Source: Actinomycetota bacterium (lineage in GTDB: Bacteria > Actinomycetota > Actinomycetes > S36-B12). From it: a DNA stretch of 47,209 nucleotides. Below the pieces are notes generated by a model. That model was not told where the DNA came from. It made no database searches and saw only the letters and a program-made list of their open reading frames with translations. How positions within the stretch are numbered: position 1 is the first letter of the stretch; the number at the start of each line of letters is the position of its first letter. Positions 1 through 47,209 of the stretch are shown piece by piece. The stretch lies in NCBI GenBank assembly GCA_030652695.1, contig JAUSQD010000098.1, positions 1-47,209 on the forward strand, read 5' to 3'. The position numbers were made by a program, and so were the translations under genes.

Positions 1-1091
1 CCCGGCTCGGGCTGGGCGAGCTCGGCGGCGCCGTGGGGGTAGACCGTGCCGCAGGAGTGCACGTTGGGGTCGATCAGCGGCGCCAGCCGGCTGGGGGCCG
101 AGAGCACGGGGTCGAGGTCGAGGCGGACCTCGGACAGCCAAGCGAGGTCGGGGCGGAAGCCGGTCACGACCACCACCTCGTCGACGTCGGCCACGCTCGC
201 CCCGTCGACGGCGATGATCCGCAGCGCGCCCGGGTGGTCGGGGTCGTGGGTGACCTCGGCCGTGCGGAAGCGGGTCACCGGCGTGACGGGACCGGCGGCG
301 ACGGCGGCCTGCGCCGCCTTGCCGAGCGCGCCGCGCGCCTCGAGCTGGTCGTTGTCGCCGCCGCCGAACGCGTCGGCCGTCTCGCCACGGCGTACGAGCC
401 AGGACACGCGGGTGCCCGGCACCCGCTCGGCGAGCTGGGTCAGGCCGACGAGGACGTTCTGTGCGGAGGCGCCGGTGCCGGCGACCGCGACGTGCCGGCC
501 GCCGAAGCGGGCGGCGGTCTCGGCCGCGGCGAAGTCGGGGATCCCGTAGGTGATCTGGTCGGCGTGCTCCGCCTCGCCGTACGCCGGCAGCCCGTCGGCC
601 CCCAGCGGGCTGGGGTCGCCCCAGGTGCCGGAGGCGTCGATGACCGCGGACGCGAGCAGCCGCTGGGTCCCGGTCGGGGTGGCGACGCGCAGCTCGAACG
701 GCGTCTCGGCGCGTCCGGCGTCGACCATCCGGTCGCGTCCCTGGCGGGTGAGCGCGGTGACGCGGTGCCCGAAGCGCACCTCCACCTCGGCGGTGGCGGC
801 GAGGGCGTCGGCGAGCGGCACGAGGTAGTCGCGGGCCCAGTCCTCACCGGTGGGGTACGACGCCGGGGCGGGTGGGGCCCAGCCGCGGCCGGCGAGCAGG
901 GCGGCCGCGACGGGGTCGACGAGCTCGCCCCAGGCCGAGAAGAGCCGGACGTGGCCCCACTGGCGCACGGCCGCGCCGGCGGTGTCGCCGGTCTCGAGCA
1001 CGACGGTCGGGAGCCCGCGGGACTGGGCGTGAGCAGCGGCGGCGAGCCCGATCGGGCCGGCGCCGACGATGACGAGGGGGTGCGTGGTCAT
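1..1091 (-). CDS. FAD/NAD(P)-binding oxidoreductase, ArsO-like flavoprotein of actinobacterial ars clusters (3' end runs off the window)
   Basis: My own minus-strand translation from the ATG at complement 1089-1091 gives MTTHPLVIVGAGPIGLAAAAHAQSRGLPTVVLETGD... (GxGxxG dinucleotide-binding fold). The frame stays open to position 1, so it is absent from the ORF track because no stop lies in the window. The + strand ORF 33..1121 is its antisense shadow. It is divergent from an arsR-family gene across a 67-bp palindrome-bearing spacer. Confidence 0.7.
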   Translation of the reverse strand, partial: MTTHPLVIVGAGPIGLAAAAHAQSRGLPTVVLETGDTAGAAVRQWGHVRLFSAWGELVDPVAAALLAGRGWAPPAPASYPTGEDWARDYLVPLADALAATAEVEVRFGHRVTALTRQGRDRMVDAGRAETPFELRVATPTGTQRLLASAVIDASGTWGDPSPLGADGLPAYGEAEHADQITYGIPDFAAAETAARFGGRHVAVAGTGASAQNVLVGLTQLAERVPGTRVSWLVRRGETADAFGGGDNDQLEARGALGKAAQAAVAAGPVTPVTRFRTAEVTHDPDHPGALRIIAVDGASVADVDEVVVVTGFRPDLAWLSEVRLDLDPVLSAPSRLAPLIDPNVHSCGTVYPHGAAELAQPEP

Positions 1092-1103
1092 GCCGGGAAC
1101 TCT

Positions 1104-1145
1104 ATCGATCCGGATCGATGAAAGCAACCATCGATCCGGATCGAT
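1104..1145. promoter_or_regulatory. Two copies of the perfect 16-bp palindrome ATCGATCCGGATCGAT, a candidate ArsR operator pair in a divergent promoter region
   Basis: Copies at 1104-1119 and 1130-1145, 26 bp start to start. They lie between the divergent start codons at 1091 (-) and 1159 (+). Confidence 0.6.
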
Positions 1146-1158
1146 GTATGGTCGGCGT

Positions 1159-2010
1159 ATGACGCAGACCCCGGTCAGTCCCGCCCTGCTCCCCGCCCTG
1201 CCCGCTGACGCGGCCACGACGTACGCCGAGTGGTTCGCCACGCTGTCCGACCCGACGCGGGTGCGGCTGCTGCACGCCGTGTCGTCGTCGCGCGCAGGCG
1301 CGCTGCGGGTGGGCGACCTGGCCGCCGCGCTGGGGATCAGCCAGTCGACCACCTCCCACCATGTCCGCCGGCTGGCCGAGGTCGGGTTCGTGAGCGTCGA
1401 CAAGGTCGGCACCTCCTCGGTGGTCACGGTCAACCCCACCTGCTGCACCGGCCTGCCGCACGCCGCCGACGTCGTCATGGGCACGCTCGCGGAGCTGCCC
1501 TGCTGCCCGGAGGACCTGCCCGCCGACGTCACCACCCGGGCGATGGCCGACGCCGACCTCGAGGCGGTGCGCGACATCTACGTCGAGGGCATCGCGACCC
1601 GCAACGCGACGTTCGAGACCGAGGCGCCGCCGGCCGACGAGCTTGACGGCAAATGGCTGCCGGAGCACCGCTGGGTGGCCGAGATCGACGGCGCCGTGGT
1701 CGGCTGGGCCACGGTCGCCCCGGTCTCCGCGCGGGCCTGCTACGCCGGGGTGGGGGAGACGTCGGTCTACGTGACCGAGGCGGCGCGCGGTCGCGGCGTG
1801 GGCAAGTCGCTGGTACACCGGCAGGTCACCGAGGCCGACCGCGGCGGGCTCTGGACCCTGCAGACCTCGATCTTCCCCGAGAACCGCGCCTCCATCGCGC
1901 TGCACCACTCCGCCGGCTTCCAGACCCTGGCCGTCCGCTCGCGGATCGCCCAGCTGGACGGCGTCTGGCGCGACACCGTGCTGCTCGAGCGGCGCCGCTG
2001 CGACGACTGA
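1159..2010 (+). CDS. ArsR-family winged-helix regulator fused to a PAT/ArsN1-like GNAT N-acetyltransferase
   Basis: The N-terminal half has the ArsR/SmtB signature (LSDPTRVRLLHAV...LGISQSTTSHHVRRLAEVGFV). The C-terminal half resembles phosphinothricin/arsinothricin acetyltransferases (VRDIYVEGIATRNATFETE...YVTEAARGRGVGKSL...IFPENRASIALHHSAGF). ATG 1159 (MTQTPVS) is preferred over the ORF-track start 1069, which would overlap the divergent gene and the palindromes. Confidence 0.8.
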   Translation: MTQTPVSPALLPALPADAATTYAEWFATLSDPTRVRLLHAVSSSRAGALRVGDLAAALGISQSTTSHHVRRLAEVGFVSVDKVGTSSVVTVNPTCCTGLPHAADVVMGTLAELPCCPEDLPADVTTRAMADADLEAVRDIYVEGIATRNATFETEAPPADELDGKWLPEHRWVAEIDGAVVGWATVAPVSARACYAGVGETSVYVTEAARGRGVGKSLVHRQVTEADRGGLWTLQTSIFPENRASIALHHSAGFQTLAVRSRIAQLDGVWRDTVLLERRRCDD

Positions 2011-2026
2011 CCCCCGGGGGTGTCCA

Positions 2027-2066
2027 GACACATCGATGTCTGTCAATATTGATGTATGTCGATATC
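2027..2066. promoter_or_regulatory. Operator-like palindromes and direct repeats at the start of the second arsR
   Basis: Palindromic core ACATCGATGT at 2030-2039 and palindrome TCAATATTGA at 2043-2052. Direct repeat GATGTCTGTC (2035-2044) / GATGTATGTC (2051-2060). These are preceded by CCCCCGGGGG at 2011-2020. Confidence 0.4.
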
Positions 2067-2400
2067 CGCCCCGCTGGACTGCTGTACCCCGCTGGCACGC
2101 GAGCCGATGTCGGCCGAGGGTGCCGACCGGGTCGTCCCGATGCTCAAGGCGCTTGCCGACCCGGTGCGCCTGCGCCTGATGTCGATGGTGCTCTCGCGCG
2201 TCGGCGCCGAGGCGTGCGCCTGCGAGCTGCTGCCGGCCTTCGACCTCTCCCAGCCCACCATCAGCCACCACCTCAAGGTGCTTCACGCGGCCGGCCTGCT
2301 CGACCGCGACAAGCGCGGCGTCTGGGTCTACTACCGCGCCCGCCCCGAGGCGATCGCCGCGCTCGGCACCCTCTTCGACTCCGAGCTGGCCCCGGCATGA
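2056..2400 (+). CDS. arsR: ArsR/SmtB-family arsenic-responsive transcriptional repressor
   Basis: 114 aa with LADPVRLRLMSMV...CACELL...LSQPTISHHLKVLHAAGLL and an N-terminal vicinal Cys pair (PLDCCTP). The stop overlaps the acr3 start (ATGA). Confidence 0.9.
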   Translation: MSISAPLDCCTPLAREPMSAEGADRVVPMLKALADPVRLRLMSMVLSRVGAEACACELLPAFDLSQPTISHHLKVLHAAGLLDRDKRGVWVYYRARPEAIAALGTLFDSELAPA

Positions 2401-3482
2401 GTACGACGGCGCCCCACGACGCCGGCGAGACCGCCGTACTCCAACGGCTCTCGACGCTCGACCGCTTCCTGCCGGTCTGGATCGGCCTCGCCATGGTCGT
2501 CGGCCTGGTGCTCGGCCGCAGCGTCGACGGCCTCGACGACGCGCTGTCGACCGTCGAGATCGGCTCGGTCAGCCTGCCGATCGCGATCGGCCTGCTGGTG
2601 ATGATGTATCCCGTCCTCGCCAAGGTGAGGTACGACGAGCTGGGCCACGTCACCGCCGACAAGCGGCTGCTGGGGGCCTCGATCCTGCTCAACTGGGTGC
2701 TCGGGCCGGCGCTGATGTTCGCGCTGGCGTGGCTGCTGCTGCCGGGCCTGCCGGAGTACCGCACCGGGCTGATCATCGTCGGGCTCGCCCGCTGCATCGC
2801 CATGGTGCTGATCTGGAACGACCTCGCGTGCGGCGACCGCGAGGCCGCCGCGATCCTGGTGGCGATCAACTCGGTCTTCCAGATCGTCGCGTTCGCCGCG
2901 CTCGGGTGGTTCTACCTCGAGCTGCTGCCCGGCTGGCTGGGCCTCGACACGTCGTCGCTGGACGTGTCGGTGTGGGAGATCGCCAAGTCGGTGCTGATCT
3001 TCCTGGGCATCCCGCTGCTCGCCGGCTACCTCACCCGCAGGCTGGGGGAGAAGGCGAAGGGCCGCGAGTGGTACGAGTCGCAGCTGATCCCGCGGATCGG
3101 TCCGGCCGCCCTCTACGGGCTGCTGTTCACGATCGTGATCCTGTTCGCGCTGCAGGGTGACACGATCACCAGCCGGCCCGGTGACGTGGCCCGGATCGCG
3201 CTGCCGCTGCTCGCCTACTTCGCGATCATGTGGGGGCTCTCGATGCTCCTCGGCCACCGGCTGCGGATGTCCTACGAGCGCACGACCACGCTCGCCTTCA
3301 CCGCCGCCGGCAACAACTTCGAGCTCGCCATCGCGGTCGCGATCGGCGTCTTCGGGGTCACCAGCGGCCAGGCCCTGGCCGGCGTGGTCGGCCCGCTGAT
3401 CGAGGTCCCCGTCCTGGTGGGCCTCGTCTACGTCGCGCTGTGGGCGCGGCGCCGCTTCGACTGGAACAGGAGCACGACATGA
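2397..3482 (+). CDS. acr3: ACR3-family arsenite efflux permease
   Basis: Multi-TM protein starting MSTTAPHD. It has the ACR3 hallmarks GLARCIAMVLIWN (conserved Cys) and AAGNNFELAIAVAI (conserved Glu). The 609-aa ORF-track call 1653..3482 is an upstream read-through; the real start is the ATG at 2397, in the same frame. Confidence 0.9.
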   Translation: MSTTAPHDAGETAVLQRLSTLDRFLPVWIGLAMVVGLVLGRSVDGLDDALSTVEIGSVSLPIAIGLLVMMYPVLAKVRYDELGHVTADKRLLGASILLNWVLGPALMFALAWLLLPGLPEYRTGLIIVGLARCIAMVLIWNDLACGDREAAAILVAINSVFQIVAFAALGWFYLELLPGWLGLDTSSLDVSVWEIAKSVLIFLGIPLLAGYLTRRLGEKAKGREWYESQLIPRIGPAALYGLLFTIVILFALQGDTITSRPGDVARIALPLLAYFAIMWGLSMLLGHRLRMSYERTTTLAFTAAGNNFELAIAVAIGVFGVTSGQALAGVVGPLIEVPVLVGLVYVALWARRRFDWNRSTT

Positions 3483-3901
3483 CCGTCCCCCCGACCGTCC
3501 CCCCGACCGTCCCCGAGGTGCTGTTCGTGTGCGTGCACAACGCCGGGCGCTCGCAGATGGCCGCCGCCCTGCTGGAGCACCATGCCGCCGGCCGGGTCGT
3601 CGTGCGCTCCGCCGGCTCGGCTCCCGCCGACTCGGTCAACCCGGCCGTGGTCGAGGTGATGAACGAGCTCGGCATCGACGTCTCCCGCAAGATCCCCACC
3701 AAGCTGCTCACCGAGGACGTCGAGGCGTCCGACGTGGTGGTCACGATGGGCTGCGGAGACGCCTGCCCGATCTTTCCGGGCAAGCGCTACGAGGACTGGG
3801 TGCTCAGCGACCCCGCAGGCCAGGGCATTGCTTCCGTGCGTCCGATCCGCGATGAGATCAGGGCACGAATCGAAGAGCTGATCTCCGAGATTGCCCCGTG
3901 A
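3479..3901 (+). CDS. arsC: Arsenate reductase, low-molecular-weight phosphatase (LMW-PTP) type
   Basis: MTVPPTVPPTVPEVLFVCVHNAGRSQMAAAL: a CX5R(S) P-loop, followed by VVTMGCGDACP. The start overlaps the acr3 stop (ATGA). The composition switches from very high to moderate GC within the last ~80-130 nt. Confidence 0.88.
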   Translation: MTVPPTVPPTVPEVLFVCVHNAGRSQMAAALLEHHAAGRVVVRSAGSAPADSVNPAVVEVMNELGIDVSRKIPTKLLTEDVEASDVVVTMGCGDACPIFPGKRYEDWVLSDPAGQGIASVRPIRDEIRARIEELISEIAP

Positions 3902-3925
3902 ACCTCAATCGTGATCGCATCATCG

Positions 3926-4411
3926 CTAGCAGCACGTAGCTCCAGCTGGCTCACTGGAGTCAAGTGAAGCGCAGCAGGCATTGCCGCCAACTTGATTGAT
4001 GATCATCGGTTCGAACACAGCATCGTTTGTCAGGTCATCGGTAATCGTGTAGATCTCCCAGGGCGCGCCGGCTGGATCGTGCGCCCAGGTCTTGTCCTGC
4101 TCTGCGTAGCAGCACACAGTGCGATTGATGTCCGAGAGCTCCACCCCTTCACTGGCAAGTCGCTGAGCCGTGGCAGCGACGGCCTCAGAATCCTCAACTT
4201 CGATCCCGAGGTGGTTCAGGGCACCTGCAGTGCCAATGCCCCGCTCCTCACTTGATGCCTGAATCAACACCAGTTTCAAGGGAGGTTCAACGATTGCAAA
4301 GTTTGCGTATCCAGGGCGCCGCTTGTGCGGAGTGGTGTTGAACAGGCGCGAGTAGAACTCAACAGAGGCTTCAAGGTCTGACACATTCAGCGCCAGCTGC
4401 ACTCGGGACAT
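3926..4411 (-). CDS. arsI: ArsI/CadI-family VOC metalloenzyme (candidate C-As lyase)
   Basis: Glyoxalase/dioxygenase-fold N-terminus MSRVQLALNVSDLEASVEFY, HLGIEV, and the vicinal Cys pair in TVCCYAEQDKTWAHDP typical of ArsI. The C-terminal tail is Cys-rich. The start is taken at M13 of the track ORF. Confidence 0.75.
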   Translation of the reverse strand: MSRVQLALNVSDLEASVEFYSRLFNTTPHKRRPGYANFAIVEPPLKLVLIQASSEERGIGTAGALNHLGIEVEDSEAVAATAQRLASEGVELSDINRTVCCYAEQDKTWAHDPAGAPWEIYTITDDLTNDAVFEPMIINQVGGNACCASLDSSEPAGATCC

Positions 4412-4435
4412 GGGTCTCTTCCAATCCATAGATGA

Positions 4436-4496
4436 ATATCGATACACCGATTCTCGAACATATATCGATAGATGTCAATAAAGATAGATATCGATA
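4436..4496. promoter_or_regulatory. Three ATATCGATA boxes (palindromic core TATCGATA), a candidate ArsR operator array in the arsI/arsR divergent region
   Basis: Exact copies at 4436-4444, 4462-4470 and 4488-4496, with a constant 26-bp period. The segment is AT-rich and lies between the arsI start (4411) and the arsR start. Confidence 0.6.
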
Positions 4497-4540
4497 TATG
4501 GGGTTACGTATGCGACCATGTCCTCATGGCAATCCCCAAG

Positions 4541-4873
4541 ATGATCGACATCGCGCCGAGCTCAACGAGCTGCTGCGATCCCGGGCTCTCGGCCCCGATG
4601 AGTCGAGCCGATGCTGACGGACTTGCCCAGCTGCTCAAGGCAGTCAGTGATCCCACTCGCCTGCAACTGCTGTCGATCATTCGCTCAAGGCCGGACAATC
4701 AGGCTTGCGTGTGTGATCTGACCGGTCCAGTTGGGCTTTCGCAGCCGACCGTCAGCCACCATTTGAAGGTGCTGACCGACGCCGGCATTCTCCAGCGAGA
4801 GCAGCGCGGCACTTGGGCTTGGTTCTCCATCAATGACTCAAGGCTGCAGCAGATTGCGCAGGCGCTCGCTTAA
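4541..4873 (+). CDS. arsR: ArsR/SmtB-family arsenic-responsive repressor (third copy, moderate-GC module)
   Basis: MIDIAPSSTSCCDPG...VSDPTRLQLLSII...ACVCDL...LSQPTVSHHLKVLTDAGIL. Start 4541 was chosen by N-terminal alignment to the 2056..2400 ArsR. In-frame alternatives are 4526 and 4472; the 4472 ORF would overlap the box at 4488-4496. Confidence 0.85.
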   Translation: MIDIAPSSTSCCDPGLSAPMSRADADGLAQLLKAVSDPTRLQLLSIIRSRPDNQACVCDLTGPVGLSQPTVSHHLKVLTDAGILQREQRGTWAWFSINDSRLQQIAQALA

Positions 4874-4882
4874 GCGAGCTCC

Positions 4883-6061
4883 CTACTCCTGGATCGCAGC
4901 TACCACGCGCAAGGGAACAAATGTCTTGATGCGAATTGGCTCGGGCATCGGCGTGAGGCCAAAGGATTCAAGTGCTCCCTGCCCTGCAAGTCGGACGAGA
5001 AATTGCGAGTACAACAGCGGAAGAGCCGTGGCTGAACCCGAGTCACAGATGAGCAGATGCGCGTAGCCCTCAACCGGCCAGCCCGCAAGTCCGGCGCCTT
5101 CGCCAAGCACAATCTTGGATGAGGCCAGGTCGAAGTTGCCCGCCACGGGGAATCCGCCGGTGGCAGCACTTGCAAGGATGTCGCCTTCTGGGGTGACGGT
5201 GACTTCCGTAGCGCCTGAGCCAACTTTGTAGAGCTGGATGTCATCTGAGGTGATCACAGTGTCGACTTCTTGACCATTGAGGTCTGTGCCCTTGACCGGC
5301 AGATTGGCCGAGCCAATGCCATTGTTTACGGCTGTGAAGATGGGCATGACGGCCAGTGCGCCCTCGGATGCCTGCATCTTCGCGATCATGGCGTCCTGGT
5401 CAGCGAACTTCTTGCCCGCCTTCAAGGTTGACACCGGGCCATCTGGCCAGGCTGCGGAGTCCTGCTGCGAAATCCAGGTGGTCATTGCAGTGACCGCACC
5501 TTGTGGCTTGTCGATGGACACCAAGGAGATCGGAGGAAGACCCGAGAGGTCGAAATCGGGGTTGGCATCCGCGATCAAGGGATCTTCCCAAGTCGTGACG
5601 TTGCCATTGAGCACTCCAGCGGCCGCCTCTGGAGTGAATACCAGGCCTTCCAGGCCAAGCACGCTGTAGGCGATCGTCGCTGGGTAGGCAAATGCGGGGA
5701 TGGTGATGACTTTGTCTGCCGGGCATGACGCCGCTTTGAACGAGGCGATCTCCGCCGGCGTTGGGGCTGCGCCCACGAGCGCGACTGGGGATGCAGCATC
5801 TGCTGCAACCTCAGTCACCGTCTGGTCAGGGCACACCGAGGCAAGCGCTGCGCCGACGGTGTCCATCGACCCGGTGAATTCCTGGGGGGTTGCGATGTCG
5901 ATGTTGCCAGTGCCACATTCGATGTTCGCCTCAGCACGTGCGGCCAGCACGTCAGGTGGCATCGGTGGTGTGCAGGCACTGAGCGCCAGCGCGCCAGCGC
6001 CGACTACAGCAGCGAGGACGATGCCCCGGATCTTCAACGAGTTCCGAGACATCGTCCTCAC
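4883..6061 (-). CDS. Divergent PstS-like (type 2 periplasmic-binding fold) lipoprotein
   Basis: Signal peptide with lipobox (GALALSAC). It has weak PstS-like segments (NVTTWEDPLI, compare ITTWNNPEI in the adjacent PstS). It lies 31 bp downstream of pstS on the same strand. Confidence 0.6.
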   Translation of the reverse strand: MRTMSRNSLKIRGIVLAAVVGAGALALSACTPPMPPDVLAARAEANIECGTGNIDIATPQEFTGSMDTVGAALASVCPDQTVTEVAADAASPVALVGAAPTPAEIASFKAASCPADKVITIPAFAYPATIAYSVLGLEGLVFTPEAAAGVLNGNVTTWEDPLIADANPDFDLSGLPPISLVSIDKPQGAVTAMTTWISQQDSAAWPDGPVSTLKAGKKFADQDAMIAKMQASEGALAVMPIFTAVNNGIGSANLPVKGTDLNGQEVDTVITSDDIQLYKVGSGATEVTVTPEGDILASAATGGFPVAGNFDLASSKIVLGEGAGLAGWPVEGYAHLLICDSGSATALPLLYSQFLVRLAGQGALESFGLTPMPEPIRIKTFVPLRVVAAIQE

Positions 6062-6092
6062 CTTCGATAGTTGCTGTGGATTGAGTTGCGAC

Positions 6093-7148
6093 TTACTTAA
6101 TCTTGAGGACGTTCGCGCGTGCCTTGGCCAGGATCTCGCCAGTCAGTGGCACATAGCCAAGTGATGAGGCCCGTGAAGGTCCGCACTTGGCCAGGACGTA
6201 GTCGAAGAACTGACGAACACCCAATCCGTTGGGGCCCTTGCCATCAGTGCGTGCCAAGCCGTAGGTGAAGATCGCAATTGGGTAAGCACCCTTGACCTTG
6301 CTTGCGTAGTTCAACTTCACGATGCCCGATGACTGCATGTCAGTCTGGGTGGCGAGGTTCTTTGCAGCTGAGGCTGCTGATGGGGCAACGAACTCGCCCG
6401 ATGCATTCTGCAGGCGGGCGGATGGGTAGCCCTTGGCATCGCCGAGATCGACGTAGCCAATGGTGCCTTCCTTGGCGATCACGTTAGCCATGACGCCTTG
6501 GTTGGTGCGACCTGCGACTGAGTTCTGTGGTGGCACGCCACCGGGGAATGCAGTGGACATGTCATCTTGCACCTTGGTGAAGGATGAAGGTGCCCATGCG
6601 TTCAGGTACTGCAGGAAGTTGTTCGTGGTTCCTGAAGCGTCTGAGCGGTAGGCAATCGTGATCGGCACAGCCGGAATCGACTTTGCGATACGGGCATTGG
6701 ACTTCAGGATCTCTGGGTTGTTCCAAGTCGTGATGGCCCCACTGAAGATCTTCGCCAAAGTTGCCTGCGTCAATTGAATGGATGAACCAAGAGTGCGACC
6801 AGTGGTCGGGTTCTTGAGGTTGATCGCGATGGCGATCGAACCGCCGACATTGGGAACGTACTCCCACTCGAAGGTCGGCTCACCAGAGGTGTACGCCGAG
6901 TCGGTCTGGCCGAACACGAAGGTGCCCTTGGAGAAGTTGCCCTTGCCGGTGCCTGAACCGGTGGAGGTGTAGGTGATGGTGAAGTTGTTCTGAGAGCCGT
7001 TGTAGTCGGCTGCGCACTGCTGCATGAATACGGCTGGGAACGAGGCCCCACCGCCTGGAACAGTTTCGGCTGCATTTGCCGGAGCAACCATGGCAAGCCC
7101 CGAGGCTGCGATGGCGGTGCCGGCGATGATCGCGAGTGTGCGACGCAC
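6093..7148 (-). CDS. pstS: Phosphate ABC transporter substrate-binding protein PstS
   Basis: GGGASFP, TSTGSGTGKGNF, ITTWNNPEI and RSDASGTTNNF motifs. The signal peptide ends ANA/AE and has no lipobox cysteine. Confidence 0.9.
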   Translation of the reverse strand: MRRTLAIIAGTAIAASGLAMVAPANAAETVPGGGASFPAVFMQQCAADYNGSQNNFTITYTSTGSGTGKGNFSKGTFVFGQTDSAYTSGEPTFEWEYVPNVGGSIAIAINLKNPTTGRTLGSSIQLTQATLAKIFSGAITTWNNPEILKSNARIAKSIPAVPITIAYRSDASGTTNNFLQYLNAWAPSSFTKVQDDMSTAFPGGVPPQNSVAGRTNQGVMANVIAKEGTIGYVDLGDAKGYPSARLQNASGEFVAPSAASAAKNLATQTDMQSSGIVKLNYASKVKGAYPIAIFTYGLARTDGKGPNGLGVRQFFDYVLAKCGPSRASSLGYVPLTGEILAKARANVLKIK

Positions 7149-7244
7149 TGAATTCTCCTTTGATGTATTTGATGACTGCTTACTTGAAGTTACGTACCTG
7201 ACGTTGCCGTTCAGGGACTTATCTGTGACGCGCAGCCAACTCTG

Positions 7245-7273
7245 AGATGAACAGTGCGTGCCAAGATGAACAG
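7245..7273. promoter_or_regulatory. Two perfect 10-bp direct repeats (CTGTTCATCT on the minus strand) upstream of pstS, a candidate response-regulator site
   Basis: AGATGAACAG at 7245-7254 and 7264-7273 on the + strand. They lie in the 129-bp pstB-pstS spacer. The GTTCAT core is shared with the repeats upstream of pstC. Confidence 0.4.
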
Positions 7274-7277
7274 CGGC

Positions 7278-8120
7278 TTAACCGAAGCGACCATTCACGT
7301 AGTCAAGGGTGCGCTGGTCTTGCGGTTGGCCGAAGATGTCAGTGGTCAGACCCTGTTCAACGATGTGTCCTGGCTCGTTCTCCTGCGCCAGGAAGAACGC
7401 TGTGTTGTCGGCCACGCGCACCGCTTGCTGCATGTTGTGCGTGACGATGACAATCGTCACTTCCTTGGACAGCTGACGAATGGTCTCTTCGATCTTGAGT
7501 GTCGAAGCTGGATCAAGCGCCGAGCATGGCTCATCCATCAACAACACGCTCGGCTGCACCGCAAGCGCGCGAGCAATCACCAGTCGCTGCTGCTGCCCAC
7601 CCGAGAGATCACCAGCTGCGTGATTGAGTCGGTCTTTGACTTCTGTCCACAAGCCAGCAGCAGTGAGAGTCTGCTCGACAATGTCATCGTGGTTGTCACG
7701 CTTCATTCCTGAAAGCTTCAGTCCCGACAGCACATTGCCGCGAATGGTCATGCTCGGAAATGGATTTGGCTTCTGGAAGACCATGCCGATTTGCAGTCGA
7801 ATGTGCACCGGATCTACGTCCGCGCTGTAAATGTCCTTGCCTTCGTACAGCACTGTTCCTGCAAGAGCCGCATTGGGGATCAACTCATGCAGTCGATTCA
7901 AGGTGCGAATGAAGGTCGATTTGCCACAACCCGAAGGGCCAATGAGGGCGGTCACAGTGTTCTTGGGGAAGTCGATATTGACGTTTTCCAGAACTTTCCG
8001 CTTGCCAAACCAGACGCTCACATTCTCAGCGCGCAATTCACTTGGGGTGGTCTTGCGAGCAGCTAGGAGATCCGATTCCATCATTGCGACTTCCTCGAAT
8101 TCAGCGGTTGACATGGCCAT
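7278..8120 (-). CDS. pstB: Phosphate ABC transporter ATP-binding protein PstB
   Basis: Walker A GPSGCGKST, signature LSGGQQQR, Walker B LLMDEPCSALD, and the PstB-typical MVFQKPNPFP. Confidence 0.93.
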   Translation of the reverse strand: MAMSTAEFEEVAMMESDLLAARKTTPSELRAENVSVWFGKRKVLENVNIDFPKNTVTALIGPSGCGKSTFIRTLNRLHELIPNAALAGTVLYEGKDIYSADVDPVHIRLQIGMVFQKPNPFPSMTIRGNVLSGLKLSGMKRDNHDDIVEQTLTAAGLWTEVKDRLNHAAGDLSGGQQQRLVIARALAVQPSVLLMDEPCSALDPASTLKIEETIRQLSKEVTIVIVTHNMQQAVRVADNTAFFLAQENEPGHIVEQGLTTDIFGQPQDQRTLDYVNGRFG

Positions 8121-8123
8121 CTC

Positions 8124-9212
8124 CTATTTCGCGCGACCTACGCGTCCTCGGCCGAGGACGCGTGCAAGGGTGAACAGAACAGCAATCAGAATCATGAGGA
8201 CGAGCGCAGCTCCCCAGGCCCGAGCAACAGCATCGGGGTAGGGCACAGCGACGTTGTTGAAGATATAGACCGGAATGGAGGCGATGGCCTGCCCGAATGG
8301 GTTGAAGACCGTTCCATCGTTGTTTCCGGCTGCGAGCAGCAACGGGGCTGTCTCGCCGATGACGCGGGCAATGCCCAGCAGGATGGCCGTGATGATGCCG
8401 GTCTTTGCTGCGGGCAGCACAACCTTCATGACCGTCCGAGCTCGAGTGGAGCCAAGAGCCAGAGCACCCGTGCGGAGTTCGTCAGGGATGAGCTTCAGTA
8501 CTTCTTCGGCTGTGCGAGCCACAGTTGGCAGCATCAGGATTGCGTATGCCAGACCGCCGGCAAATGCATTCTGACTGAACCAGCCCGTGGACACCGCAAT
8601 GGTCAGGATGAACAGTCCAGCGACCACAGAGGGAACGCCGCTCATTGCCTGAACGAAGAAGCGAACGTAGGGCACAGCCTTGCCACGAACTTCGGTGATG
8701 TAGACCGCGGTGGCGATACCGATAGGCACTGCAATAAGCGATGCGATGCCGACGATCAGGATGGTGCCAAGAAGTGCGTGCCCGATGCCGCCATATTCAA
8801 GTGGCGTGCTCGGATTGATGAAGACGCTGTTCTGATACACGAAGTGAGCACTCAATGCACGCAAACCTCGAACGACCAGCGACCCGATCAATGACAAGAG
8901 CACCACAAGAGCGAACACCGTGGACCCGATGGCATTGACGATGATGACCGAGTCAGCGATTCCGCGCACACCACGCGTTGACCAGGCTGCAATTGCGGAA
9001 GCAAGCAGTTGCAGCGGGAAGAAGATGACAGTCAGGACGAGCGCACCGGGAATGGACGAGTAGAAGAACAATCCGGCTGAGATCACGGCTGGGATTGCCA
9101 CAGCCAGTGCGACGGCAGTGGTGAATGACCGAGGCTTCTGGCGCCAAGGACGTGTTGGCTTCTGGACCAGATCGTCCGGGTTCATCGGCGCTTGGTAGGT
9201 CATGGTGCTCAC
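8124..9212 (-). CDS. pstA: Phosphate ABC transporter permease PstA
   Basis: Multi-TM permease with ALGSTRARTVMKVVLP...IGETAPLLL. Its position between pstC and pstB fits, and it overlaps pstC by 4 nt. Confidence 0.88.
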   Translation of the reverse strand: MSTMTYQAPMNPDDLVQKPTRPWRQKPRSFTTAVALAVAIPAVISAGLFFYSSIPGALVLTVIFFPLQLLASAIAAWSTRGVRGIADSVIIVNAIGSTVFALVVLLSLIGSLVVRGLRALSAHFVYQNSVFINPSTPLEYGGIGHALLGTILIVGIASLIAVPIGIATAVYITEVRGKAVPYVRFFVQAMSGVPSVVAGLFILTIAVSTGWFSQNAFAGGLAYAILMLPTVARTAEEVLKLIPDELRTGALALGSTRARTVMKVVLPAAKTGIITAILLGIARVIGETAPLLLAAGNNDGTVFNPFGQAIASIPVYIFNNVAVPYPDAVARAWGAALVLMILIAVLFTLARVLGRGRVGRAK

Positions 9213-10177
9213 TTCTGCATCCTGCCTGTGCGAGCGACGATCAAGTTCGCCACGATGTTGACGCCGATGGTTCCAAGGAAGAGGAAGAAGCCGGCTGCGA
9301 GCAGGAGGTTCAACTCTTCAGGCCCAGAGACCTCCCCGAAGCGTGAAACGATGAGCGTGGCAATCGATCCACCGCCGGACTCAATGATGTGGTACCAGTT
9401 CGTCTCGAAGGTCAGCTTCAGGACGAAGAACACCGCGATGGTCTCGCCCAGTGCGCGTCCCAATCCGAGCATGACCCCACCGACGATGCCGCCACGGCCA
9501 TAGGGCAGAGCGACATAGCGCAACATGGTCCACAGCGAGCAGCCAAGAGCCTCTGCAGCATTGACCAGATCCGGTGGCGTGCGGCTGAGTACCTCGCGGG
9601 AGATGGAAGTGATGATTGGGATCATCATGATGGCCAGGACCAGTCCAGCGATGAACGGTGTGCCCGAGAAGTTCTGCGAAGTATTTTCAAAGATGGGAAT
9701 CCAGCCGAGGTACTGGTTGAGCAATTCCTGCCAACCCTCTGCCGGGGGATTCAGGATGTAAAAGGCCCAGAGGCCGATGATCACTGAGGGAATCGCTGCC
9801 AGCAGGTCGATCAGATTGGTCAACACCGCTGCGAGCTTCTGTGGTGCCAGGAAGACCATGAAAATCGAGAGCATGAGCGCCACCGGAACAGCGATTGCCA
9901 GCCCGATCACCGCCAACAGCACAGAGCCGTAGAGCATCCCCCAAATTCCAGCTGTGGGCGGGTCGGTGTTGATGTCCCAGCCGGTGGAGAAGATGAAATC
10001 TAGGCCCTGACTCTGGAACGCCGAGACTGCTTGAACGCCAAGGAAGATGGCGATGCCAGCCAGAACAATGAGCGAAGTGAATGCCGCGCCCGTGACGATC
10101 CGGCTGAATACCCGATCTCCTCGGTGGGAGGTCGCGGCCGAGTTCAGGTCGCGTTGCTCCAGATCGGAATGTGCCAT
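9209..10177 (-). CDS. pstC: Phosphate ABC transporter permease PstC
   Basis: Multi-TM permease with EALGCSLWTMLRYVALPYGRGGIVGG...GRALGETIAV. I prefer the start at M24 (MAHSDLEQ, 10177). The longest ORF reaches 10246 but would overlap the phased repeats; neither start has a clear SD. Confidence 0.85.
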   Translation of the reverse strand: MAHSDLEQRDLNSAATSHRGDRVFSRIVTGAAFTSLIVLAGIAIFLGVQAVSAFQSQGLDFIFSTGWDINTDPPTAGIWGMLYGSVLLAVIGLAIAVPVALMLSIFMVFLAPQKLAAVLTNLIDLLAAIPSVIIGLWAFYILNPPAEGWQELLNQYLGWIPIFENTSQNFSGTPFIAGLVLAIMMIPIITSISREVLSRTPPDLVNAAEALGCSLWTMLRYVALPYGRGGIVGGVMLGLGRALGETIAVFFVLKLTFETNWYHIIESGGGSIATLIVSRFGEVSGPEELNLLLAAGFFLFLGTIGVNIVANLIVARTGRMQK

Positions 10178-10217
10178 GTCCGGATGCTGTCTGAGCGAGG
10201 TTGACGTCTGGGGGCAT

Positions 10218-10261
10218 CCGAACGGAACACCAGCCATCACGAACATGAACGGATGGTGAAT
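10218..10261. promoter_or_regulatory. PHO-box-like array of four 11-nt phased units in the pstC / 10306 divergent region
   Basis: The minus strand reads ATTCACCATCC|GTTCATGTTCG|TGATGGCTGGT|GTTCCGTTCGG. Units 1, 2 and 4 begin (A/G)TTC(A/C), resembling the 11-nt direct repeat units bound by actinobacterial PhoP. Confidence 0.5.
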
Positions 10262-10305
10262 TCGGTCAAGGGGGCCGACCCATTCCTCCCGCTACAGTCA
10301 CGGCA

Positions 10306-11346
10306 ATGAGCGCCAAACCCTCAGGGAAGACGGTGCGCACAGCGCTGACTGCCGTCATTGGGCTCGTGATCGTGATCGCGGTATTTGCCTTCCTTTTTCC
10401 GCAGTTGGGTGACTATCAGGCAGCACTGAGGCAGATTGCCAATTTGGACCCGATCTGGATTGCCGGTCTCGTGTTGGCAAGTCTGATCAACATCGGTGTC
10501 TATCCCTTCACCACCTGGGCGGCGATGCCAGAGGTCGGATACCGCACCAGCTTCATCAATCGCCAGGCCGGATTCTCGATCAGCAACATCTTGCCGGGCG
10601 GTGGCGCAGTCGCCGCTGCCACGCAGTACGCGATTCTGGCGCGATATGGGGTCGAAACGGCGCGCGCGGCTGCGGCTGTGACAGCGGACGCCATCTGGAC
10701 CTACCTCCTAATACTGGGAGCACCAGCAGTTGCCGTCACCCTGCTGGTGGCCGACGGGCACTCCGCGACTGCATACGTCACCATCGCTGGAATCGGACTC
10801 GGTGCTGTGCTGCTTTCGATCCTTGGGATCGTCTACGTCCTTCGGTCCGCAGCCGCTGCACGAAAGGTTGGTGATGTTCTGCAAAGTCCGGCGAATTGGC
10901 TCTACGGCTTGATTCGCAGGACTCCACCAGACGTCGCCAATGCCCTGGGCACGTTCAATGAGCATGCCTCGGAGATGGTGACCACCCGCTGGCGCCAACT
11001 GACCTTCACCAATGTCGCAGCGCAGATGGCGCCCATCCTTGTGCTGCTCGTGGGCCTCGCGGCGCTGGGCGCCTTTCCAGAGCCAGTGAACTTCATCGAG
11101 GTCTTCGCGGCTTTCTCAATCGCGCTGATTCTCACCAGCATTCCGCTGACCCCGGGCGGGCTCGGCACAGTCGACGCTGCCCTGGTGGCGCTGTTGGTGA
11201 CCTTTGGCTGCCCAGCCGCGGACGCAATTGCCGCTGACCTCATCTGGCGGCTGGCCTGGTTCGTTCCGCAGTTGCTGACCGGGCTTGGCGCACTGGGTGT
11301 TTACGGTTGGGACCGAAAGCGTCAACCGTTGACGAGTGAGGATTGA
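10306..11346 (+). CDS. Lysylphosphatidylglycerol-synthase-TM-like (flippase-like, UPF0104) integral membrane protein
   Basis: About 8 predicted TM segments, with FAFLFPQLGDYQAAL...ISNILPGGGAVAAATQYAIL typical of this family as I recall it. No synthase or catalytic domain is attached. Confidence 0.6.
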   Translation: MSAKPSGKTVRTALTAVIGLVIVIAVFAFLFPQLGDYQAALRQIANLDPIWIAGLVLASLINIGVYPFTTWAAMPEVGYRTSFINRQAGFSISNILPGGGAVAAATQYAILARYGVETARAAAAVTADAIWTYLLILGAPAVAVTLLVADGHSATAYVTIAGIGLGAVLLSILGIVYVLRSAAAARKVGDVLQSPANWLYGLIRRTPPDVANALGTFNEHASEMVTTRWRQLTFTNVAAQMAPILVLLVGLAALGAFPEPVNFIEVFAAFSIALILTSIPLTPGGLGTVDAALVALLVTFGCPAADAIAADLIWRLAWFVPQLLTGLGALGVYGWDRKRQPLTSED

Positions 11347-11348
11347 GC

Positions 11349-11993
11349 ATGCAGATTGAAGTCTGGTCAGACCTGGTGTGCCCTTGGTGCTACATCGGCA
11401 AGAGGCAGCTGGAAATCGCGCTCGCGAGCTTTGAGCACAAGGATGAGGTGACGATCTGGCATCGCGCCTACCAACTCAATCCTTCGGCGAGCACGACCAC
11501 GCAGCCCACCATCGAGATGCTGGCTGACAAGTACGGAGTCAGCGTGGATGATGCAAGAAGCATGCAGCGAGGAGTCACCGAGACTGCAGCGAGTGTGGGG
11601 CTGAACTATCAGTTGGATCGCACACTCAGTGGCAATACGCGCGATGGGCATCGGCTCGTGCTCTGGGCCCAAGAGCAGGACCACGCTGCTGGCGAGCGCC
11701 TGCTGACCTCACTCTTCAGTGCCTATTTCGAGCAGGGTCTTCCAATCTTTGAAGTCGATGAACTTGCTGGATTTGCTGCGGACATCGGTCTTGATGGGAA
11801 TGCAGCCATATCGATGCTGACTGGTGAGGACTACGCCGACTTCGTGCTTCGCGACCAGGAGATAGCTCGAGCCCTCGGCTGCACGGGTGTTCCGTTCTTC
11901 GTTCTCGACGAGAGGTTTGGAGTCACCGGCGCGCAATCGAGCGAGCTCTTCGGCTCAGCTCTGGCTCAGGCATGGAACGCGGCAGCCCAATGA
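11349..11993 (+). CDS. DsbA/FrnE-family thiol:disulfide oxidoreductase (cytoplasmic type)
   Basis: MQIEVWSDLVCPWCYIGKRQLE with a CPWC active site and no signal peptide. ATG 11349 is preferred over the TTG at 11343 in the ORF track. Confidence 0.8.
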   Translation: MQIEVWSDLVCPWCYIGKRQLEIALASFEHKDEVTIWHRAYQLNPSASTTTQPTIEMLADKYGVSVDDARSMQRGVTETAASVGLNYQLDRTLSGNTRDGHRLVLWAQEQDHAAGERLLTSLFSAYFEQGLPIFEVDELAGFAADIGLDGNAAISMLTGEDYADFVLRDQEIARALGCTGVPFFVLDERFGVTGAQSSELFGSALAQAWNAAAQ

Positions 11994-12601
11994 CCACAGG
12001 GCAGATCTACCTCGTGCGCCACGGAGAGACCGACTGGAGCAAGTCAGGCCGTCATACCGGTCGAACCGAGATCCCATTGACACAGCAGGGCGAGAACGAT
12101 GCCCGAGCGGTTGCTTCCCTTCTGCCCTTGCACCCTGACCTTGTGCTGTGCAGCCCACTCCAACGAGCTCAACGCACGGCAGCCCTTGCTGGCTTGGCAG
12201 TGACGCGAATGGAGCCTGATCTGCTCGAATGGGACTACGGAGCGTGGGAGGGCTTGACGACTGCCGAGATTCGCAAGCAACTGAACGAACCCGACTGGAC
12301 CGTCTGGGCAGAGCCGATCCCCGCTGGCACGACGCCAGGTGAACAGCTGACAGACATCCATGCGCGCACCGCACGGGTGATCGAGCAGTGCCTGCCAGTG
12401 GTCTCAAGCGGTGGAACCTGTGTGCTTGTTGCCCACGGCCATGTCCTGCGCATCCTCACTGCCACCTGGCTGGGGCTTGAGCCAATCGCCGGTCGACTCC
12501 TTGCCCTGGATCCGGCGACGTTGTCAATCCTCGGCTTCGAGCACGAGCAGCAGGTAATCCGCACCTGGAACTCCCGCGCAAGTCAACTCGCTAGGTTGTG
12601 A
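11990..12601 (+). CDS. Histidine phosphatase superfamily (phosphoglycerate-mutase-like) phosphatase
   Basis: MTTGQIYLVRHGETDWS (RHG catalytic motif) and a C-terminal VLVAHGHVLR. The start overlaps the upstream stop (ATGA). Confidence 0.8.
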   Translation: MTTGQIYLVRHGETDWSKSGRHTGRTEIPLTQQGENDARAVASLLPLHPDLVLCSPLQRAQRTAALAGLAVTRMEPDLLEWDYGAWEGLTTAEIRKQLNEPDWTVWAEPIPAGTTPGEQLTDIHARTARVIEQCLPVVSSGGTCVLVAHGHVLRILTATWLGLEPIAGRLLALDPATLSILGFEHEQQVIRTWNSRASQLARL

Positions 12602-12804
12602 AAGTGCAGAACGACAGCGTGACCAAAAGGCAGATCACGTTCGCGGTTTTCCTGCAGTCCATTGCTGCCCTGCTGCTCCTCACCGCTGGAGTCGTGCGGT
12701 GGTCGGCGATCGGCTTTGACGCCTGGGCGCTGGCGTTCATCCTTGCGGGCGCGGGCGCCGCAAGTGCCGTGGTCTTCCTCGTGCGTGCCTTGCGCAAATT
12801 CTGA
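12598..12804 (+). CDS. Small two-TM membrane protein of unknown function
   Basis: 68 aa with two hydrophobic helices (FAVFLQSIAALLLLTAGVV; WALAFILAGAGAASAVVFLV). Its GTG start overlaps the upstream stop (GTGA). Confidence 0.5.
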   Translation: MKVQNDSVTKRQITFAVFLQSIAALLLLTAGVVRWSAIGFDAWALAFILAGAGAASAVVFLVRALRKF

Positions 12805-12851
12805 TCCAGCAGCCCCTGCTGAGCTGCAAGTCACCGCCCGTACACTTCACC

Positions 12852-12946
12852 CACCAAGGGGAGCTCGCAGATTCGGCGGGCTGAGAGGGTGGACGTCTCC
12901 ACCGACCCAATGAACCTGATCTGGGTAATGCCAGCGCAAGGGAGAA
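12852..12946 (+). promoter_or_regulatory. TPP (THI-box) riboswitch
   Basis: AAGGGGAGCUCGCAGAUUCGGCGGGCUGAGAGGGUGGACGUCUCCACCGACCCAAUGAACCUGAUCUGGGUAAUGCCAGCGCAAGGGAGAAGG matches the conserved GGGG..GCUGAGA..ACCC..GAACCUGAUCUGGNUAAUGCCAGCG.AGGGA core. Its 3' end contains the SD of the downstream thiamine-binding protein gene. Confidence 0.88.
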
Positions 12947-12953
12947 GGTGGAT

Positions 12954-14006
12954 ATGTCTATTCATGCATCAAAATTGTTCATTGGCCTCGTCATCTGCAG
13001 TACGGCTCTGCTGAGTGCCTGCGGTGATTCGGAGTCGGCAGGGCCGACGACTGTCCGCCTCCTCACTCACGACTCCTTCGTGGTCAGTCAGCCGCTGATC
13101 GACCAGTTCAAGAAGGACACTGGCATCAGCATCGAGCTCATTACTGGCGGCGACTCTGGCGCAATGGTTGCTGGCGCAGTGCTTGCGTCCGGCTCGCCCA
13201 CCGCCGATGTCCTGTTTGGCATTGACAACACCCTGCTGTCAAAGGCAATCGAGGCTGACATCTTCAGCCCATACACCGCGACAGAAGCAGACTCGATCCT
13301 GCCCACTCTTGGTGATGACACCTCAGGCGGAGTGGTCACCCCCATCGACTACGGCGACGTGTGCATCAATATCGACGACGCCTGGTTCACCGAGCAGCGA
13401 GTGGCCAAGCCGACAAACATCGATCAGTTGACCAGCGCGACCTACAAGGACCTCCTCGTAGTCCAGGATCCAGCGAGCTCCTCGCCGGGACTTGCATTCA
13501 TGCTCGCCACCATCGCGAAGTACGGGGATGGCTGGACGAAGTACTGGGAGCAACTGCGAGACAACGGTGTCGCTGTTTCTGGAAGCTGGACGGACGCCTA
13601 CGAAAGTGTGTTCAGTGGCGGTGCGGGAGATCGGCCCTTGGTGGTGTCATACGCCACCAGCCCACCCGCTGAAATCGTGTATGCCGAGGAACCAAAGCCC
13701 AAGAAGCCGTCAACATCGGTGCTCACTGAAGCCTGCTACCGCCAGATTGAGTTCGCGGGGATCTTGCGAGGCAGCCCAAATGAAGAAGCCGCTCAGCAGG
13801 TGATCGATTGGCTGCTCTCAGCACCGGTGCAAGCCGACGTACCACTGTCGATGTTCGTGTTTCCTGCACGGCAAGGCGTAACACTGCCCGAGGTTTTCAC
13901 CAAGTTTGCTGCACAGGTGCCTGCGCCACTTCAGCTGCCAGCAGGTGACGTCAATGCTCATTTGGCTGAGTGGCTCAAGACATGGGGCCAGGTGATGGGG
14001 CGCTGA
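12954..14006 (+). CDS. thiB: Thiamine ABC transporter substrate-binding lipoprotein
   Basis: Lipobox LLSACG and a thiamine/Fe3+-type SBP fold (VVSYATSPPAE, IEFAGIL). It sits directly behind the TPP riboswitch. ATG 12954 is well spaced from the GGAGAAGG SD; the ORF track starts at GTG 12948. Confidence 0.85.
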   Translation: MSIHASKLFIGLVICSTALLSACGDSESAGPTTVRLLTHDSFVVSQPLIDQFKKDTGISIELITGGDSGAMVAGAVLASGSPTADVLFGIDNTLLSKAIEADIFSPYTATEADSILPTLGDDTSGGVVTPIDYGDVCINIDDAWFTEQRVAKPTNIDQLTSATYKDLLVVQDPASSSPGLAFMLATIAKYGDGWTKYWEQLRDNGVAVSGSWTDAYESVFSGGAGDRPLVVSYATSPPAEIVYAEEPKPKKPSTSVLTEACYRQIEFAGILRGSPNEEAAQQVIDWLLSAPVQADVPLSMFVFPARQGVTLPEVFTKFAAQVPAPLQLPAGDVNAHLAEWLKTWGQVMGR

Positions 14007-15574
14007 ATGCCCCTGCCTGGCTGAAGTGGACGTGGGTGATTCCTGCCCTCTTCCTCTCTGTGCTGCTCGGCGCGCCGATCACCATGGTGGTGCAGCATTC
14101 ACTTGATGCGGTGAGCACATTCGAATGGTCCTCGACTCTGCACATCGCAGCACTCGCTGCACTGCAGGCATTCACCAGTACGTGTGTGGCATTAGCGGTC
14201 GGGTTGCCTCTCGCTGGGGCCCTGAGCAGCTATCAGTTTCGCGGGCGAGCACTCACCCAAGCGCTGGTGACCGTTCCCTTTGTGCTGCCCACTGTGGTGA
14301 TCGCCTTGGCCTTTCGTGGGCTGTTCGGCTCTCTGCTTCAACCGGGTTTTCTGCTGGTCGTCGTTGCGCACACCTACATCAATCTTGCAGTGATCGTTCG
14401 CATCGTCGGTGCCACGTGGCAACAGTTGGACAGCCGCGAGGTCATTGCCGCGCGGGCCTTGGGGGCAACACCTTTTCGTGCCTTTGTCTCTGTGACCCTG
14501 CCTCAGCTTCGCGGAGCCATCCTCTCGGCCTCCGCCGTCGTATTCGTCTTCTGCTTCACCTCGCTCGGTGTGGTGTTGGTGCTCGGTGACAGCAGTACGC
14601 GCACTCTTGAATCCACAATTCTGCGCGAGAGTTCTCTCCTGCTCGACTTCCCCGCCGCCGCCCTGACATCCGTGTTGCAGCTCTTCGTCGTCACGGCCGC
14701 ATTGCTCATAGGCGCGAGAGCATCCATGCTGCGCACACGCGCAACTCCAATACTTCGAATCGCGCGAGCACCGCGCCCTCGGCTGCCGCGCCAGCGACTC
14801 TTCGTCTACGCCATTGCTATTTCTGGAGTTGCGATTGTGCTGGTGCCTCTGGCCTCTCTCGCCCTGGATTCCTTCCGAGGGCAGGGCGGATGGACCTTGC
14901 AGTGGTGGCAATCCCTGACTTCCATCGACTCAGGCACTACCCGCTTGGGCAGCCCCGCATCGGCGATTGCTGTTTCGCTGAAATACGCGCTGATCTCCGG
15001 GCTGATCGCAGGGCTGATCGGGGTACTGGCAGCGATGAGCGTGCTGACACATCGACTTGGTCGAGCAGTGGCTCTCATCGCTCTGGCGCCCCTTGGCATT
15101 TCGGCAGCCACCCTTGGATTGGGCCTCATGCTGAGCTTCGGGCGACCGCCAATAGATCTGCGAAGTTGGGATCTGCTGATCCCCCTTTCGCATTCGCTCG
15201 TCGCCGTGCCTCTCGTCATCGCAGTCGTGCTGCCGACCCTGCGCGCAACAGACTCTCGAGCTGCCACAGTTGCCAGCGCATTGGGAGCACGCCCAACGCG
15301 TGCCTTCTTCACTGCCTACGGACCGACCCTGCGCATCGTGCTGTTGGCGGCGGGCGGACTGGCGGCCTGTGTCTCCCTCGGCGAATTCGGCGCAGCATCA
15401 TTTCTTGCACGCTCGGGTGACCCGACCGTGCCCTTGCAGATTGTGCGACTGATGCAAAGGCCCGGTGATGCCTCATTTGGAGTTGCCGCAGCCTTGGCCA
15501 TGGTGCTGGTCATCGGTACCGTCATGCTCATCCTGGGCGTTGACGCACTAGGACGCAGGAGGACAGCGCGGTGA
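13970..15574 (+). CDS. thiP: Thiamine ABC transporter permease (duplicated two-domain type)
   Basis: 534 aa with about 12 TM segments and two ABC permease halves. It overlaps thiB by 37 nt from GTG 13970; an alternative ATG is at 13982. Confidence 0.8.
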   Translation: MAQDMGPGDGALNAPAWLKWTWVIPALFLSVLLGAPITMVVQHSLDAVSTFEWSSTLHIAALAALQAFTSTCVALAVGLPLAGALSSYQFRGRALTQALVTVPFVLPTVVIALAFRGLFGSLLQPGFLLVVVAHTYINLAVIVRIVGATWQQLDSREVIAARALGATPFRAFVSVTLPQLRGAILSASAVVFVFCFTSLGVVLVLGDSSTRTLESTILRESSLLLDFPAAALTSVLQLFVVTAALLIGARASMLRTRATPILRIARAPRPRLPRQRLFVYAIAISGVAIVLVPLASLALDSFRGQGGWTLQWWQSLTSIDSGTTRLGSPASAIAVSLKYALISGLIAGLIGVLAAMSVLTHRLGRAVALIALAPLGISAATLGLGLMLSFGRPPIDLRSWDLLIPLSHSLVAVPLVIAVVLPTLRATDSRAATVASALGARPTRAFFTAYGPTLRIVLLAAGGLAACVSLGEFGAASFLARSGDPTVPLQIVRLMQRPGDASFGVAAALAMVLVIGTVMLILGVDALGRRRTAR

Positions 15575-16212
15575 ACTCAGGACTTGAACTGATCGGCTGT
15601 TCCGTCGGCTACACCGAACCCCTGCTGCAGGCCGAACTCACCGTGCCCCATGGCCAGATCGTGGCCATCCTTGGTCCTAGTGGCTGTGGAAAGTCAACCC
15701 TGCTCGCATCCATTCTCGGCACCGTTCCAGTTCTGGCTGGAAAAGTCGTGGTCGGAGGCATCGATGTCACATCGTTGCCGATTCACCAGCGTCGAGTGGG
15801 AATGGTCTTTCAAGATCCCCTCCTGTTCACGCATCTCACCGTCGCACACAACGTGATGTACGGGCTACGCCGTTCCGGAATGTCAAAGCCGCAGGCCGCA
15901 GCGCGAGCAAGTGAGCTGTTGGCCTGGGTCGACCTGCAGGGCTACGAGAATCGATCGCCTCTGGAACTCAGCGGAGGGCAAGCGCAGCGCGTGGCCCTGG
16001 TGCGCGCGTTGGCACCCAAGCCCGCCATCCTGCTGCTCGACGAGCCATACAGTGCATTGGACGCGGATCTTCGATCGCGGCTGGCAGCCGAGGTTTCAGC
16101 ACTGCTGCGAGAGGAAGGAGTGACCGCGATTCACGTGACTCACGACGAACTGGAGGCAGGCTCTATCACCGACACGGTGGTCCGGATCAGTGAGAATCGC
16201 CTGATCAGCTAG
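15571..16212 (+). CDS. thiQ: Thiamine ABC transporter ATP-binding protein
   Basis: Walker A GPSGCGKST, signature LSGGQAQR, Walker B LLLDEPYSALD. The GTG start overlaps the thiP stop. Confidence 0.85.
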   Translation: MNSGLELIGCSVGYTEPLLQAELTVPHGQIVAILGPSGCGKSTLLASILGTVPVLAGKVVVGGIDVTSLPIHQRRVGMVFQDPLLFTHLTVAHNVMYGLRRSGMSKPQAAARASELLAWVDLQGYENRSPLELSGGQAQRVALVRALAPKPAILLLDEPYSALDADLRSRLAAEVSALLREEGVTAIHVTHDELEAGSITDTVVRISENRLIS

Positions 16213-16226
16213 CTGCGCAGCACTCG

Positions 16227-17024
16227 TCACACAAAATCTGCATACACCGGCGCGTGGTCGCTCCACCGTTCCGCATATGTCGCTGCCTTGGCTACGACCA
16301 CTGACTGTGCTCGTGCGGCGAGAGTCGGCGTCGTGATGATGAGATCGATGCGCCATCCACCGTCAGTGTCAAAGCTCTTCCCGCGCATTGACCACCAGGT
16401 GTATGGACCCGGACCATCGCCGCCGAATTTGCGACCGAGATCGATCCAGGCTTTCTCAAACCAACGTTCCAGGTACGCACGCTCTTCTGGCAGGAAGCCT
16501 GCGTTCTTGAGATTGCCTTTCCAGTTCTTCAGGTCGACCTCGCGGTGGGCGATATTGAAGTCACCACAGACCACGGCGGGCTTCTTGCGTCGTGGCGACT
16601 GCAGCTTGATGAGCCTGGCCTCCATCGACTCCAAGAAGACGTACTTTGCGTCTTGCTTGGGAGAACCCACCTCACCAGAGTTCACATACACCGAGACGAC
16701 CGTCAGCGGACCAACGTCGGTATCGACTTCCACTTCAACCCAGCGACCTTCACCGTCCAGCTGCGCGTCACCTGTCTTGATGCGCTTCAACGGCATCTTG
16801 CTGAGCACCGTCACCCCCGCGCGTCCCAACTGTGGAGCGGGTGAGTGCTCAACGAAATAGTCCGCGAGCGGGGACTCCTTCAAGACCTCATGCAGTTGCT
16901 CATGGGTTGCCCGCACTTCTTGCATGCAGATGACATCAGCGCCAGATTCAGCGAGCCAATCCAGACCGCCGTGTCGGTTGGCTGCGCGTATTCCATTGAC
17001 ATTGATCGTGAGCACTCGAAGCAT
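16227..17024 (-). CDS. xthA: Exodeoxyribonuclease III (AP endonuclease)
   Basis: MLRVLTINVNGIRAA...DVICMQEVRA...CGDFNIAH...SDHAPV: the EEP nuclease family pattern. Confidence 0.9.
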   Translation of the reverse strand: MLRVLTINVNGIRAANRHGGLDWLAESGADVICMQEVRATHEQLHEVLKESPLADYFVEHSPAPQLGRAGVTVLSKMPLKRIKTGDAQLDGEGRWVEVEVDTDVGPLTVVSVYVNSGEVGSPKQDAKYVFLESMEARLIKLQSPRRKKPAVVCGDFNIAHREVDLKNWKGNLKNAGFLPEERAYLERWFEKAWIDLGRKFGGDGPGPYTWWSMRGKSFDTDGGWRIDLIITTPTLAARAQSVVVAKAATYAERWSDHAPVYADFV

Positions 17025-17051
17025 GCCCGCATCGTGCCAGATGGTCAGGCG

Positions 17052-17603
17052 TCAACAGCGCGAGTAGGTACTGCGCCAATGCTTGGCGCCGGACTTGGTC
17101 TTTTCCCAATTGAAGATCGTGCTGAACGCGGCGTCCTGCCAATAGCGGGTCCATTTCGACACCGGGGTTGCCCGGAGTTTGGACATGGCCAGATCGGCGG
17201 AGGCGCTGCCGAGAAGTGCCCGGTGCTCCTTCAACATCATCCACGTCACACCTCGACCCAGTGCACGAGACATCTGATAGGCCCCGCGATATCCGCTGCG
17301 AGAAACGGAGGTGTAGTGACCAGTGCTTTCGCGCTTCACTATGCATTTGCGCACCCGCTCGACTGCCGGGCGAAAGAACTTGCCGCGGTACAGGCTGGGC
17401 TCGATGCCGTTGCGGTCCAGGGTCGCCGTTGAGGCGAAGGTGAATCTCCAAGTCTTGGCGGTGGCAGCAACTGCCTTGGCCTTCACGGTGCTCTGGCTGA
17501 CCAGCCGCACCTGAGGTTCTTGAGCTTGGGCCGGGGAGTTCAATGGCATGAGTCCCACAGCCAGGGTTGCGGCCACGAGGGCAGCACGGTGCGCTACGCG
17601 CAT
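17052..17603 (-). CDS. Secreted transglycosylase-like (SLT/Rpf-related) domain protein
   Basis: Signal peptide MRVAHRAALVAATLAVGLMPLNSPAQA. CIVKRESTGHYTSVSRSGYRGAYQMS resembles the RESxGxY...GAYQ lytic transglycosylase-like motif. The upstream in-frame extension to 17840 does not look like coding sequence. Confidence 0.55.
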   Translation of the reverse strand: MRVAHRAALVAATLAVGLMPLNSPAQAQEPQVRLVSQSTVKAKAVAATAKTWRFTFASTATLDRNGIEPSLYRGKFFRPAVERVRKCIVKRESTGHYTSVSRSGYRGAYQMSRALGRGVTWMMLKEHRALLGSASADLAMSKLRATPVSKWTRYWQDAAFSTIFNWEKTKSGAKHWRSTYSRC

Positions 17604-17988
17604 GTTTCCTCTTCGATCAGCACCAGGGTGCGTGGTGGGACCACGGGTCATCGCGCGACACGGCCATCGGTACGGCCTGTCGCACTCTCCAACGCACACG
17701 GCCGCCGTCCCGAATCTCACGGAACAGACCACAAGGGCCATGCAGTTCTTGGCCATTGCCAAGGTGTTCCCGAGTTCAAGACACTCAAACTCGACTGGAT
17801 GACGATACGAAGCCGATGCACGAAATCCAAGCCTGTCCAAGCCGAGATCTGGGTGGCTTTGTTCCTTATGCCCCTATAAGTCTAGTGAGGTGGGTCACAT
17901 CTGCAGCCAGTCTCCCCGTGGCTCAATGTGAGATGAACCACCGCCCGATCTGCCGGAAATGGCTGTTTTGACACATGTGCTTAGATAA

Positions 17989-18004
17989 GTGAACGTTTGT
18001 TCAC
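17989..18004. promoter_or_regulatory. Inverted repeat GTGAAC-N4-GTTCAC, a candidate TetR operator just upstream of the MFS gene
   Basis: A perfect 6-bp arm palindrome 11 nt upstream of ATG 18015. The TetR gene is translationally coupled downstream of the MFS gene. Confidence 0.4.
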
Positions 18005-18014
18005 CACCACCGAA

Positions 18015-19484
18015 ATGGCACCCATGCCCCAGCTCACCGCACGCCAGTTTTCGCCGGGCGCGATCATCGCCGTTCTGGCTGTCAGTGGGATGGGCGTCTC
18101 GCTCATGCACACCCTCTTGGTGCCGTTGCTGTCCGACCTGCCCGGGCTGCTCAACTCGTCAAGCGATGACGTGTCATGGGTGGTGACCGCGACTTTGCTG
18201 GCCGCCGCTGTGGCAACTCCCACCTTGTCGCGGCTGGCAGACATGTACGGCAAGCAAAGGATCATGCTGGTCTGTCTCGGGCTGCTGCTGGCTGGCTCGA
18301 TCCTCGGTGCACTCAGCGACAGCTTGATGTTGATCATCGTGGCGCGAGCCCTGCAGGGTGCATCGTCAGCGCTCATCCCCATCGGCATCAGCATCATGCG
18401 CGATGAACTGCCAGCCGAGAAGCTGAGCGCCGCTGTCGCCTTGATGAGCGCGACTCTTGGCGTTGGCGCGGCAATGGGCATGCCCTTGGCGGGCATCATC
18501 TACGGCACTCTGGGCTGGCACGCGGTGTTCTGGGTGTCCGGGCTATTCGCGATCCTCATGGCGATCGCCATCGTGTTCGTGGTGCGTGAATCCGAGATCC
18601 GCACTGGTGGTTCCTTCGACTATGTCGGTGCAATCCTGCTGTCTGGCGCTTTGACATCACTCCTCCTTGGCATTTCCAAGGGCGGTTCCTGGGGTTGGAC
18701 CAGTCAACAGACGCTCATGACCTTTGGCATCAGTGCTGTGATCTTCGCGCTCTGGGCACCTTGGGAGTTTCAGACCAAGCAACCACTCGTCGATCTGCGC
18801 ATCAGTCTGAAGCGCCCCGTACTCATGACGAATATCTCCGCAGTGCTCATGGGCTTTGCCATGTACGCAAACATGCTCTCGACCTTGCAGATGCTGGAAA
18901 TTCCCACGGTCACGGGCTACGGCCATGGACTCACTCCCCTTGAGGCGGGCTTGGTCATGATCCCCACATCGCTGACGATGGTGGTGCTCGCGCCGATATC
19001 TGCAAGCGTCACACGCAAATTCGGTGCCAAAGTCACACTCATCACGGGCGCATTGGTGATGGCCTTTGGCTACATTTTGCGAGTGTTCATGCATGACACC
19101 GTCACGCTCATCATGGTTGCCGCGGTCATCGTCGCTGCCGGCACCGCAGTCTCATATGCCGCCATGCCCATTCTCATCATGGGGTCAGTGCCAGAGACAG
19201 AGACGGCAGCAGCCAATGGTTTGAACACCTTGCTCCGCAGTGTCGGCGCTTCAGTCTCAAGTGCGGCGGTGGCTTCGATCCTGTCGATTACCACCCTCAC
19301 CGTGGCAGGTCAGAGCCTGCCTTCGCTGGCCGCCTTCCAACAGATCTTCGTCATCGCGGCCGGAGCTTCGCTCGTGGGAGCCCTCGTGGCAATGGCGATT
19401 CCAAAGCAGATGCATCTCGAGCTTGAACCCATAGATCCAGCGCTTGTTGAAGAACTCACCCACAAACATGAGGCGATCAAGTGA
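18015..19484 (+). CDS. MFS transporter, 14-TM DHA2 (EmrB/QacA-like) drug:H+ antiporter family
   Basis: LSRLADMYGKQRIMLV (motif A-like), ARALQGASSALIP, and about 14 hydrophobic segments. The ORF track starts at TTG 17997; ATG 18015 is preferred. Confidence 0.85.
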   Translation: MAPMPQLTARQFSPGAIIAVLAVSGMGVSLMHTLLVPLLSDLPGLLNSSSDDVSWVVTATLLAAAVATPTLSRLADMYGKQRIMLVCLGLLLAGSILGALSDSLMLIIVARALQGASSALIPIGISIMRDELPAEKLSAAVALMSATLGVGAAMGMPLAGIIYGTLGWHAVFWVSGLFAILMAIAIVFVVRESEIRTGGSFDYVGAILLSGALTSLLLGISKGGSWGWTSQQTLMTFGISAVIFALWAPWEFQTKQPLVDLRISLKRPVLMTNISAVLMGFAMYANMLSTLQMLEIPTVTGYGHGLTPLEAGLVMIPTSLTMVVLAPISASVTRKFGAKVTLITGALVMAFGYILRVFMHDTVTLIMVAAVIVAAGTAVSYAAMPILIMGSVPETETAAANGLNTLLRSVGASVSSAAVASILSITTLTVAGQSLPSLAAFQQIFVIAAGASLVGALVAMAIPKQMHLELEPIDPALVEELTHKHEAIK

Positions 19485-20032
19485 AGACGAACTCCCGTGA
19501 TGTCGTGCTTGATGCCGCTCGACGACTCTTTGCCGAACGCGGATACCCGTATGTCACCATCCGGCAGATCGCCGCGGAGTCTGGGCTGTCAGCGTCGATG
19601 GTGATGAAGGTCGGCGGAAGCAAGGCAAAGCTCTACGAGGATGCCGCTCCCACGATGCCACCACCCTTTGATCCGAACATCCCGCACTCACGCCTAGGCG
19701 AGGCCTGGGCGCAGCGCGTCCTTGATCGCCGTCAGTCTGGAGCAGCCGAGCCCTGGGTCCAGGCGGTCTTCCGAACCGCAGATGCGCCGGATCCGCAAGC
19801 CGAAAGAGAAGAGTTTCGGGCCTGGGCGCTGGAGCATGTCACCCCACTCATCGAGCCCGGCGATGAACTTGAATCCAGAGTCGAGTTGCTCGCGTGCCTG
19901 GTCATCGGCTTGGCGATCGGCTTACGGACTCAACGACTGCTTGCCGACACCGAGGACGAGTGGATCGTTCGCAACTACGGGCGACTGATCCAGCTGGTCA
20001 GCGAGGGGTCTGCAAAGCCTGGTTCTTCCTGA
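19481..20032 (+). CDS. TetR/AcrR-family transcriptional regulator
   Basis: N-terminal HTH: VLDAARRLFAERGYPYVTIRQIAAESGLSASMVMK. The GTG start overlaps the MFS stop (GTGA). Confidence 0.85.
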   Translation: MKTNSRDVVLDAARRLFAERGYPYVTIRQIAAESGLSASMVMKVGGSKAKLYEDAAPTMPPPFDPNIPHSRLGEAWAQRVLDRRQSGAAEPWVQAVFRTADAPDPQAEREEFRAWALEHVTPLIEPGDELESRVELLACLVIGLAIGLRTQRLLADTEDEWIVRNYGRLIQLVSEGSAKPGSS

Positions 20033-20489
20033 AGTCCCAGCTGCTGATCTTGCTTGGGGTCACGCGCAGCCAACCGTGTCGACCGTCCGGGAAGAACACA
20101 TCGCTGTTGGCATACTTGCGAGCAAAGGCGAGTTCAATCGGCGCCAACTCGTCATTCGGCTCAGCCGTTCGTGGAACATCTCCGACCTGTTCAGCCAGTC
20201 CTTCGATCTCCACGCCATGCAGATCCGAGAATTCGACTCCACCATCGATGACGATGGCAGTGCGTGGATGATGCGCAAGATCCACCCAACGCTGACTTCG
20301 CACGATCGAGTTGAGCCACAGCGAAGCACCGTCCCAGACGAACCACAAGGGCGTGACATGCGGGGCTCCATCGCCTCCCACTGAAGCAACCCGACACACA
20401 CGCTCAGATCTCAGGAATTCGTCTCGCTCATCCGAGGTCATCGCGATGCTGCGACTGCGGCGTTGCTCTTTGAATTCCGCCTGAGTCAT
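19998..20489 (-). CDS. Pyridoxamine 5'-phosphate oxidase-family (PPOX-class, possibly F420-dependent) protein
   Basis: DEFLRSERVCRVASVGGDGAPHVTPLWFVWDG...LRVTP pattern. The start is taken at MTQAEF (20489). Its 3' end overlaps the convergent TetR gene by 35 nt. Confidence 0.65.
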   Translation of the reverse strand: MTQAEFKEQRRSRSIAMTSDERDEFLRSERVCRVASVGGDGAPHVTPLWFVWDGASLWLNSIVRSQRWVDLAHHPRTAIVIDGGVEFSDLHGVEIEGLAEQVGDVPRTAEPNDELAPIELAFARKYANSDVFFPDGRHGWLRVTPSKISSWDFRKNQALQTPR

Positions 20490-20491
20490 GG

Positions 20492-21262
20492 CTAACGACC
20501 TTTCCATTCAGGTGAGCGTTTCTCGAAGAAGGCAGCAAGGCCCTCCTGCATGTCTTCGGATTGGAGAATTGCCTCCACGGCCACCCGAGTCGCCTCCCAG
20601 CCCAAGGCGTCCTCCGCAGCCAATTGGCTATTGATTGCCTTGAGCGTCTGCTGCACCGAGTGAGGCGAAGCACCGCAGATGCGCTCGGCCAGCAGCACAG
20701 CCATCTCGCACGCCAGCCCGGGTTCAGTGACCTGGCACACCAGTCCCAATTGGTAGGCACGATCGGCGTCCAATGACGTCCCGGCTATCAGCATCTCTCT
20801 TGCCACATTGATGGGCAGGGCTCTCATCGCACGAAAGAGCGCGCCTGATGTTGCGATGACTCCACGCTGCACCTCTGGCAGGGCAAAGCGCGCAGTGGTC
20901 GAAGCGACGATCAAGTCGCAGGCCAAGGCGATTTCAAAGCCTCCACCCAGTGCGTTGCCCTCGACCGCCGCGATCAACGGCTTCACTCGTGTGCGACGAA
21001 TGAGGCCGTACTCACCGCCCCGCTCAGTCGACCTGCCGTCTTGAGTGCTCATGTCTGTGCCGGCCGAGAACATCGTGGGCGTCCCCGTGATAACACCAGC
21101 CCAGAGTTCAGGATTGTCATCGAGTTCGTTCAGTGCCTTGTCGATGGCCTCGGTGATCTCATTGTTGATCGCATTGCGCTTCTCGGGGCGATCAATGGTG
21201 ATGATCAGGATGTGTCCACGCTGCTCATGTCGGGCGGTCACATTCCAAACCCTAAGGTGCAT
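20492..21262 (-). CDS. Enoyl-CoA hydratase/isomerase (crotonase) family protein
   Basis: ITIDRPEKRNAI, FSAGTD, AAVEGNALGGGFEIALACD, FALPEVQRG. Confidence 0.88.
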   Translation of the reverse strand: MHLRVWNVTARHEQRGHILIITIDRPEKRNAINNEITEAIDKALNELDDNPELWAGVITGTPTMFSAGTDMSTQDGRSTERGGEYGLIRRTRVKPLIAAVEGNALGGGFEIALACDLIVASTTARFALPEVQRGVIATSGALFRAMRALPINVAREMLIAGTSLDADRAYQLGLVCQVTEPGLACEMAVLLAERICGASPHSVQQTLKAINSQLAAEDALGWEATRVAVEAILQSEDMQEGLAAFFEKRSPEWKGR

Positions 21263-21315
21263 CCGCCGCCTAGAGTGCGGTTCCAGGAGATTGCCGAAAG
21301 CCGAGGAAGGACTGC

Positions 21316-22419
21316 ATGTCAGACATCACCGACTTGCGTGCTGAGATTCGCTCCTTCGTTGCAGCTGAACTCGCTCAGCAAAACTTCGCTCCACATTGCG
21401 ATTCCTGGCTGATCGGATTTGATCCGGACTTCAGCGCTCGACTTGGTGCGCGCGGACTGATCGGCCTGATGCTGCCCAAAGAATTCGGCGGGCGTGGACT
21501 GGGCGTAAACGAAAGGCTGGTGGTCAGTGAAGAGCTGCTGGCAGCTGGTGCTCCGGTTGCTGCCCACTGGTTTGCAGAACGCCAGTTTGCACCGTCAGTT
21601 CTTCGTCACGGCACCGACGCTCAACAACAGGAGTGGCTCCCCAGAGTCACGGCCGGCAATGCCTGGATCTCGATTGGCCTGAGCGAGGCCGATGCCGGCT
21701 CAGACCTGGCGGCAATTCGCACGCGGGCTGACAAGGTTGACGGCGGTTGGGCAATCACCGGCGCGAAACTCTGGTCCAGCGGCGCGCACACGGCACACGC
21801 CATCGTCGTGCTCGCTCGCACAGGCGGCGAGCGGCACGATGGTCTCACTCAATTCATCGTGCGACTTCCGAACCCCGCAGTTCACATTCGACCAATCCCG
21901 CTTATCAGCGGCGAACACCACTTCAATGAAGTTGCCTTCGATTCCTCCTTCGTGCCTGACGGCGATGTTCTAGGACCGATTGGCAATGGCTGGAATCAGG
22001 CCATGCAGGAGCTTGCATTCGAAAGGGCCGGACCCGAGCGCTACCTCTCCACTCTGCCGATGCTGCAAGCGCTCCTTCCAGGACTGGGGCACTCTTCCCC
22101 GACAGCGGCCGATCTTGGCCGTTGCATTGCAGAGATCACGAGTTTTCGGACAATCAACCAGCGGGTTGCTGAGCAACTGTCCGCTGGAGCAACCGCGTCC
22201 ATTGAGATCCCGCTGCTGAAGTCTCTGGGCACAAGTTTTGAACAAGGCACAGTTCAACTCGCCTTGGATCTTGTCGCGGACGCGAGTCGCGCGTTTCCAC
22301 CAAGTGATCAGGCGCTGGCGCTCCTGCGCGAAGCCCAGTTCCAGTCTCCTGGATTCACGATCCGAGGCGGCACCAATGAAGTGCTCCGAGGCATCATCAG
22401 CAAGGGTCTATCGCGATGA
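21316..22419 (+). CDS. Acyl-CoA dehydrogenase family protein (catalytic-type subunit)
   Basis: LSEADAGSDLAAIRTRA, KLWSSGAH, and a C-terminal IRGGTNEVLRGII carrying the usual catalytic Glu position. SD GAGGAAGG lies upstream. Confidence 0.85.
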   Translation: MSDITDLRAEIRSFVAAELAQQNFAPHCDSWLIGFDPDFSARLGARGLIGLMLPKEFGGRGLGVNERLVVSEELLAAGAPVAAHWFAERQFAPSVLRHGTDAQQQEWLPRVTAGNAWISIGLSEADAGSDLAAIRTRADKVDGGWAITGAKLWSSGAHTAHAIVVLARTGGERHDGLTQFIVRLPNPAVHIRPIPLISGEHHFNEVAFDSSFVPDGDVLGPIGNGWNQAMQELAFERAGPERYLSTLPMLQALLPGLGHSSPTAADLGRCIAEITSFRTINQRVAEQLSAGATASIEIPLLKSLGTSFEQGTVQLALDLVADASRAFPPSDQALALLREAQFQSPGFTIRGGTNEVLRGIISKGLSR

Positions 22420-23459
22420 GCCAACTGGACTGGTCACTCACTGAAGAGCGTCTTGCTCTCGCCAAGACCGTGCTTGACATGAGCGCGGCACTCGACGATC
22501 AACTGCAACTCGCGCTCGATGAGAGTGGCATGTCGTGGATCGGTATCGAGGAATCCGAGGGCGGGTCTGGTGGAGACGATGCGGATCTTGCGATTGCCAT
22601 CCGAGCCCTCGCGGGCCAAGCTCGCAATGCCAGTCTGGCCGAAACTGCCTTCGTCAGTGCCTGGGCCTTACGTCAGTGCGGCCACTCAGAAGCCAGTCGG
22701 CATATCGCACCCGCATTCTCCACAGCCAATGATCTGCAGGCTGTAGAGAGGGAGGGGCGCTGGTGGGTATCGGGAACGGCCAGACAGGTCCCTGCCACGT
22801 CCGCGGCCCAGTTGGCACTGCTCCCAATAGCTCTTGGCGACTCCTGGCACCTGGCACTGCTGCCGATAAGCAGCGCCGAGATTGAAGAGGAAGACAATCT
22901 TGCCGGCGAAATCCGGACCACCTTGCGGTTCAATTCCGCGCCGGCTGAGCTGATGCTCGAGCTGCCCGCTCATCTGAACTGGATTGATCTGCACGCCAGG
23001 CTCGGTCTGGCTCGAGCCATCCAGATTTCGGGAGCACTGCTGGCTGTGCGGGATCTGACAGTGAGTTACGCGAGGACTCGCGAGCAGTTCGGCAAGCCAA
23101 TTGCCGAACAGCAGGCCGTGGCACACATGCTGGCCTCTGTTGCCGAACAGGCACTGCTCGCCGAAGCTGCGGTAGCCACGGCGATCAGCACTCCAGGCCT
23201 TTGGAACAACGCGATTGCCAAGAGTGTGACATCCCGAGCAGCTCGCAGTGCGGCAGCTACTGCGCATCAGGTTCATGGGGCCATGGGCATGAGTGAGGAA
23301 TACCCACTCGGAGCTCTGACCACGCGGCTTTGGTCTTGGGCCGAAGAGGGTGGACGAGCCGAAGCCTGGGAAAACTGGATCGGAAGACGATTCATGGAGC
23401 AGGATCAACCCCAACTGTGGGAGTCAATCGTGAACCCGCCGGAGAGTAGGCATCAATGA
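22416..23459 (+). CDS. Acyl-CoA dehydrogenase family protein (second, divergent subunit)
   Basis: ACAD C-terminal helical-domain pattern (YARTREQFGKPIAEQQAV, QVHGAMGMSEEYPL). The N-terminal and middle regions are poorly conserved. The start overlaps the upstream ACAD stop (ATGA). Confidence 0.7.
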   Translation: MSQLDWSLTEERLALAKTVLDMSAALDDQLQLALDESGMSWIGIEESEGGSGGDDADLAIAIRALAGQARNASLAETAFVSAWALRQCGHSEASRHIAPAFSTANDLQAVEREGRWWVSGTARQVPATSAAQLALLPIALGDSWHLALLPISSAEIEEEDNLAGEIRTTLRFNSAPAELMLELPAHLNWIDLHARLGLARAIQISGALLAVRDLTVSYARTREQFGKPIAEQQAVAHMLASVAEQALLAEAAVATAISTPGLWNNAIAKSVTSRAARSAAATAHQVHGAMGMSEEYPLGALTTRLWSWAEEGGRAEAWENWIGRRFMEQDQPQLWESIVNPPESRHQ

Positions 23460-24241
23460 GCCACGAAATTCGCTACTCAGTCAACAACGCCGTTGCGACC
23501 TTGACCCTGAACCGACCCGCGCGACGCAATGCCTTCACGCTGAGCATGGTGAACCTCTGGGCAGATCTGCTCATGCAGGCCGACGCCGATCCAGACGTGA
23601 GAGTCATTGTGATCACGGGTGGCGACGAGGCCTTCTGCGCCGGGATCGATCTTGACGCTCTCGCTGCCGTCGATCCGTCGGCCCTTGCTCGGCGTGAATT
23701 CCTGACCAAGGACATCCACCGCGTTGCGCTCACTCTTGATCGCATCGACAAACCTGTGATTGCGGCTGTGGCCGGTGCAGCAGTTGGAGCTGGGATGGAC
23801 ATGGCGCTCATGTGCGACATGCGCATTGCAGCAGAATCGGCGAGATTCAGTGCCGCATATGTGCGCCTTGGCGTGGTCCCCGGTGACGGTGGCTGTTATT
23901 ACCTGCCTCGACTCATCGGGCCAGCGAAAGCCCTTGAACTGCTGCTGACCGGTGACACCGTGACAGGAGCAGAAGCTAAGGACATTGGATTTGTGAACGC
24001 GGTGGTGCCTGACGGTGAACTGCTGGACCACACCCAGGCACTGGCTGAGAAGATCGCCCGCCAATCTCCGCTGGCAGTCAGCCTGATCAAGCGCACGGTG
24101 TACCAATCTGCTGATATCGACCTACGCACGGCACTCGATCTGGTTGCATCGCACATGGGCGTGATCATGACCACGAGTGATCATCAGGAAGCGCTCGCTG
24201 CCATGCGCGAGAACCGCACGGGAGATTTCCAGGGAAGGTAG
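23456..24241 (+). CDS. Enoyl-CoA hydratase/isomerase family protein
   Basis: LTLNRPARRNAF, FCAGIDL, AAVAGAAVGAGMDMALMCD. The start overlaps the upstream stop. Confidence 0.88.
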   Translation: MSHEIRYSVNNAVATLTLNRPARRNAFTLSMVNLWADLLMQADADPDVRVIVITGGDEAFCAGIDLDALAAVDPSALARREFLTKDIHRVALTLDRIDKPVIAAVAGAAVGAGMDMALMCDMRIAAESARFSAAYVRLGVVPGDGGCYYLPRLIGPAKALELLLTGDTVTGAEAKDIGFVNAVVPDGELLDHTQALAEKIARQSPLAVSLIKRTVYQSADIDLRTALDLVASHMGVIMTTSDHQEALAAMRENRTGDFQGR

Positions 24242-24250
24242 ACCTCGTAG

Positions 24251-25096
24251 ATGAGCAGAACGCTCAGCGTCATCCGACATGGACATGTCAACCAGTTCTG
24301 CAATGACTACGACGGACTCCTGGACTACTACCGCACGACATTTGACTCCCCAGTCTTCATGGAATTTGGCACCCCTGAATTCGGTGCGCGGAATGCCCTC
24401 TACATGGCCGGGGGCGCCTGCTTCGAAGTGTTCGCGCCCACCGTCCCCGATCTCGCGATCGGCTCCTGGATCAAGAGATTCGGTGAACGCTGGCACTCCC
24501 TGGAATGGACTGTGCCCTCGCTGGACGAGGCCATCGAGATTGTGCAGGAGCGCGGAATTCGCATCACTGATCATGCGCCTGATCAGTACATCTTTGTACA
24601 CCCACGCGACTGCCATGGGCTGTCCTTGGAACTCACTGAGGCGCATTTCGAGCACGATCCTCGAGAGGCCGACAACTGGGATGCTGCTGTCGGTGCTGGG
24701 AGCAATCCCATTGGCATCAGCGGCGGACCCATCATCACCCTGTGCGTACACGATGCGCAGGCATCAGCGGAGTGGATGGCTGAACTCACCGGGCGGCAGC
24801 TGGCCGACTCCTACTCGGGCACTGCATCCAATGCGGCCGCAATCGATTTCGGCGATCACATCGTTGAATTCGTCGCACCCACCGGCAGCGACGTCGACAC
24901 CGACTTGCGTGAAGCGCTCGCAGCGCGCGGCGCCTCAATTTACGCAGTGACTCTTCCCGTGCGCTCTCTTGGAGCGGCGGAGGCCGAACTTGCAGCCCGC
25001 GGCGCACAATCCACGCGCACGCTGGGCGGCACCGTGCCGCTCCTGCTGGCCGATACCACTCAAACAGGCGGCGCACTGCTGCGATTCCGCGAGTAG
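24251..25096 (+). CDS. Two-module VOC (glyoxalase/bleomycin-resistance/dioxygenase) family protein
   Basis: 281 aa with two repeated beta-alpha-beta-beta-beta-like halves (RHGHVNQF...FEVFAP; ITLCVHD...VEFVAP). It lies 9 nt behind the crotonase gene. The substrate is unknown. Confidence 0.55.
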   Translation: MSRTLSVIRHGHVNQFCNDYDGLLDYYRTTFDSPVFMEFGTPEFGARNALYMAGGACFEVFAPTVPDLAIGSWIKRFGERWHSLEWTVPSLDEAIEIVQERGIRITDHAPDQYIFVHPRDCHGLSLELTEAHFEHDPREADNWDAAVGAGSNPIGISGGPIITLCVHDAQASAEWMAELTGRQLADSYSGTASNAAAIDFGDHIVEFVAPTGSDVDTDLREALAARGASIYAVTLPVRSLGAAEAELAARGAQSTRTLGGTVPLLLADTTQTGGALLRFRE

Positions 25097-25232
25097 TCCT
25101 GATCGCGCACTTCATCCACAGGTGCTTGGCCGCGCCAATCCTTACCCAACTCTGACATTTGCGCGTTTGAGGCCGATCAAGTCGGGGAAACCTCCGTGGT
25201 GACGGCATCAGCCGTCCGGAGGAGGAGACATC

Positions 25233-26387
25233 ATGAAGCGCTTCATCTTGGTCGGCTCAGCGTTCGCAGTCATCGGGCTGGCCCTGAGCGCAGCACCGGC
25301 CATCGGCGTCACCATCGCGCAGGAACCTGCACCAACTGTTGTCGCGGCAGACTCAACGCTGATGACCACGCAGGTACTCGCGGATCACATCAATGGGGTC
25401 ACGGTCATCTCACCAGTTGGAGGGATCATCGCCGCCCAGGCCTCTGGGCATCAGACTCGAGCAGTGAAAGTCCGCGCGGGTCAGCGCGCCGTGTTGAATG
25501 ATCTGGATCCGGGAGTGCGCTACACGATCACCCGAGACGGCAAGCGCATTGGCTTTGTCGTGCCGGTAGGGCAAATGGGACCGGCGTTTGGCTTGAGCGT
25601 GGTCACAACCGACAATCCCGGCGAAGTGACATTGAGCTGGAGCCACACCGTCAACAAGGGTGAGGGACCAGTGGTGCAGTACACGGCCACTGCAACGGCG
25701 GTAGGTGCCAGCGCCCCCGCAGCAAAGGTCATCACTTCGGACACCCATGCAACATTGAGCGGCTTGGACATTCGCCAGCGCTACACCTTCAGCGTCACCC
25801 CCGCGAACTCAGCAAGCACAGGGCGAGCCAGTACCGCCACGATGCAGCAGACCCTCGCGCAGTTCACCGGAGCATTGGTCGATCAGTCAGCGCCACTCGC
25901 GCAACCCACGCCTGCGACTCCCGCACCGGCACCGGCCCCTGCACCAGCAGCGGCACCCGCGCCGGCACCCGTGCCCTCAACTCGAACAATCTGGGTATGT
26001 CCTGATGGCTATGCCGATGCCGGTTCGCTGTGCCAGAAGACCTTGGCCTACACCTACCACTCGGTGACCAGTACCTGGCCGTACAGCTACCACCAGCAGT
26101 TCATGCAGACTGGTTCGCACATCAACTTTTCCACTTCGCCCAACGGCGGAACCTATTACGCACAGAATGCCTGGGATGCCAATGGCAGTGCAGCCGGCTA
26201 CTACGAAGTCGTCCCTGATGGCTACTACGCCAGCGTGAAGGATCCAGCACCAACCGGATACACCGACAATGGCTCGGCGTACACCAAGACCGATCAGGTC
26301 AAGGACACTCCACCCGCTGGCTACTCAGACAATGGAACCGCGTGGGTGATGACCACTGCCAAGATCGCACAGCAGGTTCCTGCGTAG
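25233..26387 (+). CDS. Secreted protein: signal peptide, FN3-like domain, Pro/Ala linker, and a C-terminal domain with PxGYxDxG repeats
   Basis: Signal MKRFILVGSAFAVIGLALSAAPA. FN3-like segment GEVTLSWSH...YTATATA...YTFSVTPANS. Linker PTPATPAPAPAPAPAAAPAPAPVP. Repeats CPDGYADAGS, VPDGYYASV, APTGYTDNGSAYTKT and PPAGYSDNGTAWVMT. Confidence 0.7.
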   Translation: MKRFILVGSAFAVIGLALSAAPAIGVTIAQEPAPTVVAADSTLMTTQVLADHINGVTVISPVGGIIAAQASGHQTRAVKVRAGQRAVLNDLDPGVRYTITRDGKRIGFVVPVGQMGPAFGLSVVTTDNPGEVTLSWSHTVNKGEGPVVQYTATATAVGASAPAAKVITSDTHATLSGLDIRQRYTFSVTPANSASTGRASTATMQQTLAQFTGALVDQSAPLAQPTPATPAPAPAPAPAAAPAPAPVPSTRTIWVCPDGYADAGSLCQKTLAYTYHSVTSTWPYSYHQQFMQTGSHINFSTSPNGGTYYAQNAWDANGSAAGYYEVVPDGYYASVKDPAPTGYTDNGSAYTKTDQVKDTPPAGYSDNGTAWVMTTAKIAQQVPA

Positions 26388-26399
26388 TACCAGCATGTC

Positions 26400-26432
26400 T
26401 GAGGGGTGACGCCAATCAAGCGACACCCCTCA
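26400..26432 (+). terminator. Stem-loop downstream of the FN3 protein gene (candidate intrinsic terminator without a U-tract)
   Basis: TGAGGGGTG (26400-26408) pairs with CACCCCTCA (26424-26432). It begins 13 nt after the stop codon. Confidence 0.45.
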
Positions 26433-26566
26433 CATGCTGCTGTCGATCACACCAGCTGAATAGATGGCGCGCGCTCGATAGCGCAGGGGAGCCTCCTGGA
26501 TTTCTTCCATCATTGTCGTTGCGGTGAGCTCGGGCTCTACCACTGCGAAACGAGTAGCGTGAGGTC

Positions 26567-26854
26567 ATGCGTCCGCCCCTGCTTTCAGATGAAGAGATCG
26601 CCAGCCGCTTGTCCACCCGTCCTCAATGGTTCCTTGAGCGTGGGCAGCTCACGCGAACTGCAGAAGCGAAGGACTTTCCCACAGTGATGCAATGGGTTGA
26701 TGCCATTGCCGAAGTCGCTGAGGAGATGGACCATCATCCCGACATCGATGTGCGATGGACCAAACTTCGCGTGTCAGTGAAGACTCATGACAAGGACGGA
26801 CTGACCATTCTCGATTTCGCGCTCGCTGACCGAGTCGACCAGATCTGTCAGTGA
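26567..26854 (+). CDS. 4a-hydroxytetrahydrobiopterin (pterin-4-alpha-carbinolamine) dehydratase family protein
   Basis: 95 aa with EEMDHHPDIDVRWTKLRVSVKTHD, the PCD signature (HHP...W). Confidence 0.8.
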   Translation: MRPPLLSDEEIASRLSTRPQWFLERGQLTRTAEAKDFPTVMQWVDAIAEVAEEMDHHPDIDVRWTKLRVSVKTHDKDGLTILDFALADRVDQICQ

Positions 26855-26877
26855 ACGAGCTGCCAGCAGCTGCGCTT

Positions 26878-27711
26878 TCAACTCTTGCGAGCGCGGAACA
26901 GCGACTCCTGCATGATGCGGGCGATCAGTTCGCCACGCTCATTGAACATCGATCCGGAGTACAAGCCTCGGCCGCCATTCAATGATTCGCCAAACAGTTC
27001 CATGAAGCACCACTCATCAGCTCGCGCTGGTCGCAGAAACCACATCGCATGGTCCAAGCTGCTGAGCGCTACATCGTTACGCCGCGGCGTGAGAGTGAAG
27101 AGTCCAGTGAACAAGTCAGATACATAGGCCGTCACACATGCGTGGAGCAGTGGATCCTCACCCAATTCCACGCTGGCCTTGGCCCACACCTGTCGAATCA
27201 TCGTGTCGTCAGTGACCAGGCGCGGATCGCGATAGTCGATATCAACGGTTCGGGTCTTCATCGGCTTGGCACGCGGATCATCCGGGTACAGCACGTCAGG
27301 CATACCCGCCGGCTGAATATCGGGGCCCTGTTCATCAACATGGAAGGAGGCACTCATCGTCAGAATTTCGCGACCGTCCTGCATTGCGCTCACCGTGCGT
27401 GCGGAGTAGGCGCGACCATCGCGATCACGATTCACGAAATAGTCAACGGGCAGCTTGGGATCCCCTGCACGCAGGAAGTAGCAATGAAATGAGTGCGGCG
27501 CTCGCCCCTCGGGGACAGTCGTGCCGGCTGCACGAAGTGCTTGCGCAGCTACCTGACCGCCGTAGAGATTGATGGGGTCCTCGAAAATTGTCTTGGCGCG
27601 AAACACATCGTGATTGGTCTCGTCGAGATGAAGAAGGTCCAGCAATCGCGGCATCGTGACGTTGGCATAGAGCGAATCCATCGACGGCATGTCAGGAAAT
27701 GAAGTGCTCAT
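26878..27711 (-). CDS. tesB: Acyl-CoA thioesterase II (double hot-dog)
   Basis: LYGGQVAAQALRAA...HSFHCYFLRAGDP...VNRDRDGRAYSARTV...SLDHAMWF, the TesB family pattern. Confidence 0.85.
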   Translation of the reverse strand: MSTSFPDMPSMDSLYANVTMPRLLDLLHLDETNHDVFRAKTIFEDPINLYGGQVAAQALRAAGTTVPEGRAPHSFHCYFLRAGDPKLPVDYFVNRDRDGRAYSARTVSAMQDGREILTMSASFHVDEQGPDIQPAGMPDVLYPDDPRAKPMKTRTVDIDYRDPRLVTDDTMIRQVWAKASVELGEDPLLHACVTAYVSDLFTGLFTLTPRRNDVALSSLDHAMWFLRPARADEWCFMELFGESLNGGRGLYSGSMFNERGELIARIMQESLFRARKS

Positions 27712-27776
27712 GGGAAGTCCTCCGTCGAGTGTTCGGAGCGACCGCTTCCGACGACGCAGAGTACCAAGATCACCAA

Positions 27777-28523
27777 CTAGCGCTTGGACATCCGATCAAC
27801 CTGAACCTGGATCTGGGCTCGGACTGCGGGTGAGGTCCAAGCATCAGCCACCTCGTCATCTCCCTCAGGTGATCCGGCTTCCATCAGGTCGCGCGCCTCG
27901 GCATGCAGGGCCTGCTTCATTAGCGCGTAGGTCACTGCCGGCACTTCGCATAGGGATTGCGCTTCAGCAACTGCACGATCGAGGAGGAGCTCTGGCTCAA
28001 CGAGTTCATCCACGAATCCAATGGCCAGGGCCGCCTCCGGATCAATGACGATCCCTTGCAGAACATGACGCGCAAGATGTGCGCCGAGAACGTAGCGAGC
28101 CAGCTCCATCAACGCAGAGGGGATTGGGACGCCAACGCGCAATTCCGGAAGGCCAATGACTCCCGTGGACATCATTCGGACATCGGCGGCAAGAGCGAGC
28201 ATCGCTCCCCCGGCAATTGCCGCACCGTTGACCGCCGCCACCACAGGTCGTGGGTGATCAAAGATCGTCAGGCAAGTGGTGGTTAGCTCATCCAGCAGTT
28301 GGTCGGAGTACTCCATGGGTGAATCCAGCAGCTGTCGCAGATCAAGGCCGGCAGAGAAAGCGCGATCATTGCCGGTCAGCACCAAAGCAGACTCTTTGGG
28401 CGCTTGAAGAACTGCTTCACGCACAGCTACGAGCAAGTCCACATCGAGCGCATTGACTTTGCCATGGGCCATGCGCAGCACGACAACATCGTCGATGCTG
28501 TCAACGACAACAAGGGATGTCAT
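27777..28523 (-). CDS. Enoyl-CoA hydratase/isomerase family protein
   Basis: Real start at MTSLVVV (ATG, complement 28521-28523). FSAGLDL and AAVNGAAIAGGAMLALAAD. The 85-codon upstream extension of the track ORF overlaps the aldehyde dehydrogenase gene. Confidence 0.85.
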   Translation of the reverse strand: MTSLVVVDSIDDVVVLRMAHGKVNALDVDLLVAVREAVLQAPKESALVLTGNDRAFSAGLDLRQLLDSPMEYSDQLLDELTTTCLTIFDHPRPVVAAVNGAAIAGGAMLALAADVRMMSTGVIGLPELRVGVPIPSALMELARYVLGAHLARHVLQGIVIDPEAALAIGFVDELVEPELLLDRAVAEAQSLCEVPAVTYALMKQALHAEARDLMEAGSPEGDDEVADAWTSPAVRAQIQVQVDRMSKR

Positions 28524-28527
28524 GGAC

Positions 28528-29949
28528 CTAGTAGACCAATGCTTTGTACTCGAAGAACTCTTCCAGTCCGTACTTTCCCAACTCACGGCCATTGCCCGAC
28601 ATCTTGTAACCGCCGAACGGAGCCCGCGCATTGAAAGCACCGCCATTGATTGCCACTTGACCCGTGCGGATCTTGCGTGCAAACGCCACAGCGTGATCAC
28701 GGTCAGCAGACCAGACGGCTCCTGCCAGCCCATACGCAGAGTTGTTTGCCACGGCCAGGGCCTCCACCTCTGAATCAACAGGGATCACGACGAGCACTGG
28801 ACCAAAGATCTCCTCCTGGGCAATGCGCATGTCTGCTGCAACATCGGTGAAAATAGTCGGCGTCACAAAGTATCCCGATCCCTCAGGTCGAGCCGGACCT
28901 CCGACAAGCACTCGGGCGCCCTCGGCGATTCCAATGTTGATGTACTCAATGACCCGGTCACGCTGCACGGCAGACACCAGCGGACCAAGTCGCGTGGAAC
29001 TGTCCAAGGGATCCCCGGGAACAAATCTCTGCGCAGCCTTGATCAGCAGTTCCTCCACGCGCGGCAGATGTGAGCGCATCACAATCAGTCGGGTCAGAGC
29101 CGAACAGACCTGTCCACTGTTCAGATAGCAGTTGCTGAGCGATGACGGCACTGCTCGATCCAATTCCGCATCCTCAAGCAGCACCGTGGCCGACTTGCCG
29201 CCAAGCTCCAAAGCAAGCTTCTTGACCCCATTGATGGCCAGCTCACCCACTCGCTTGCCTGCTGCGGTGGATCCGGTGAAGCTCACCATGTTGACCAAGG
29301 GGTGGCGGACCAGAGCCTCCCCGACGACGGGCCCAACGCCACACACGAGGTTGGCGGTGCCTGCTGGCAGCCCTGCGACATCGATGAGTTCGAAGAATGC
29401 GATGGCAGACAGCGAAGTGAGTTCGGCCGGCTTGACCACAACGGTGCATCCCGAGGCAAGCGCCGGAGCCAACTTGGCAACGATCTGGTGCAGTGGGAAG
29501 TTCCAGGGGGTAATGGCCACGACGACGCCGATCGGCTCGCGCTCTACGACGAAGTTCTCGTCCTCCTCTGACAGTGAGAGCTCATCCATCGCATCTGCAG
29601 TTGACCGCAGGACTCGCACGGCCAGGCCAACCTGGACGGCTTTGGAAATCGACAAGGTGGTCCCGACCTCACGACTCATCAGCTCGGCAAACTCATCGGT
29701 ACGCGCTTCAAGTGCGTCGGCAATTTCGTGCAGCTTTGCGGTTCGCTCCGCGCGCGGCGTTGCGGACCACTCAGGGAATGCAGCGGCTGCTGCCTCCACT
29801 GCACGATCGGCCTGATCCACAGACGCAGCCTGTACTGAGCCAATCACCTGATCGTCTGTTGACGAGCGCTCGGTTAACTCATCTGCTCCCGCACCTGTAC
29901 TCCACGCTCCCGCAATGAAAACTCCGTCACGCATGGTCAAGGTGTGCAC
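28528..29949 (-). CDS. NAD(P)+-dependent aldehyde dehydrogenase
   Basis: ITPWNFPL, FTGSTAAGKRV, LELGGKSA, NSGQVCSALTR (catalytic Cys), EEIFGPV. Confidence 0.9.
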   Translation of the reverse strand: MHTLTMRDGVFIAGAWSTGAGADELTERSSTDDQVIGSVQAASVDQADRAVEAAAAAFPEWSATPRAERTAKLHEIADALEARTDEFAELMSREVGTTLSISKAVQVGLAVRVLRSTADAMDELSLSEEDENFVVEREPIGVVVAITPWNFPLHQIVAKLAPALASGCTVVVKPAELTSLSAIAFFELIDVAGLPAGTANLVCGVGPVVGEALVRHPLVNMVSFTGSTAAGKRVGELAINGVKKLALELGGKSATVLLEDAELDRAVPSSLSNCYLNSGQVCSALTRLIVMRSHLPRVEELLIKAAQRFVPGDPLDSSTRLGPLVSAVQRDRVIEYINIGIAEGARVLVGGPARPEGSGYFVTPTIFTDVAADMRIAQEEIFGPVLVVIPVDSEVEALAVANNSAYGLAGAVWSADRDHAVAFARKIRTGQVAINGGAFNARAPFGGYKMSGNGRELGKYGLEEFFEYKALVY

Positions 29950-30062
29950 TCCTCAGCAAGTGGAACTCCCACACATGGACGGCGGTGGGGTCCGCCCGAC
30001 GCTAGACCCCGCCACTTGGCCGGTCAACACAGTTGAACGAATTGCCAGAGCTTTGTACCGAG

Positions 30063-31679
30063 TTAGCGCACCTTGAGGAGATGGATGGATTTTGCAAAGC
30101 TGTTCACCGTCGGTGATGTCGGTGCAAAGCGTGCAATCACTCGGCCCTTGCCCTTGCTCCAGTTGGCCGGCGGGGCAAAGGAGGACGAGACCACGCCATT
30201 GACCGGCTTGAGATTCGTGACCAGAACCCTCTTGGCTCCTTGTCGGTAGGTCAGATTCACCACACCGGCTGCCGTCGAAGGATTCACCGTGACGACAAAG
30301 GTTGCAGCGCTTCCACGAGCGACCGCTGCAGGGCCCGCGATCGTCAACAAGGTGGTCGTTCGCTTTGACGTTGCCGTTGGTGTCGGAGTCGGTGACGCAG
30401 TCGGCGCTGGGGTTGCGCTTCCGCCGACCTGAACGGGGACGCTGTTGACCGCCGAGACCGAACCATTGAGATTGGTTGCGGCCACGCTGGAGATCAGGTG
30501 CTTGCCTGCATCTGCAGACGTCACCACGTATGTCGCAGCAGCAGCACCAGGGATGACTGCACAGCTCGTAGTCGCGTTCGTCGTGCATCGCTGCCACTGG
30601 TAGGTGTAGCTGGTGGGCTCATAAGCCCAAGTGCCGGAGGTCGTCGTAGCAGTGGCACCTACGGCAACGCCCGATGGCGTCACCACTGGAGGCGCAACAG
30701 AACTTGGCAGTTGGCCGGACAGCACGCGGGCCACTTTGGCTATGCCGCTCTCTGCCACCCAGATATTGCCATCAGAGCCTTGAGTCAGGCCTGTGGGCTT
30801 GGCTCCGGAATCAAGGGGATAAATGGCCTGCAGGGATCCGGCCGCGGTGAACACCGCTACCGAAGACGTGCCAAAGAAGGAGACCCACATTGTTGGGCCA
30901 GGGCCCTGGGTAATCCACAGAGGCTGAGTGCCAGCAGGAAGACTGATCTCCAGCACGGTCGAACCCTGCAGCTGCGCGAGTTTGTTGATGCCGTGCTCAG
31001 CAACCCAAAGCGCCGAACCCACGGTGGCAATGCCAAACGGCCGCGCCCCAGTGGTCAGGGGGAACTCCGTGATTGCTCCCGAAGAAGTGATCTTGCCAAT
31101 CTTGTCCCCAGCTGATTCGGTGAAGTACATGTCATTGCTGCCAGCCGGTCCCGCAACAATGCCGTAGGGCACGGATGCAGGAGTGGGAATCGTGAACTCA
31201 GTTACTGAGCCCGAGGTGGTGATGCGACCGATCTTGTTCGCAGCCTGCTCGGTGAACCACAGGTTTCCGTCGGGACCTGGAGCAATCGCAAATGGCTCAG
31301 CTCCTGGCGTGGTGACGGGGAACTCTGTGATCACACCTGCGGTGGTGATGCGACCGATCTTGTTTCCAGTCTGCTCGGTGAACCACAGGTTCTTGTCGGA
31401 GCCGACAGTGATGAACCGTGGAGTGGATGCAGCAGTTGGAACCGGGAAGTTGGTCACCACACCTTTGGCATCGATGCGTGCGATCGAGTTTGCGGCACCC
31501 GTCGCAATCCAAATCGCACCATCTGGACCCAACACCGTGCCGTAGGGAGTTGCTCCGGCGGCCAGGGCAAAGGAGGTGTCATCCCCCACGGCAGCAGGGC
31601 TTGGAGCAGCAATACCAAGCACTGCGACGGCTGAAACGGTCAGAAGGACAACAGGACGAACCAGGGTGCGAATAGCCAT
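30063..31679 (-). CDS. Secreted Vgb-like (virginiamycin B lyase-type) seven-bladed beta-propeller repeat protein with C-terminal Ig-like domains
   Basis: It has a signal peptide, then seven repeats of the type GPDGNLWFTEQAANKIGRITTSGSVTEF. These are followed by a YTYQWQRC-containing Ig-like module, a PT-rich linker and a final beta-rich domain. Confidence 0.75.
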   Translation of the reverse strand: MAIRTLVRPVVLLTVSAVAVLGIAAPSPAAVGDDTSFALAAGATPYGTVLGPDGAIWIATGAANSIARIDAKGVVTNFPVPTAASTPRFITVGSDKNLWFTEQTGNKIGRITTAGVITEFPVTTPGAEPFAIAPGPDGNLWFTEQAANKIGRITTSGSVTEFTIPTPASVPYGIVAGPAGSNDMYFTESAGDKIGKITSSGAITEFPLTTGARPFGIATVGSALWVAEHGINKLAQLQGSTVLEISLPAGTQPLWITQGPGPTMWVSFFGTSSVAVFTAAGSLQAIYPLDSGAKPTGLTQGSDGNIWVAESGIAKVARVLSGQLPSSVAPPVVTPSGVAVGATATTTSGTWAYEPTSYTYQWQRCTTNATTSCAVIPGAAAATYVVTSADAGKHLISSVAATNLNGSVSAVNSVPVQVGGSATPAPTASPTPTPTATSKRTTTLLTIAGPAAVARGSAATFVVTVNPSTAAGVVNLTYRQGAKRVLVTNLKPVNGVVSSSFAPPANWSKGKGRVIARFAPTSPTVNSFAKSIHLLKVR

Positions 31680-31796
31680 ATCTGCACGTTACGAATCGCC
31701 ACCAACAACCGATGGCTGCGACACTCCATTTCGAGTGCTATTTCTGTCCCAGATGCTTCTCAGCACGCGGGCTCGTTCCTGTCGAAAGCGGATCTG

Positions 31797-32741
31797 CTAG
31801 GAGAAATCCAGCACGAGCCGACCGCGAACGCCGCCCGCCTCGAGCATTTCATGTGCGCGAGCGGCCTCAGAGGCGGGAAGCACCTCAGCAACTCGAAGTG
31901 TCAGCAATCCTGCATCGGCCTGCTGGACCAGCCTTTCCAGCGCAGCAGTGTTCCTGGATTCAGTCGTGACCATGACTGGATGCACAGTGATGCCTCGATC
32001 CAGCTCCCCTGACCAGCCGCGCACGACTGCAAGTCCGCCTCCGTCAGCAATCGCCGGGACCACCAACTGGCCCTGCAAGGAGCCATCAGCAAGACCATCG
32101 ACACCTTCAGGGACCAGCTCGCGAATGGCGATTGCGACTGCATCCCCGCGCGGCACCAGTTCGTATACCCCAAGTCCTCGCACCAGTTGCTCATCCTTCG
32201 GTGAGGCATCGGCAATCACCCGTAGACCCTCAGCAAGTGCCAGCTCCACGACATATGCGCCATAGGCGCCAGCGGCGCCCGTCACCGCAAGACTCTGTCC
32301 TTCGTGCAGACCCAGAAGATCAAGAGTGATGCGTGCAGTCAAGGCGTTCATCAACAGGGTCGAAGCGGCGGCAAAGTCAGCGTCCTTGGGCGCCTTCACC
32401 ACGCTGACTGCGGGCACCACGATCTGCTCGGCGTATGCACCACCGCGGGAGCCTGTGGGCACGACTATCGCCACGACCCGATCACCCACGGCGAGACGAC
32501 CGTCGTTGTCAGGCCCGAGTGCATCGATGACTCCAGCTGCGTCCATGCCAGGGATGTACGGAGGTTCAGCCTTGCGCAGATTGCCAGCCTGGGCCCCAGC
32601 GCGAAAGAGCGTGTCCGTGGGGTTGACGGTCGCCGCATGAACTCGGATCCGAACCTGACCTGCGCCCGGTTCAGGTGAAGGCACATCGAAGATTCTCAGA
32701 GCCCGCGGGCCACCGAATTCATCTACACCCACCACTCGCAT
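31797..32741 (-). CDS. NADPH:quinone oxidoreductase / zeta-crystallin-like medium-chain dehydrogenase
   Basis: VRIRVHAATVNPTD, PGMDAAGVI, and VTGAAGAYGAY (nucleotide-binding glycine motif). Confidence 0.8.
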   Translation of the reverse strand: MRVVGVDEFGGPRALRIFDVPSPEPGAGQVRIRVHAATVNPTDTLFRAGAQAGNLRKAEPPYIPGMDAAGVIDALGPDNDGRLAVGDRVVAIVVPTGSRGGAYAEQIVVPAVSVVKAPKDADFAAASTLLMNALTARITLDLLGLHEGQSLAVTGAAGAYGAYVVELALAEGLRVIADASPKDEQLVRGLGVYELVPRGDAVAIAIRELVPEGVDGLADGSLQGQLVVPAIADGGGLAVVRGWSGELDRGITVHPVMVTTESRNTAALERLVQQADAGLLTLRVAEVLPASEAARAHEMLEAGGVRGRLVLDFS

Positions 32742-32810
32742 GCGAATCCTTCCCTCAAGTGCACAGAAGACCAGACTTGCACACAGGGAAATTCGACGGA
32801 GTGCTTTGCA

Positions 32811-33926
32811 CTAACGAGCGGCTTGCGATAAATCCTTGCCGTCAGGGGATCCCGACTGGATCTCGGCCAGATGCCTCTTCCGTGCACTCGGCTCGCCCAC
32901 TGACCAGGCCGGAGCTTCAAAGAGATACTTGCCCGCGTTGTTTCGCGTGATTCCATAGAGCAACAAGGCGACGCCAACGAGGGCCGAAGTCATCACTATG
33001 GGGAAGAGCACTTGGACGATCGGGTTGTGCATGTACGCCGGATCCTGGTTGCGGAAATATGAGGACAGCGCCATCAAAAGTGGAAACTGCACAACGAAAA
33101 TGGGCAGAGTTCTCGCACCAAAGTAGATGCCGAACTTGCGAGGCGCATTCCACTGAACGAGCAATGTTGCGGCCATCACGCCCGCAACGATCCAAATGAG
33201 CGAGATGGGAAAGTAGGTCTGCTCCCAAGTCGACGGGTACGCGCTTCGCCACAGTCCGTATGCAACCGCAGGCACCAGCAGAAGCCCGACGGCAAGCCAC
33301 GACGCATGTCGAGAGATATGCGTGAACAGCTCCTTGTAGTACGCGCCAATCAAGAAGAAGACAAGATTGGTCACGATGGAAGTCATCGCCGAGCCAGCAT
33401 CGATTTCGATCATGAAATCGCGATTCCACTGCGCCACTGAGCCCCGCAACAAATTCAGCACAATGGCGAACGCGACGATGATCCATGCTGGGTACCGTCG
33501 AAACAGCTTGGCGACAATGAAGTACAACAACAGTGCGTAGAGATACCAATAGCCACTGCTGCCGACGAGTAATCGGCCCGGAAACTGCGCAATGGCCGCG
33601 ACGAACCCTGAGTTCACATAGAGCGCGACAACAGTGAAGAAGATCGCGCTCCACAAGACGTAGAGATACGTCATGCCAAAAGTCCGGCGCTTGGACATGC
33701 GCCACGGTCGAGCGATGGCCCCTGCCGCGAGCATTCCGGAGACCATGAAGAACAAGGGCATCCGCATGGGCTCGAGCACATCCATTGATGTGGACCACAC
33801 TGAGGTGACGTTGTCCTCGCTGGAAATTGCCGCCATGTGGTTCACAGAGTGAAACAGGACGACCAGGAGAACAGCAGTGCCCTTGACCAGATCCATCCAC
33901 TCAATGCGCGGGCGGGCAGTCTCCAT
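32811..33926 (-). CDS. Acyltransferase-3 family integral membrane protein (OafA-like)
   Basis: About 10 TM segments with N-terminal WMDLVKGTAVLLVVLFHS. The start is taken at METARP (33926); the longer ORF to 34007 would overlap the DUF5302 gene. Confidence 0.75.
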   Translation of the reverse strand: METARPRIEWMDLVKGTAVLLVVLFHSVNHMAAISSEDNVTSVWSTSMDVLEPMRMPLFFMVSGMLAAGAIARPWRMSKRRTFGMTYLYVLWSAIFFTVVALYVNSGFVAAIAQFPGRLLVGSSGYWYLYALLLYFIVAKLFRRYPAWIIVAFAIVLNLLRGSVAQWNRDFMIEIDAGSAMTSIVTNLVFFLIGAYYKELFTHISRHASWLAVGLLLVPAVAYGLWRSAYPSTWEQTYFPISLIWIVAGVMAATLLVQWNAPRKFGIYFGARTLPIFVVQFPLLMALSSYFRNQDPAYMHNPIVQVLFPIVMTSALVGVALLLYGITRNNAGKYLFEAPAWSVGEPSARKRHLAEIQSGSPDGKDLSQAAR

Positions 33927-33966
33927 GAGGGTCAAATCTACCCTTGGCCGGCGGGCAGGAGCAGAA

Positions 33967-34137
33967 TCAGCCGCTCTTGCGGCGATGCTCCCGTTTGCCT
34001 CCCGCACGATTGGACGTGTCCTTCACAGCCCCGGTCGTACCAGTTGGGCCCTGCCCATTTCGCTGGCCTTTGTTTTTTTTCGCTTCGAGCGCCTGGCGAA
34101 ACTTCTCGCGCTGCTCGTCTGCCTGCTCATTCGCCAT
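33967..34137 (-). CDS. DUF5302-like small basic actinobacterial protein
   Basis: MANEQADEQREKFRQALEAKKNKG...GGKREHRRKSG matches my recollection of the DUF5302 pattern (KFREALE...RxFRRKSG). The start is at M25 of the track ORF. Confidence 0.65.
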   Translation of the reverse strand: MANEQADEQREKFRQALEAKKNKGQRNGQGPTGTTGAVKDTSNRAGGKREHRRKSG

Positions 34138-34276
34138 GCCCTCAGTCTGGCACCTGTCGTAGAAGAGCGATTGGAGGGCTGCCGACCAAGCCAAGGGCCC
34201 GCACAGCATGGCATTTCGTTGACACTGCAGTCATGTCCAAACTACGTTCGCAAGTAGACGTCGGCGCCAGCAGGAG

Positions 34277-34795
34277 ATGCAGATGAGAACATCACGATTC
34301 GCTGTGACAGCAGCAGCCCTTTCGATCAGTCTGTTGGGATTTGCGAGTGTGCAAGCTCACGCTGCGACACAGGCTGTGAAAACAGGAACGACAAGTGTCG
34401 GAAAAGTCCTGGTCGATTCCAAAGGCAAGACTTTGTACGTCTTCGCGGCCGATTCTGCGGGCAAGTCGACATGCACGGGTGCGTGCGCGCAGGCATGGCC
34501 TCCAGCGCTGGCAACAGCCAAGAACTTGGGTCGAGCAGCAGATGTCAAGGCCAAGCTCACGGTGATCAAGCGAAGCGATGGCAAGACTCAACTGGCGATC
34601 AACGGACTGCCGGCTTACACCTTCAGCGGCGATGCCGCATCTGGTCAGGCCAATGGGCAAGGCATGAACGCCTCGGGTGGGTTGTGGTGGGTGATGGCTC
34701 CGACCGGAACGCCACTGAAGTCGACCGCATCTTCGGGCTCAGGCACTGCACCTGACGGTGCGACCTCCCCTGGCGGAACCTACGACTACTACTGA
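34277..34795 (+). CDS. Secreted COG4315-type repeat protein (lipoprotein_15-like, unknown function)
   Basis: Signal peptide, then two copies of the xLVDxxGxTLYxF...C.G.C...WPP / GxPLYxFxGD-like repeat (KVLVDSKGKTLYVFAAD...CTGACAQAWPP; INGLPAYTFSGD). Confidence 0.7.
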   Translation: MQMRTSRFAVTAAALSISLLGFASVQAHAATQAVKTGTTSVGKVLVDSKGKTLYVFAADSAGKSTCTGACAQAWPPALATAKNLGRAADVKAKLTVIKRSDGKTQLAINGLPAYTFSGDAASGQANGQGMNASGGLWWVMAPTGTPLKSTASSGSGTAPDGATSPGGTYDYY

Positions 34796-35196
34796 GGCTC
34801 GAGCCGCGCAGTGAGCTTCCTGCTCGGTATTGCGCACACGGTGAGTCGCTTGTTCAGGAGCTGTCTTCTGGCCGCAAATGCGTCATACGCATGCTCGACC
34901 AGCGCGTCCGGAAGTACATCAAGAGCCTTCCCGACCAGCCTCCATCGCGGCATGAACGACAGCACCTTCTTGACTGCTGCGGCTCCTTGCAGCAACTCGG
35001 CCGCGTCGAGGTAGATCAGCGCATCCCGCATTCGCATGGGGTCATGTCCGCTGAGCAGTGACTCGGCAAGTTCGGACTCAAGTGGAATGAAGCTCATTTC
35101 CAGCTCTTCCGGCAGTCGTTCAGCCACAAAGCTGAGTGCGCGATTACACGTCACACATTCACCATCGAAGAAGATTACGCGGCTGCGTCCCGGCAT
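34789..35196 (-). CDS. Thiol-disulfide oxidoreductase DCC-family (DUF393) protein
   Basis: MPGRSRVIFFDGECVTCN: the DxxCxxC motif at the N-terminus. The start is at M38 of the track ORF. Confidence 0.7.
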   Translation of the reverse strand: MPGRSRVIFFDGECVTCNRALSFVAERLPEELEMSFIPLESELAESLLSGHDPMRMRDALIYLDAAELLQGAAAVKKVLSFMPRWRLVGKALDVLPDALVEHAYDAFAARRQLLNKRLTVCAIPSRKLTARLEPQ

Positions 35197-35251
35197 CACC
35201 CCAACAGCATAAGCACGCCTACGATGAAGTGAACTCGCGAAGGAGGGTGCC

Positions 35252-36370
35252 GTGAAGGTCGGAGTGCCTCGAGAGATCAAGAGCCAGGAATCCCGGGTGG
35301 CCATCACACCGGCGGGGGTGCATGAGTTGGTGCGCCATGGTCACAGCGTGATCATCGAGTCCGGCGCAGGAGAAGGCTCGTCCATATCCGACCAGGAATT
35401 CATCGCGGCTGGAGCAGAGATCTGCTCGGAACACTCGCAGGTGTGGGGGCAAGCCGAGCTTGTGCTGAAGGTCAAGGAGCCGATCGCAAGCGAGTACCCC
35501 TTGATGCGTGCTGGTCAAATGCTGTTCACCTACCTGCATTTGGCTGCTTCACCAGCATGCACTCAGGCATTGATCGACTCGGGCTGCACCGCCATCGCGT
35601 ACGAGACCGTTGAATTGCCGAACGGGACTCTTCCACTGTTGGCGCCAATGTCGGAGGTCGCAGGTCGCCTTGCACCCCAAGTGGGAGCTCAAGCACTCTT
35701 GAGCATCAGTGGCGGGAGAGGTGTGCTGCTTGGTGGAGTGTCAGGCACCTACGCCGCGAAGGTTGTCGTCATTGGAGCTGGAGTCGCAGGAATGAATGCG
35801 GCCGCCATTGCACTGGGCATGCAGGCCGAAGTACTTCTCTTGGATCGCAATATCGCCCGACTTCGGGAAGTGGATGCGATCTACCAAGGCCACATGCAGA
35901 CCATCGCATCGAACTCCTTCGAGATTCAACGAGCCGTCCTCGACGCAGATCTCGTGATTGGAGCCGTCCTTGTGCACGGAGCCAAGGCGCCCCGCCTGGT
36001 GAGTGACGAGCTGGTTGCAAGCATGAAGCCTGGTTCCGTGCTCGTTGACATTGCCATTGATCAGGGCGGGTGCTTCGAAGGTTCACGCCCCACGACACAT
36101 GCTGAGCCGACGTATCGCGTGCACAACTCTCTGTTCTACTGCGTGGCGAACATGCCCGCCGCCGTGCCGCACACTTCCACTTTTGCACTCACCAATGTGA
36201 CTTTGCCATACGCAATTGACTTGGCAAACAAGGGCTGGCGCAAGGCGATGACTGAGGATCCGTCACTCGCATCCGGGCTGAACGTTCATGATGGACGCGT
36301 GACCTATGCCGCAATAGCGGAGGCTCTTGGATACGAGTTGCTGAGCGTCGACGTTCTACTTGGGCGATAG
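35252..36370 (+). CDS. ald: Alanine dehydrogenase
   Basis: MKVGVPREIKSQESRVAITPAGV, VVVIGAGVAGMNAA (Rossmann), VLVDIAIDQGGC, YCVANMPAAVP. Confidence 0.92.
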   Translation: MKVGVPREIKSQESRVAITPAGVHELVRHGHSVIIESGAGEGSSISDQEFIAAGAEICSEHSQVWGQAELVLKVKEPIASEYPLMRAGQMLFTYLHLAASPACTQALIDSGCTAIAYETVELPNGTLPLLAPMSEVAGRLAPQVGAQALLSISGGRGVLLGGVSGTYAAKVVVIGAGVAGMNAAAIALGMQAEVLLLDRNIARLREVDAIYQGHMQTIASNSFEIQRAVLDADLVIGAVLVHGAKAPRLVSDELVASMKPGSVLVDIAIDQGGCFEGSRPTTHAEPTYRVHNSLFYCVANMPAAVPHTSTFALTNVTLPYAIDLANKGWRKAMTEDPSLASGLNVHDGRVTYAAIAEALGYELLSVDVLLGR

Positions 36371-36446
36371 CACCGGCAAGACTCGCAGCGCAGCCTGAGG
36401 AGAATCACCGGGGACTCACAAGATCGGTACGGATGATGATCAAAGC

Positions 36447-36483
36447 AATTGGGTGGATCCGCGCAGCACGGACCCACCCAATT
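36447..36483. terminator. Strong bidirectional stem-loop between convergent ald and gpx
   Basis: AATTGGGTGG (36447-36456) pairs perfectly with CCACCCAATT (36474-36483). The 17-nt loop can itself pair (TCCG/CGGA). Confidence 0.6.
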
Positions 36484-36490
36484 CGCGCTT

Positions 36491-37030
36491 CTACTTCAAG
36501 TAGTTCTCAAGATCCTCGCTGATCTCAGCCGGGGTGACACTTGGCTCATAGCGCTTGATGACTGAGCCATCCGGGCCAACGAGGAACTTGTTGAAGTTCC
36601 ACTTAATCTCATCGGTGCCGATGCGCTCTGGGTAGTTCTTGGCGATGTGCTCATACATGCCTCCGTACTGAGGCCCAAAGTCACCCGGAGCCTCTGCGCG
36701 CAGATAGGTGAAGAGCGGATCTGCCTCGGGCCCATTGACGTCGATCTTGGCCAAGATCGGGAAGCTGACATTGAAGTTGACGCTGCAGAAGTCGGCGATC
36801 TCCTCTGCGGTGCCTGGCTCCTGGCCACCGAACTGGTTGCAGGGAAAGCCCACGATCTCCAAACCGAGGTCCTTCTTGCTGCGATAGAGCTCTTCCAAGC
36901 CTTCGTACTGAGGGGTGAGTCCGCACTTGCTCGCTACGTTCACGACCAGCAGTGTCTTGCCCTTGTACGAATCCAGATCAACCTTGCTGCCATCAGGGGC
37001 GTCAACGGAAAAGTCATACACGTTTGTCAT
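36491..37030 (-). CDS. Glutathione peroxidase-family (Cys-type) peroxidase
   Basis: VNVASKCGLTPQY, GFPCNQFGGQEP and KWNFNKFLV, the three GPx signatures. The start is at MTNVYDF. Confidence 0.9.
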   Translation of the reverse strand: MTNVYDFSVDAPDGSKVDLDSYKGKTLLVVNVASKCGLTPQYEGLEELYRSKKDLGLEIVGFPCNQFGGQEPGTAEEIADFCSVNFNVSFPILAKIDVNGPEADPLFTYLRAEAPGDFGPQYGGMYEHIAKNYPERIGTDEIKWNFNKFLVGPDGSVIKRYEPSVTPAEISEDLENYLK

Positions 37031-37131
37031 GTGGTCCTCGCTGAAAGTCGAATGCGCCGAATGAGCGCCTGTGATCCCTAGCAAACCACAGTCTCAATCA
37101 GCGTTGAACAGGCTTGCACTCGACGTGGCTC

Positions 37132-37962
37132 TCAGGCTGAGGGAACTGTGCAGATGAGCTCACCATGCGAGATGGTGAACCAGCCGTCCGGATCAGCGGC
37201 CCAATCACGCCATGCGGCTGCGAGTCTGTCCAGATCCGCCTGGATGGCGAATCCAGCCGCCAGCGCCTGGCGTGCAAACTCCGATTGCGTCACCCGGACT
37301 GCCCAGGTCTGGCCCCATTCAGTGCGATCCTCAGCAGTGGCGTAACACCACACTGAGGCAGAGGGTGTGATGTCGTGCAGACCCGCTGCGTGGGCCCAGG
37401 CTAAAAGATGCCGGCCGCCATCTGGTTCAGCCGCGTTGGCGCGGGCCACTCGCTGGTAGAGATCCATCCACTCGCTGAGCCCGACAGAAGCGGGATACCA
37501 GGACATCGCCGAATAGTCAGCATCTCGGACCGCCACGATGCCACCTGGCCTGCACACTCGACTCATCTCGCGCAGTGCTGCAGAGGGATCACTCAAGTGC
37601 TGCAGCACTTGATGCGCGTGCACCACGTCAAAGGAGGAGTCAGCAAACTCAAGTGCATAGACATCACCCACGACAAAGGATGCCTTCGACTCGGCTGCGG
37701 CAGCAGCCTCGCGCGCAGCAGCGACTGCGGTCTGACTTTGCTCAAGCCCAATCACTTTGCCCGGTGCAACCAACTCCGCGAAGTCCAGGGTGATCGAGCC
37801 TGGCCCGCAGCCAACATCCAGCACCCGGTCGCCAGCGTGCAGATGCGGCACGAGGTACCCCGCCGAATTCTGAGCCGTTCTCGCTGAATGCGACCGAAGC
37901 ACGCTGGAGTGATGGCCGTGGGTGTAGATGTCAGCGGGTCGCGAAGAACCCGAGGTGCTCAT
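37132..37962 (-). CDS. Class I SAM-dependent methyltransferase
   Basis: Motif I VLDVGCGPGSITL and post-I/II FDVVHAHQVLQHL. The start overlaps the glsA stop (ATGA). Confidence 0.8.
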   Translation of the reverse strand: MSTSGSSRPADIYTHGHHSSVLRSHSARTAQNSAGYLVPHLHAGDRVLDVGCGPGSITLDFAELVAPGKVIGLEQSQTAVAAAREAAAAAESKASFVVGDVYALEFADSSFDVVHAHQVLQHLSDPSAALREMSRVCRPGGIVAVRDADYSAMSWYPASVGLSEWMDLYQRVARANAAEPDGGRHLLAWAHAAGLHDITPSASVWCYATAEDRTEWGQTWAVRVTQSEFARQALAAGFAIQADLDRLAAAWRDWAADPDGWFTISHGELICTVPSA

Positions 37963-39227
37963 GCCAGTCCTCCCTGGCCAACGCCCACCTTGACCAGCAT
38001 TGACGGATCCTCAATGGACACGCGAAAGCCACTTTCCTTGAGTCGGGTCACCAACTGCTCAAGCATCATGTTGGCCGCTTCGCCGATGGAGGTCACGTGA
38101 GTGAGGTCGAAGCGGACCTCGGCGTCTGACTTCTTCTTCGTGGCCAGTTCCTCGGCCACCTCGTGCACGATGAGCTCAAGATCCACGAAGTCCAGGTCTC
38201 CACGTATCCCAGCTGAGAGCACGTCGGCATCCCACTTCAAAAGGTGAATCGGACTCGCAGGTCGCGGCGGATGCTGCAGGAGATTGAGCCCGTACCCCTC
38301 GGAGAGCAAGGTCAACACCGCCACTCCCCGACTGCTGTTGCCGGCATCGTCCAAGCGCGGGCTGAAGACGCCAATGCCGAACTGGCCAGGCTTGACTGCC
38401 GAGATTCCGCCGCTCACACCACTCTTGGCAGGCATCCCCACGCGGACAGCCCATTGCCCTGCGTAGTCATACATGCCGCAACTGCCCATGACCGCCAAGG
38501 TGTGTCTGGCCACTGCGGAATCGACTATTTGCACACCTGTCATGGGATTGATGCCGTCATTGGCCAGGGTTGCCGACATCACGGCGATGTCGTACGTCGT
38601 CACCAACAGGGAGCATTGGCGGAAGTAGACCTCAGTCACGTCCAGTACCTCGCGAGTCAGACTGCCGGAAGCCTTCATCAAATAGGCCAGCGCGCGATTG
38701 CGATCGCCCGATTCCCTCTCTGATTCAAAGACCTTCTGATCAACGTCGAGCACTCTGCCGGCGAAACCTGAAAGTGATGCGTGGATCCGCGCAAATCTCT
38801 CCGATGAGCTCTGTCCTGAGATCAGCGAGGAAGTCAGCAGTGCACCCGCGTTCACCATGGGGTTTGCGGGACGACCCTGATCATCGAGACTGAAGGCGTT
38901 GAACGGCTCGCCGCTTGGCTCAAAGCCCACGCGCTCATGCACCGCGTCCAGCCCTAGATCACTGATGGCCAAGGCATAGACAAAGGGCTTGGAAATCGAC
39001 TGCAAGGTGAACTCCTTGCGCGAATCCCCTGCTTCATAGGCGTGACCAAGCACACTGACCACTGCGATACCGAACGCATCCGGGTCAGCTTTGGCCAGTT
39101 CGGGGATGTAGTCGGCGATCCTGCCGGTCGTGACTGGGGCGGAGAGGCGAAGCAGCGCGTCGAGTATCCGATTGACCGGCTCTATCCGCTCCGTCTGCTC
39201 CATCACCGGCTCCCTGCTTATGCTCAC
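37959..39227 (-). CDS. glsA: Glutaminase A with a C-terminal STAS-like domain
   Basis: IADYIPELA, LQSISKPFVY (Ser-x-x-Lys), NPMVNAGAL, PAKSGVSGGI. An extra ~110-aa C-terminus (GDLDFVDLELIVHEV...FDLTHVTSIGEAANMMLEQL) looks like a STAS/anti-sigma-antagonist fold. Confidence 0.85.
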   Translation of the reverse strand: MSISREPVMEQTERIEPVNRILDALLRLSAPVTTGRIADYIPELAKADPDAFGIAVVSVLGHAYEAGDSRKEFTLQSISKPFVYALAISDLGLDAVHERVGFEPSGEPFNAFSLDDQGRPANPMVNAGALLTSSLISGQSSSERFARIHASLSGFAGRVLDVDQKVFESERESGDRNRALAYLMKASGSLTREVLDVTEVYFRQCSLLVTTYDIAVMSATLANDGINPMTGVQIVDSAVARHTLAVMGSCGMYDYAGQWAVRVGMPAKSGVSGGISAVKPGQFGIGVFSPRLDDAGNSSRGVAVLTLLSEGYGLNLLQHPPRPASPIHLLKWDADVLSAGIRGDLDFVDLELIVHEVAEELATKKKSDAEVRFDLTHVTSIGEAANMMLEQLVTRLKESGFRVSIEDPSMLVKVGVGQGGLA

Positions 39228-39261
39228 TGGTGCACTCCACCGTCCACGACAGGAGAACGAT

Positions 39262-40008
39262 ATGACCTATTGCATTGCGGTCCGCCTTGATCATGGCTTG
39301 GTCTTCATCTCGGACACTCGCACGAACGCCGGAGTGGACAACGTCGGTACCTACCGCAAGCTTCATGTCTTTTCACCTGCACCCGATCGAATGTTCGTGC
39401 TGCAGTCGGCTGGCAATCTGGCCACGACTCAGGAGGTCCTGGACCGCATCCGCCGCGATCTGGCCGATCCCGATGCGCGGCTGAACTTGGCGACCGTGGA
39501 GCACTTGTTCGAAGCCGCGCTCTACGTCGGTGCCCTGTCGCAAGAGGTGATGAAACTCCATGCACCGTCCTTTGAGAATCCGCGACAGGCCAGCGCCACG
39601 TTCATCGTGGGCGGCCAAGTGGGCGACGAAGCCTCCGACATCTTGCTTGTGTACCCAGAAGGCAACTACATCCGAGCATCAGATGAGCGGCCATTCCTGC
39701 AGATCGGTGAAAGCAAGTACGGCAAGTACATGCTTGAAATCGGCATCCACAGTGGCGTGGACTTCGCAACGGGACTCAAAGTCGTCCTGAGCTCGATGAT
39801 GAGTGCGTCACGAGCCAATGTCTCGGTTGGACCGCCCTACGACATCGGCATCTACGAATTCGGCAGCCACGAACTCCAGGAGTTTCGGGTGCCACCGGGA
39901 TCTCCGGCTCTGGCCAGACTCGAACGATTCTGGGGCGACCGTCTGCGGGATCTGATGGACGAACTGCCGCCGATCTCCCCGGACGATTTCGGATCAGAGC
40001 GCGACTGA
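39262..40008 (+). CDS. Anbu-type proteasome beta-subunit homologue (COG3484 proteasome-type protease)
   Basis: MTYCIAVRLDHGLVFISDTRTNAGVDNVGTYRKLHVF: Thr2 follows the initiator Met (Ntn nucleophile position) and the SDTRTNAG motif is as recalled for Anbu. SD AGGAGA lies 6 nt upstream. The 44-codon extension of the track ORF overlaps glsA. Confidence 0.75.
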   Translation: MTYCIAVRLDHGLVFISDTRTNAGVDNVGTYRKLHVFSPAPDRMFVLQSAGNLATTQEVLDRIRRDLADPDARLNLATVEHLFEAALYVGALSQEVMKLHAPSFENPRQASATFIVGGQVGDEASDILLVYPEGNYIRASDERPFLQIGESKYGKYMLEIGIHSGVDFATGLKVVLSSMMSASRANVSVGPPYDIGIYEFGSHELQEFRVPPGSPALARLERFWGDRLRDLMDELPPISPDDFGSERD

Positions 40009-40040
40009 GTTTTGCGCTGGTTCGTGGATATGGTTTCGGC

Positions 40041-41192
40041 ATGACCACACGGGTTGTTGTGCTTGGTGCCGGATTTGGCGGACTCGAACTGACCACATTG
40101 GTATCTGAGGCATGCGGCGATGACGTCAGCGTCGTGTTGATCGATCAAAGTTCGCACTTCGTCTTTGGCTTTTCGAAGTTGGATGTCATGTTTGGCAAGG
40201 CGTCAGCAGACCACGTGCGCCATCCGTACTCAGCAATCGTCAAGGATGGCGTGCAGTTCGTCTCTGCGACCATCACGGCCATCGATCCGACCAGTCGTCA
40301 TGTGGAGACGACAGCGGGATCATTTGATGCCGACATCCTGGTCGTGGCTCTCGGTGCTGAATTCGATATCAGTGCAACACCCGGTCTGTCGGACATTGGT
40401 CATGAGTTCTACACGGTTGACGGAGCCTTCGCGCTACAAGAGGTTCTTGCCAATTTCAACGGCGGACGAGTGGTCATCGGCGTGACGTCTACACCCTTCA
40501 AGTGTCCACCCGCGCCGAGTGAGACAGCCTTGCTGATGGACGAGTTTCTCAAGGAGCGAGGGCTGCGTGAATTCTCTGAGATCACTTTGGTGATGCCCTT
40601 TGGCCTGCCGATTCCACCATCACCTGAGGCGTCCCAGGCCATTCTTGAAGCCTTCGCCGAGCGAGGCATCAACTGGCTTCCAGAGCGAGTCGTCAAGGCG
40701 CTGAACGTGCAGACGCAGATGGTCGAACTCAGCAATGATCAGGAGTTGCCTTTCGACCTCTTCCTCGGAGTGCCGGTGCATCGAGTTCCATCAGTCGTTG
40801 CTGAGTCAGGCATGACCGTCGACGGTTGGATCCCAGTCGATCCCCTCACACTGGAGACGGCATACCCGGATGTCTATGCCGTTGGTGATGTCACGAGCGT
40901 GGGTACGCCCAAGGCAGGGGTCTTCTCTGAAGGGCAGGGCGTGGTGGTGGCCGAGCGAATCATCGCTTCAGTGCAGGGGCGTGCAGTCACAAGCGAGTAT
41001 GGAGGCCGAGGCATCTGCTACCTCGAGTTCGGCTCGCATGAGGTGGCCAAGGTCGACGTCGTCTTTCGCACGGGCGAGCGACCAGTCGGCGATCTTGTTG
41101 GCCCGACACCTGAACTGATGAACGACAAAGTGCAGTTCGGGTCTGAGCGAATTCAACGCTGGTTCGGTCGACAGTGGAGGCCGACCGTCTAG
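40041..41192 (+). CDS. FAD-dependent pyridine nucleotide-disulfide oxidoreductase, sulfide:quinone oxidoreductase-like
   Basis: VVVLGAGFGGLE (FAD fold), FKCPPAPSE, and YAVGDV. It lies 32 nt downstream of the Anbu gene on the same strand. Confidence 0.75.
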   Translation: MTTRVVVLGAGFGGLELTTLVSEACGDDVSVVLIDQSSHFVFGFSKLDVMFGKASADHVRHPYSAIVKDGVQFVSATITAIDPTSRHVETTAGSFDADILVVALGAEFDISATPGLSDIGHEFYTVDGAFALQEVLANFNGGRVVIGVTSTPFKCPPAPSETALLMDEFLKERGLREFSEITLVMPFGLPIPPSPEASQAILEAFAERGINWLPERVVKALNVQTQMVELSNDQELPFDLFLGVPVHRVPSVVAESGMTVDGWIPVDPLTLETAYPDVYAVGDVTSVGTPKAGVFSEGQGVVVAERIIASVQGRAVTSEYGGRGICYLEFGSHEVAKVDVVFRTGERPVGDLVGPTPELMNDKVQFGSERIQRWFGRQWRPTV

Positions 41193-41208
41193 TGAATGGT
41201 CATCCACA

Positions 41209-41871
41209 TCACAGCCTTCGTTCCAACCGCGCTCGAACTTCTGGCCAGTCCTCGGCAACGATTGAAAATAGAACCGAATCGCGAACTGACCCGTCCTGAC
41301 GACGCTGGTAGCGCCGGAGGACTCCTTCAAATTGAGCACCTAGACGAGCGATTGCCTGTTGCGATCGCATATTGCGGATATCTGTCATCAACTGCACACG
41401 TCCCATGTGCATCGACTCAAAGGCATGCGTCAGGAGCAAGAGCTTGCACTCAGGGTTGACCGTGCTCGCCCATACCTGCGGGCTGTACAGAGTCCCGCCG
41501 ATTTCGGTGCGAGCCGCCTCCACCACAGTTTCCAAGTACGAGCTCGTGCCGATGATGGATCCCGCTGACATCCCTCCCACTTCTCGAACCAAACGAACCG
41601 TCCACACATGCCAGTTGGGGTTCGATGCGCGAGCGCTCAGCAATTGAGACAGTTCTGCCGCAGAGCTCGGGCGCCCGGCAACATGAGTCCACACCTGATC
41701 GTGGTCAAGCGCTGCAAACATCTCCTCTGTGTCCATCGGGTCAAACGCGCGAAGCGCGACCGTCGCTCCGACTAATTCCAACCCCGCTTCAATGGGCCAA
41801 GCTCCCATTGGCCAGGGGCTGTCGGCGGGACGAGGATCAACTCTGGGCTGAAAGCGCGGGACTTCGTTCAC
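41209..41871 (-). CDS. GNAT-family N-acetyltransferase (RimJ/RimL-like)
   Basis: Acetyltransf_3-like pattern: LRAFDPMDTEEMFAAL...ECKLLLLTHAFESMHMGRVQLMTDIRNMRSQQAIARLGAQFEGVLR. Confidence 0.7.
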   Translation of the reverse strand: MNEVPRFQPRVDPRPADSPWPMGAWPIEAGLELVGATVALRAFDPMDTEEMFAALDHDQVWTHVAGRPSSAAELSQLLSARASNPNWHVWTVRLVREVGGMSAGSIIGTSSYLETVVEAARTEIGGTLYSPQVWASTVNPECKLLLLTHAFESMHMGRVQLMTDIRNMRSQQAIARLGAQFEGVLRRYQRRQDGSVRDSVLFSIVAEDWPEVRARLERRL

Positions 41872-41872
41872 T

Positions 41873-42838
41873 TCACGATCCTTGCAGCCCTATCTGCCCG
41901 TGCAGGAACTCATCGACAGCGCGAGCAGTGCGCTTGGGATTCTGGAAGAGAAATGAGTGACCCGCCCCGGGAAGCAGACTCAGCTCAGCTTGAGGGATCG
42001 TGTGAGCGATGAGCCTGCTGTTTGCAGGTGGGGTTACGACGTCGCGAGTGCCTGTCATCACCAGAGTCGGATGGGTCAGTCCTGGCAGAGCCCGATAGTT
42101 CGCATCACTTCGAATCCAGGAATCCTCAGCATTCACCATTGCTTCGTACGTTGCAGAAGGCACCTTCGAGACCGGATAGACACCTGAGCTCACTGCGGTC
42201 TCAAGTCGGTGAAGGAAGGCACGGCCTGCGAACTGTGCCGACGCAGTTGCCGGGTAGTTCGTCTTCAAGTAGTCCTGATCACTGCTGTCGGCGTCACTGT
42301 CAATTCTTTGCACCCACGGCGGTCCGAGTTCAGTGCGTGCACCACCTGGATTCGTGCCAGCGAGCACAAGCTTTCGCACTCGTGCTGGGTGTCGTATGGC
42401 CAGTTGTTGGGCGATGAATCCACCCATCGACCAGCCCAGGACGTCGACAGGGGTGTTCGGAATCACGGAGTCCAGGAACTGGGAGATCCAGTCAGCAGCT
42501 CGCGGAAAGCTCCACTTGGCGGGTGCTGGCCCAGACTGGCCCAGCCCTGGATAGTCGAACACCAACACCCGATGCGACTTCTTCAACTGCGCGAGCAGCG
42601 CTGGATCCCATTCACTCATAGGCGATCCCGTGCCGCTCAGCAGAAGCAGTGGGCTGCCACTGCCAAGTTCTGCGTATGCGAAATTCGTGCCAGCGGCCTT
42701 GACCATCTGCACGTGCATCCTGACTGATTCGTATTCTCCAGCTGCACTTACGGCGCTTGTTGACGGCATCAGCATCAAGGCCACAAGCACCGCACTCGCG
42801 ACCGCCGCCGCACGTCGCGTGCCATGCTTACGCAACAT
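41873..42838 (-). CDS. Secreted alpha/beta-fold hydrolase
   Basis: Signal peptide (AVLVALMLMPSTSAVSAA), HG-type oxyanion region (LLLLSGTGS), nucleophile elbow GWSMGG, and C-terminal GAGHSF. Confidence 0.8.
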   Translation of the reverse strand: MLRKHGTRRAAAVASAVLVALMLMPSTSAVSAAGEYESVRMHVQMVKAAGTNFAYAELGSGSPLLLLSGTGSPMSEWDPALLAQLKKSHRVLVFDYPGLGQSGPAPAKWSFPRAADWISQFLDSVIPNTPVDVLGWSMGGFIAQQLAIRHPARVRKLVLAGTNPGGARTELGPPWVQRIDSDADSSDQDYLKTNYPATASAQFAGRAFLHRLETAVSSGVYPVSKVPSATYEAMVNAEDSWIRSDANYRALPGLTHPTLVMTGTRDVVTPPANSRLIAHTIPQAELSLLPGAGHSFLFQNPKRTARAVDEFLHGQIGLQGS

Positions 42839-44783
42839 CGTCTATGGCGCTTTCAAACTGGCTGGCATACAAGGCGTGATAGGCGCCACCGGCCTCCATC
42901 AGCTCTTCATGGCTGCCTTGCTCGACGATCCTCCCGCGATCCAGAACCAAGATGGTGTCAGCATCGCGAATCGTCGAGAGTCGATGGGCAATCACGAATG
43001 CTGTCTTGCCATGGCGAAGACGTGCCATCGCTTCCTGGACCAGGACCTCCGTGCGAGTATCAACTGCACTGGTCGCCTCATCAAGGATCAGGATTGCCGG
43101 GTCAGCCAAGAAGGCCCGGGCAATGGTCAGCAACTGACGCTCACCGGCCGAAACATTGGATGACTCACCATCAAGCCTGGTCTCATAACCCAAAGGCAGG
43201 GTTCGCACGAGGCGATCCACGTAGGCGGCTTTGGCCGCTTCCTCAATCTCAGCATTGGTAGCACCGAGAGAACCGTATGCAATGTTCTCGCGGATCGTGC
43301 CCGTGAAGAGCCAGGCATCTTGCAGCACCATGCCGAAAGTGCTGCGCAGTTCATCGCGGGTCAGTTCTCGGATGTCCACTCCATCCAGAAGTATTCGTCC
43401 GCTCCTGAGTTCATAGAAGCGCATGAGCAGATTGACCAGAGTCGTCTTTCCTGCACCTGTGTGTCCGACGATGGCCACTACCTCCCCGGGATCAACATGG
43501 AGGTCGAGACCTTCAATCAGCGGGATGTCATTGCTGTAGCGGAATGACACGTCCTGGAAGTCCACTCGCCCGCGCGGGACGGCAATGGTTGAGGGAGTGC
43601 TGCTGTCGGGGATCTCCTCTTCCTCATCAAGCACCTGAAATACCCGCTCGGCAGAGGCAAGCCCCGATTGCAGGAGATTGATGATGCCCGCAAGTTGAGT
43701 GATCGGCATGGTGAACTGGCGTGAGTACTGGATGAATGCCTGCACATCGCCAAGGGAGATTGCGCCAGTGGAGACACGCAGACCGCCAATGACAGCGATC
43801 AGCACGTAGTTGAGGTTGGAGATCATCAACATTGCAGGTTGTGCGATGCCCGAGAGAAATTGAGCCTTGAAGCTGGCTTCGTACATTCGCTCATTGGCAT
43901 CATTGAATTCGGCAATCGCCTGCGAGCGATGTCCGTAGACCTTGACCAATTCATGGCCGCTGTACATCTCCTCGACATGACCATTGAGCTTCCCAGTCCA
44001 TCGCCATTGCTGAGAGAAGTGTGGCTGCGCCTTGCGAGCTACAGCAATCGTGACGAAGAATGAAAGCGGAACGGTCAACAGCGAAATCAGCGCCAGGATT
44101 GGACTGATCCACACCATCATGGCGAGAACTCCGATGACCGTGAGCAGCGAAGTGATCGTCTGAGTCAGAGCCTGCTGCAGAGTCATGGAAACGTTGTCGA
44201 TGTCGTTCGTCACTCGACTGAGCAGATCGCCTCTGGAGTGCCGGTCGTAGTAGCTGAGGGGAAGGCGTGCCAATTTGGCGTCCACCTCTTCACGAAGGCG
44301 GTACATCGTGCGTTGTGTGACGCCAGCCATCAGATAAGCCTGCATCCACATGAACGCAGAACTCAGCAGATAGACGATGGTGACGAGAGCAAGGATCCGC
44401 CCGAGCTGCGTGAAATCCACGCCGACACCCGGACTCACCGGCATCGACGAAATCAGGCCGGCCTGGCCAGTGTCACCGGCGGCATTCAGTGCAGCGACTG
44501 CCTGATCCTTGGTGAGCCCTGCAGGAATCTGATTGCCCAGGAATCCTGTGAAGACAACGTTCGTAGCCTGACCAAGCAGCATTGGTCCGAGCACAGCGAA
44601 GAACACACTGATCGAGCCGAGGACAAAAACCGTGGTGATCTGCCAGCGCTCAGGCACCAGGCGCGATGCGAGTCGCCTCAAAGCCGGCGCGAAAGCCTTC
44701 GGCTTCTCGGGTGCCATGGCCCCTGGCCCCGGAGGTCCTCCCGGACGCCGCATCATTGGGCCGCCTGGCCCACCACCGCTCAT
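42828..44783 (-). CDS. ABC exporter half-transporter (TMD-NBD), consensus Walker B with a degenerate signature
   Basis: Gly/Pro-rich N-terminus and 6 TM segments. Walker A GHTGAGKTT, Walker B ILILDEATSAVD, and signature VSAGERQ instead of LSGGQ. Confidence 0.88.
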   Translation of the reverse strand: MSGGGPGGPMMRRPGGPPGPGAMAPEKPKAFAPALRRLASRLVPERWQITTVFVLGSISVFFAVLGPMLLGQATNVVFTGFLGNQIPAGLTKDQAVAALNAAGDTGQAGLISSMPVSPGVGVDFTQLGRILALVTIVYLLSSAFMWMQAYLMAGVTQRTMYRLREEVDAKLARLPLSYYDRHSRGDLLSRVTNDIDNVSMTLQQALTQTITSLLTVIGVLAMMVWISPILALISLLTVPLSFFVTIAVARKAQPHFSQQWRWTGKLNGHVEEMYSGHELVKVYGHRSQAIAEFNDANERMYEASFKAQFLSGIAQPAMLMISNLNYVLIAVIGGLRVSTGAISLGDVQAFIQYSRQFTMPITQLAGIINLLQSGLASAERVFQVLDEEEEIPDSSTPSTIAVPRGRVDFQDVSFRYSNDIPLIEGLDLHVDPGEVVAIVGHTGAGKTTLVNLLMRFYELRSGRILLDGVDIRELTRDELRSTFGMVLQDAWLFTGTIRENIAYGSLGATNAEIEEAAKAAYVDRLVRTLPLGYETRLDGESSNVSAGERQLLTIARAFLADPAILILDEATSAVDTRTEVLVQEAMARLRHGKTAFVIAHRLSTIRDADTILVLDRGRIVEQGSHEELMEAGGAYHALYASQFESAIDDVA

Positions 44784-46510
44784 GCCGCCTCCGTCGCGGT
44801 GAGCTGCGAGAACACAATCTCGCGATAGGTCTCGCAGGTCTCAAGCAGCTCCTGATGGGAGCCAATGCCTTCGATGCGGCCACCATCGAACACAACGATC
44901 TGTTCTGCTGTCATCACCGTGCTCACTCGTTGCGCAACGATGATCACAGTGGCATTGGTCGTCTGCTCTCGCAGAGCACTGCGCAACCGAGCATCTGTGG
45001 TGAAGTCCAAAGCGGAGAAGGAGTCATCAAAGATGTAGATCAGTGGCTTTCGAATCAGCGCCCGAGCAATGGCTATTCGCTGACGCTGCCCTCCCGAGAG
45101 ATTGGCGCCACCCTGATCAATCCGGGCCGCAAGCCCCTCTGGCATTTCACGCACGAAGTCCGCTGCCTGGGCAGTCGCCAGCGCAGCCCACATCTCATCC
45201 TCGGTCGCCTCTGGCTTGCCGAAGCGCAGATTGCTGGCAATGGTCCCGCGGAACAGGAAGGCCTTCTGCGGCACCGCACCGAATGCTGCCCACAGGGATT
45301 CGAACGGGAGCTCCCGGACATCCACACCATCAATGAGCACCTGCCCGCCGGATACGTCGTAGAGGCGTGACATCAGGTTGACCGCAGTCGTCTTGCCCAC
45401 TCCAGTGCTGCCAACAATGGCCGTGACCTGCCCCGGACTGCACGTGAAGTTCACGCCCTGCAGCACAGGCTGCTCCGCACCCGGGTAGAGAAAATCGACA
45501 TCGCGAAACTCAACCACGCCGGCTGTTGGCAGCACTTCAGACGGATGCTCTGGTTCACGGATTGCGGGCTCGGTGTCCAGTACCTCTTGAATTCGCTCAG
45601 CGGAGGCAGCCGCGCGCGGAATCATCACCACGATCATCACCGCCATCATCACCGAAGTCAGTATCTGGGTGACGTAGGCGATGAAGGCGGTGAGATTGCC
45701 AATCTGCAGGGAGCCGTCGTTGACCAGCATGCCGCCAAACCACAGCACTGCGACGATTGCGAGATTCAAGATCAGGGAGAGCGATGGCATCATCAGGGCG
45801 AACAAGCGCTGCACGCGAAGAGAGGTGGCAGTCAGTGCGTCATTGGCCTCCGCGAATCGCTCGCGCTCATAGCCATTTCGCACGAAGGCGCGGATGACGC
45901 GAATCCCAGACAGCTTTTCGCGGAGCACGAGGTTGATGCGGTCAATTCGGTCCTGCATGACCTGAAACTGCGGCACAGCGCGAAACACGATCAGTCCGAT
46001 GACCAACAGCAGCAGAGGCACGACCACCAGTAGGAGCGCCGAGAGTCGCAAATCCTCATGCATGGCCATGAAGATGCCGCCGACTGCAACGATCGGTGCC
46101 GAGATCATCGTCGTCAATGCCATGACGACCAGCATCTGGATCTGCTGCACATCGTTGGTATTGCGCGTGATCAGTGAAGGCGCAGTGAACTCATTCACTT
46201 CTCGCAGTGCGAATCCCTGAACTCGCTCGAACAGCGAGAGGCGAACGTCGCGACCAAATCTCATTGCCGTGCGCGCGCTGTAGTAGACGGCAATGACTCC
46301 AGCGACAGTGAACACTGCTGTCACTATCAACATGAAAGCTCCGGTGCGGAGGATGAAGTCGGTATCACCCTTGAGTACGCCTTCATTGATGATCGAGGCG
46401 TTCAGGTTCGGCAGATACAACTGACCCAAAGCCTGGACGGTCAGCAGCAACACGATGATCACGAGAGTTTGCCGGTATGGATGAAGAAATTGGCGAAGCA
46501 GGCGAATCAT
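44780..46510 (-). CDS. ABC exporter half-transporter (TMD-NBD), degenerate Walker B with a consensus signature
   Basis: The start is taken at MIRLLRQFLHPY (46510; alternative 46522). Walker A GSTGVGKTT and signature LSGGQRQR. Walker B is LIYIFDDSFSALD, with Asp replacing the catalytic Glu. The 94-codon upstream extension in the track is not protein-like. Confidence 0.88.
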   Translation of the reverse strand: MIRLLRQFLHPYRQTLVIIVLLLTVQALGQLYLPNLNASIINEGVLKGDTDFILRTGAFMLIVTAVFTVAGVIAVYYSARTAMRFGRDVRLSLFERVQGFALREVNEFTAPSLITRNTNDVQQIQMLVVMALTTMISAPIVAVGGIFMAMHEDLRLSALLLVVVPLLLLVIGLIVFRAVPQFQVMQDRIDRINLVLREKLSGIRVIRAFVRNGYERERFAEANDALTATSLRVQRLFALMMPSLSLILNLAIVAVLWFGGMLVNDGSLQIGNLTAFIAYVTQILTSVMMAVMIVVMIPRAAASAERIQEVLDTEPAIREPEHPSEVLPTAGVVEFRDVDFLYPGAEQPVLQGVNFTCSPGQVTAIVGSTGVGKTTAVNLMSRLYDVSGGQVLIDGVDVRELPFESLWAAFGAVPQKAFLFRGTIASNLRFGKPEATEDEMWAALATAQAADFVREMPEGLAARIDQGGANLSGGQRQRIAIARALIRKPLIYIFDDSFSALDFTTDARLRSALREQTTNATVIIVAQRVSTVMTAEQIVVFDGGRIEGIGSHQELLETCETYREIVFSQLTATEAA

Positions 46511-46760
46511 CAATGGGCACATCCATCCAAGGCTCAGAATATGGATCGATGGTAATCCTCGGGCTGAAGGCCAGCCTTGCGTTACGCCAGCAACGAACAG
46601 TGCCGATACTCGACGACACGAACACCCACACGAAACAACGCATGCCTTATCAAAGGCTGACTGGAAAACCCCTTGGGAATGAAGTACGTCAGCAACTAGT
46701 GTTCGCTTCATCGGACACGGAGATCTTCGAGTTGCCTTGTCCCCTGAACAAGGAGGAACT

Positions 46761-47174
46761 ATGGCCGTTGGCCCAGTAGATGTGTACGTCATCGGATTTC
46801 CCGGGAATCAGTTCACCGGACGGATTGCTCCGGCCATCCTGGATCTCGTTGCCAGCAACACCATTCGCATTTTGGACATGCTGTTCGTCATCAAGGATGC
46901 TAACGGCGTCGTGTCATCAATCGAGATGGCTGATCTGAATGCAGAGACCGGTCCAGCATTCATGGAGATTCAGATCGCCCAACCAGGCGCCCTGGATCAG
47001 ACAGACGCCGAAGAGATCAGCGATGATCTGCCTATCAACAGTTCAGCACTGCTTGTGGCATTCGAGAACCGCTGGGCAGCGAAGCTCGTACAGGCGATGC
47101 AAGCAGCGGATGCCATCGAGATCGATCACGTCCGCATTCCTGTCCACGTAGTCGAAGCCGTCATCACCGTGTAA
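46761..47174 (+). CDS. DUF6325-like small actinobacterial protein
   Basis: MAVGPVDVYVIGFPGNQFTGRIAPAILDLVASNTIRILDMLFVIKDANG matches the family pattern as I recall it. SD AAGGAGGA lies 4-11 nt upstream of ATG 46761. Confidence 0.6.
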   Translation: MAVGPVDVYVIGFPGNQFTGRIAPAILDLVASNTIRILDMLFVIKDANGVVSSIEMADLNAETGPAFMEIQIAQPGALDQTDAEEISDDLPINSSALLVAFENRWAAKLVQAMQAADAIEIDHVRIPVHVVEAVITV

Positions 47175-47209
47175 ACAATTCAAACCTGAAAGGCACAGAC
47201 AAGGGACTT

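Follow-up and report, generated by a model that had tools for sequence, protein, structure and literature searches.

Our analysis suggests that the gene at positions 1159 to 2010 of the window (the whole 47,209-nucleotide stretch of DNA analyzed here) encodes a protein of an accessory arsenic-resistance module of a Nocardioides-type actinobacterium, most likely a trivalent-arsenic-responsive autorepressor that also carries an acetyltransferase. Taken as a whole, this explanation, in which a bifunctional autorepressor and ArsN1-like acetyltransferase would serve an arsenic module, is the one we consider probable, with real room for doubt. Our literature search returned no experimental work on any member of this fusion clade. 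The features of the gene are the following:

1159–2010, plus strand: ArsR-ArsN1-like fusion gene, 283 aa (stop-free ORF translation and domain matches); protein parts: winged helix-turn-helix (wHTH) 16–106, linker 107–124 (18 residues), GNAT 125–278.
1441–1446, plus strand: codons of Cys95-Cys96 (NPTCCTGLPH), in the first turn of alpha-5; invariant pair, 80/80 species.
1501–1506, plus strand: codons of Cys115-Cys116 (LPCCPEDLP; PCCPxDLP motif), in the predicted disordered interdomain linker; PCCP in 76/80 species.
1726–1770, plus strand: GNAT substrate/catalytic motif S190-A-R192-A-C194-Y195-AGVG-E200-TSV-Y204; 80/80 orthologues.

The preliminary description had read the gene as a single ORF joining an ArsR/SmtB winged helix to a GNAT domain, and both domains were indeed matched by Pfam and NCBIfam within one stop-free frame. 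HTH_5 was found at residues 31-79 (E 1.5e-12, 47.7 bits against a Pfam cutoff of 22) and Acetyltransf_1 at residues 153-254 (E 2e-12), and the N-terminal half passed the NCBIfam threshold for ArsR/SmtB metalloregulators (HTH_metalloreg, NF033788, 60.4 bits, cutoff 55). The AlphaFold (AF2) model (mean pLDDT 83, pTM 0.58) predicts a complete wHTH with four helices (16-28, 32-42, 51-58 and 62-74), a wing at 78-91 (strands 78-83 and 86-91) and alpha-5 at 93-106, followed by a low-confidence linker in which pLDDT falls below 50 at residues 114-118.

The fusion architecture is widespread. When 5.8 billion proteins were searched, more than 5000 matched, and the best 120 of these were all full-length two-domain proteins with 75-94% identity, from Nocardioides, Janibacter and Demetria. 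Such proteins, which number in the thousands in the databases, carry generic NCBI names, the orthologues being called [quoted passage not shown] or "metalloregulator ArsR/SmtB family transcription factor." A scan for relatives limited to one genome per species recovered 299 of them, and the orthologue counts given here use the best 80 of the 299, mostly Nocardioides, plus Marmoricola, Janibacter and Brachybacterium.

One could argue that a sequencing or assembly frameshift merged separate arsR and arsN genes, as Micromonospora does have separate, overlapping arsR and GNAT genes and the window itself probably contains an assembly join farther downstream. We regard this as vanishingly improbable. 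Both domains lie in one continuous frame in all 80 species-representative orthologous loci, complete isolate genomes included (Janibacter sp. G56 and Nocardioides sp. T5), full-length orthologues are present in the NCBI annotation, and independent Logan contigs from an unrelated sample cover window positions 1192-2181 with substitutions only and no gaps. The continuous ORFs, the isolate genomes and the independent contig rule out the artefact for practical purposes, and the locus is one gene.

The downstream part of the window has a different history. GC content drops at ~3.9 kb, from 68-78% to 54-63% (mostly ~59%); Nocardioides szechwanensis, 90% similar at the DNA level, and a Nocardioides metagenome-assembled genome, 95% similar, both stop matching at 3859, inside arsC; and the source run is represented in Logan by two contigs, one ending at window position 3800 and the other starting at 3746. 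The window is therefore probably an assembly join downstream of the fusion: a Nocardioides-like organism is the source of the fusion, of arsR2 and acr3 and of most of arsC, whereas another organism probably contributed the third ArsR (4472-4873) and the ArsI-like gene.

The absence of the classical alpha-3 CxC motif from the ArsR half, already pointed out in the preliminary description, was borne out. No CVCxxC site of the R773 type (type 1) was found, the segment reading AGALRVGDL with Arg50 at the position of SmtB Cys61 in the HMMER alignment. No CgArsR-type site was found either, Ala46 occupying the Cys55 position (GGCGPVSV) in the HMMER alignment with 6j0e. Arg50 and Ala46 at these Cys positions exclude both types of As(III) site. 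CgArsR (6j0e) is nevertheless the closest solved ArsR by sequence (E 2e-11), but its Cys15-Cys16 and partner Cys55 ligands are absent from the fusion, and the protein of the window has no Cys ahead of residue 95. An N-terminal DDCCEP, which forms an extra third pair in 10/80 orthologues (~12%) and recalls the N-terminal ligands of CgArsR, is likewise absent from it.

The two vicinal Cys pairs had been placed exactly between the two domains. This is true of Cys115-Cys116, which are in the linker, but not of Cys95-Cys96, which lie inside the ArsR domain because alpha-5 spans residues 93-106 in the AlphaFold model. Across the 80 species, the alpha-5 segment CCTGLPHAADVVMGT is almost invariant, the three residues ahead of PCCP vary freely, and PCCPxDLP is conserved again, with 20 residues separating the CC pairs in 73 of the 80 loci. 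The four exceptions to PCCP are RCP, SCP, SWP and one loss; RCP and SCP retain the C116 equivalent, so that this second linker Cys, and with it a third Cys, is kept in 78/80 species, and both linker Cys are missing in 2/80 orthologues. Conservation of the pairs, which the preliminary description had treated as decisive, thus holds among the close orthologous fusions but does not extend to a second fusion clade with 0-1 Cys in that region (Streptosporangiaceae and one Amycolatopsis strain, all true ArsR-GNAT fusions). The existence of this clade, as well as the two orthologues without linker Cys, indicates that thiol sensing is not obligatory for the architecture. Short matches that looked like free-standing ArsRs with both CC pairs proved to be truncated or frameshifted fragments of fusions, and they gave no clear example of such a protein.

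Among the known types of ArsR As(III) sites, which are summarized in PMC12607644, the closest parallel is the one of Acidithiobacillus ferrooxidans ArsR (AfArsR), formed by Cys95, Cys96 and Cys102 in the C-terminal alpha-5 region (PMC12607644). Both proteins are without the alpha-3 CVC, and both have a vicinal pair at 95-96 in the alpha-5 dimerization region (invariant in the fusion) with further Cys on its C-terminal side. In the fusion, however, the pair opens alpha-5, and the further Cys are not at 102 but form a second vicinal pair, 115-116, 20 residues on and past the helix. The sequence match to the AfArsR structure 6j05 is marginal (E 0.068) and covers only fusion residues 27-85, so it provides no alignment in the Cys region. 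Cys pairs 20 residues apart differ from every characterized ArsR site, which counts against our explanation. Based on conservation and on the analogy with the AfArsR alpha-5 site, we infer an As(III) ligand set of Cys95/Cys96 plus Cys116 (and Cys115).

The GNAT half was expected to group with the phosphinothricin (PPT)/arsinothricin acetyltransferases (PAT/ArsN1 family), and several lines of evidence agree on this. The best NCBIfam model was ArsN1a (NF040503; E 5.5e-40, 136.7 bits, below the equivalog cutoff of 170), followed by ArsN1b (E 1.7e-18, 66.9 bits) and PPT acetyltransferase (E 4e-15, 55.9 bits). The ten nearest free-standing relatives of the GNAT half also scored 125-141 bits against ArsN1a. 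All top 50 Foldseek matches in the PDB were PAT/ArsN/YncA-type and other GNAT acetyltransferase structures (target-normalized TM 0.76-0.85), with E values of 1e-13 to 1e-10 for 9igk, 5dwn, 1vhs, 5jtf, 5wph and 5t7e. Identity was 33% to the Pseudomonas syringae PAT with bound L-PPT, 31% to Bacillus subtilis YwnH (1vhs) and 24% to PpArsN1 of Pseudomonas putida KT2440; BAR, which like PSPTO_3321 and YwnH belongs to the PAT family, was also matched.

The likeness to PpArsN1 (PMC6465285) and the PATs includes the R-x-x-Y-x4-E-x3-Y motif in addition to the fold. The motif of the fusion aligns without gaps to RPRAAY....VEDSVY of the PAT 9igk and GRPAY...AEVSIY of 1vhs, and its spacing equals that of Arg77, Tyr80 and Tyr89, the PpArsN1 residues that contact arsinothricin/PPT (PMC6465285). 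R192, Y195, E200 and Y204 are present in 80/80 orthologues, and an acetyl-CoA loop pattern like RGRGVG is found in 72/80. Judging from the fold together with the substrate Arg/Tyr and catalytic Glu motif, the domain is a member of the PAT/ArsN1 family by sequence. Like ArsN1, the fusion also sits in ars gene neighborhoods. It differs from the characterized enzymes in its attached DNA-binding domain, in the Ser that replaces the equivalent of PpArsN1 Arg75 and in Cys194, which stands next to the substrate Tyr in 76/80 orthologues. The sub-threshold ArsN1a score, the low identity to PpArsN1 and the Ser at the Arg75 position all weigh against our explanation. If the domain functions as its motif suggests, it would be an active acetyl-CoA-dependent N-acetyltransferase of the PAT/ArsN1 type and would inactivate a toxin of the amino-acid type, arsinothricin or a related compound being the best candidate.

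Another model is that of a one-component regulator in which the GNAT domain is mainly a ligand sensor, occupancy by arsinothricin-like amino acids or by acetyl-CoA altering DNA binding by the ArsR domain, and in which the Cys pairs are secondary or structural. The architecture persists in the second fusion clade, where there are 0-1 Cys, in one case inside an ars locus, and since ArsR and PAT/ArsN1 proteins are both dimers, the domains could communicate; the substrate site of PpArsN1 is moreover assembled from two chains (PMC6465285). We nevertheless consider this model unlikely. The catalytic/substrate motif conserved in all orthologues is typical of active enzymes, the same GNAT is free-standing in the same operon context in Micromonospora, and conservation is higher at the Cys pairs than around them. 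In addition, the predicted disorder of the 18-residue linker and the pTM of 0.58 mean that the AF2 model predicts no fixed interface between the domains. The join of ArsR and GNAT need not be an allosteric device coupling sensing to catalysis.

The region upstream of the fusion gene is occupied by a divergent gene and by the elements that the two genes would share:

3–1091, minus strand: flavoprotein with two dinucleotide folds (Pyr_redox_3), divergent, cut off by the contig end (Pfam, NCBIfam, orthologues).
1104–1099, minus strand: -10-like TAGAGT of the flavoprotein gene, overlapping operator 1, followed by 7 bases and the ATG at 1091 (read from sequence).
1104–1119, no strand: putative operator 1, ATCGATCCGGATCGAT, a perfect 16-bp palindrome (sequence, ATCGA-N6-TCGAT match).
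1130–1145, no strand: putative operator 2, a palindrome identical to operator 1, 26 bp away (sequence, ATCGA-N6-TCGAT match).
1147–1152, plus strand: -10-like hexamer TATGGT (TANNNT), 1 base past operator 2 and 6 nt before the ATG at 1159 (read from sequence).

A flavoprotein homologue lies directly upstream of the fusion and divergent from it in ~76 of the 80 loci, and an MFS gene follows it in ~45. N. szechwanensis has a 92% identical orthologue of the fusion with this gene order. Full-length flavoprotein orthologues have ~449 aa (449 aa in N. szechwanensis) and end in a Cys-rich tail, PE(S/T)GVCGG(S/A)G...GGxCC(A/G)P, whose vicinal Cys pair is present in 120/122 orthologues. The MFS protein is ArsK-like (173.5 bits, NCBIfam cutoff 400). 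Genes for Acr3, ArsC and canonical ArsR are frequent near the fusion, at variable positions. On the NCBIfam model, an ArsO identity of the flavoprotein was rejected (49.5 bits for the window fragment and 46.6 bits for the full-length N. szechwanensis protein, against an NF040505 cutoff of 425). The flavoprotein bears generic names in the databases, and no close solved relative was obtained in a PDB sequence search, whose sole match was a marginal Rossmann hit to thioredoxin reductase. The preliminary description had the fusion next to the palindromes and divergent from an "ArsO-like" gene; the palindromes and the divergent position stand, but the ArsO label does not.

The palindrome pair itself, noted early as lying beside the fusion gene, turned out to be a conserved predicted operator shared with the flavoprotein gene. 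ATCGA-N6-TCGAT occurs in 2-3 copies, usually 26 bp apart, in 78/80 orthologous intergenic regions, with conserved arms and a variable central 6 bp. The motif was matched 175 times in 22 kb of promoter windows (280 bp each) versus 3 times in the remaining 793 kb of flanks, a ~2000-fold enrichment. A strict in-frame test found the layout of operator, 0-2 nt, TANNNT, 6-8 nt and start codon in 28/81 loci. The position of TATGGT 6 nt ahead of the ATG at 1159 implies a leaderless mRNA, and we infer two leaderless promoters arranged back to back, with one operator blocking each. A scan of positions 1040-2120 detected no consensus sigma-70 promoter, which speaks against our explanation.

These observations lead us to propose the following model. 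The ArsR/SmtB winged helix would dimerize and bind both ATCGA-N6-TCGAT operators of the divergent promoter region, which is 67 bp long. Each of them adjoins a -10-like hexamer 6-7 nt ahead of a start codon, so that a single protein on the DNA would silence two genes, its own, with a predicted leaderless mRNA, and the divergent one for the Cys-tailed flavoprotein, together with the ArsK-like MFS gene that follows in full-length loci. The thiolates of Cys95/Cys96 and Cys116 (and Cys115) would serve as ligands of a trivalent metalloid, which would be As(III) or perhaps MAs(III)/Sb(III). If the alpha-5 helices of the dimer are antiparallel, each begins close to where its partner ends, so the site may be intersubunit, probably spanning the dimer interface like the alpha-5-type site of AfArsR. 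Metalloid binding would then cause release from DNA.

The Cys pairs could also respond to a signal other than arsenic: either to a soft metal such as Cd(II), Pb(II) or Zn(II), by comparison with the alpha-5/C-terminal sites of the CmtR type, or to oxidants that would switch vicinal or paired thiols into disulfides. In favor of this, CmtR (23 bits) and further thiol-based sensors of the ArsR/SmtB family are matched weakly in NCBIfam, a tetrahedral metal site could be built from four Cys, and vicinal Cys motifs are also found in redox sensors. This alternative is, however, quite unlikely in our view, as the module has Acr3, ArsC and ArsR genes for neighbors in many genomes and is conserved together with an ArsK-like pump and an ArsN1-like enzyme. 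The RCP and SCP variants, moreover, keep three Cys, which fits a three-coordinate As(III) site.

The genomic context could be read in yet another way, as a pathway for a trivalent amino-acid-type organoarsenical such as reduced arsinothricin or its hydroxy precursor, made up of the fusion, the Cys-tailed flavoprotein and the ArsK-like pump. The vicinal Cys pairs would then sense the organoarsenical and not inorganic As(III), and Cys194 and the CC tail of the flavoprotein would pass the trivalent substrate along between the acetylation, oxidation and export steps. We consider this very unlikely; if true, the two vicinal pairs would be a further type of ArsR ligand site.

Further insight into the fusion came from a second group of relatives, found by querying with a distant ArsR-GNAT fusion and with reading frames anchored by tblastn. 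In Micromonospora, arsR and the GNAT gene are separate, in different frames, and the arsR end ACVDCFPSAADVVMGRPAPHPNGAC overlaps the GNAT start by a few bases; downstream of the GNAT gene, on the same strand, come the flavoprotein gene and often an MFS gene. These separate-gene ancestors and the fusion module thus consist of the same four gene families in one unit, and their GNATs fall in the same actinobacterial ArsN1a-like group. The ArsR of Micromonospora also has an alpha-5 Cys cluster (ACVDC...GAC), its end reading ...ACVDCFPSAADVVMG...GAC. The units differ in that the flavoprotein gene of Micromonospora is downstream on the same strand and not divergent. The Amycolatopsis fusion gene lies directly 3' of arsR-acr3-arsC.

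A maximum-likelihood tree built from GNAT domains grouped the Nocardioides-type fusions in one clade (100/100) and nested the other fusions among unfused GNATs, fused and unfused sequences being interleaved. This nesting indicates that the fusion arose at least three times. The separate overlapping genes of Micromonospora, together with the repeated fusion, make the join look like a merger of translationally coupled neighbors. Under our preferred model, an overlapping, translationally coupled arsR and arsN would have merged in this way, and the main effect of the fusion would be to fix co-expression, perhaps with a gain in dimer stability. Recurrent fusion and the separate-gene operon also suggest that the regulator, the acetyltransferase and the flavoprotein are functionally linked; they amount to independent genomic evidence that the three work together.

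A full-text search of the literature found no ArsR-ArsN/GNAT fusion and turned up only an analogous ArsR-methyltransferase fusion, ArsR^M of Brevundimonas sp. M20, for which bifunctionality and binding to its own promoter are reported (PMC10190100). Both ArsR^M and the fusion combine an N-terminal ArsR domain with a C-terminal arsenic-related enzyme. They differ in the enzyme (a SAM methyltransferase versus an acetyl-CoA GNAT), in phylum and in context (a met operon versus the flavoprotein/MFS module). The parts of the fusion all come from known families, ArsR-enzyme fusions are known (PMC10190100) and the architecture is already in the databases. For the fusion itself, its Cys arrangement, its operator and its fixed partnership with a Cys-tailed flavoprotein, we found no description in papers.

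The clade offers a compact and widely conserved unit for study, in which a repressor whose Cys arrangement differs from those of characterized ArsRs and a defined putative 16-bp operator come together with three further proteins or domains: an ArsN1-like enzyme, a Cys-tailed flavoenzyme and an ArsK-like pump. Work on it could add a type of ArsR ligand site and reveal the role of the flavoenzyme. Arsenic biosensors are built on ArsR sensors. To our knowledge, no resistance to arsinothricin, an antibiotic that contains arsenic, has been described other than ArsN1, and the clade bears on whether the many sub-threshold "ArsN1a-like" actinobacterial GNATs act on this compound.

Finally, the arsR2 promoter of the window contains degenerate versions of the fusion operator motif, and canonical ArsRs have recognition helices similar to that of the fusion. 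From these sequence similarities, which count against our explanation, the fusion and the canonical ArsRs may cross-bind.

In the GNAT domain of the fusion protein, a cysteine directly adjoins the substrate-binding Tyr195.

window 1738-1740, codon of Cys194 in the GNAT domain of the fusion

The residue lies in the motif S-x-R-x-C-Y and is Cys in 76 of the 80 orthologues, while in a second actinobacterial clade this motif is replaced by R-C-x-Y. Characterised PATs, in contrast, carry Ala at these positions. This substrate-pocket thiol might be relevant to a trivalent arsenical substrate.

An N-terminal extension with a third vicinal pair (DDCCEP) occurs in some orthologues (P0006, P0011, P0019, P0021 and others; 10/80 species loci) and is absent from the window's fusion protein. 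The pair is similar to the N-terminal ligands Cys15-Cys16 of the Corynebacterium glutamicum ArsR. At its C-terminus, the divergent flavoprotein bears a conserved tail rich in Cys, GVCGGSG...GGxCCAP, whose vicinal pair is present in 120/122 orthologues; the contig end cuts the window copy short of this tail.

L006:3583-4932, full-length orthologue, at a locus of another genome, of the flavoprotein at window 3-1091

The fusion and the canonical arsR2 product have similar recognition helices (SQSTTSHHVRRL and SQPTISHHLKVL, respectively), which makes it possible that the two proteins cross-regulate each other.

window 2056-2400, canonical arsR2

The region 5' of arsR2 (window 2020-2063) contains two degenerate copies of the 16-bp operator motif side by side, ATCGATGTCTGTCAAT and ATTGATGTATGTCGAT, as well as the palindrome CAGACATCGATGTCTG.

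Within arsC (window 3746-3860), GC content drops from ~70% to ~59%, similarity to Nocardioides genomes stops at 3859, and two separate Logan contigs of the source run have window 3746-3800 as their sole overlap. The window probably combines sequence from two organisms through an assembly join, in which case two downstream genes may have nothing to do with the organism that carries the fusion.

window 3926-4447, ArsI-like gene
window 4472-4873, third ArsR

In Nocardioides halotolerans, a 224-aa ArsR-HTH::LMW-phosphatase (ArsC-type) fusion (L001:7362-8036) lies two genes away from the ArsR-GNAT fusion; thus, more than one ars enzyme is joined to ArsR domains in Nocardioides.

Follow-up and report, generated by a model that had tools for sequence, protein, structure and literature searches.

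The window analyzed here is a stretch of 47,209 nucleotides that makes up a complete contig of a metagenome-assembled genome (MAG) at NCBI and that carries a high-GC part at one end. Its identity with the whole contig follows from the mosaic ArsC protein encoded near that end, which is on record once, as the arsenate reductase ArsC of an Actinomycetota bacterium, on a MAG contig of 47,209 bp. The gene content that the original prediction had read from the letters, i.e. a flavin oxidoreductase, an ArsR-GNAT fusion, ArsR, Acr3 and ArsC followed by ArsI and ArsR, was recovered with Pfam. The features of the locus are listed below, with the strand given where one applies.

1 to 3745: high-GC segment, a tail at the end of the MAG contig, matching Logan contig SRR13727524_48501 (L002).
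1 to 1091, minus strand: flavin / pyridine-nucleotide-disulfide oxidoreductase, ArsO-like (Pfam Pyr_redox_3), truncated at the contig end; 448 amino acids in L002.
1159 to 2010, plus strand: ArsR-family HTH fused to a GNAT acetyltransferase, 283 amino acids (Pfam HTH_5 and Acetyltransf_1), with an identical call in L002.
2056 to 2400, plus strand: ArsR repressor of the high-GC cassette, 114 amino acids (Pfam HTH_5).
2397 to 3482, plus strand: Acr3 arsenite efflux permease of the high-GC cassette, 361 amino acids (Pfam SBF).
3479 to 3901, plus strand: mosaic arsC open reading frame, 140 amino acids, LMWP-type arsenate reductase by annotation (Pfam LMWPc; protein MDO9485549.1).
3746 to 3774, plus strand: crossover block of 29 nt (ATGGGCTGCGGAGACGCCTGCCCGATCTT), encoding MGCGDACPIF and identical in both parental alleles.
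3775 to 47090: moderate-GC segment (about 59% GC), a genuine piece of the chromosome of the MAG organism, collinear with Logan contig SRR13727524_17289 (L003).
3926 to 4411, minus strand: ArsI/CadI-family glyoxalase-fold enzyme, 161 amino acids, convergent with arsC (Pfam Glyoxalase; NCBI name).
4472 to 4873, plus strand: ArsR repressor of the moderate-GC module (Pfam HTH_5), with the pst operon beyond it.
47091 to 47209: right tip of the contig, where 10 of 119 nt differ from Logan contig L003.

The arsC frame is a mosaic in which codons 1-89 correspond to a high-GC allele, codons 90-99 are common to both alleles, and codons 100-140 correspond to a moderate-GC allele. The encoded protein matched PF01451 (LMWPc) with an E value of 1.2e-21 over residues 14-134, and its CX5R phosphatase loop reads CVHNAGRS. 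As annotated, the frame is predicted to encode an LMWP-type (thioredoxin-coupled) arsenate reductase ArsC, and the existence of such a protein in a cell is doubtful. At the 5' end of arsC (3482-3517), a 12-nt unit (ACCGTCCCCCCG) is repeated three times in tandem and encodes PTVPPTVPPTVP, a repeat that the nearest ArsC proteins retrieved from Nocardioides (P0005 and P0012) lack.

Several palindromes were observed between the genes. Two copies of a perfect 17-nt palindromic repeat (ATCGATCCGGATCGATG) lie at 1104-1146, in the divergent promoter region of the oxidoreductase and arsR-GNAT genes, and AT-rich palindromes of the ATCGAT type lie at 2032-2063, upstream of arsR/acr3, and at 4425-4500, between arsI and arsR; all of these look like putative ArsR operator sites. 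On the far side of the window, ARAGORN called an 81-nt tRNA-Thr(AGT) at 41161-41241 that overlaps the 3' end of a sulfide:quinone reductase-like open reading frame (40041-41192) and runs into the start of the gene that follows, and this call is possibly a false positive.

The base composition of the window changes abruptly. Positions 1-3745 are 73% GC and the remaining 43 kb about 59% GC, and the switch falls inside the intact arsC gene. In 300-nt windows, GC ranged from 0.67 to 0.80 over 1-3900 and from 0.50 to 0.66 thereafter, and past position 4000 the highest GC of any 1-kb window was at most 0.633. In a two-segment maximum-likelihood scan, GC was found to change at 3826 (2-log-likelihood support interval, 3645-3868). 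GC3 was 0.93-0.98 in the five coding segments on the left (oxidoreductase, arsR-GNAT, arsR, acr3 and arsC codons 1-89) and 0.64-0.74 in ten genes to the right of the junction, and the tetranucleotide distance to the mean of the rest was 0.057 for 1-3745 versus 0.010-0.014 for each other 3.7-kb chunk. Within the arsC frame (3479-3901), A/T-ending codons accounted for 4 of the 112 before position 3815 and for 10 of the 29 from 3815 on (Fisher p = 1.8e-5). The break in composition is genuine and much larger than chance would produce, and the GC, GC3 and tetranucleotide profiles that had been proposed as a check each carry the signatures of two genomes on its two sides. The abrupt GC break inside an intact arsC described in the original prediction was thus confirmed by GC windows, change point, GC3 and tetranucleotides, and the hand counts that accompanied it (12 A/T in 1-60 and 25 A/T in 4021-4080) were exact.

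To learn what the moderate-GC side looks like in related genomes, relatives were sought through its proteins. A scan of GTDB genomes by ArsI gave UBA11398 as the nearest relative (83%), which has arsD-arsA in place of arsC, and the native arsC used for comparison was therefore taken from PstB relatives instead. PstB relatives were found at 94-97% identity, and the two that were inspected, both at 97%, were contig JAUXVJ010000009.1 of GCA_030684515.1 (L088, a 743-kb MAG contig) and Logan contig SRR13727517_6384 (L091), from a run whose accession number is seven apart from SRR13727524. The nearest relative of the right part with an ordinal name was Candidatus Nanopelagicales, at 85% PstB identity. 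L088 aligned to the window with 79.7% nucleotide identity over 14.5 kb, collinearly from 18028 down into arsC (3518), and its GC across the syntenic region was 0.53-0.63, with no high-GC block. The L088/L091 locus resembles that of the window in its order of pstC-pstA-pstB-pstS, lipoprotein gene, arsR, arsI and then a convergent arsC; unlike the window, which has acr3 at 70% GC upstream of arsC, it has there a moderate-GC gene for an aquaporin-family (MIP) channel. The native arsC of these relatives encodes 135 amino acids, with a GC of 0.60 and a GC3 of 0.68, and further moderate-GC ars genes lie past the arsC-MIP pair.

When the arsC of the window was aligned with this native gene, as had been proposed at the outset, identity was 80.1% in 3746-3901, equal to the background of the flank, versus 66.4% in 3515-3745 (p = 0.004). 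The claim of a resident arsC in the moderate-GC genome was likewise supported, its last 156 nt being present on _17289 and the full 135-aa gene occupying the same place in the relatives. Two other relatives (L090, which is likewise syntenic with the moderate-GC segment, and L006) have arsD-arsA where L088 and L091 have arsC, and the neighborhood is therefore variable among relatives, yet never high in GC.

The DNA beyond arsI holds in the relatives either a convergent arsC, the MIP channel gene and genes for ArsR-LMWP, ArsC and Acr3, or arsD-arsA; this ars region spans 13208-18472 in L088, 13241-18505 in L091, 13250-16362 in L090 and 677-2933 in L006. In these close relatives, the region is an ars hot spot beside the pst operon.

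The left side has other affinities. The named ArsC relatives of the 5' part of arsC were mostly Nocardioides, at 78-84% identity, and by sequence similarity the 1-3745 segment is assigned to a Nocardioides-like organism. The comparison of taxa on the two halves that the original prediction had suggested therefore set mostly Nocardioides (by ArsC) on the left against Candidatus Nanopelagicales (by PstB) on the right. A plasmid search gave no sign of a known plasmid or island: for the left part it returned only matches of 75-78% to ars operons of the Rhodococcus/Streptomyces type, and for the right part it returned no match. The top extra-long ArsC matches (P0002-P0004) were also discarded, as they were tandem or frameshifted arsC genes on unrelated contigs. 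A search with the moderate-GC C terminus of 52 amino acids yielded mostly fragments, and the two long contigs that were inspected (L004 and L005) had different ars layouts. Many long metagenome contigs carry arsC calls of just 50-90 amino acids (e.g. P0136, P0140, P0141 and P0170); on L004 and L005 the short calls are internal to the contig and adjoin other ars genes, and from these two contigs such calls look like split or frameshifted genes rather than contig-end fragments.

An independent assembly of reads containing both sides of the break was available in Logan. Exact protein look-ups located Acr3 and ArsI in one further place each, both in Logan SRR13727524 and on different contigs: the exact Acr3 was found in the NCBI MAG and on L002 and nowhere else, and ArsI was likewise present in both NCBI and Logan. 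Contig _48501 (L002; 6,747 bp, 73% GC) aligned to window positions 1-3800 and ended at 3800, inside arsC, with 99.95% identity and two mismatches, at 3775 and 3778; to the left, it ran 2,947 nt further than the window with unchanged composition. Contig _17289 (L003; 72,368 bp, moderate GC) spanned the window from 3744 to past its right end, with 100% identity over 3746-14411, zero mismatches over 38828-47090 and a constant offset of 3743. Its left end, at 3744, also lies inside arsC, of which it holds the last 156 nt of the moderate-GC allele. The unchanging offset along _17289 means that all of the moderate-GC part belongs to a single solid contig with its end within arsC. The join was therefore not reproduced by the independent assembly, whose contigs end at 3800 and 3744.

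The exact mosaic ArsC, in turn, was recorded from the NCBI MAG (MDO9485549.1) and not from Logan. A scan of JGI metagenomes with a degenerate 57-mer for the high-GC, moderate-GC and recombinant haplotypes returned one unrelated arsC (L087) and nothing else. Across the MAG, Logan and JGI metagenome contigs, the junction was thus not reproduced in independent data, with the reservation that SRR13727524 may not be the source run of the MAG and that a real recombinant could be present in a different sample from the project. At the other end of the window, positions 47091-47209 showed 10 mismatches in 119 nt against _17289, after more than 8 kb (8.2 kb) with none, and this tip looks like a second contig-end artifact or a strain or repeat variant.

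The bases that distinguish the two alleles locate the join. At position 3745 the window shares its G (ACG) with the high-GC contig, where the moderate-GC contig has C (ACC), this being the one base by which the moderate-GC allele diverges upstream of the block. At 3775 and 3778 the window has T and G (TTT CCG), as in the moderate-GC contig, where the high-GC contig has C and C (TTC CCC). All three differences are at synonymous third positions, and the chance that both _48501 mismatches would fall in the last 26 of 3,800 nt is about 5e-5. The window therefore follows the high-GC allele to 3745 and the moderate-GC allele from 3775, which places the junction within the 29 nt (3746-3774) that are exactly identical between the two sources. 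Each parental sequence continues past the join with its own bases in the Logan k=31 graph, although these true continuations are short, stopping 26 nt (high-GC 3' side) and 2 nt (moderate-GC 5' side) beyond the block. The full arms, i.e. the 5' part of the moderate-GC arsC and the 3' end of the high-GC arsC, were not recovered from this sample.

A true recombinant would force a branch at k=31, at 3775 on the high-GC path and at 3745 on the moderate-GC path, and the Logan contigs pass straight through both positions. It follows that the sole 31-mer unique to the junction (3745-3775) is absent from the cleaned graph, in which both parental versions are present. The original prediction was right in placing the junction within arsC; its position at the onset of A/T-ending codons, near 3820, has to be moved upstream to 3746-3774. 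The first 27 codons of the moderate-GC allele past the junction are fairly rich in GC3, and A/T-ending codons show only from about 3815-3826, 50-80 nt downstream of the junction defined by the alleles. The block itself extends to distant genes: the arsC of L087, 77% identical overall, has 35 exact nucleotides in common at this place, and the 80%-identical relative has 44. The block is ultra-conserved DNA, exactly common to unrelated arsC genes.

Taken together, these results make it very probable that an inter-genome assembly chimera at the end of a contig, joined across 29 nt common to two arsC genes, accounts for the break. The sample would have contained two organisms, one a Nocardioides-like actinobacterium of high GC that carried an oxidoreductase / arsR-GNAT / arsR / acr3 / arsC cassette and the other a moderate-GC actinobacterium with its own chromosomal arsC, convergent with arsI-arsR and beside the pst operon; the identical 29-nt block lies where the gene is most conserved. 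The short-read assembler used for the MAG may then have crossed from the 5' part of the high-GC arsC via the block into the 3' part of the moderate-GC arsC, leaving a foreign tail of 3.7 kb on a genuine contig of 43 kb. Common assemblers finish with a k larger than the 29 nt of the block, so that the join needs a carry-over from small k, which we infer rather than observe. At small k (21-29), tip clipping would remove arms as short as those seen in the Logan graph, and the two long arms would then form a single path without branches that multi-k assemblers could carry forward. One study (PMC8172020) reports that de Bruijn metagenome assemblies have their chimeric sequence at the ends of contigs. 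The in-frame mosaic arsC is probably absent from nature. The alternative of a chimera at the conserved arsC, which the original prediction had offered as an assembly or a binning error, is therefore supported in its assembly form, as the two sides lie on separate Logan contigs with their own alleles; a binning error is not involved, since both sides of the join are on one and the same contig of the MAG.

The reading that gave the original prediction its title, a recombination graft of a foreign cassette, was not supported. It would be a real horizontal transfer, in which a Nocardioides-like acr3-arsC cassette was grafted by very recent homologous recombination into a moderate-GC chromosome related to Nanopelagicales, through a single crossover in the 29-nt block of the resident arsC and with both parents still coexisting in the community. 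Such an event would account for the intact frame and for a crossover where the two sequences match exactly, which recombination would need as well; transfer of ars genes is frequent, the region to the left of arsI is variable among relatives (MIP-arsC in L088/L091, arsD-arsA in L090/L006), and the assembler of the MAG did output this path. However, both unrecombined parents are present in one read set, on separate contigs with 100% and 99.95% identity and no branch at the junction, and the Logan data do not contain the recombinant protein. RecA-type recombination works very poorly on 29 identical nucleotides amid sequence that is about 66% identical. No second crossover was visible either: the window itself ends inside the high-GC part, and L002 remains high in GC for 2.9 kb more without a return to moderate GC. 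The genes called on L002 and L003 include no integrase or transposase, and repeat and tRNA searches revealed neither bounding repeats at the junction nor a tRNA near it that could have served as a target, as the original prediction had noted for integrase, transposase and repeats. The graft would moreover need both parents and the recombinant to coexist while being identical outside the junction, and we consider it improbable.

A variant of this reading, in which a true recombinant exists as a minor subpopulation whose path was output by the MAG assembler and removed by Logan cleaning, takes account of the way Logan contigs are made. These contigs are produced after graph cleaning that removes low-abundance links, so that a rare connecting 31-mer would go unseen and a low-abundance recombinant link could have been lost. 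Nevertheless, three coexisting genotypes, identical outside the junction, would be required, as would an assembler that favored the rare over the dominant path; there was no positive evidence for such a subpopulation, the junction-specific protein being found only in the MAG, and this variant is very improbable. Finally, the possibility that one genome simply has an unusually GC-rich ars region, neither foreign nor artifactual, for which the contiguity of the MAG contig is the one argument, can be all but dismissed in view of GC3 values of 0.93-0.98 versus 0.64-0.74, a tetranucleotide distance that exceeds that of every other chunk four- to fivefold, the location of the two sides on separate Logan contigs and the moderate GC of the syntenic region throughout in relatives.

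With the assembly chimera as the preferred explanation, the feature is almost certainly not biological, and it matters only as a flag for contamination and for a hybrid protein in the public record. A public MAG contig holds 3.7 kb of DNA from another organism, and the deposited MDO9485549.1 is probably an in-frame hybrid of the ArsC proteins of two species, a hybrid that standard contamination checks would miss. Taken at face value, the contig would wrongly credit the lineage with Acr3 efflux and an ArsR-GNAT regulator, and it would pass as a recent gene transfer between families. In actinobacterial arsC, the block that encodes MGCGDACPIFPGKRYEDW is conserved enough in its DNA to be a collision point for assemblers.

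The locus can be compared with two kinds of known systems. With ars islands and mosaic resistance genes produced by homologous recombination, it has in common a break inside a conserved gene with an intact frame, as well as a cassette of donor-like codon usage beside a host ars module; it differs from them in that unrecombined parental alleles coexist in one read set, the junction was not reproduced independently, no second crossover was seen, and the identity block is too short for efficient recombination. With known inter-genome chimeras of short-read de Bruijn assemblies, it shares the short exact repeat in a conserved gene, the foreign piece at a contig end, the abrupt change in GC and tetranucleotides and a join that an independent assembly did not reproduce. 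In contrast to these known chimeras, the common block is here just 29 nt long, and the join is in frame, so that annotation gives a credible ArsC of full length (MDO9485549.1), which would pass the standard quality checks for MAGs unflagged.

Follow-up and report, generated by a model that had tools for sequence, protein, structure and literature searches.

Anbu, the ancestral beta subunit, is a threonine Ntn hydrolase whose gene is described as frequently or predominantly located in an operon with genes for an ATP-grasp protein, an Alpha-E protein and a transglutaminase, an arrangement that is not obligatory. Structures have been solved, yet to our knowledge neither a substrate nor an activator nor a function has been established for Anbu, and no activity has been found since 2008. 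The sole physiological clue that we know of to date is induction under nitrogen limitation.

In nitrogen-limited P. putida, the Anbu operon was reported among the most upregulated genes by Hervas 2008 (cited in PMC3235984 and PMC6376114). A hypothesis put forward in the literature is that Anbu supplies substrates to an ammonia-releasing transglutaminase (PMC3235984; PMC5666114; PMC6376114). Peptidase activity has gone undetected even for canonical Anbu (PMC6376114).

The Anbu gene described here lies in a 47,209-nt stretch of DNA (the window), between a divergent glutaminase gene and a co-oriented flavoprotein gene.

Identity of the Anbu homologue

The gene (39262..40008, + strand) starts with the ATG at 39262, inside an open reading frame that spans 39130-40008 (+). 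Its product has 248 amino acids, begins with MTYCIAV and contains ISDTRTNAG; the length, the start and the SDTRTNAG motif on which the initial annotation had relied are thus all found in this frame. A ribosome-binding site (AGGAG) can be read at 39251..39255 on the + strand, 6 nt 5' of the ATG, and is kept in relatives L003 and L008. A search with Rfam yielded no RNA elements near the locus.

When the PDB was searched with phmmer, Anbu entries 5loy, 5nyw, 5nyj, 5nyf and 5lox were matched full-length with E values from 2e-55 to 2e-46, and these five distinct sequences aligned over residues 1-238 of the window protein. The next match, a 20S beta6 subunit, had an E value of 0.04 only, and neither HslV nor BPH chains appeared at E <= 1. 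The Pfam Proteasome profile scored 17 bits, under its threshold. In a Foldseek search of the PDB with an AF2 model (pLDDT 88.7), ranks 1-31 were all Anbu (TM 0.74-0.88, rmsd ~2 Å), with TM values of 0.83-0.88 against full-length chains. The 20S beta subunits came later in the ranking (TM ~0.6, eukaryotic beta subunits), and HslV and BPH were absent from the top 50 structural matches. The model predicts an Ntn alpha-beta-beta-alpha sandwich and Anbu-type C-terminal helices (215-233 and 240-243). As Anbu comes first in both searches, the original assignment to Anbu rather than to HslV, BPH or PrcB is upheld.

The candidate nucleophile, Thr1, follows the initiator methionine directly, without a propeptide (MTYCIAV...SDTRTNAG...YRKLH). 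Asp17 (D18) and Lys33 (K33) are also found, so that the Thr1/Asp17/Lys32/33 set is present. T2, D18 and K33 are invariant among 45 relatives, in the orphan and canonical context groups alike. We conclude that the protein is a proteasome-beta-like N-terminal-threonine hydrolase without propeptide, and a genuine Anbu whose active site appears intact as judged from its sequence. By analogy with solved Anbu, its assembly would be either open-ring or helical.

Comparison with described systems reveals both likeness and difference. Canonical Anbu of the Anbu-1 type (P. aeruginosa 5LOX, Y. bercovieri 5NYW, Hyphomicrobium 5NYJ/5NYF) resembles the window protein in full-length homology (35-46% identity), in fold, in the position of Thr1, in the C-terminal helices, and in sharing Asp17, Lys33 and ~45 further invariant positions. 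However, the window protein belongs to a branch that forms a separate clade with fixed L60, D61, R62, L87, R138, A185, Y193 and S214; in the loci examined, genes of this branch are never beside those for ATP-grasp, Alpha-E and transglutaminase proteins, and they are often beside glutaminase A. HslV and BPH share the Ntn-hydrolase fold and the Thr1 nucleophile, but they are matched neither in sequence nor in fold within the limits given above, and the window contains no gene for an HslU-type AAA+ protein or another AAA+ unfoldase. With the actinobacterial PrcB/Pup system there is distant homology only; the window protein lacks a propeptide and is far nearer to Anbu, and no proteasome alpha-subunit, pup, mpa, dop or pafA gene was detected in the window.

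Canonical partners and the flavoprotein gene

The actinobacterial background assumed in the initial annotation is borne out by relatives of the gene. One syntenic relative, 85% identical, falls in a 90% cluster with a member annotated 'Actinomycetota bacterium', and relatives at 74% and 62% come from Nanopelagicales and Acidimicrobiales MAGs. The hosts of the branch are uncultured Actinomycetota, with MAGs of Acidimicrobiia and Nanopelagicales type, from soil and freshwater metagenomes.

When all substantial open reading frames of the 47-kb window were scanned with Pfam, no CP_ATPgrasp, Alpha-E or Transglut_core domain was detected, in agreement with what had been noted before. Because the gene upstream of Anbu is divergent and the genes past the flavoprotein gene lie on the other strand, the canonical partners cannot belong to the Anbu transcription unit from just outside the window either. 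Precomputed Pfam annotation of the loci of 12 relatives likewise contained no canonical partner. We then extended the search to 97 loci, using local HMMs built from Pfam-verified seeds. In the sequenced flanks of 72 non-redundant loci whose Anbu is at least 55% identical to that of the window, no partner gene was found (0/72), and the same holds where both flanks reach 5 kb or more (17 loci). The set that makes up the operon (ATP-grasp COG2308, Alpha-E COG2307, transglutaminase COG1305) is therefore missing from the window and from the flanks of the 72 related loci. In the 39-46% identity group, by contrast, the same HMMs did detect partners, at 16 of its 22 loci. Hence, within the window and the sequenced flanks, the orphan context characterises a large branch of Anbu in its entirety and not a single genome.

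One explanation is that Anbu of this branch still works with ATP-grasp, Alpha-E and transglutaminase proteins, which may be encoded elsewhere in the carrier genomes as a regulon, the glutaminase neighbourhood being secondary. According to Valas & Bourne, an Anbu gene that has left the operon nearly always shares a predicted regulon with the three genes, and they came across no Anbu genome without a transglutaminase (PMC3235984). Furthermore, orphan and canonical groups have most of their conserved surface and active-site residues in common. However, separation is complete throughout the branch, including the loci with the longest flanks, which differs from the occasional split operons described earlier; and in the 39-46% group all loci with enough upstream flank, except L071, carry the partners within 2 kb. 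We consider this explanation unlikely, if still worth keeping in mind.

The gene downstream of Anbu (40041..41192, + strand) starts 32 nt 3' of the Anbu stop codon, on the same strand, as had been reported in the initial annotation. It encodes a 383-aa FAD flavoprotein of the SQR/FCSD family, with Pfam matches to Pyr_redox_2 (8.7e-20) and FCSD_central (6e-07). Its closest structural relatives are flavocytochrome-c sulfide dehydrogenase (FCSD; 1.4e-24 against 1fcd) and sulfide:quinone oxidoreductases (~1e-21 against human SQOR). The segment FKCPPAP aligns with Cys161 of FCSD and Cys201 of human SQOR, and GICYLEFG aligns with Cys379 of human SQOR; both redox cysteines and the FAD Rossmann fold that mark the family are thus present. 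The type III SQR model (NCBIfam NF049943) gave 213 bits, short of its cut-off at 525.

The initial annotation proposed this gene as a new partner of Anbu. The two proteins might form a pair that clears sulfide- or persulfide-damaged proteins, for example, or the flavoprotein might activate Anbu. The short gap and common strand speak for such a pair, as do the presence of both redox cysteines and the lack of any predicted terminator between the two genes (scan of 38900-41400), and co-transcription may occur in the window. The pair is also conserved in L008-L010. Its distribution, however, is very narrow: besides the window, the flavoprotein gene is found near Anbu only in L003 and L008-L010 (4 of 97 loci), whose Anbu proteins all have 85% identity or more; L003 even has a gene for a SulP/STAS transporter between the two. 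At 72-76% identity the flavoprotein neighbour is already gone. Among the relatives at or above 85%, moreover, synteny simply extends over the entire block that runs from GlsA to the ABC exporters. The linkage is confined to the lineage of the window, and this distribution comes close to refuting a functional pair, which we regard as highly improbable. The best explanation is that the flavoprotein gene is a recent, lineage-specific passenger and no functional partner of Anbu.

Glutaminase A as a recurrent neighbour

On the other side of Anbu, and divergent from it as originally noted, lies the gene for a 422-aa glutaminase A with a C-terminal STAS-like domain (37959..39227, - strand). The product matches PF04960 (Glutaminase) with an E value of 1.9e-112 and 375.6 bits, the alignment covering positions 1-284 of the 286 in the profile, and reaches 346.9 bits with TIGR03814, whose cut-off for glutaminase A is 255.4. 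NF002134 aligns over residues 17-412, while the STAS_2 and STAS matches are slightly under their cut-offs. The start codons of glsA and Anbu are separated by a spacer of 34 nt (39228..39261). Given this length, both promoters must extend into the coding region of the neighbour, and the spacer is too short to accommodate a GlnR or AmtR box; a scan of 38900-41400 found no sigma-70-like consensus.

When linkage between Anbu and GlsA was surveyed, GlsA was found to adjoin Anbu immediately in 21 of the 72 loci at or above 55% identity. Counted by the flank available on both sides, adjacency was seen in 12/34 loci (at least 1 kb), 11/28 (at least 1.5 kb) and 7/17 (at least 5 kb). The flanks, 569 kb in total, contain 21 GlsA genes, and every one of them adjoins Anbu, which under random placement within the flanks has P ~1e-12. 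Because the loci are phylogenetically related, the number of independent adjacency events is well under 21. Nine arrangements are divergent, ten co-directional and two convergent, and the loci involved are scattered over several subclades of a neighbour-joining (NJ) tree. In seven loci (L028, L034, L036, L041, L065, L067 and L074) the Anbu and glsA genes overlap by a GTGA or ATGA stop/start. A sister-group locus at 46% identity (L072) has the arrangement GlsA->Anbu. Glutaminase A is the one recurrent neighbour of this Anbu branch. The view of a stand-alone Anbu in a new context stands in that the gene is an orphan, although this is true of the whole branch; the neighbour that recurs is the glutaminase and not the flavoprotein.

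A search of 1.84 billion proteins for an Anbu-GlsA fusion, covering the 150 best representatives, yielded no true one. The sole candidate, P0284, turned out to be a frameshifted call spanning adjacent genes.

Around 60% of informative branch loci (e.g., L001, L002, L011, L014, L016, L027 and L093-L097) have no adjacent glsA, and the link is therefore not obligatory; nor does adjacency by itself amount to co-expression. Other neighbours of branch Anbu are highly variable, and include G6PD, GGDEF-EAL, P450, acyl-CoA dehydrogenases and a ClpP fragment. De novo clustering of flanking frames revealed weak recurrences only (a GGDEF-EAL cluster, an Ig-like C-terminal domain and G6PD). This all-versus-all clustering was swamped by shadow open reading frames of high-GC sequence: clusters of 19 and 10 loci were discarded as such, as their members had no Pfam match and overlapped Anbu or GlsA in other frames.

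The majority of loci without glsA and the variability of contexts would fit a stand-alone housekeeping or stress protease without a dedicated partner, glutaminase adjacency being inherited synteny in neutral decay. Inherited synteny could indeed account for part of the adjacency; L004, L012, L028, L034 and L064 also have an Ig-like protein nearby in common. On the other hand, GlsA adjacency outlasts Anbu divergence down to ~55% identity while other neighbours change, it holds in three orientations, and the stop/start overlaps in seven loci point to translational coupling. Altogether, these traits make up a pattern typical of selection for linkage, and we find it rather improbable that Anbu of this branch acts without a dedicated partner.

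A possible role in nitrogen turnover

The loss of canonical partners by the branch, an apparently intact active site and repeated linkage to GlsA narrow the hypotheses to glutamine or nitrogen turnover. Our main reading, to which we assign a probability of about one half, is that Anbu of this branch left the canonical operon and works with the glutaminase in nitrogen salvage or glutamine turnover, the flavoprotein gene being a passenger. The nature of the substrate, the link to nitrogen and co-regulation with GlsA are what we infer from the context. Under nitrogen shortage, Anbu would cleave peptides or proteins, or else an amide-linked glutamine or glutamyl compound; the glutamine released might then be deamidated by GlsA to glutamate and ammonium. 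In classical operons, a role corresponding to that of GlsA may be held by the transglutaminase-like protein, which is directed at glutamine.

The nitrogen-starvation operon of P. putida, as far as it is described in the papers that cite it, is alike in tying Anbu to nitrogen and glutamine-amide chemistry, with a transglutaminase there and a glutaminase in the window. In the same accounts it differs in having four genes, with a transglutaminase-like protein and an ATP-grasp ligase as partners. The partner in the window is, instead, a free-glutamine amidohydrolase of the beta-lactamase-like glutaminase family.

A more specific and clearly more tentative proposal is that Anbu and GlsA form a two-gene nitrogen-salvage module in Actinomycetota. 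In such a module, Anbu might be a glutamine-releasing threonine peptidase or amidase, or one specific for glutamine or glutamyl residues, that feeds GlsA and replaces the ATP-grasp/Alpha-E/transglutaminase partners of other phyla.

Retention of Anbu does not need ATP-grasp, Alpha-E and transglutaminase proteins in cis, and Anbu with GlsA makes a minimal system of two genes available to biochemical work. If the two-gene module is real, Anbu would for the first time have a concrete class of substrates and a physiological role.

Identity of the Anbu protein and its surroundings

The gene at 39262–40008 (+) encodes a protein of 248 aa (MTYCIAV...ISDTRTNAG...), and its ATG at 39262 follows an AGGAG ribosome-binding site (39251–39255, +) that is kept in close relatives. 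Five distinct solved Anbu ('ancestral beta subunit') sequences are matched full-length (E = 2e-55 to 2e-46); 20S beta6 subunits come next (E = 0.04), and no HslV or BPH chain was found among sequence matches at E ≤ 1. When an AlphaFold2 model built on 45 relatives (pLDDT 88.7) was compared with the PDB, the 31 best matches were all Anbu chains (TM 0.74–0.88, rmsd about 2 Å; TM 0.83–0.88 for full-length chains), with 20S beta subunits ranking behind (TM about 0.6). Thr1 (T2), Asp17 (D18) and Lys33 (K33) occur without exception both in relatives and in canonical Anbu; in the window protein this site is intact and a propeptide is absent. Sequence, structure and active site thus agree, and the protein is an Anbu member on each sequence or structure criterion that could be applied, as the initial annotation had proposed. 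Its vague database names ('putative proteasome-type protease', '20S proteasome subunit A/B') are explained by a Pfam 'Proteasome' score of 17 bits, under threshold, and by the lack of an NCBIfam model for Anbu.

Reading of the window sequence confirmed that the ORFs described initially are real and correctly placed. A gene for an SQR-like flavoprotein of 383 aa (40041–41192, +) begins 32 nt past Anbu on the same strand. Divergent from Anbu lies a gene (37959–39227, −) for a glutaminase that ends in a STAS-like domain; the two start codons are 34 nt apart, and the control region between them is common to both. Elsewhere the window encodes arsenic resistance, a phosphate-type ABC importer, a TPP-riboswitch-controlled ABC importer, DsbA, fatty-acid oxidation, aldehyde dehydrogenase, a Vgb-lyase-like propeller, alanine dehydrogenase, glutathione peroxidase, a methyltransferase, a GNAT protein, an alpha/beta hydrolase and two ABC exporters.

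Two of these regions deserve separate mention. Positions 1–3700 have a GC content of 0.70–0.78, compared with about 0.59 elsewhere in the window, and resemble an arsenic island of foreign GC or a chimeric assembly. They carry a truncated FAD oxidoreductase (3–1577, −; weak ArsO-like match) and an ACR3 arsenite efflux gene (1653–3482) whose true start is probably internal, as the ACR3 model spans only residues 266–595 of the 609-aa ORF. ArsI/CadI (3926–4447) and ArsR (4472–4873), beside this stretch, have native GC. The TPP riboswitch (12847–12962, +; Rfam RF00059, 61.7 bits) is directly 5' of its ABC importer (solute-binding protein at 12948–14006, permease and ATPase), presumably a thiamine uptake operon.

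Canonical partners in the window and in relatives

Anbu has been described as 'often' or 'frequently' (Valas & Bourne 2008, PMC3235984; Fuchs et al. 2017, PMC5666114) or 'predominantly' (Piasecki et al., PMC6376114) located in a four-gene operon, and the first two studies assigned actinobacterial sequences to the Anbu-1 cluster. A Pfam scan of each substantial ORF detected no circularly permuted ATP-grasp, Alpha-E or transglutaminase-core domain in the window, which bears out the earlier claim that the canonical partners are missing. Nor can the Anbu transcription unit extend to partners just outside, as the upstream gene is divergent and the genes past the SQR-like gene lie on the opposite strand. 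Partners encoded elsewhere in the genome and acting in trans remain an alternative.

A protein search returned thousands of Anbu homologues, the best 120 all at least 60% identical to the window protein. Genomic context was obtained from exact-protein look-ups with precomputed Pfam, from a genome scan, and from a metagenome scan with the 45-relative alignment that yielded 80 loci. All loci were searched by phmmer, rebuilt HMMs and tblastn with Pfam-verified references: ATP-grasp, Alpha-E and transglutaminase from canonical loci L005 and L007, and glutaminases from the window, L004 and L012. The distribution of canonical partners was sharply bimodal by identity. Where Anbu is 39–46% identical, 16 of 22 loci have the order ATP-grasp, Alpha-E, transglutaminase, Anbu, and the upstream flank is short in all of the other six except L071. 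Where Anbu is at least 55% identical, none of 72 non-redundant loci, including 17 with at least 5 kb on either side, has any of the three genes. In a neighbor-joining tree, these members form one clade, labeled Actinomycetota, Candidatus Nanopelagicales, Acidimicrobiales and Microthrixaceae. Therefore, the isolation of Anbu from its operon, noted initially for one genome, is a trait of the whole branch.

Other Anbu loci showed individual features. P0105, a widespread Anbu of the partner-less clade (>140 contigs), has a short ClpP-family ORF directly upstream (L095/L096, 3203–3685; 110–160 aa, possibly a fragment). In L005 and L006, from Myxococcales/delta-proteobacterial MAGs, Anbu is accompanied by a DUF2126 amidoligase and a GATase_4-transglutaminase fusion as well as Alpha-E and ATP-grasp genes, a further case of a glutamine-amide enzyme close to Anbu.

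The SQR-like gene and glutaminase A as neighbors

The SQR-like protein is a genuine SQR/FCSD-family flavoprotein, with both redox cysteines aligning with FCSD Cys161 and with Cys201 and Cys379 of human SQOR; the type III SQR model gives 213 bits against a cut-off of 525. No terminator is predicted between the two genes, so they may be co-transcribed in the window. The pairing proposed initially did not, however, hold up among relatives: the SQR-like gene is beside Anbu only in those at least 85% identical (L003, L008–L010), which have the entire block from glsA to the ABC exporters in common with the window, and in L003 a SulP/STAS transporter gene intervenes. At 72–76% identity, G6PD, methyltransferase and GGDEF-EAL genes are found instead. 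The pairing is thus recent synteny rather than a conserved partnership, and a functional link is now unlikely.

SulP-family transporter genes with a STAS domain adjoin Anbu in two loci (L003, 2688–4364; L022, 1–408), and a STAS-like domain is also present at the C-terminus of the window glutaminase. ARAGORN places an 81-nt tRNA-Thr(AGT) at 41161–41241 (+), where it overlaps the terminal parts of two ORFs, the SQR-like one (3' end) and the GNAT one. As Rfam reports no tRNA there, this call is probably spurious.

Glutaminase A emerges as a better-supported partner. Its gene directly adjoins Anbu in 21 of the 72 clade loci (22 with the partial L074), and in 12 of 34, 11 of 28 and 7 of 17 loci with flanks of at least 1, 1.5 and 5 kb on both sides, respectively. 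All glutaminase genes found in 569 kb of flanks adjoin Anbu directly (P about 1e-12 for random placement within flanks). The expectation that the new genomic context might reveal a different partner gains support for glutaminase A and not for the SQR-like gene. As about 60% of informative loci lack an adjacent glsA, the link is frequent, not obligatory.

The two genes are divergent in the window, L003, L008, L012, L021, L023, L038, L056 and L064, tail-to-tail in L004 and L051, and co-directional, with Anbu first, in ten loci. In seven co-directional loci (L028, L034, L036, L041, L065, L067 and partial L074), the GTG or ATG of glsA overlaps the TGA of Anbu, an overlap that, judged from sequence, is a signature of translationally coupled operons. 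Neutral inherited synteny remains as another reading of the adjacency; the arrangements are spread over several subclades of the neighbor-joining tree, and a sister-group locus, L072, has glsA upstream of Anbu. Both long (STAS-bearing) and short GlsA forms are found next to Anbu, and no true Anbu-GlsA fusion protein was detected.

Further observations concern individual neighborhoods. In L017, 23 aa encoded from 15 nt past the Anbu stop (2782–2850) match the middle of GlsA and may be a glsA remnant of recent loss; no glutaminase lies within 10 kb in the near-identical sister locus L016. Glucose-6-phosphate dehydrogenase, 0.1–2 kb from Anbu in the 72–76% relatives (L001, L002, L011) and in L020, is a second, lineage-restricted recurrent neighbor. 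GGDEF/EAL/PAS signaling proteins occur within about 6 kb in nine loci of the clade (L001, L002, L004, L011, L028, L034, L041, L047, L067), perhaps by chance as the family is abundant. A domain of about 230 aa, conserved but without a Pfam match and located at the C-terminus of large secreted proteins of Ig-like/fn3 type, is found repeatedly near Anbu, in L004, L012, L016, L064, L028 (9205–9924) and L034 (5862–6557), in the last two directly 5' of the Anbu-glsA pair.

A possible role in glutamine metabolism

Nitrogen limitation strongly induces the Anbu operon of P. putida, and Anbu has been hypothesized to feed an ammonia-releasing transglutaminase (PMC3235984, PMC6376114). Piasecki et al. (PMC6376114) detected neither peptidase activity nor stable complexes for Anbu. 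In the partner-less branch, an open-ring assembly of Anbu type might, by peptidase or amidase activity, supply GlsA with glutamine or a glutamine/glutamyl amide; GlsA would then release glutamate and ammonium under nitrogen shortage. The same linkage is compatible with regulatory proteolysis of GlsA, or with action of Anbu in another GlsA-linked process.

Our literature search, outside which Iyer et al. 2009 lay, found no paper on an Anbu-glutaminase A link or on a partner-less actinobacterial branch. The association of Anbu with GlsA offers a specific and testable idea of what this family, a puzzle since 2008, may do.
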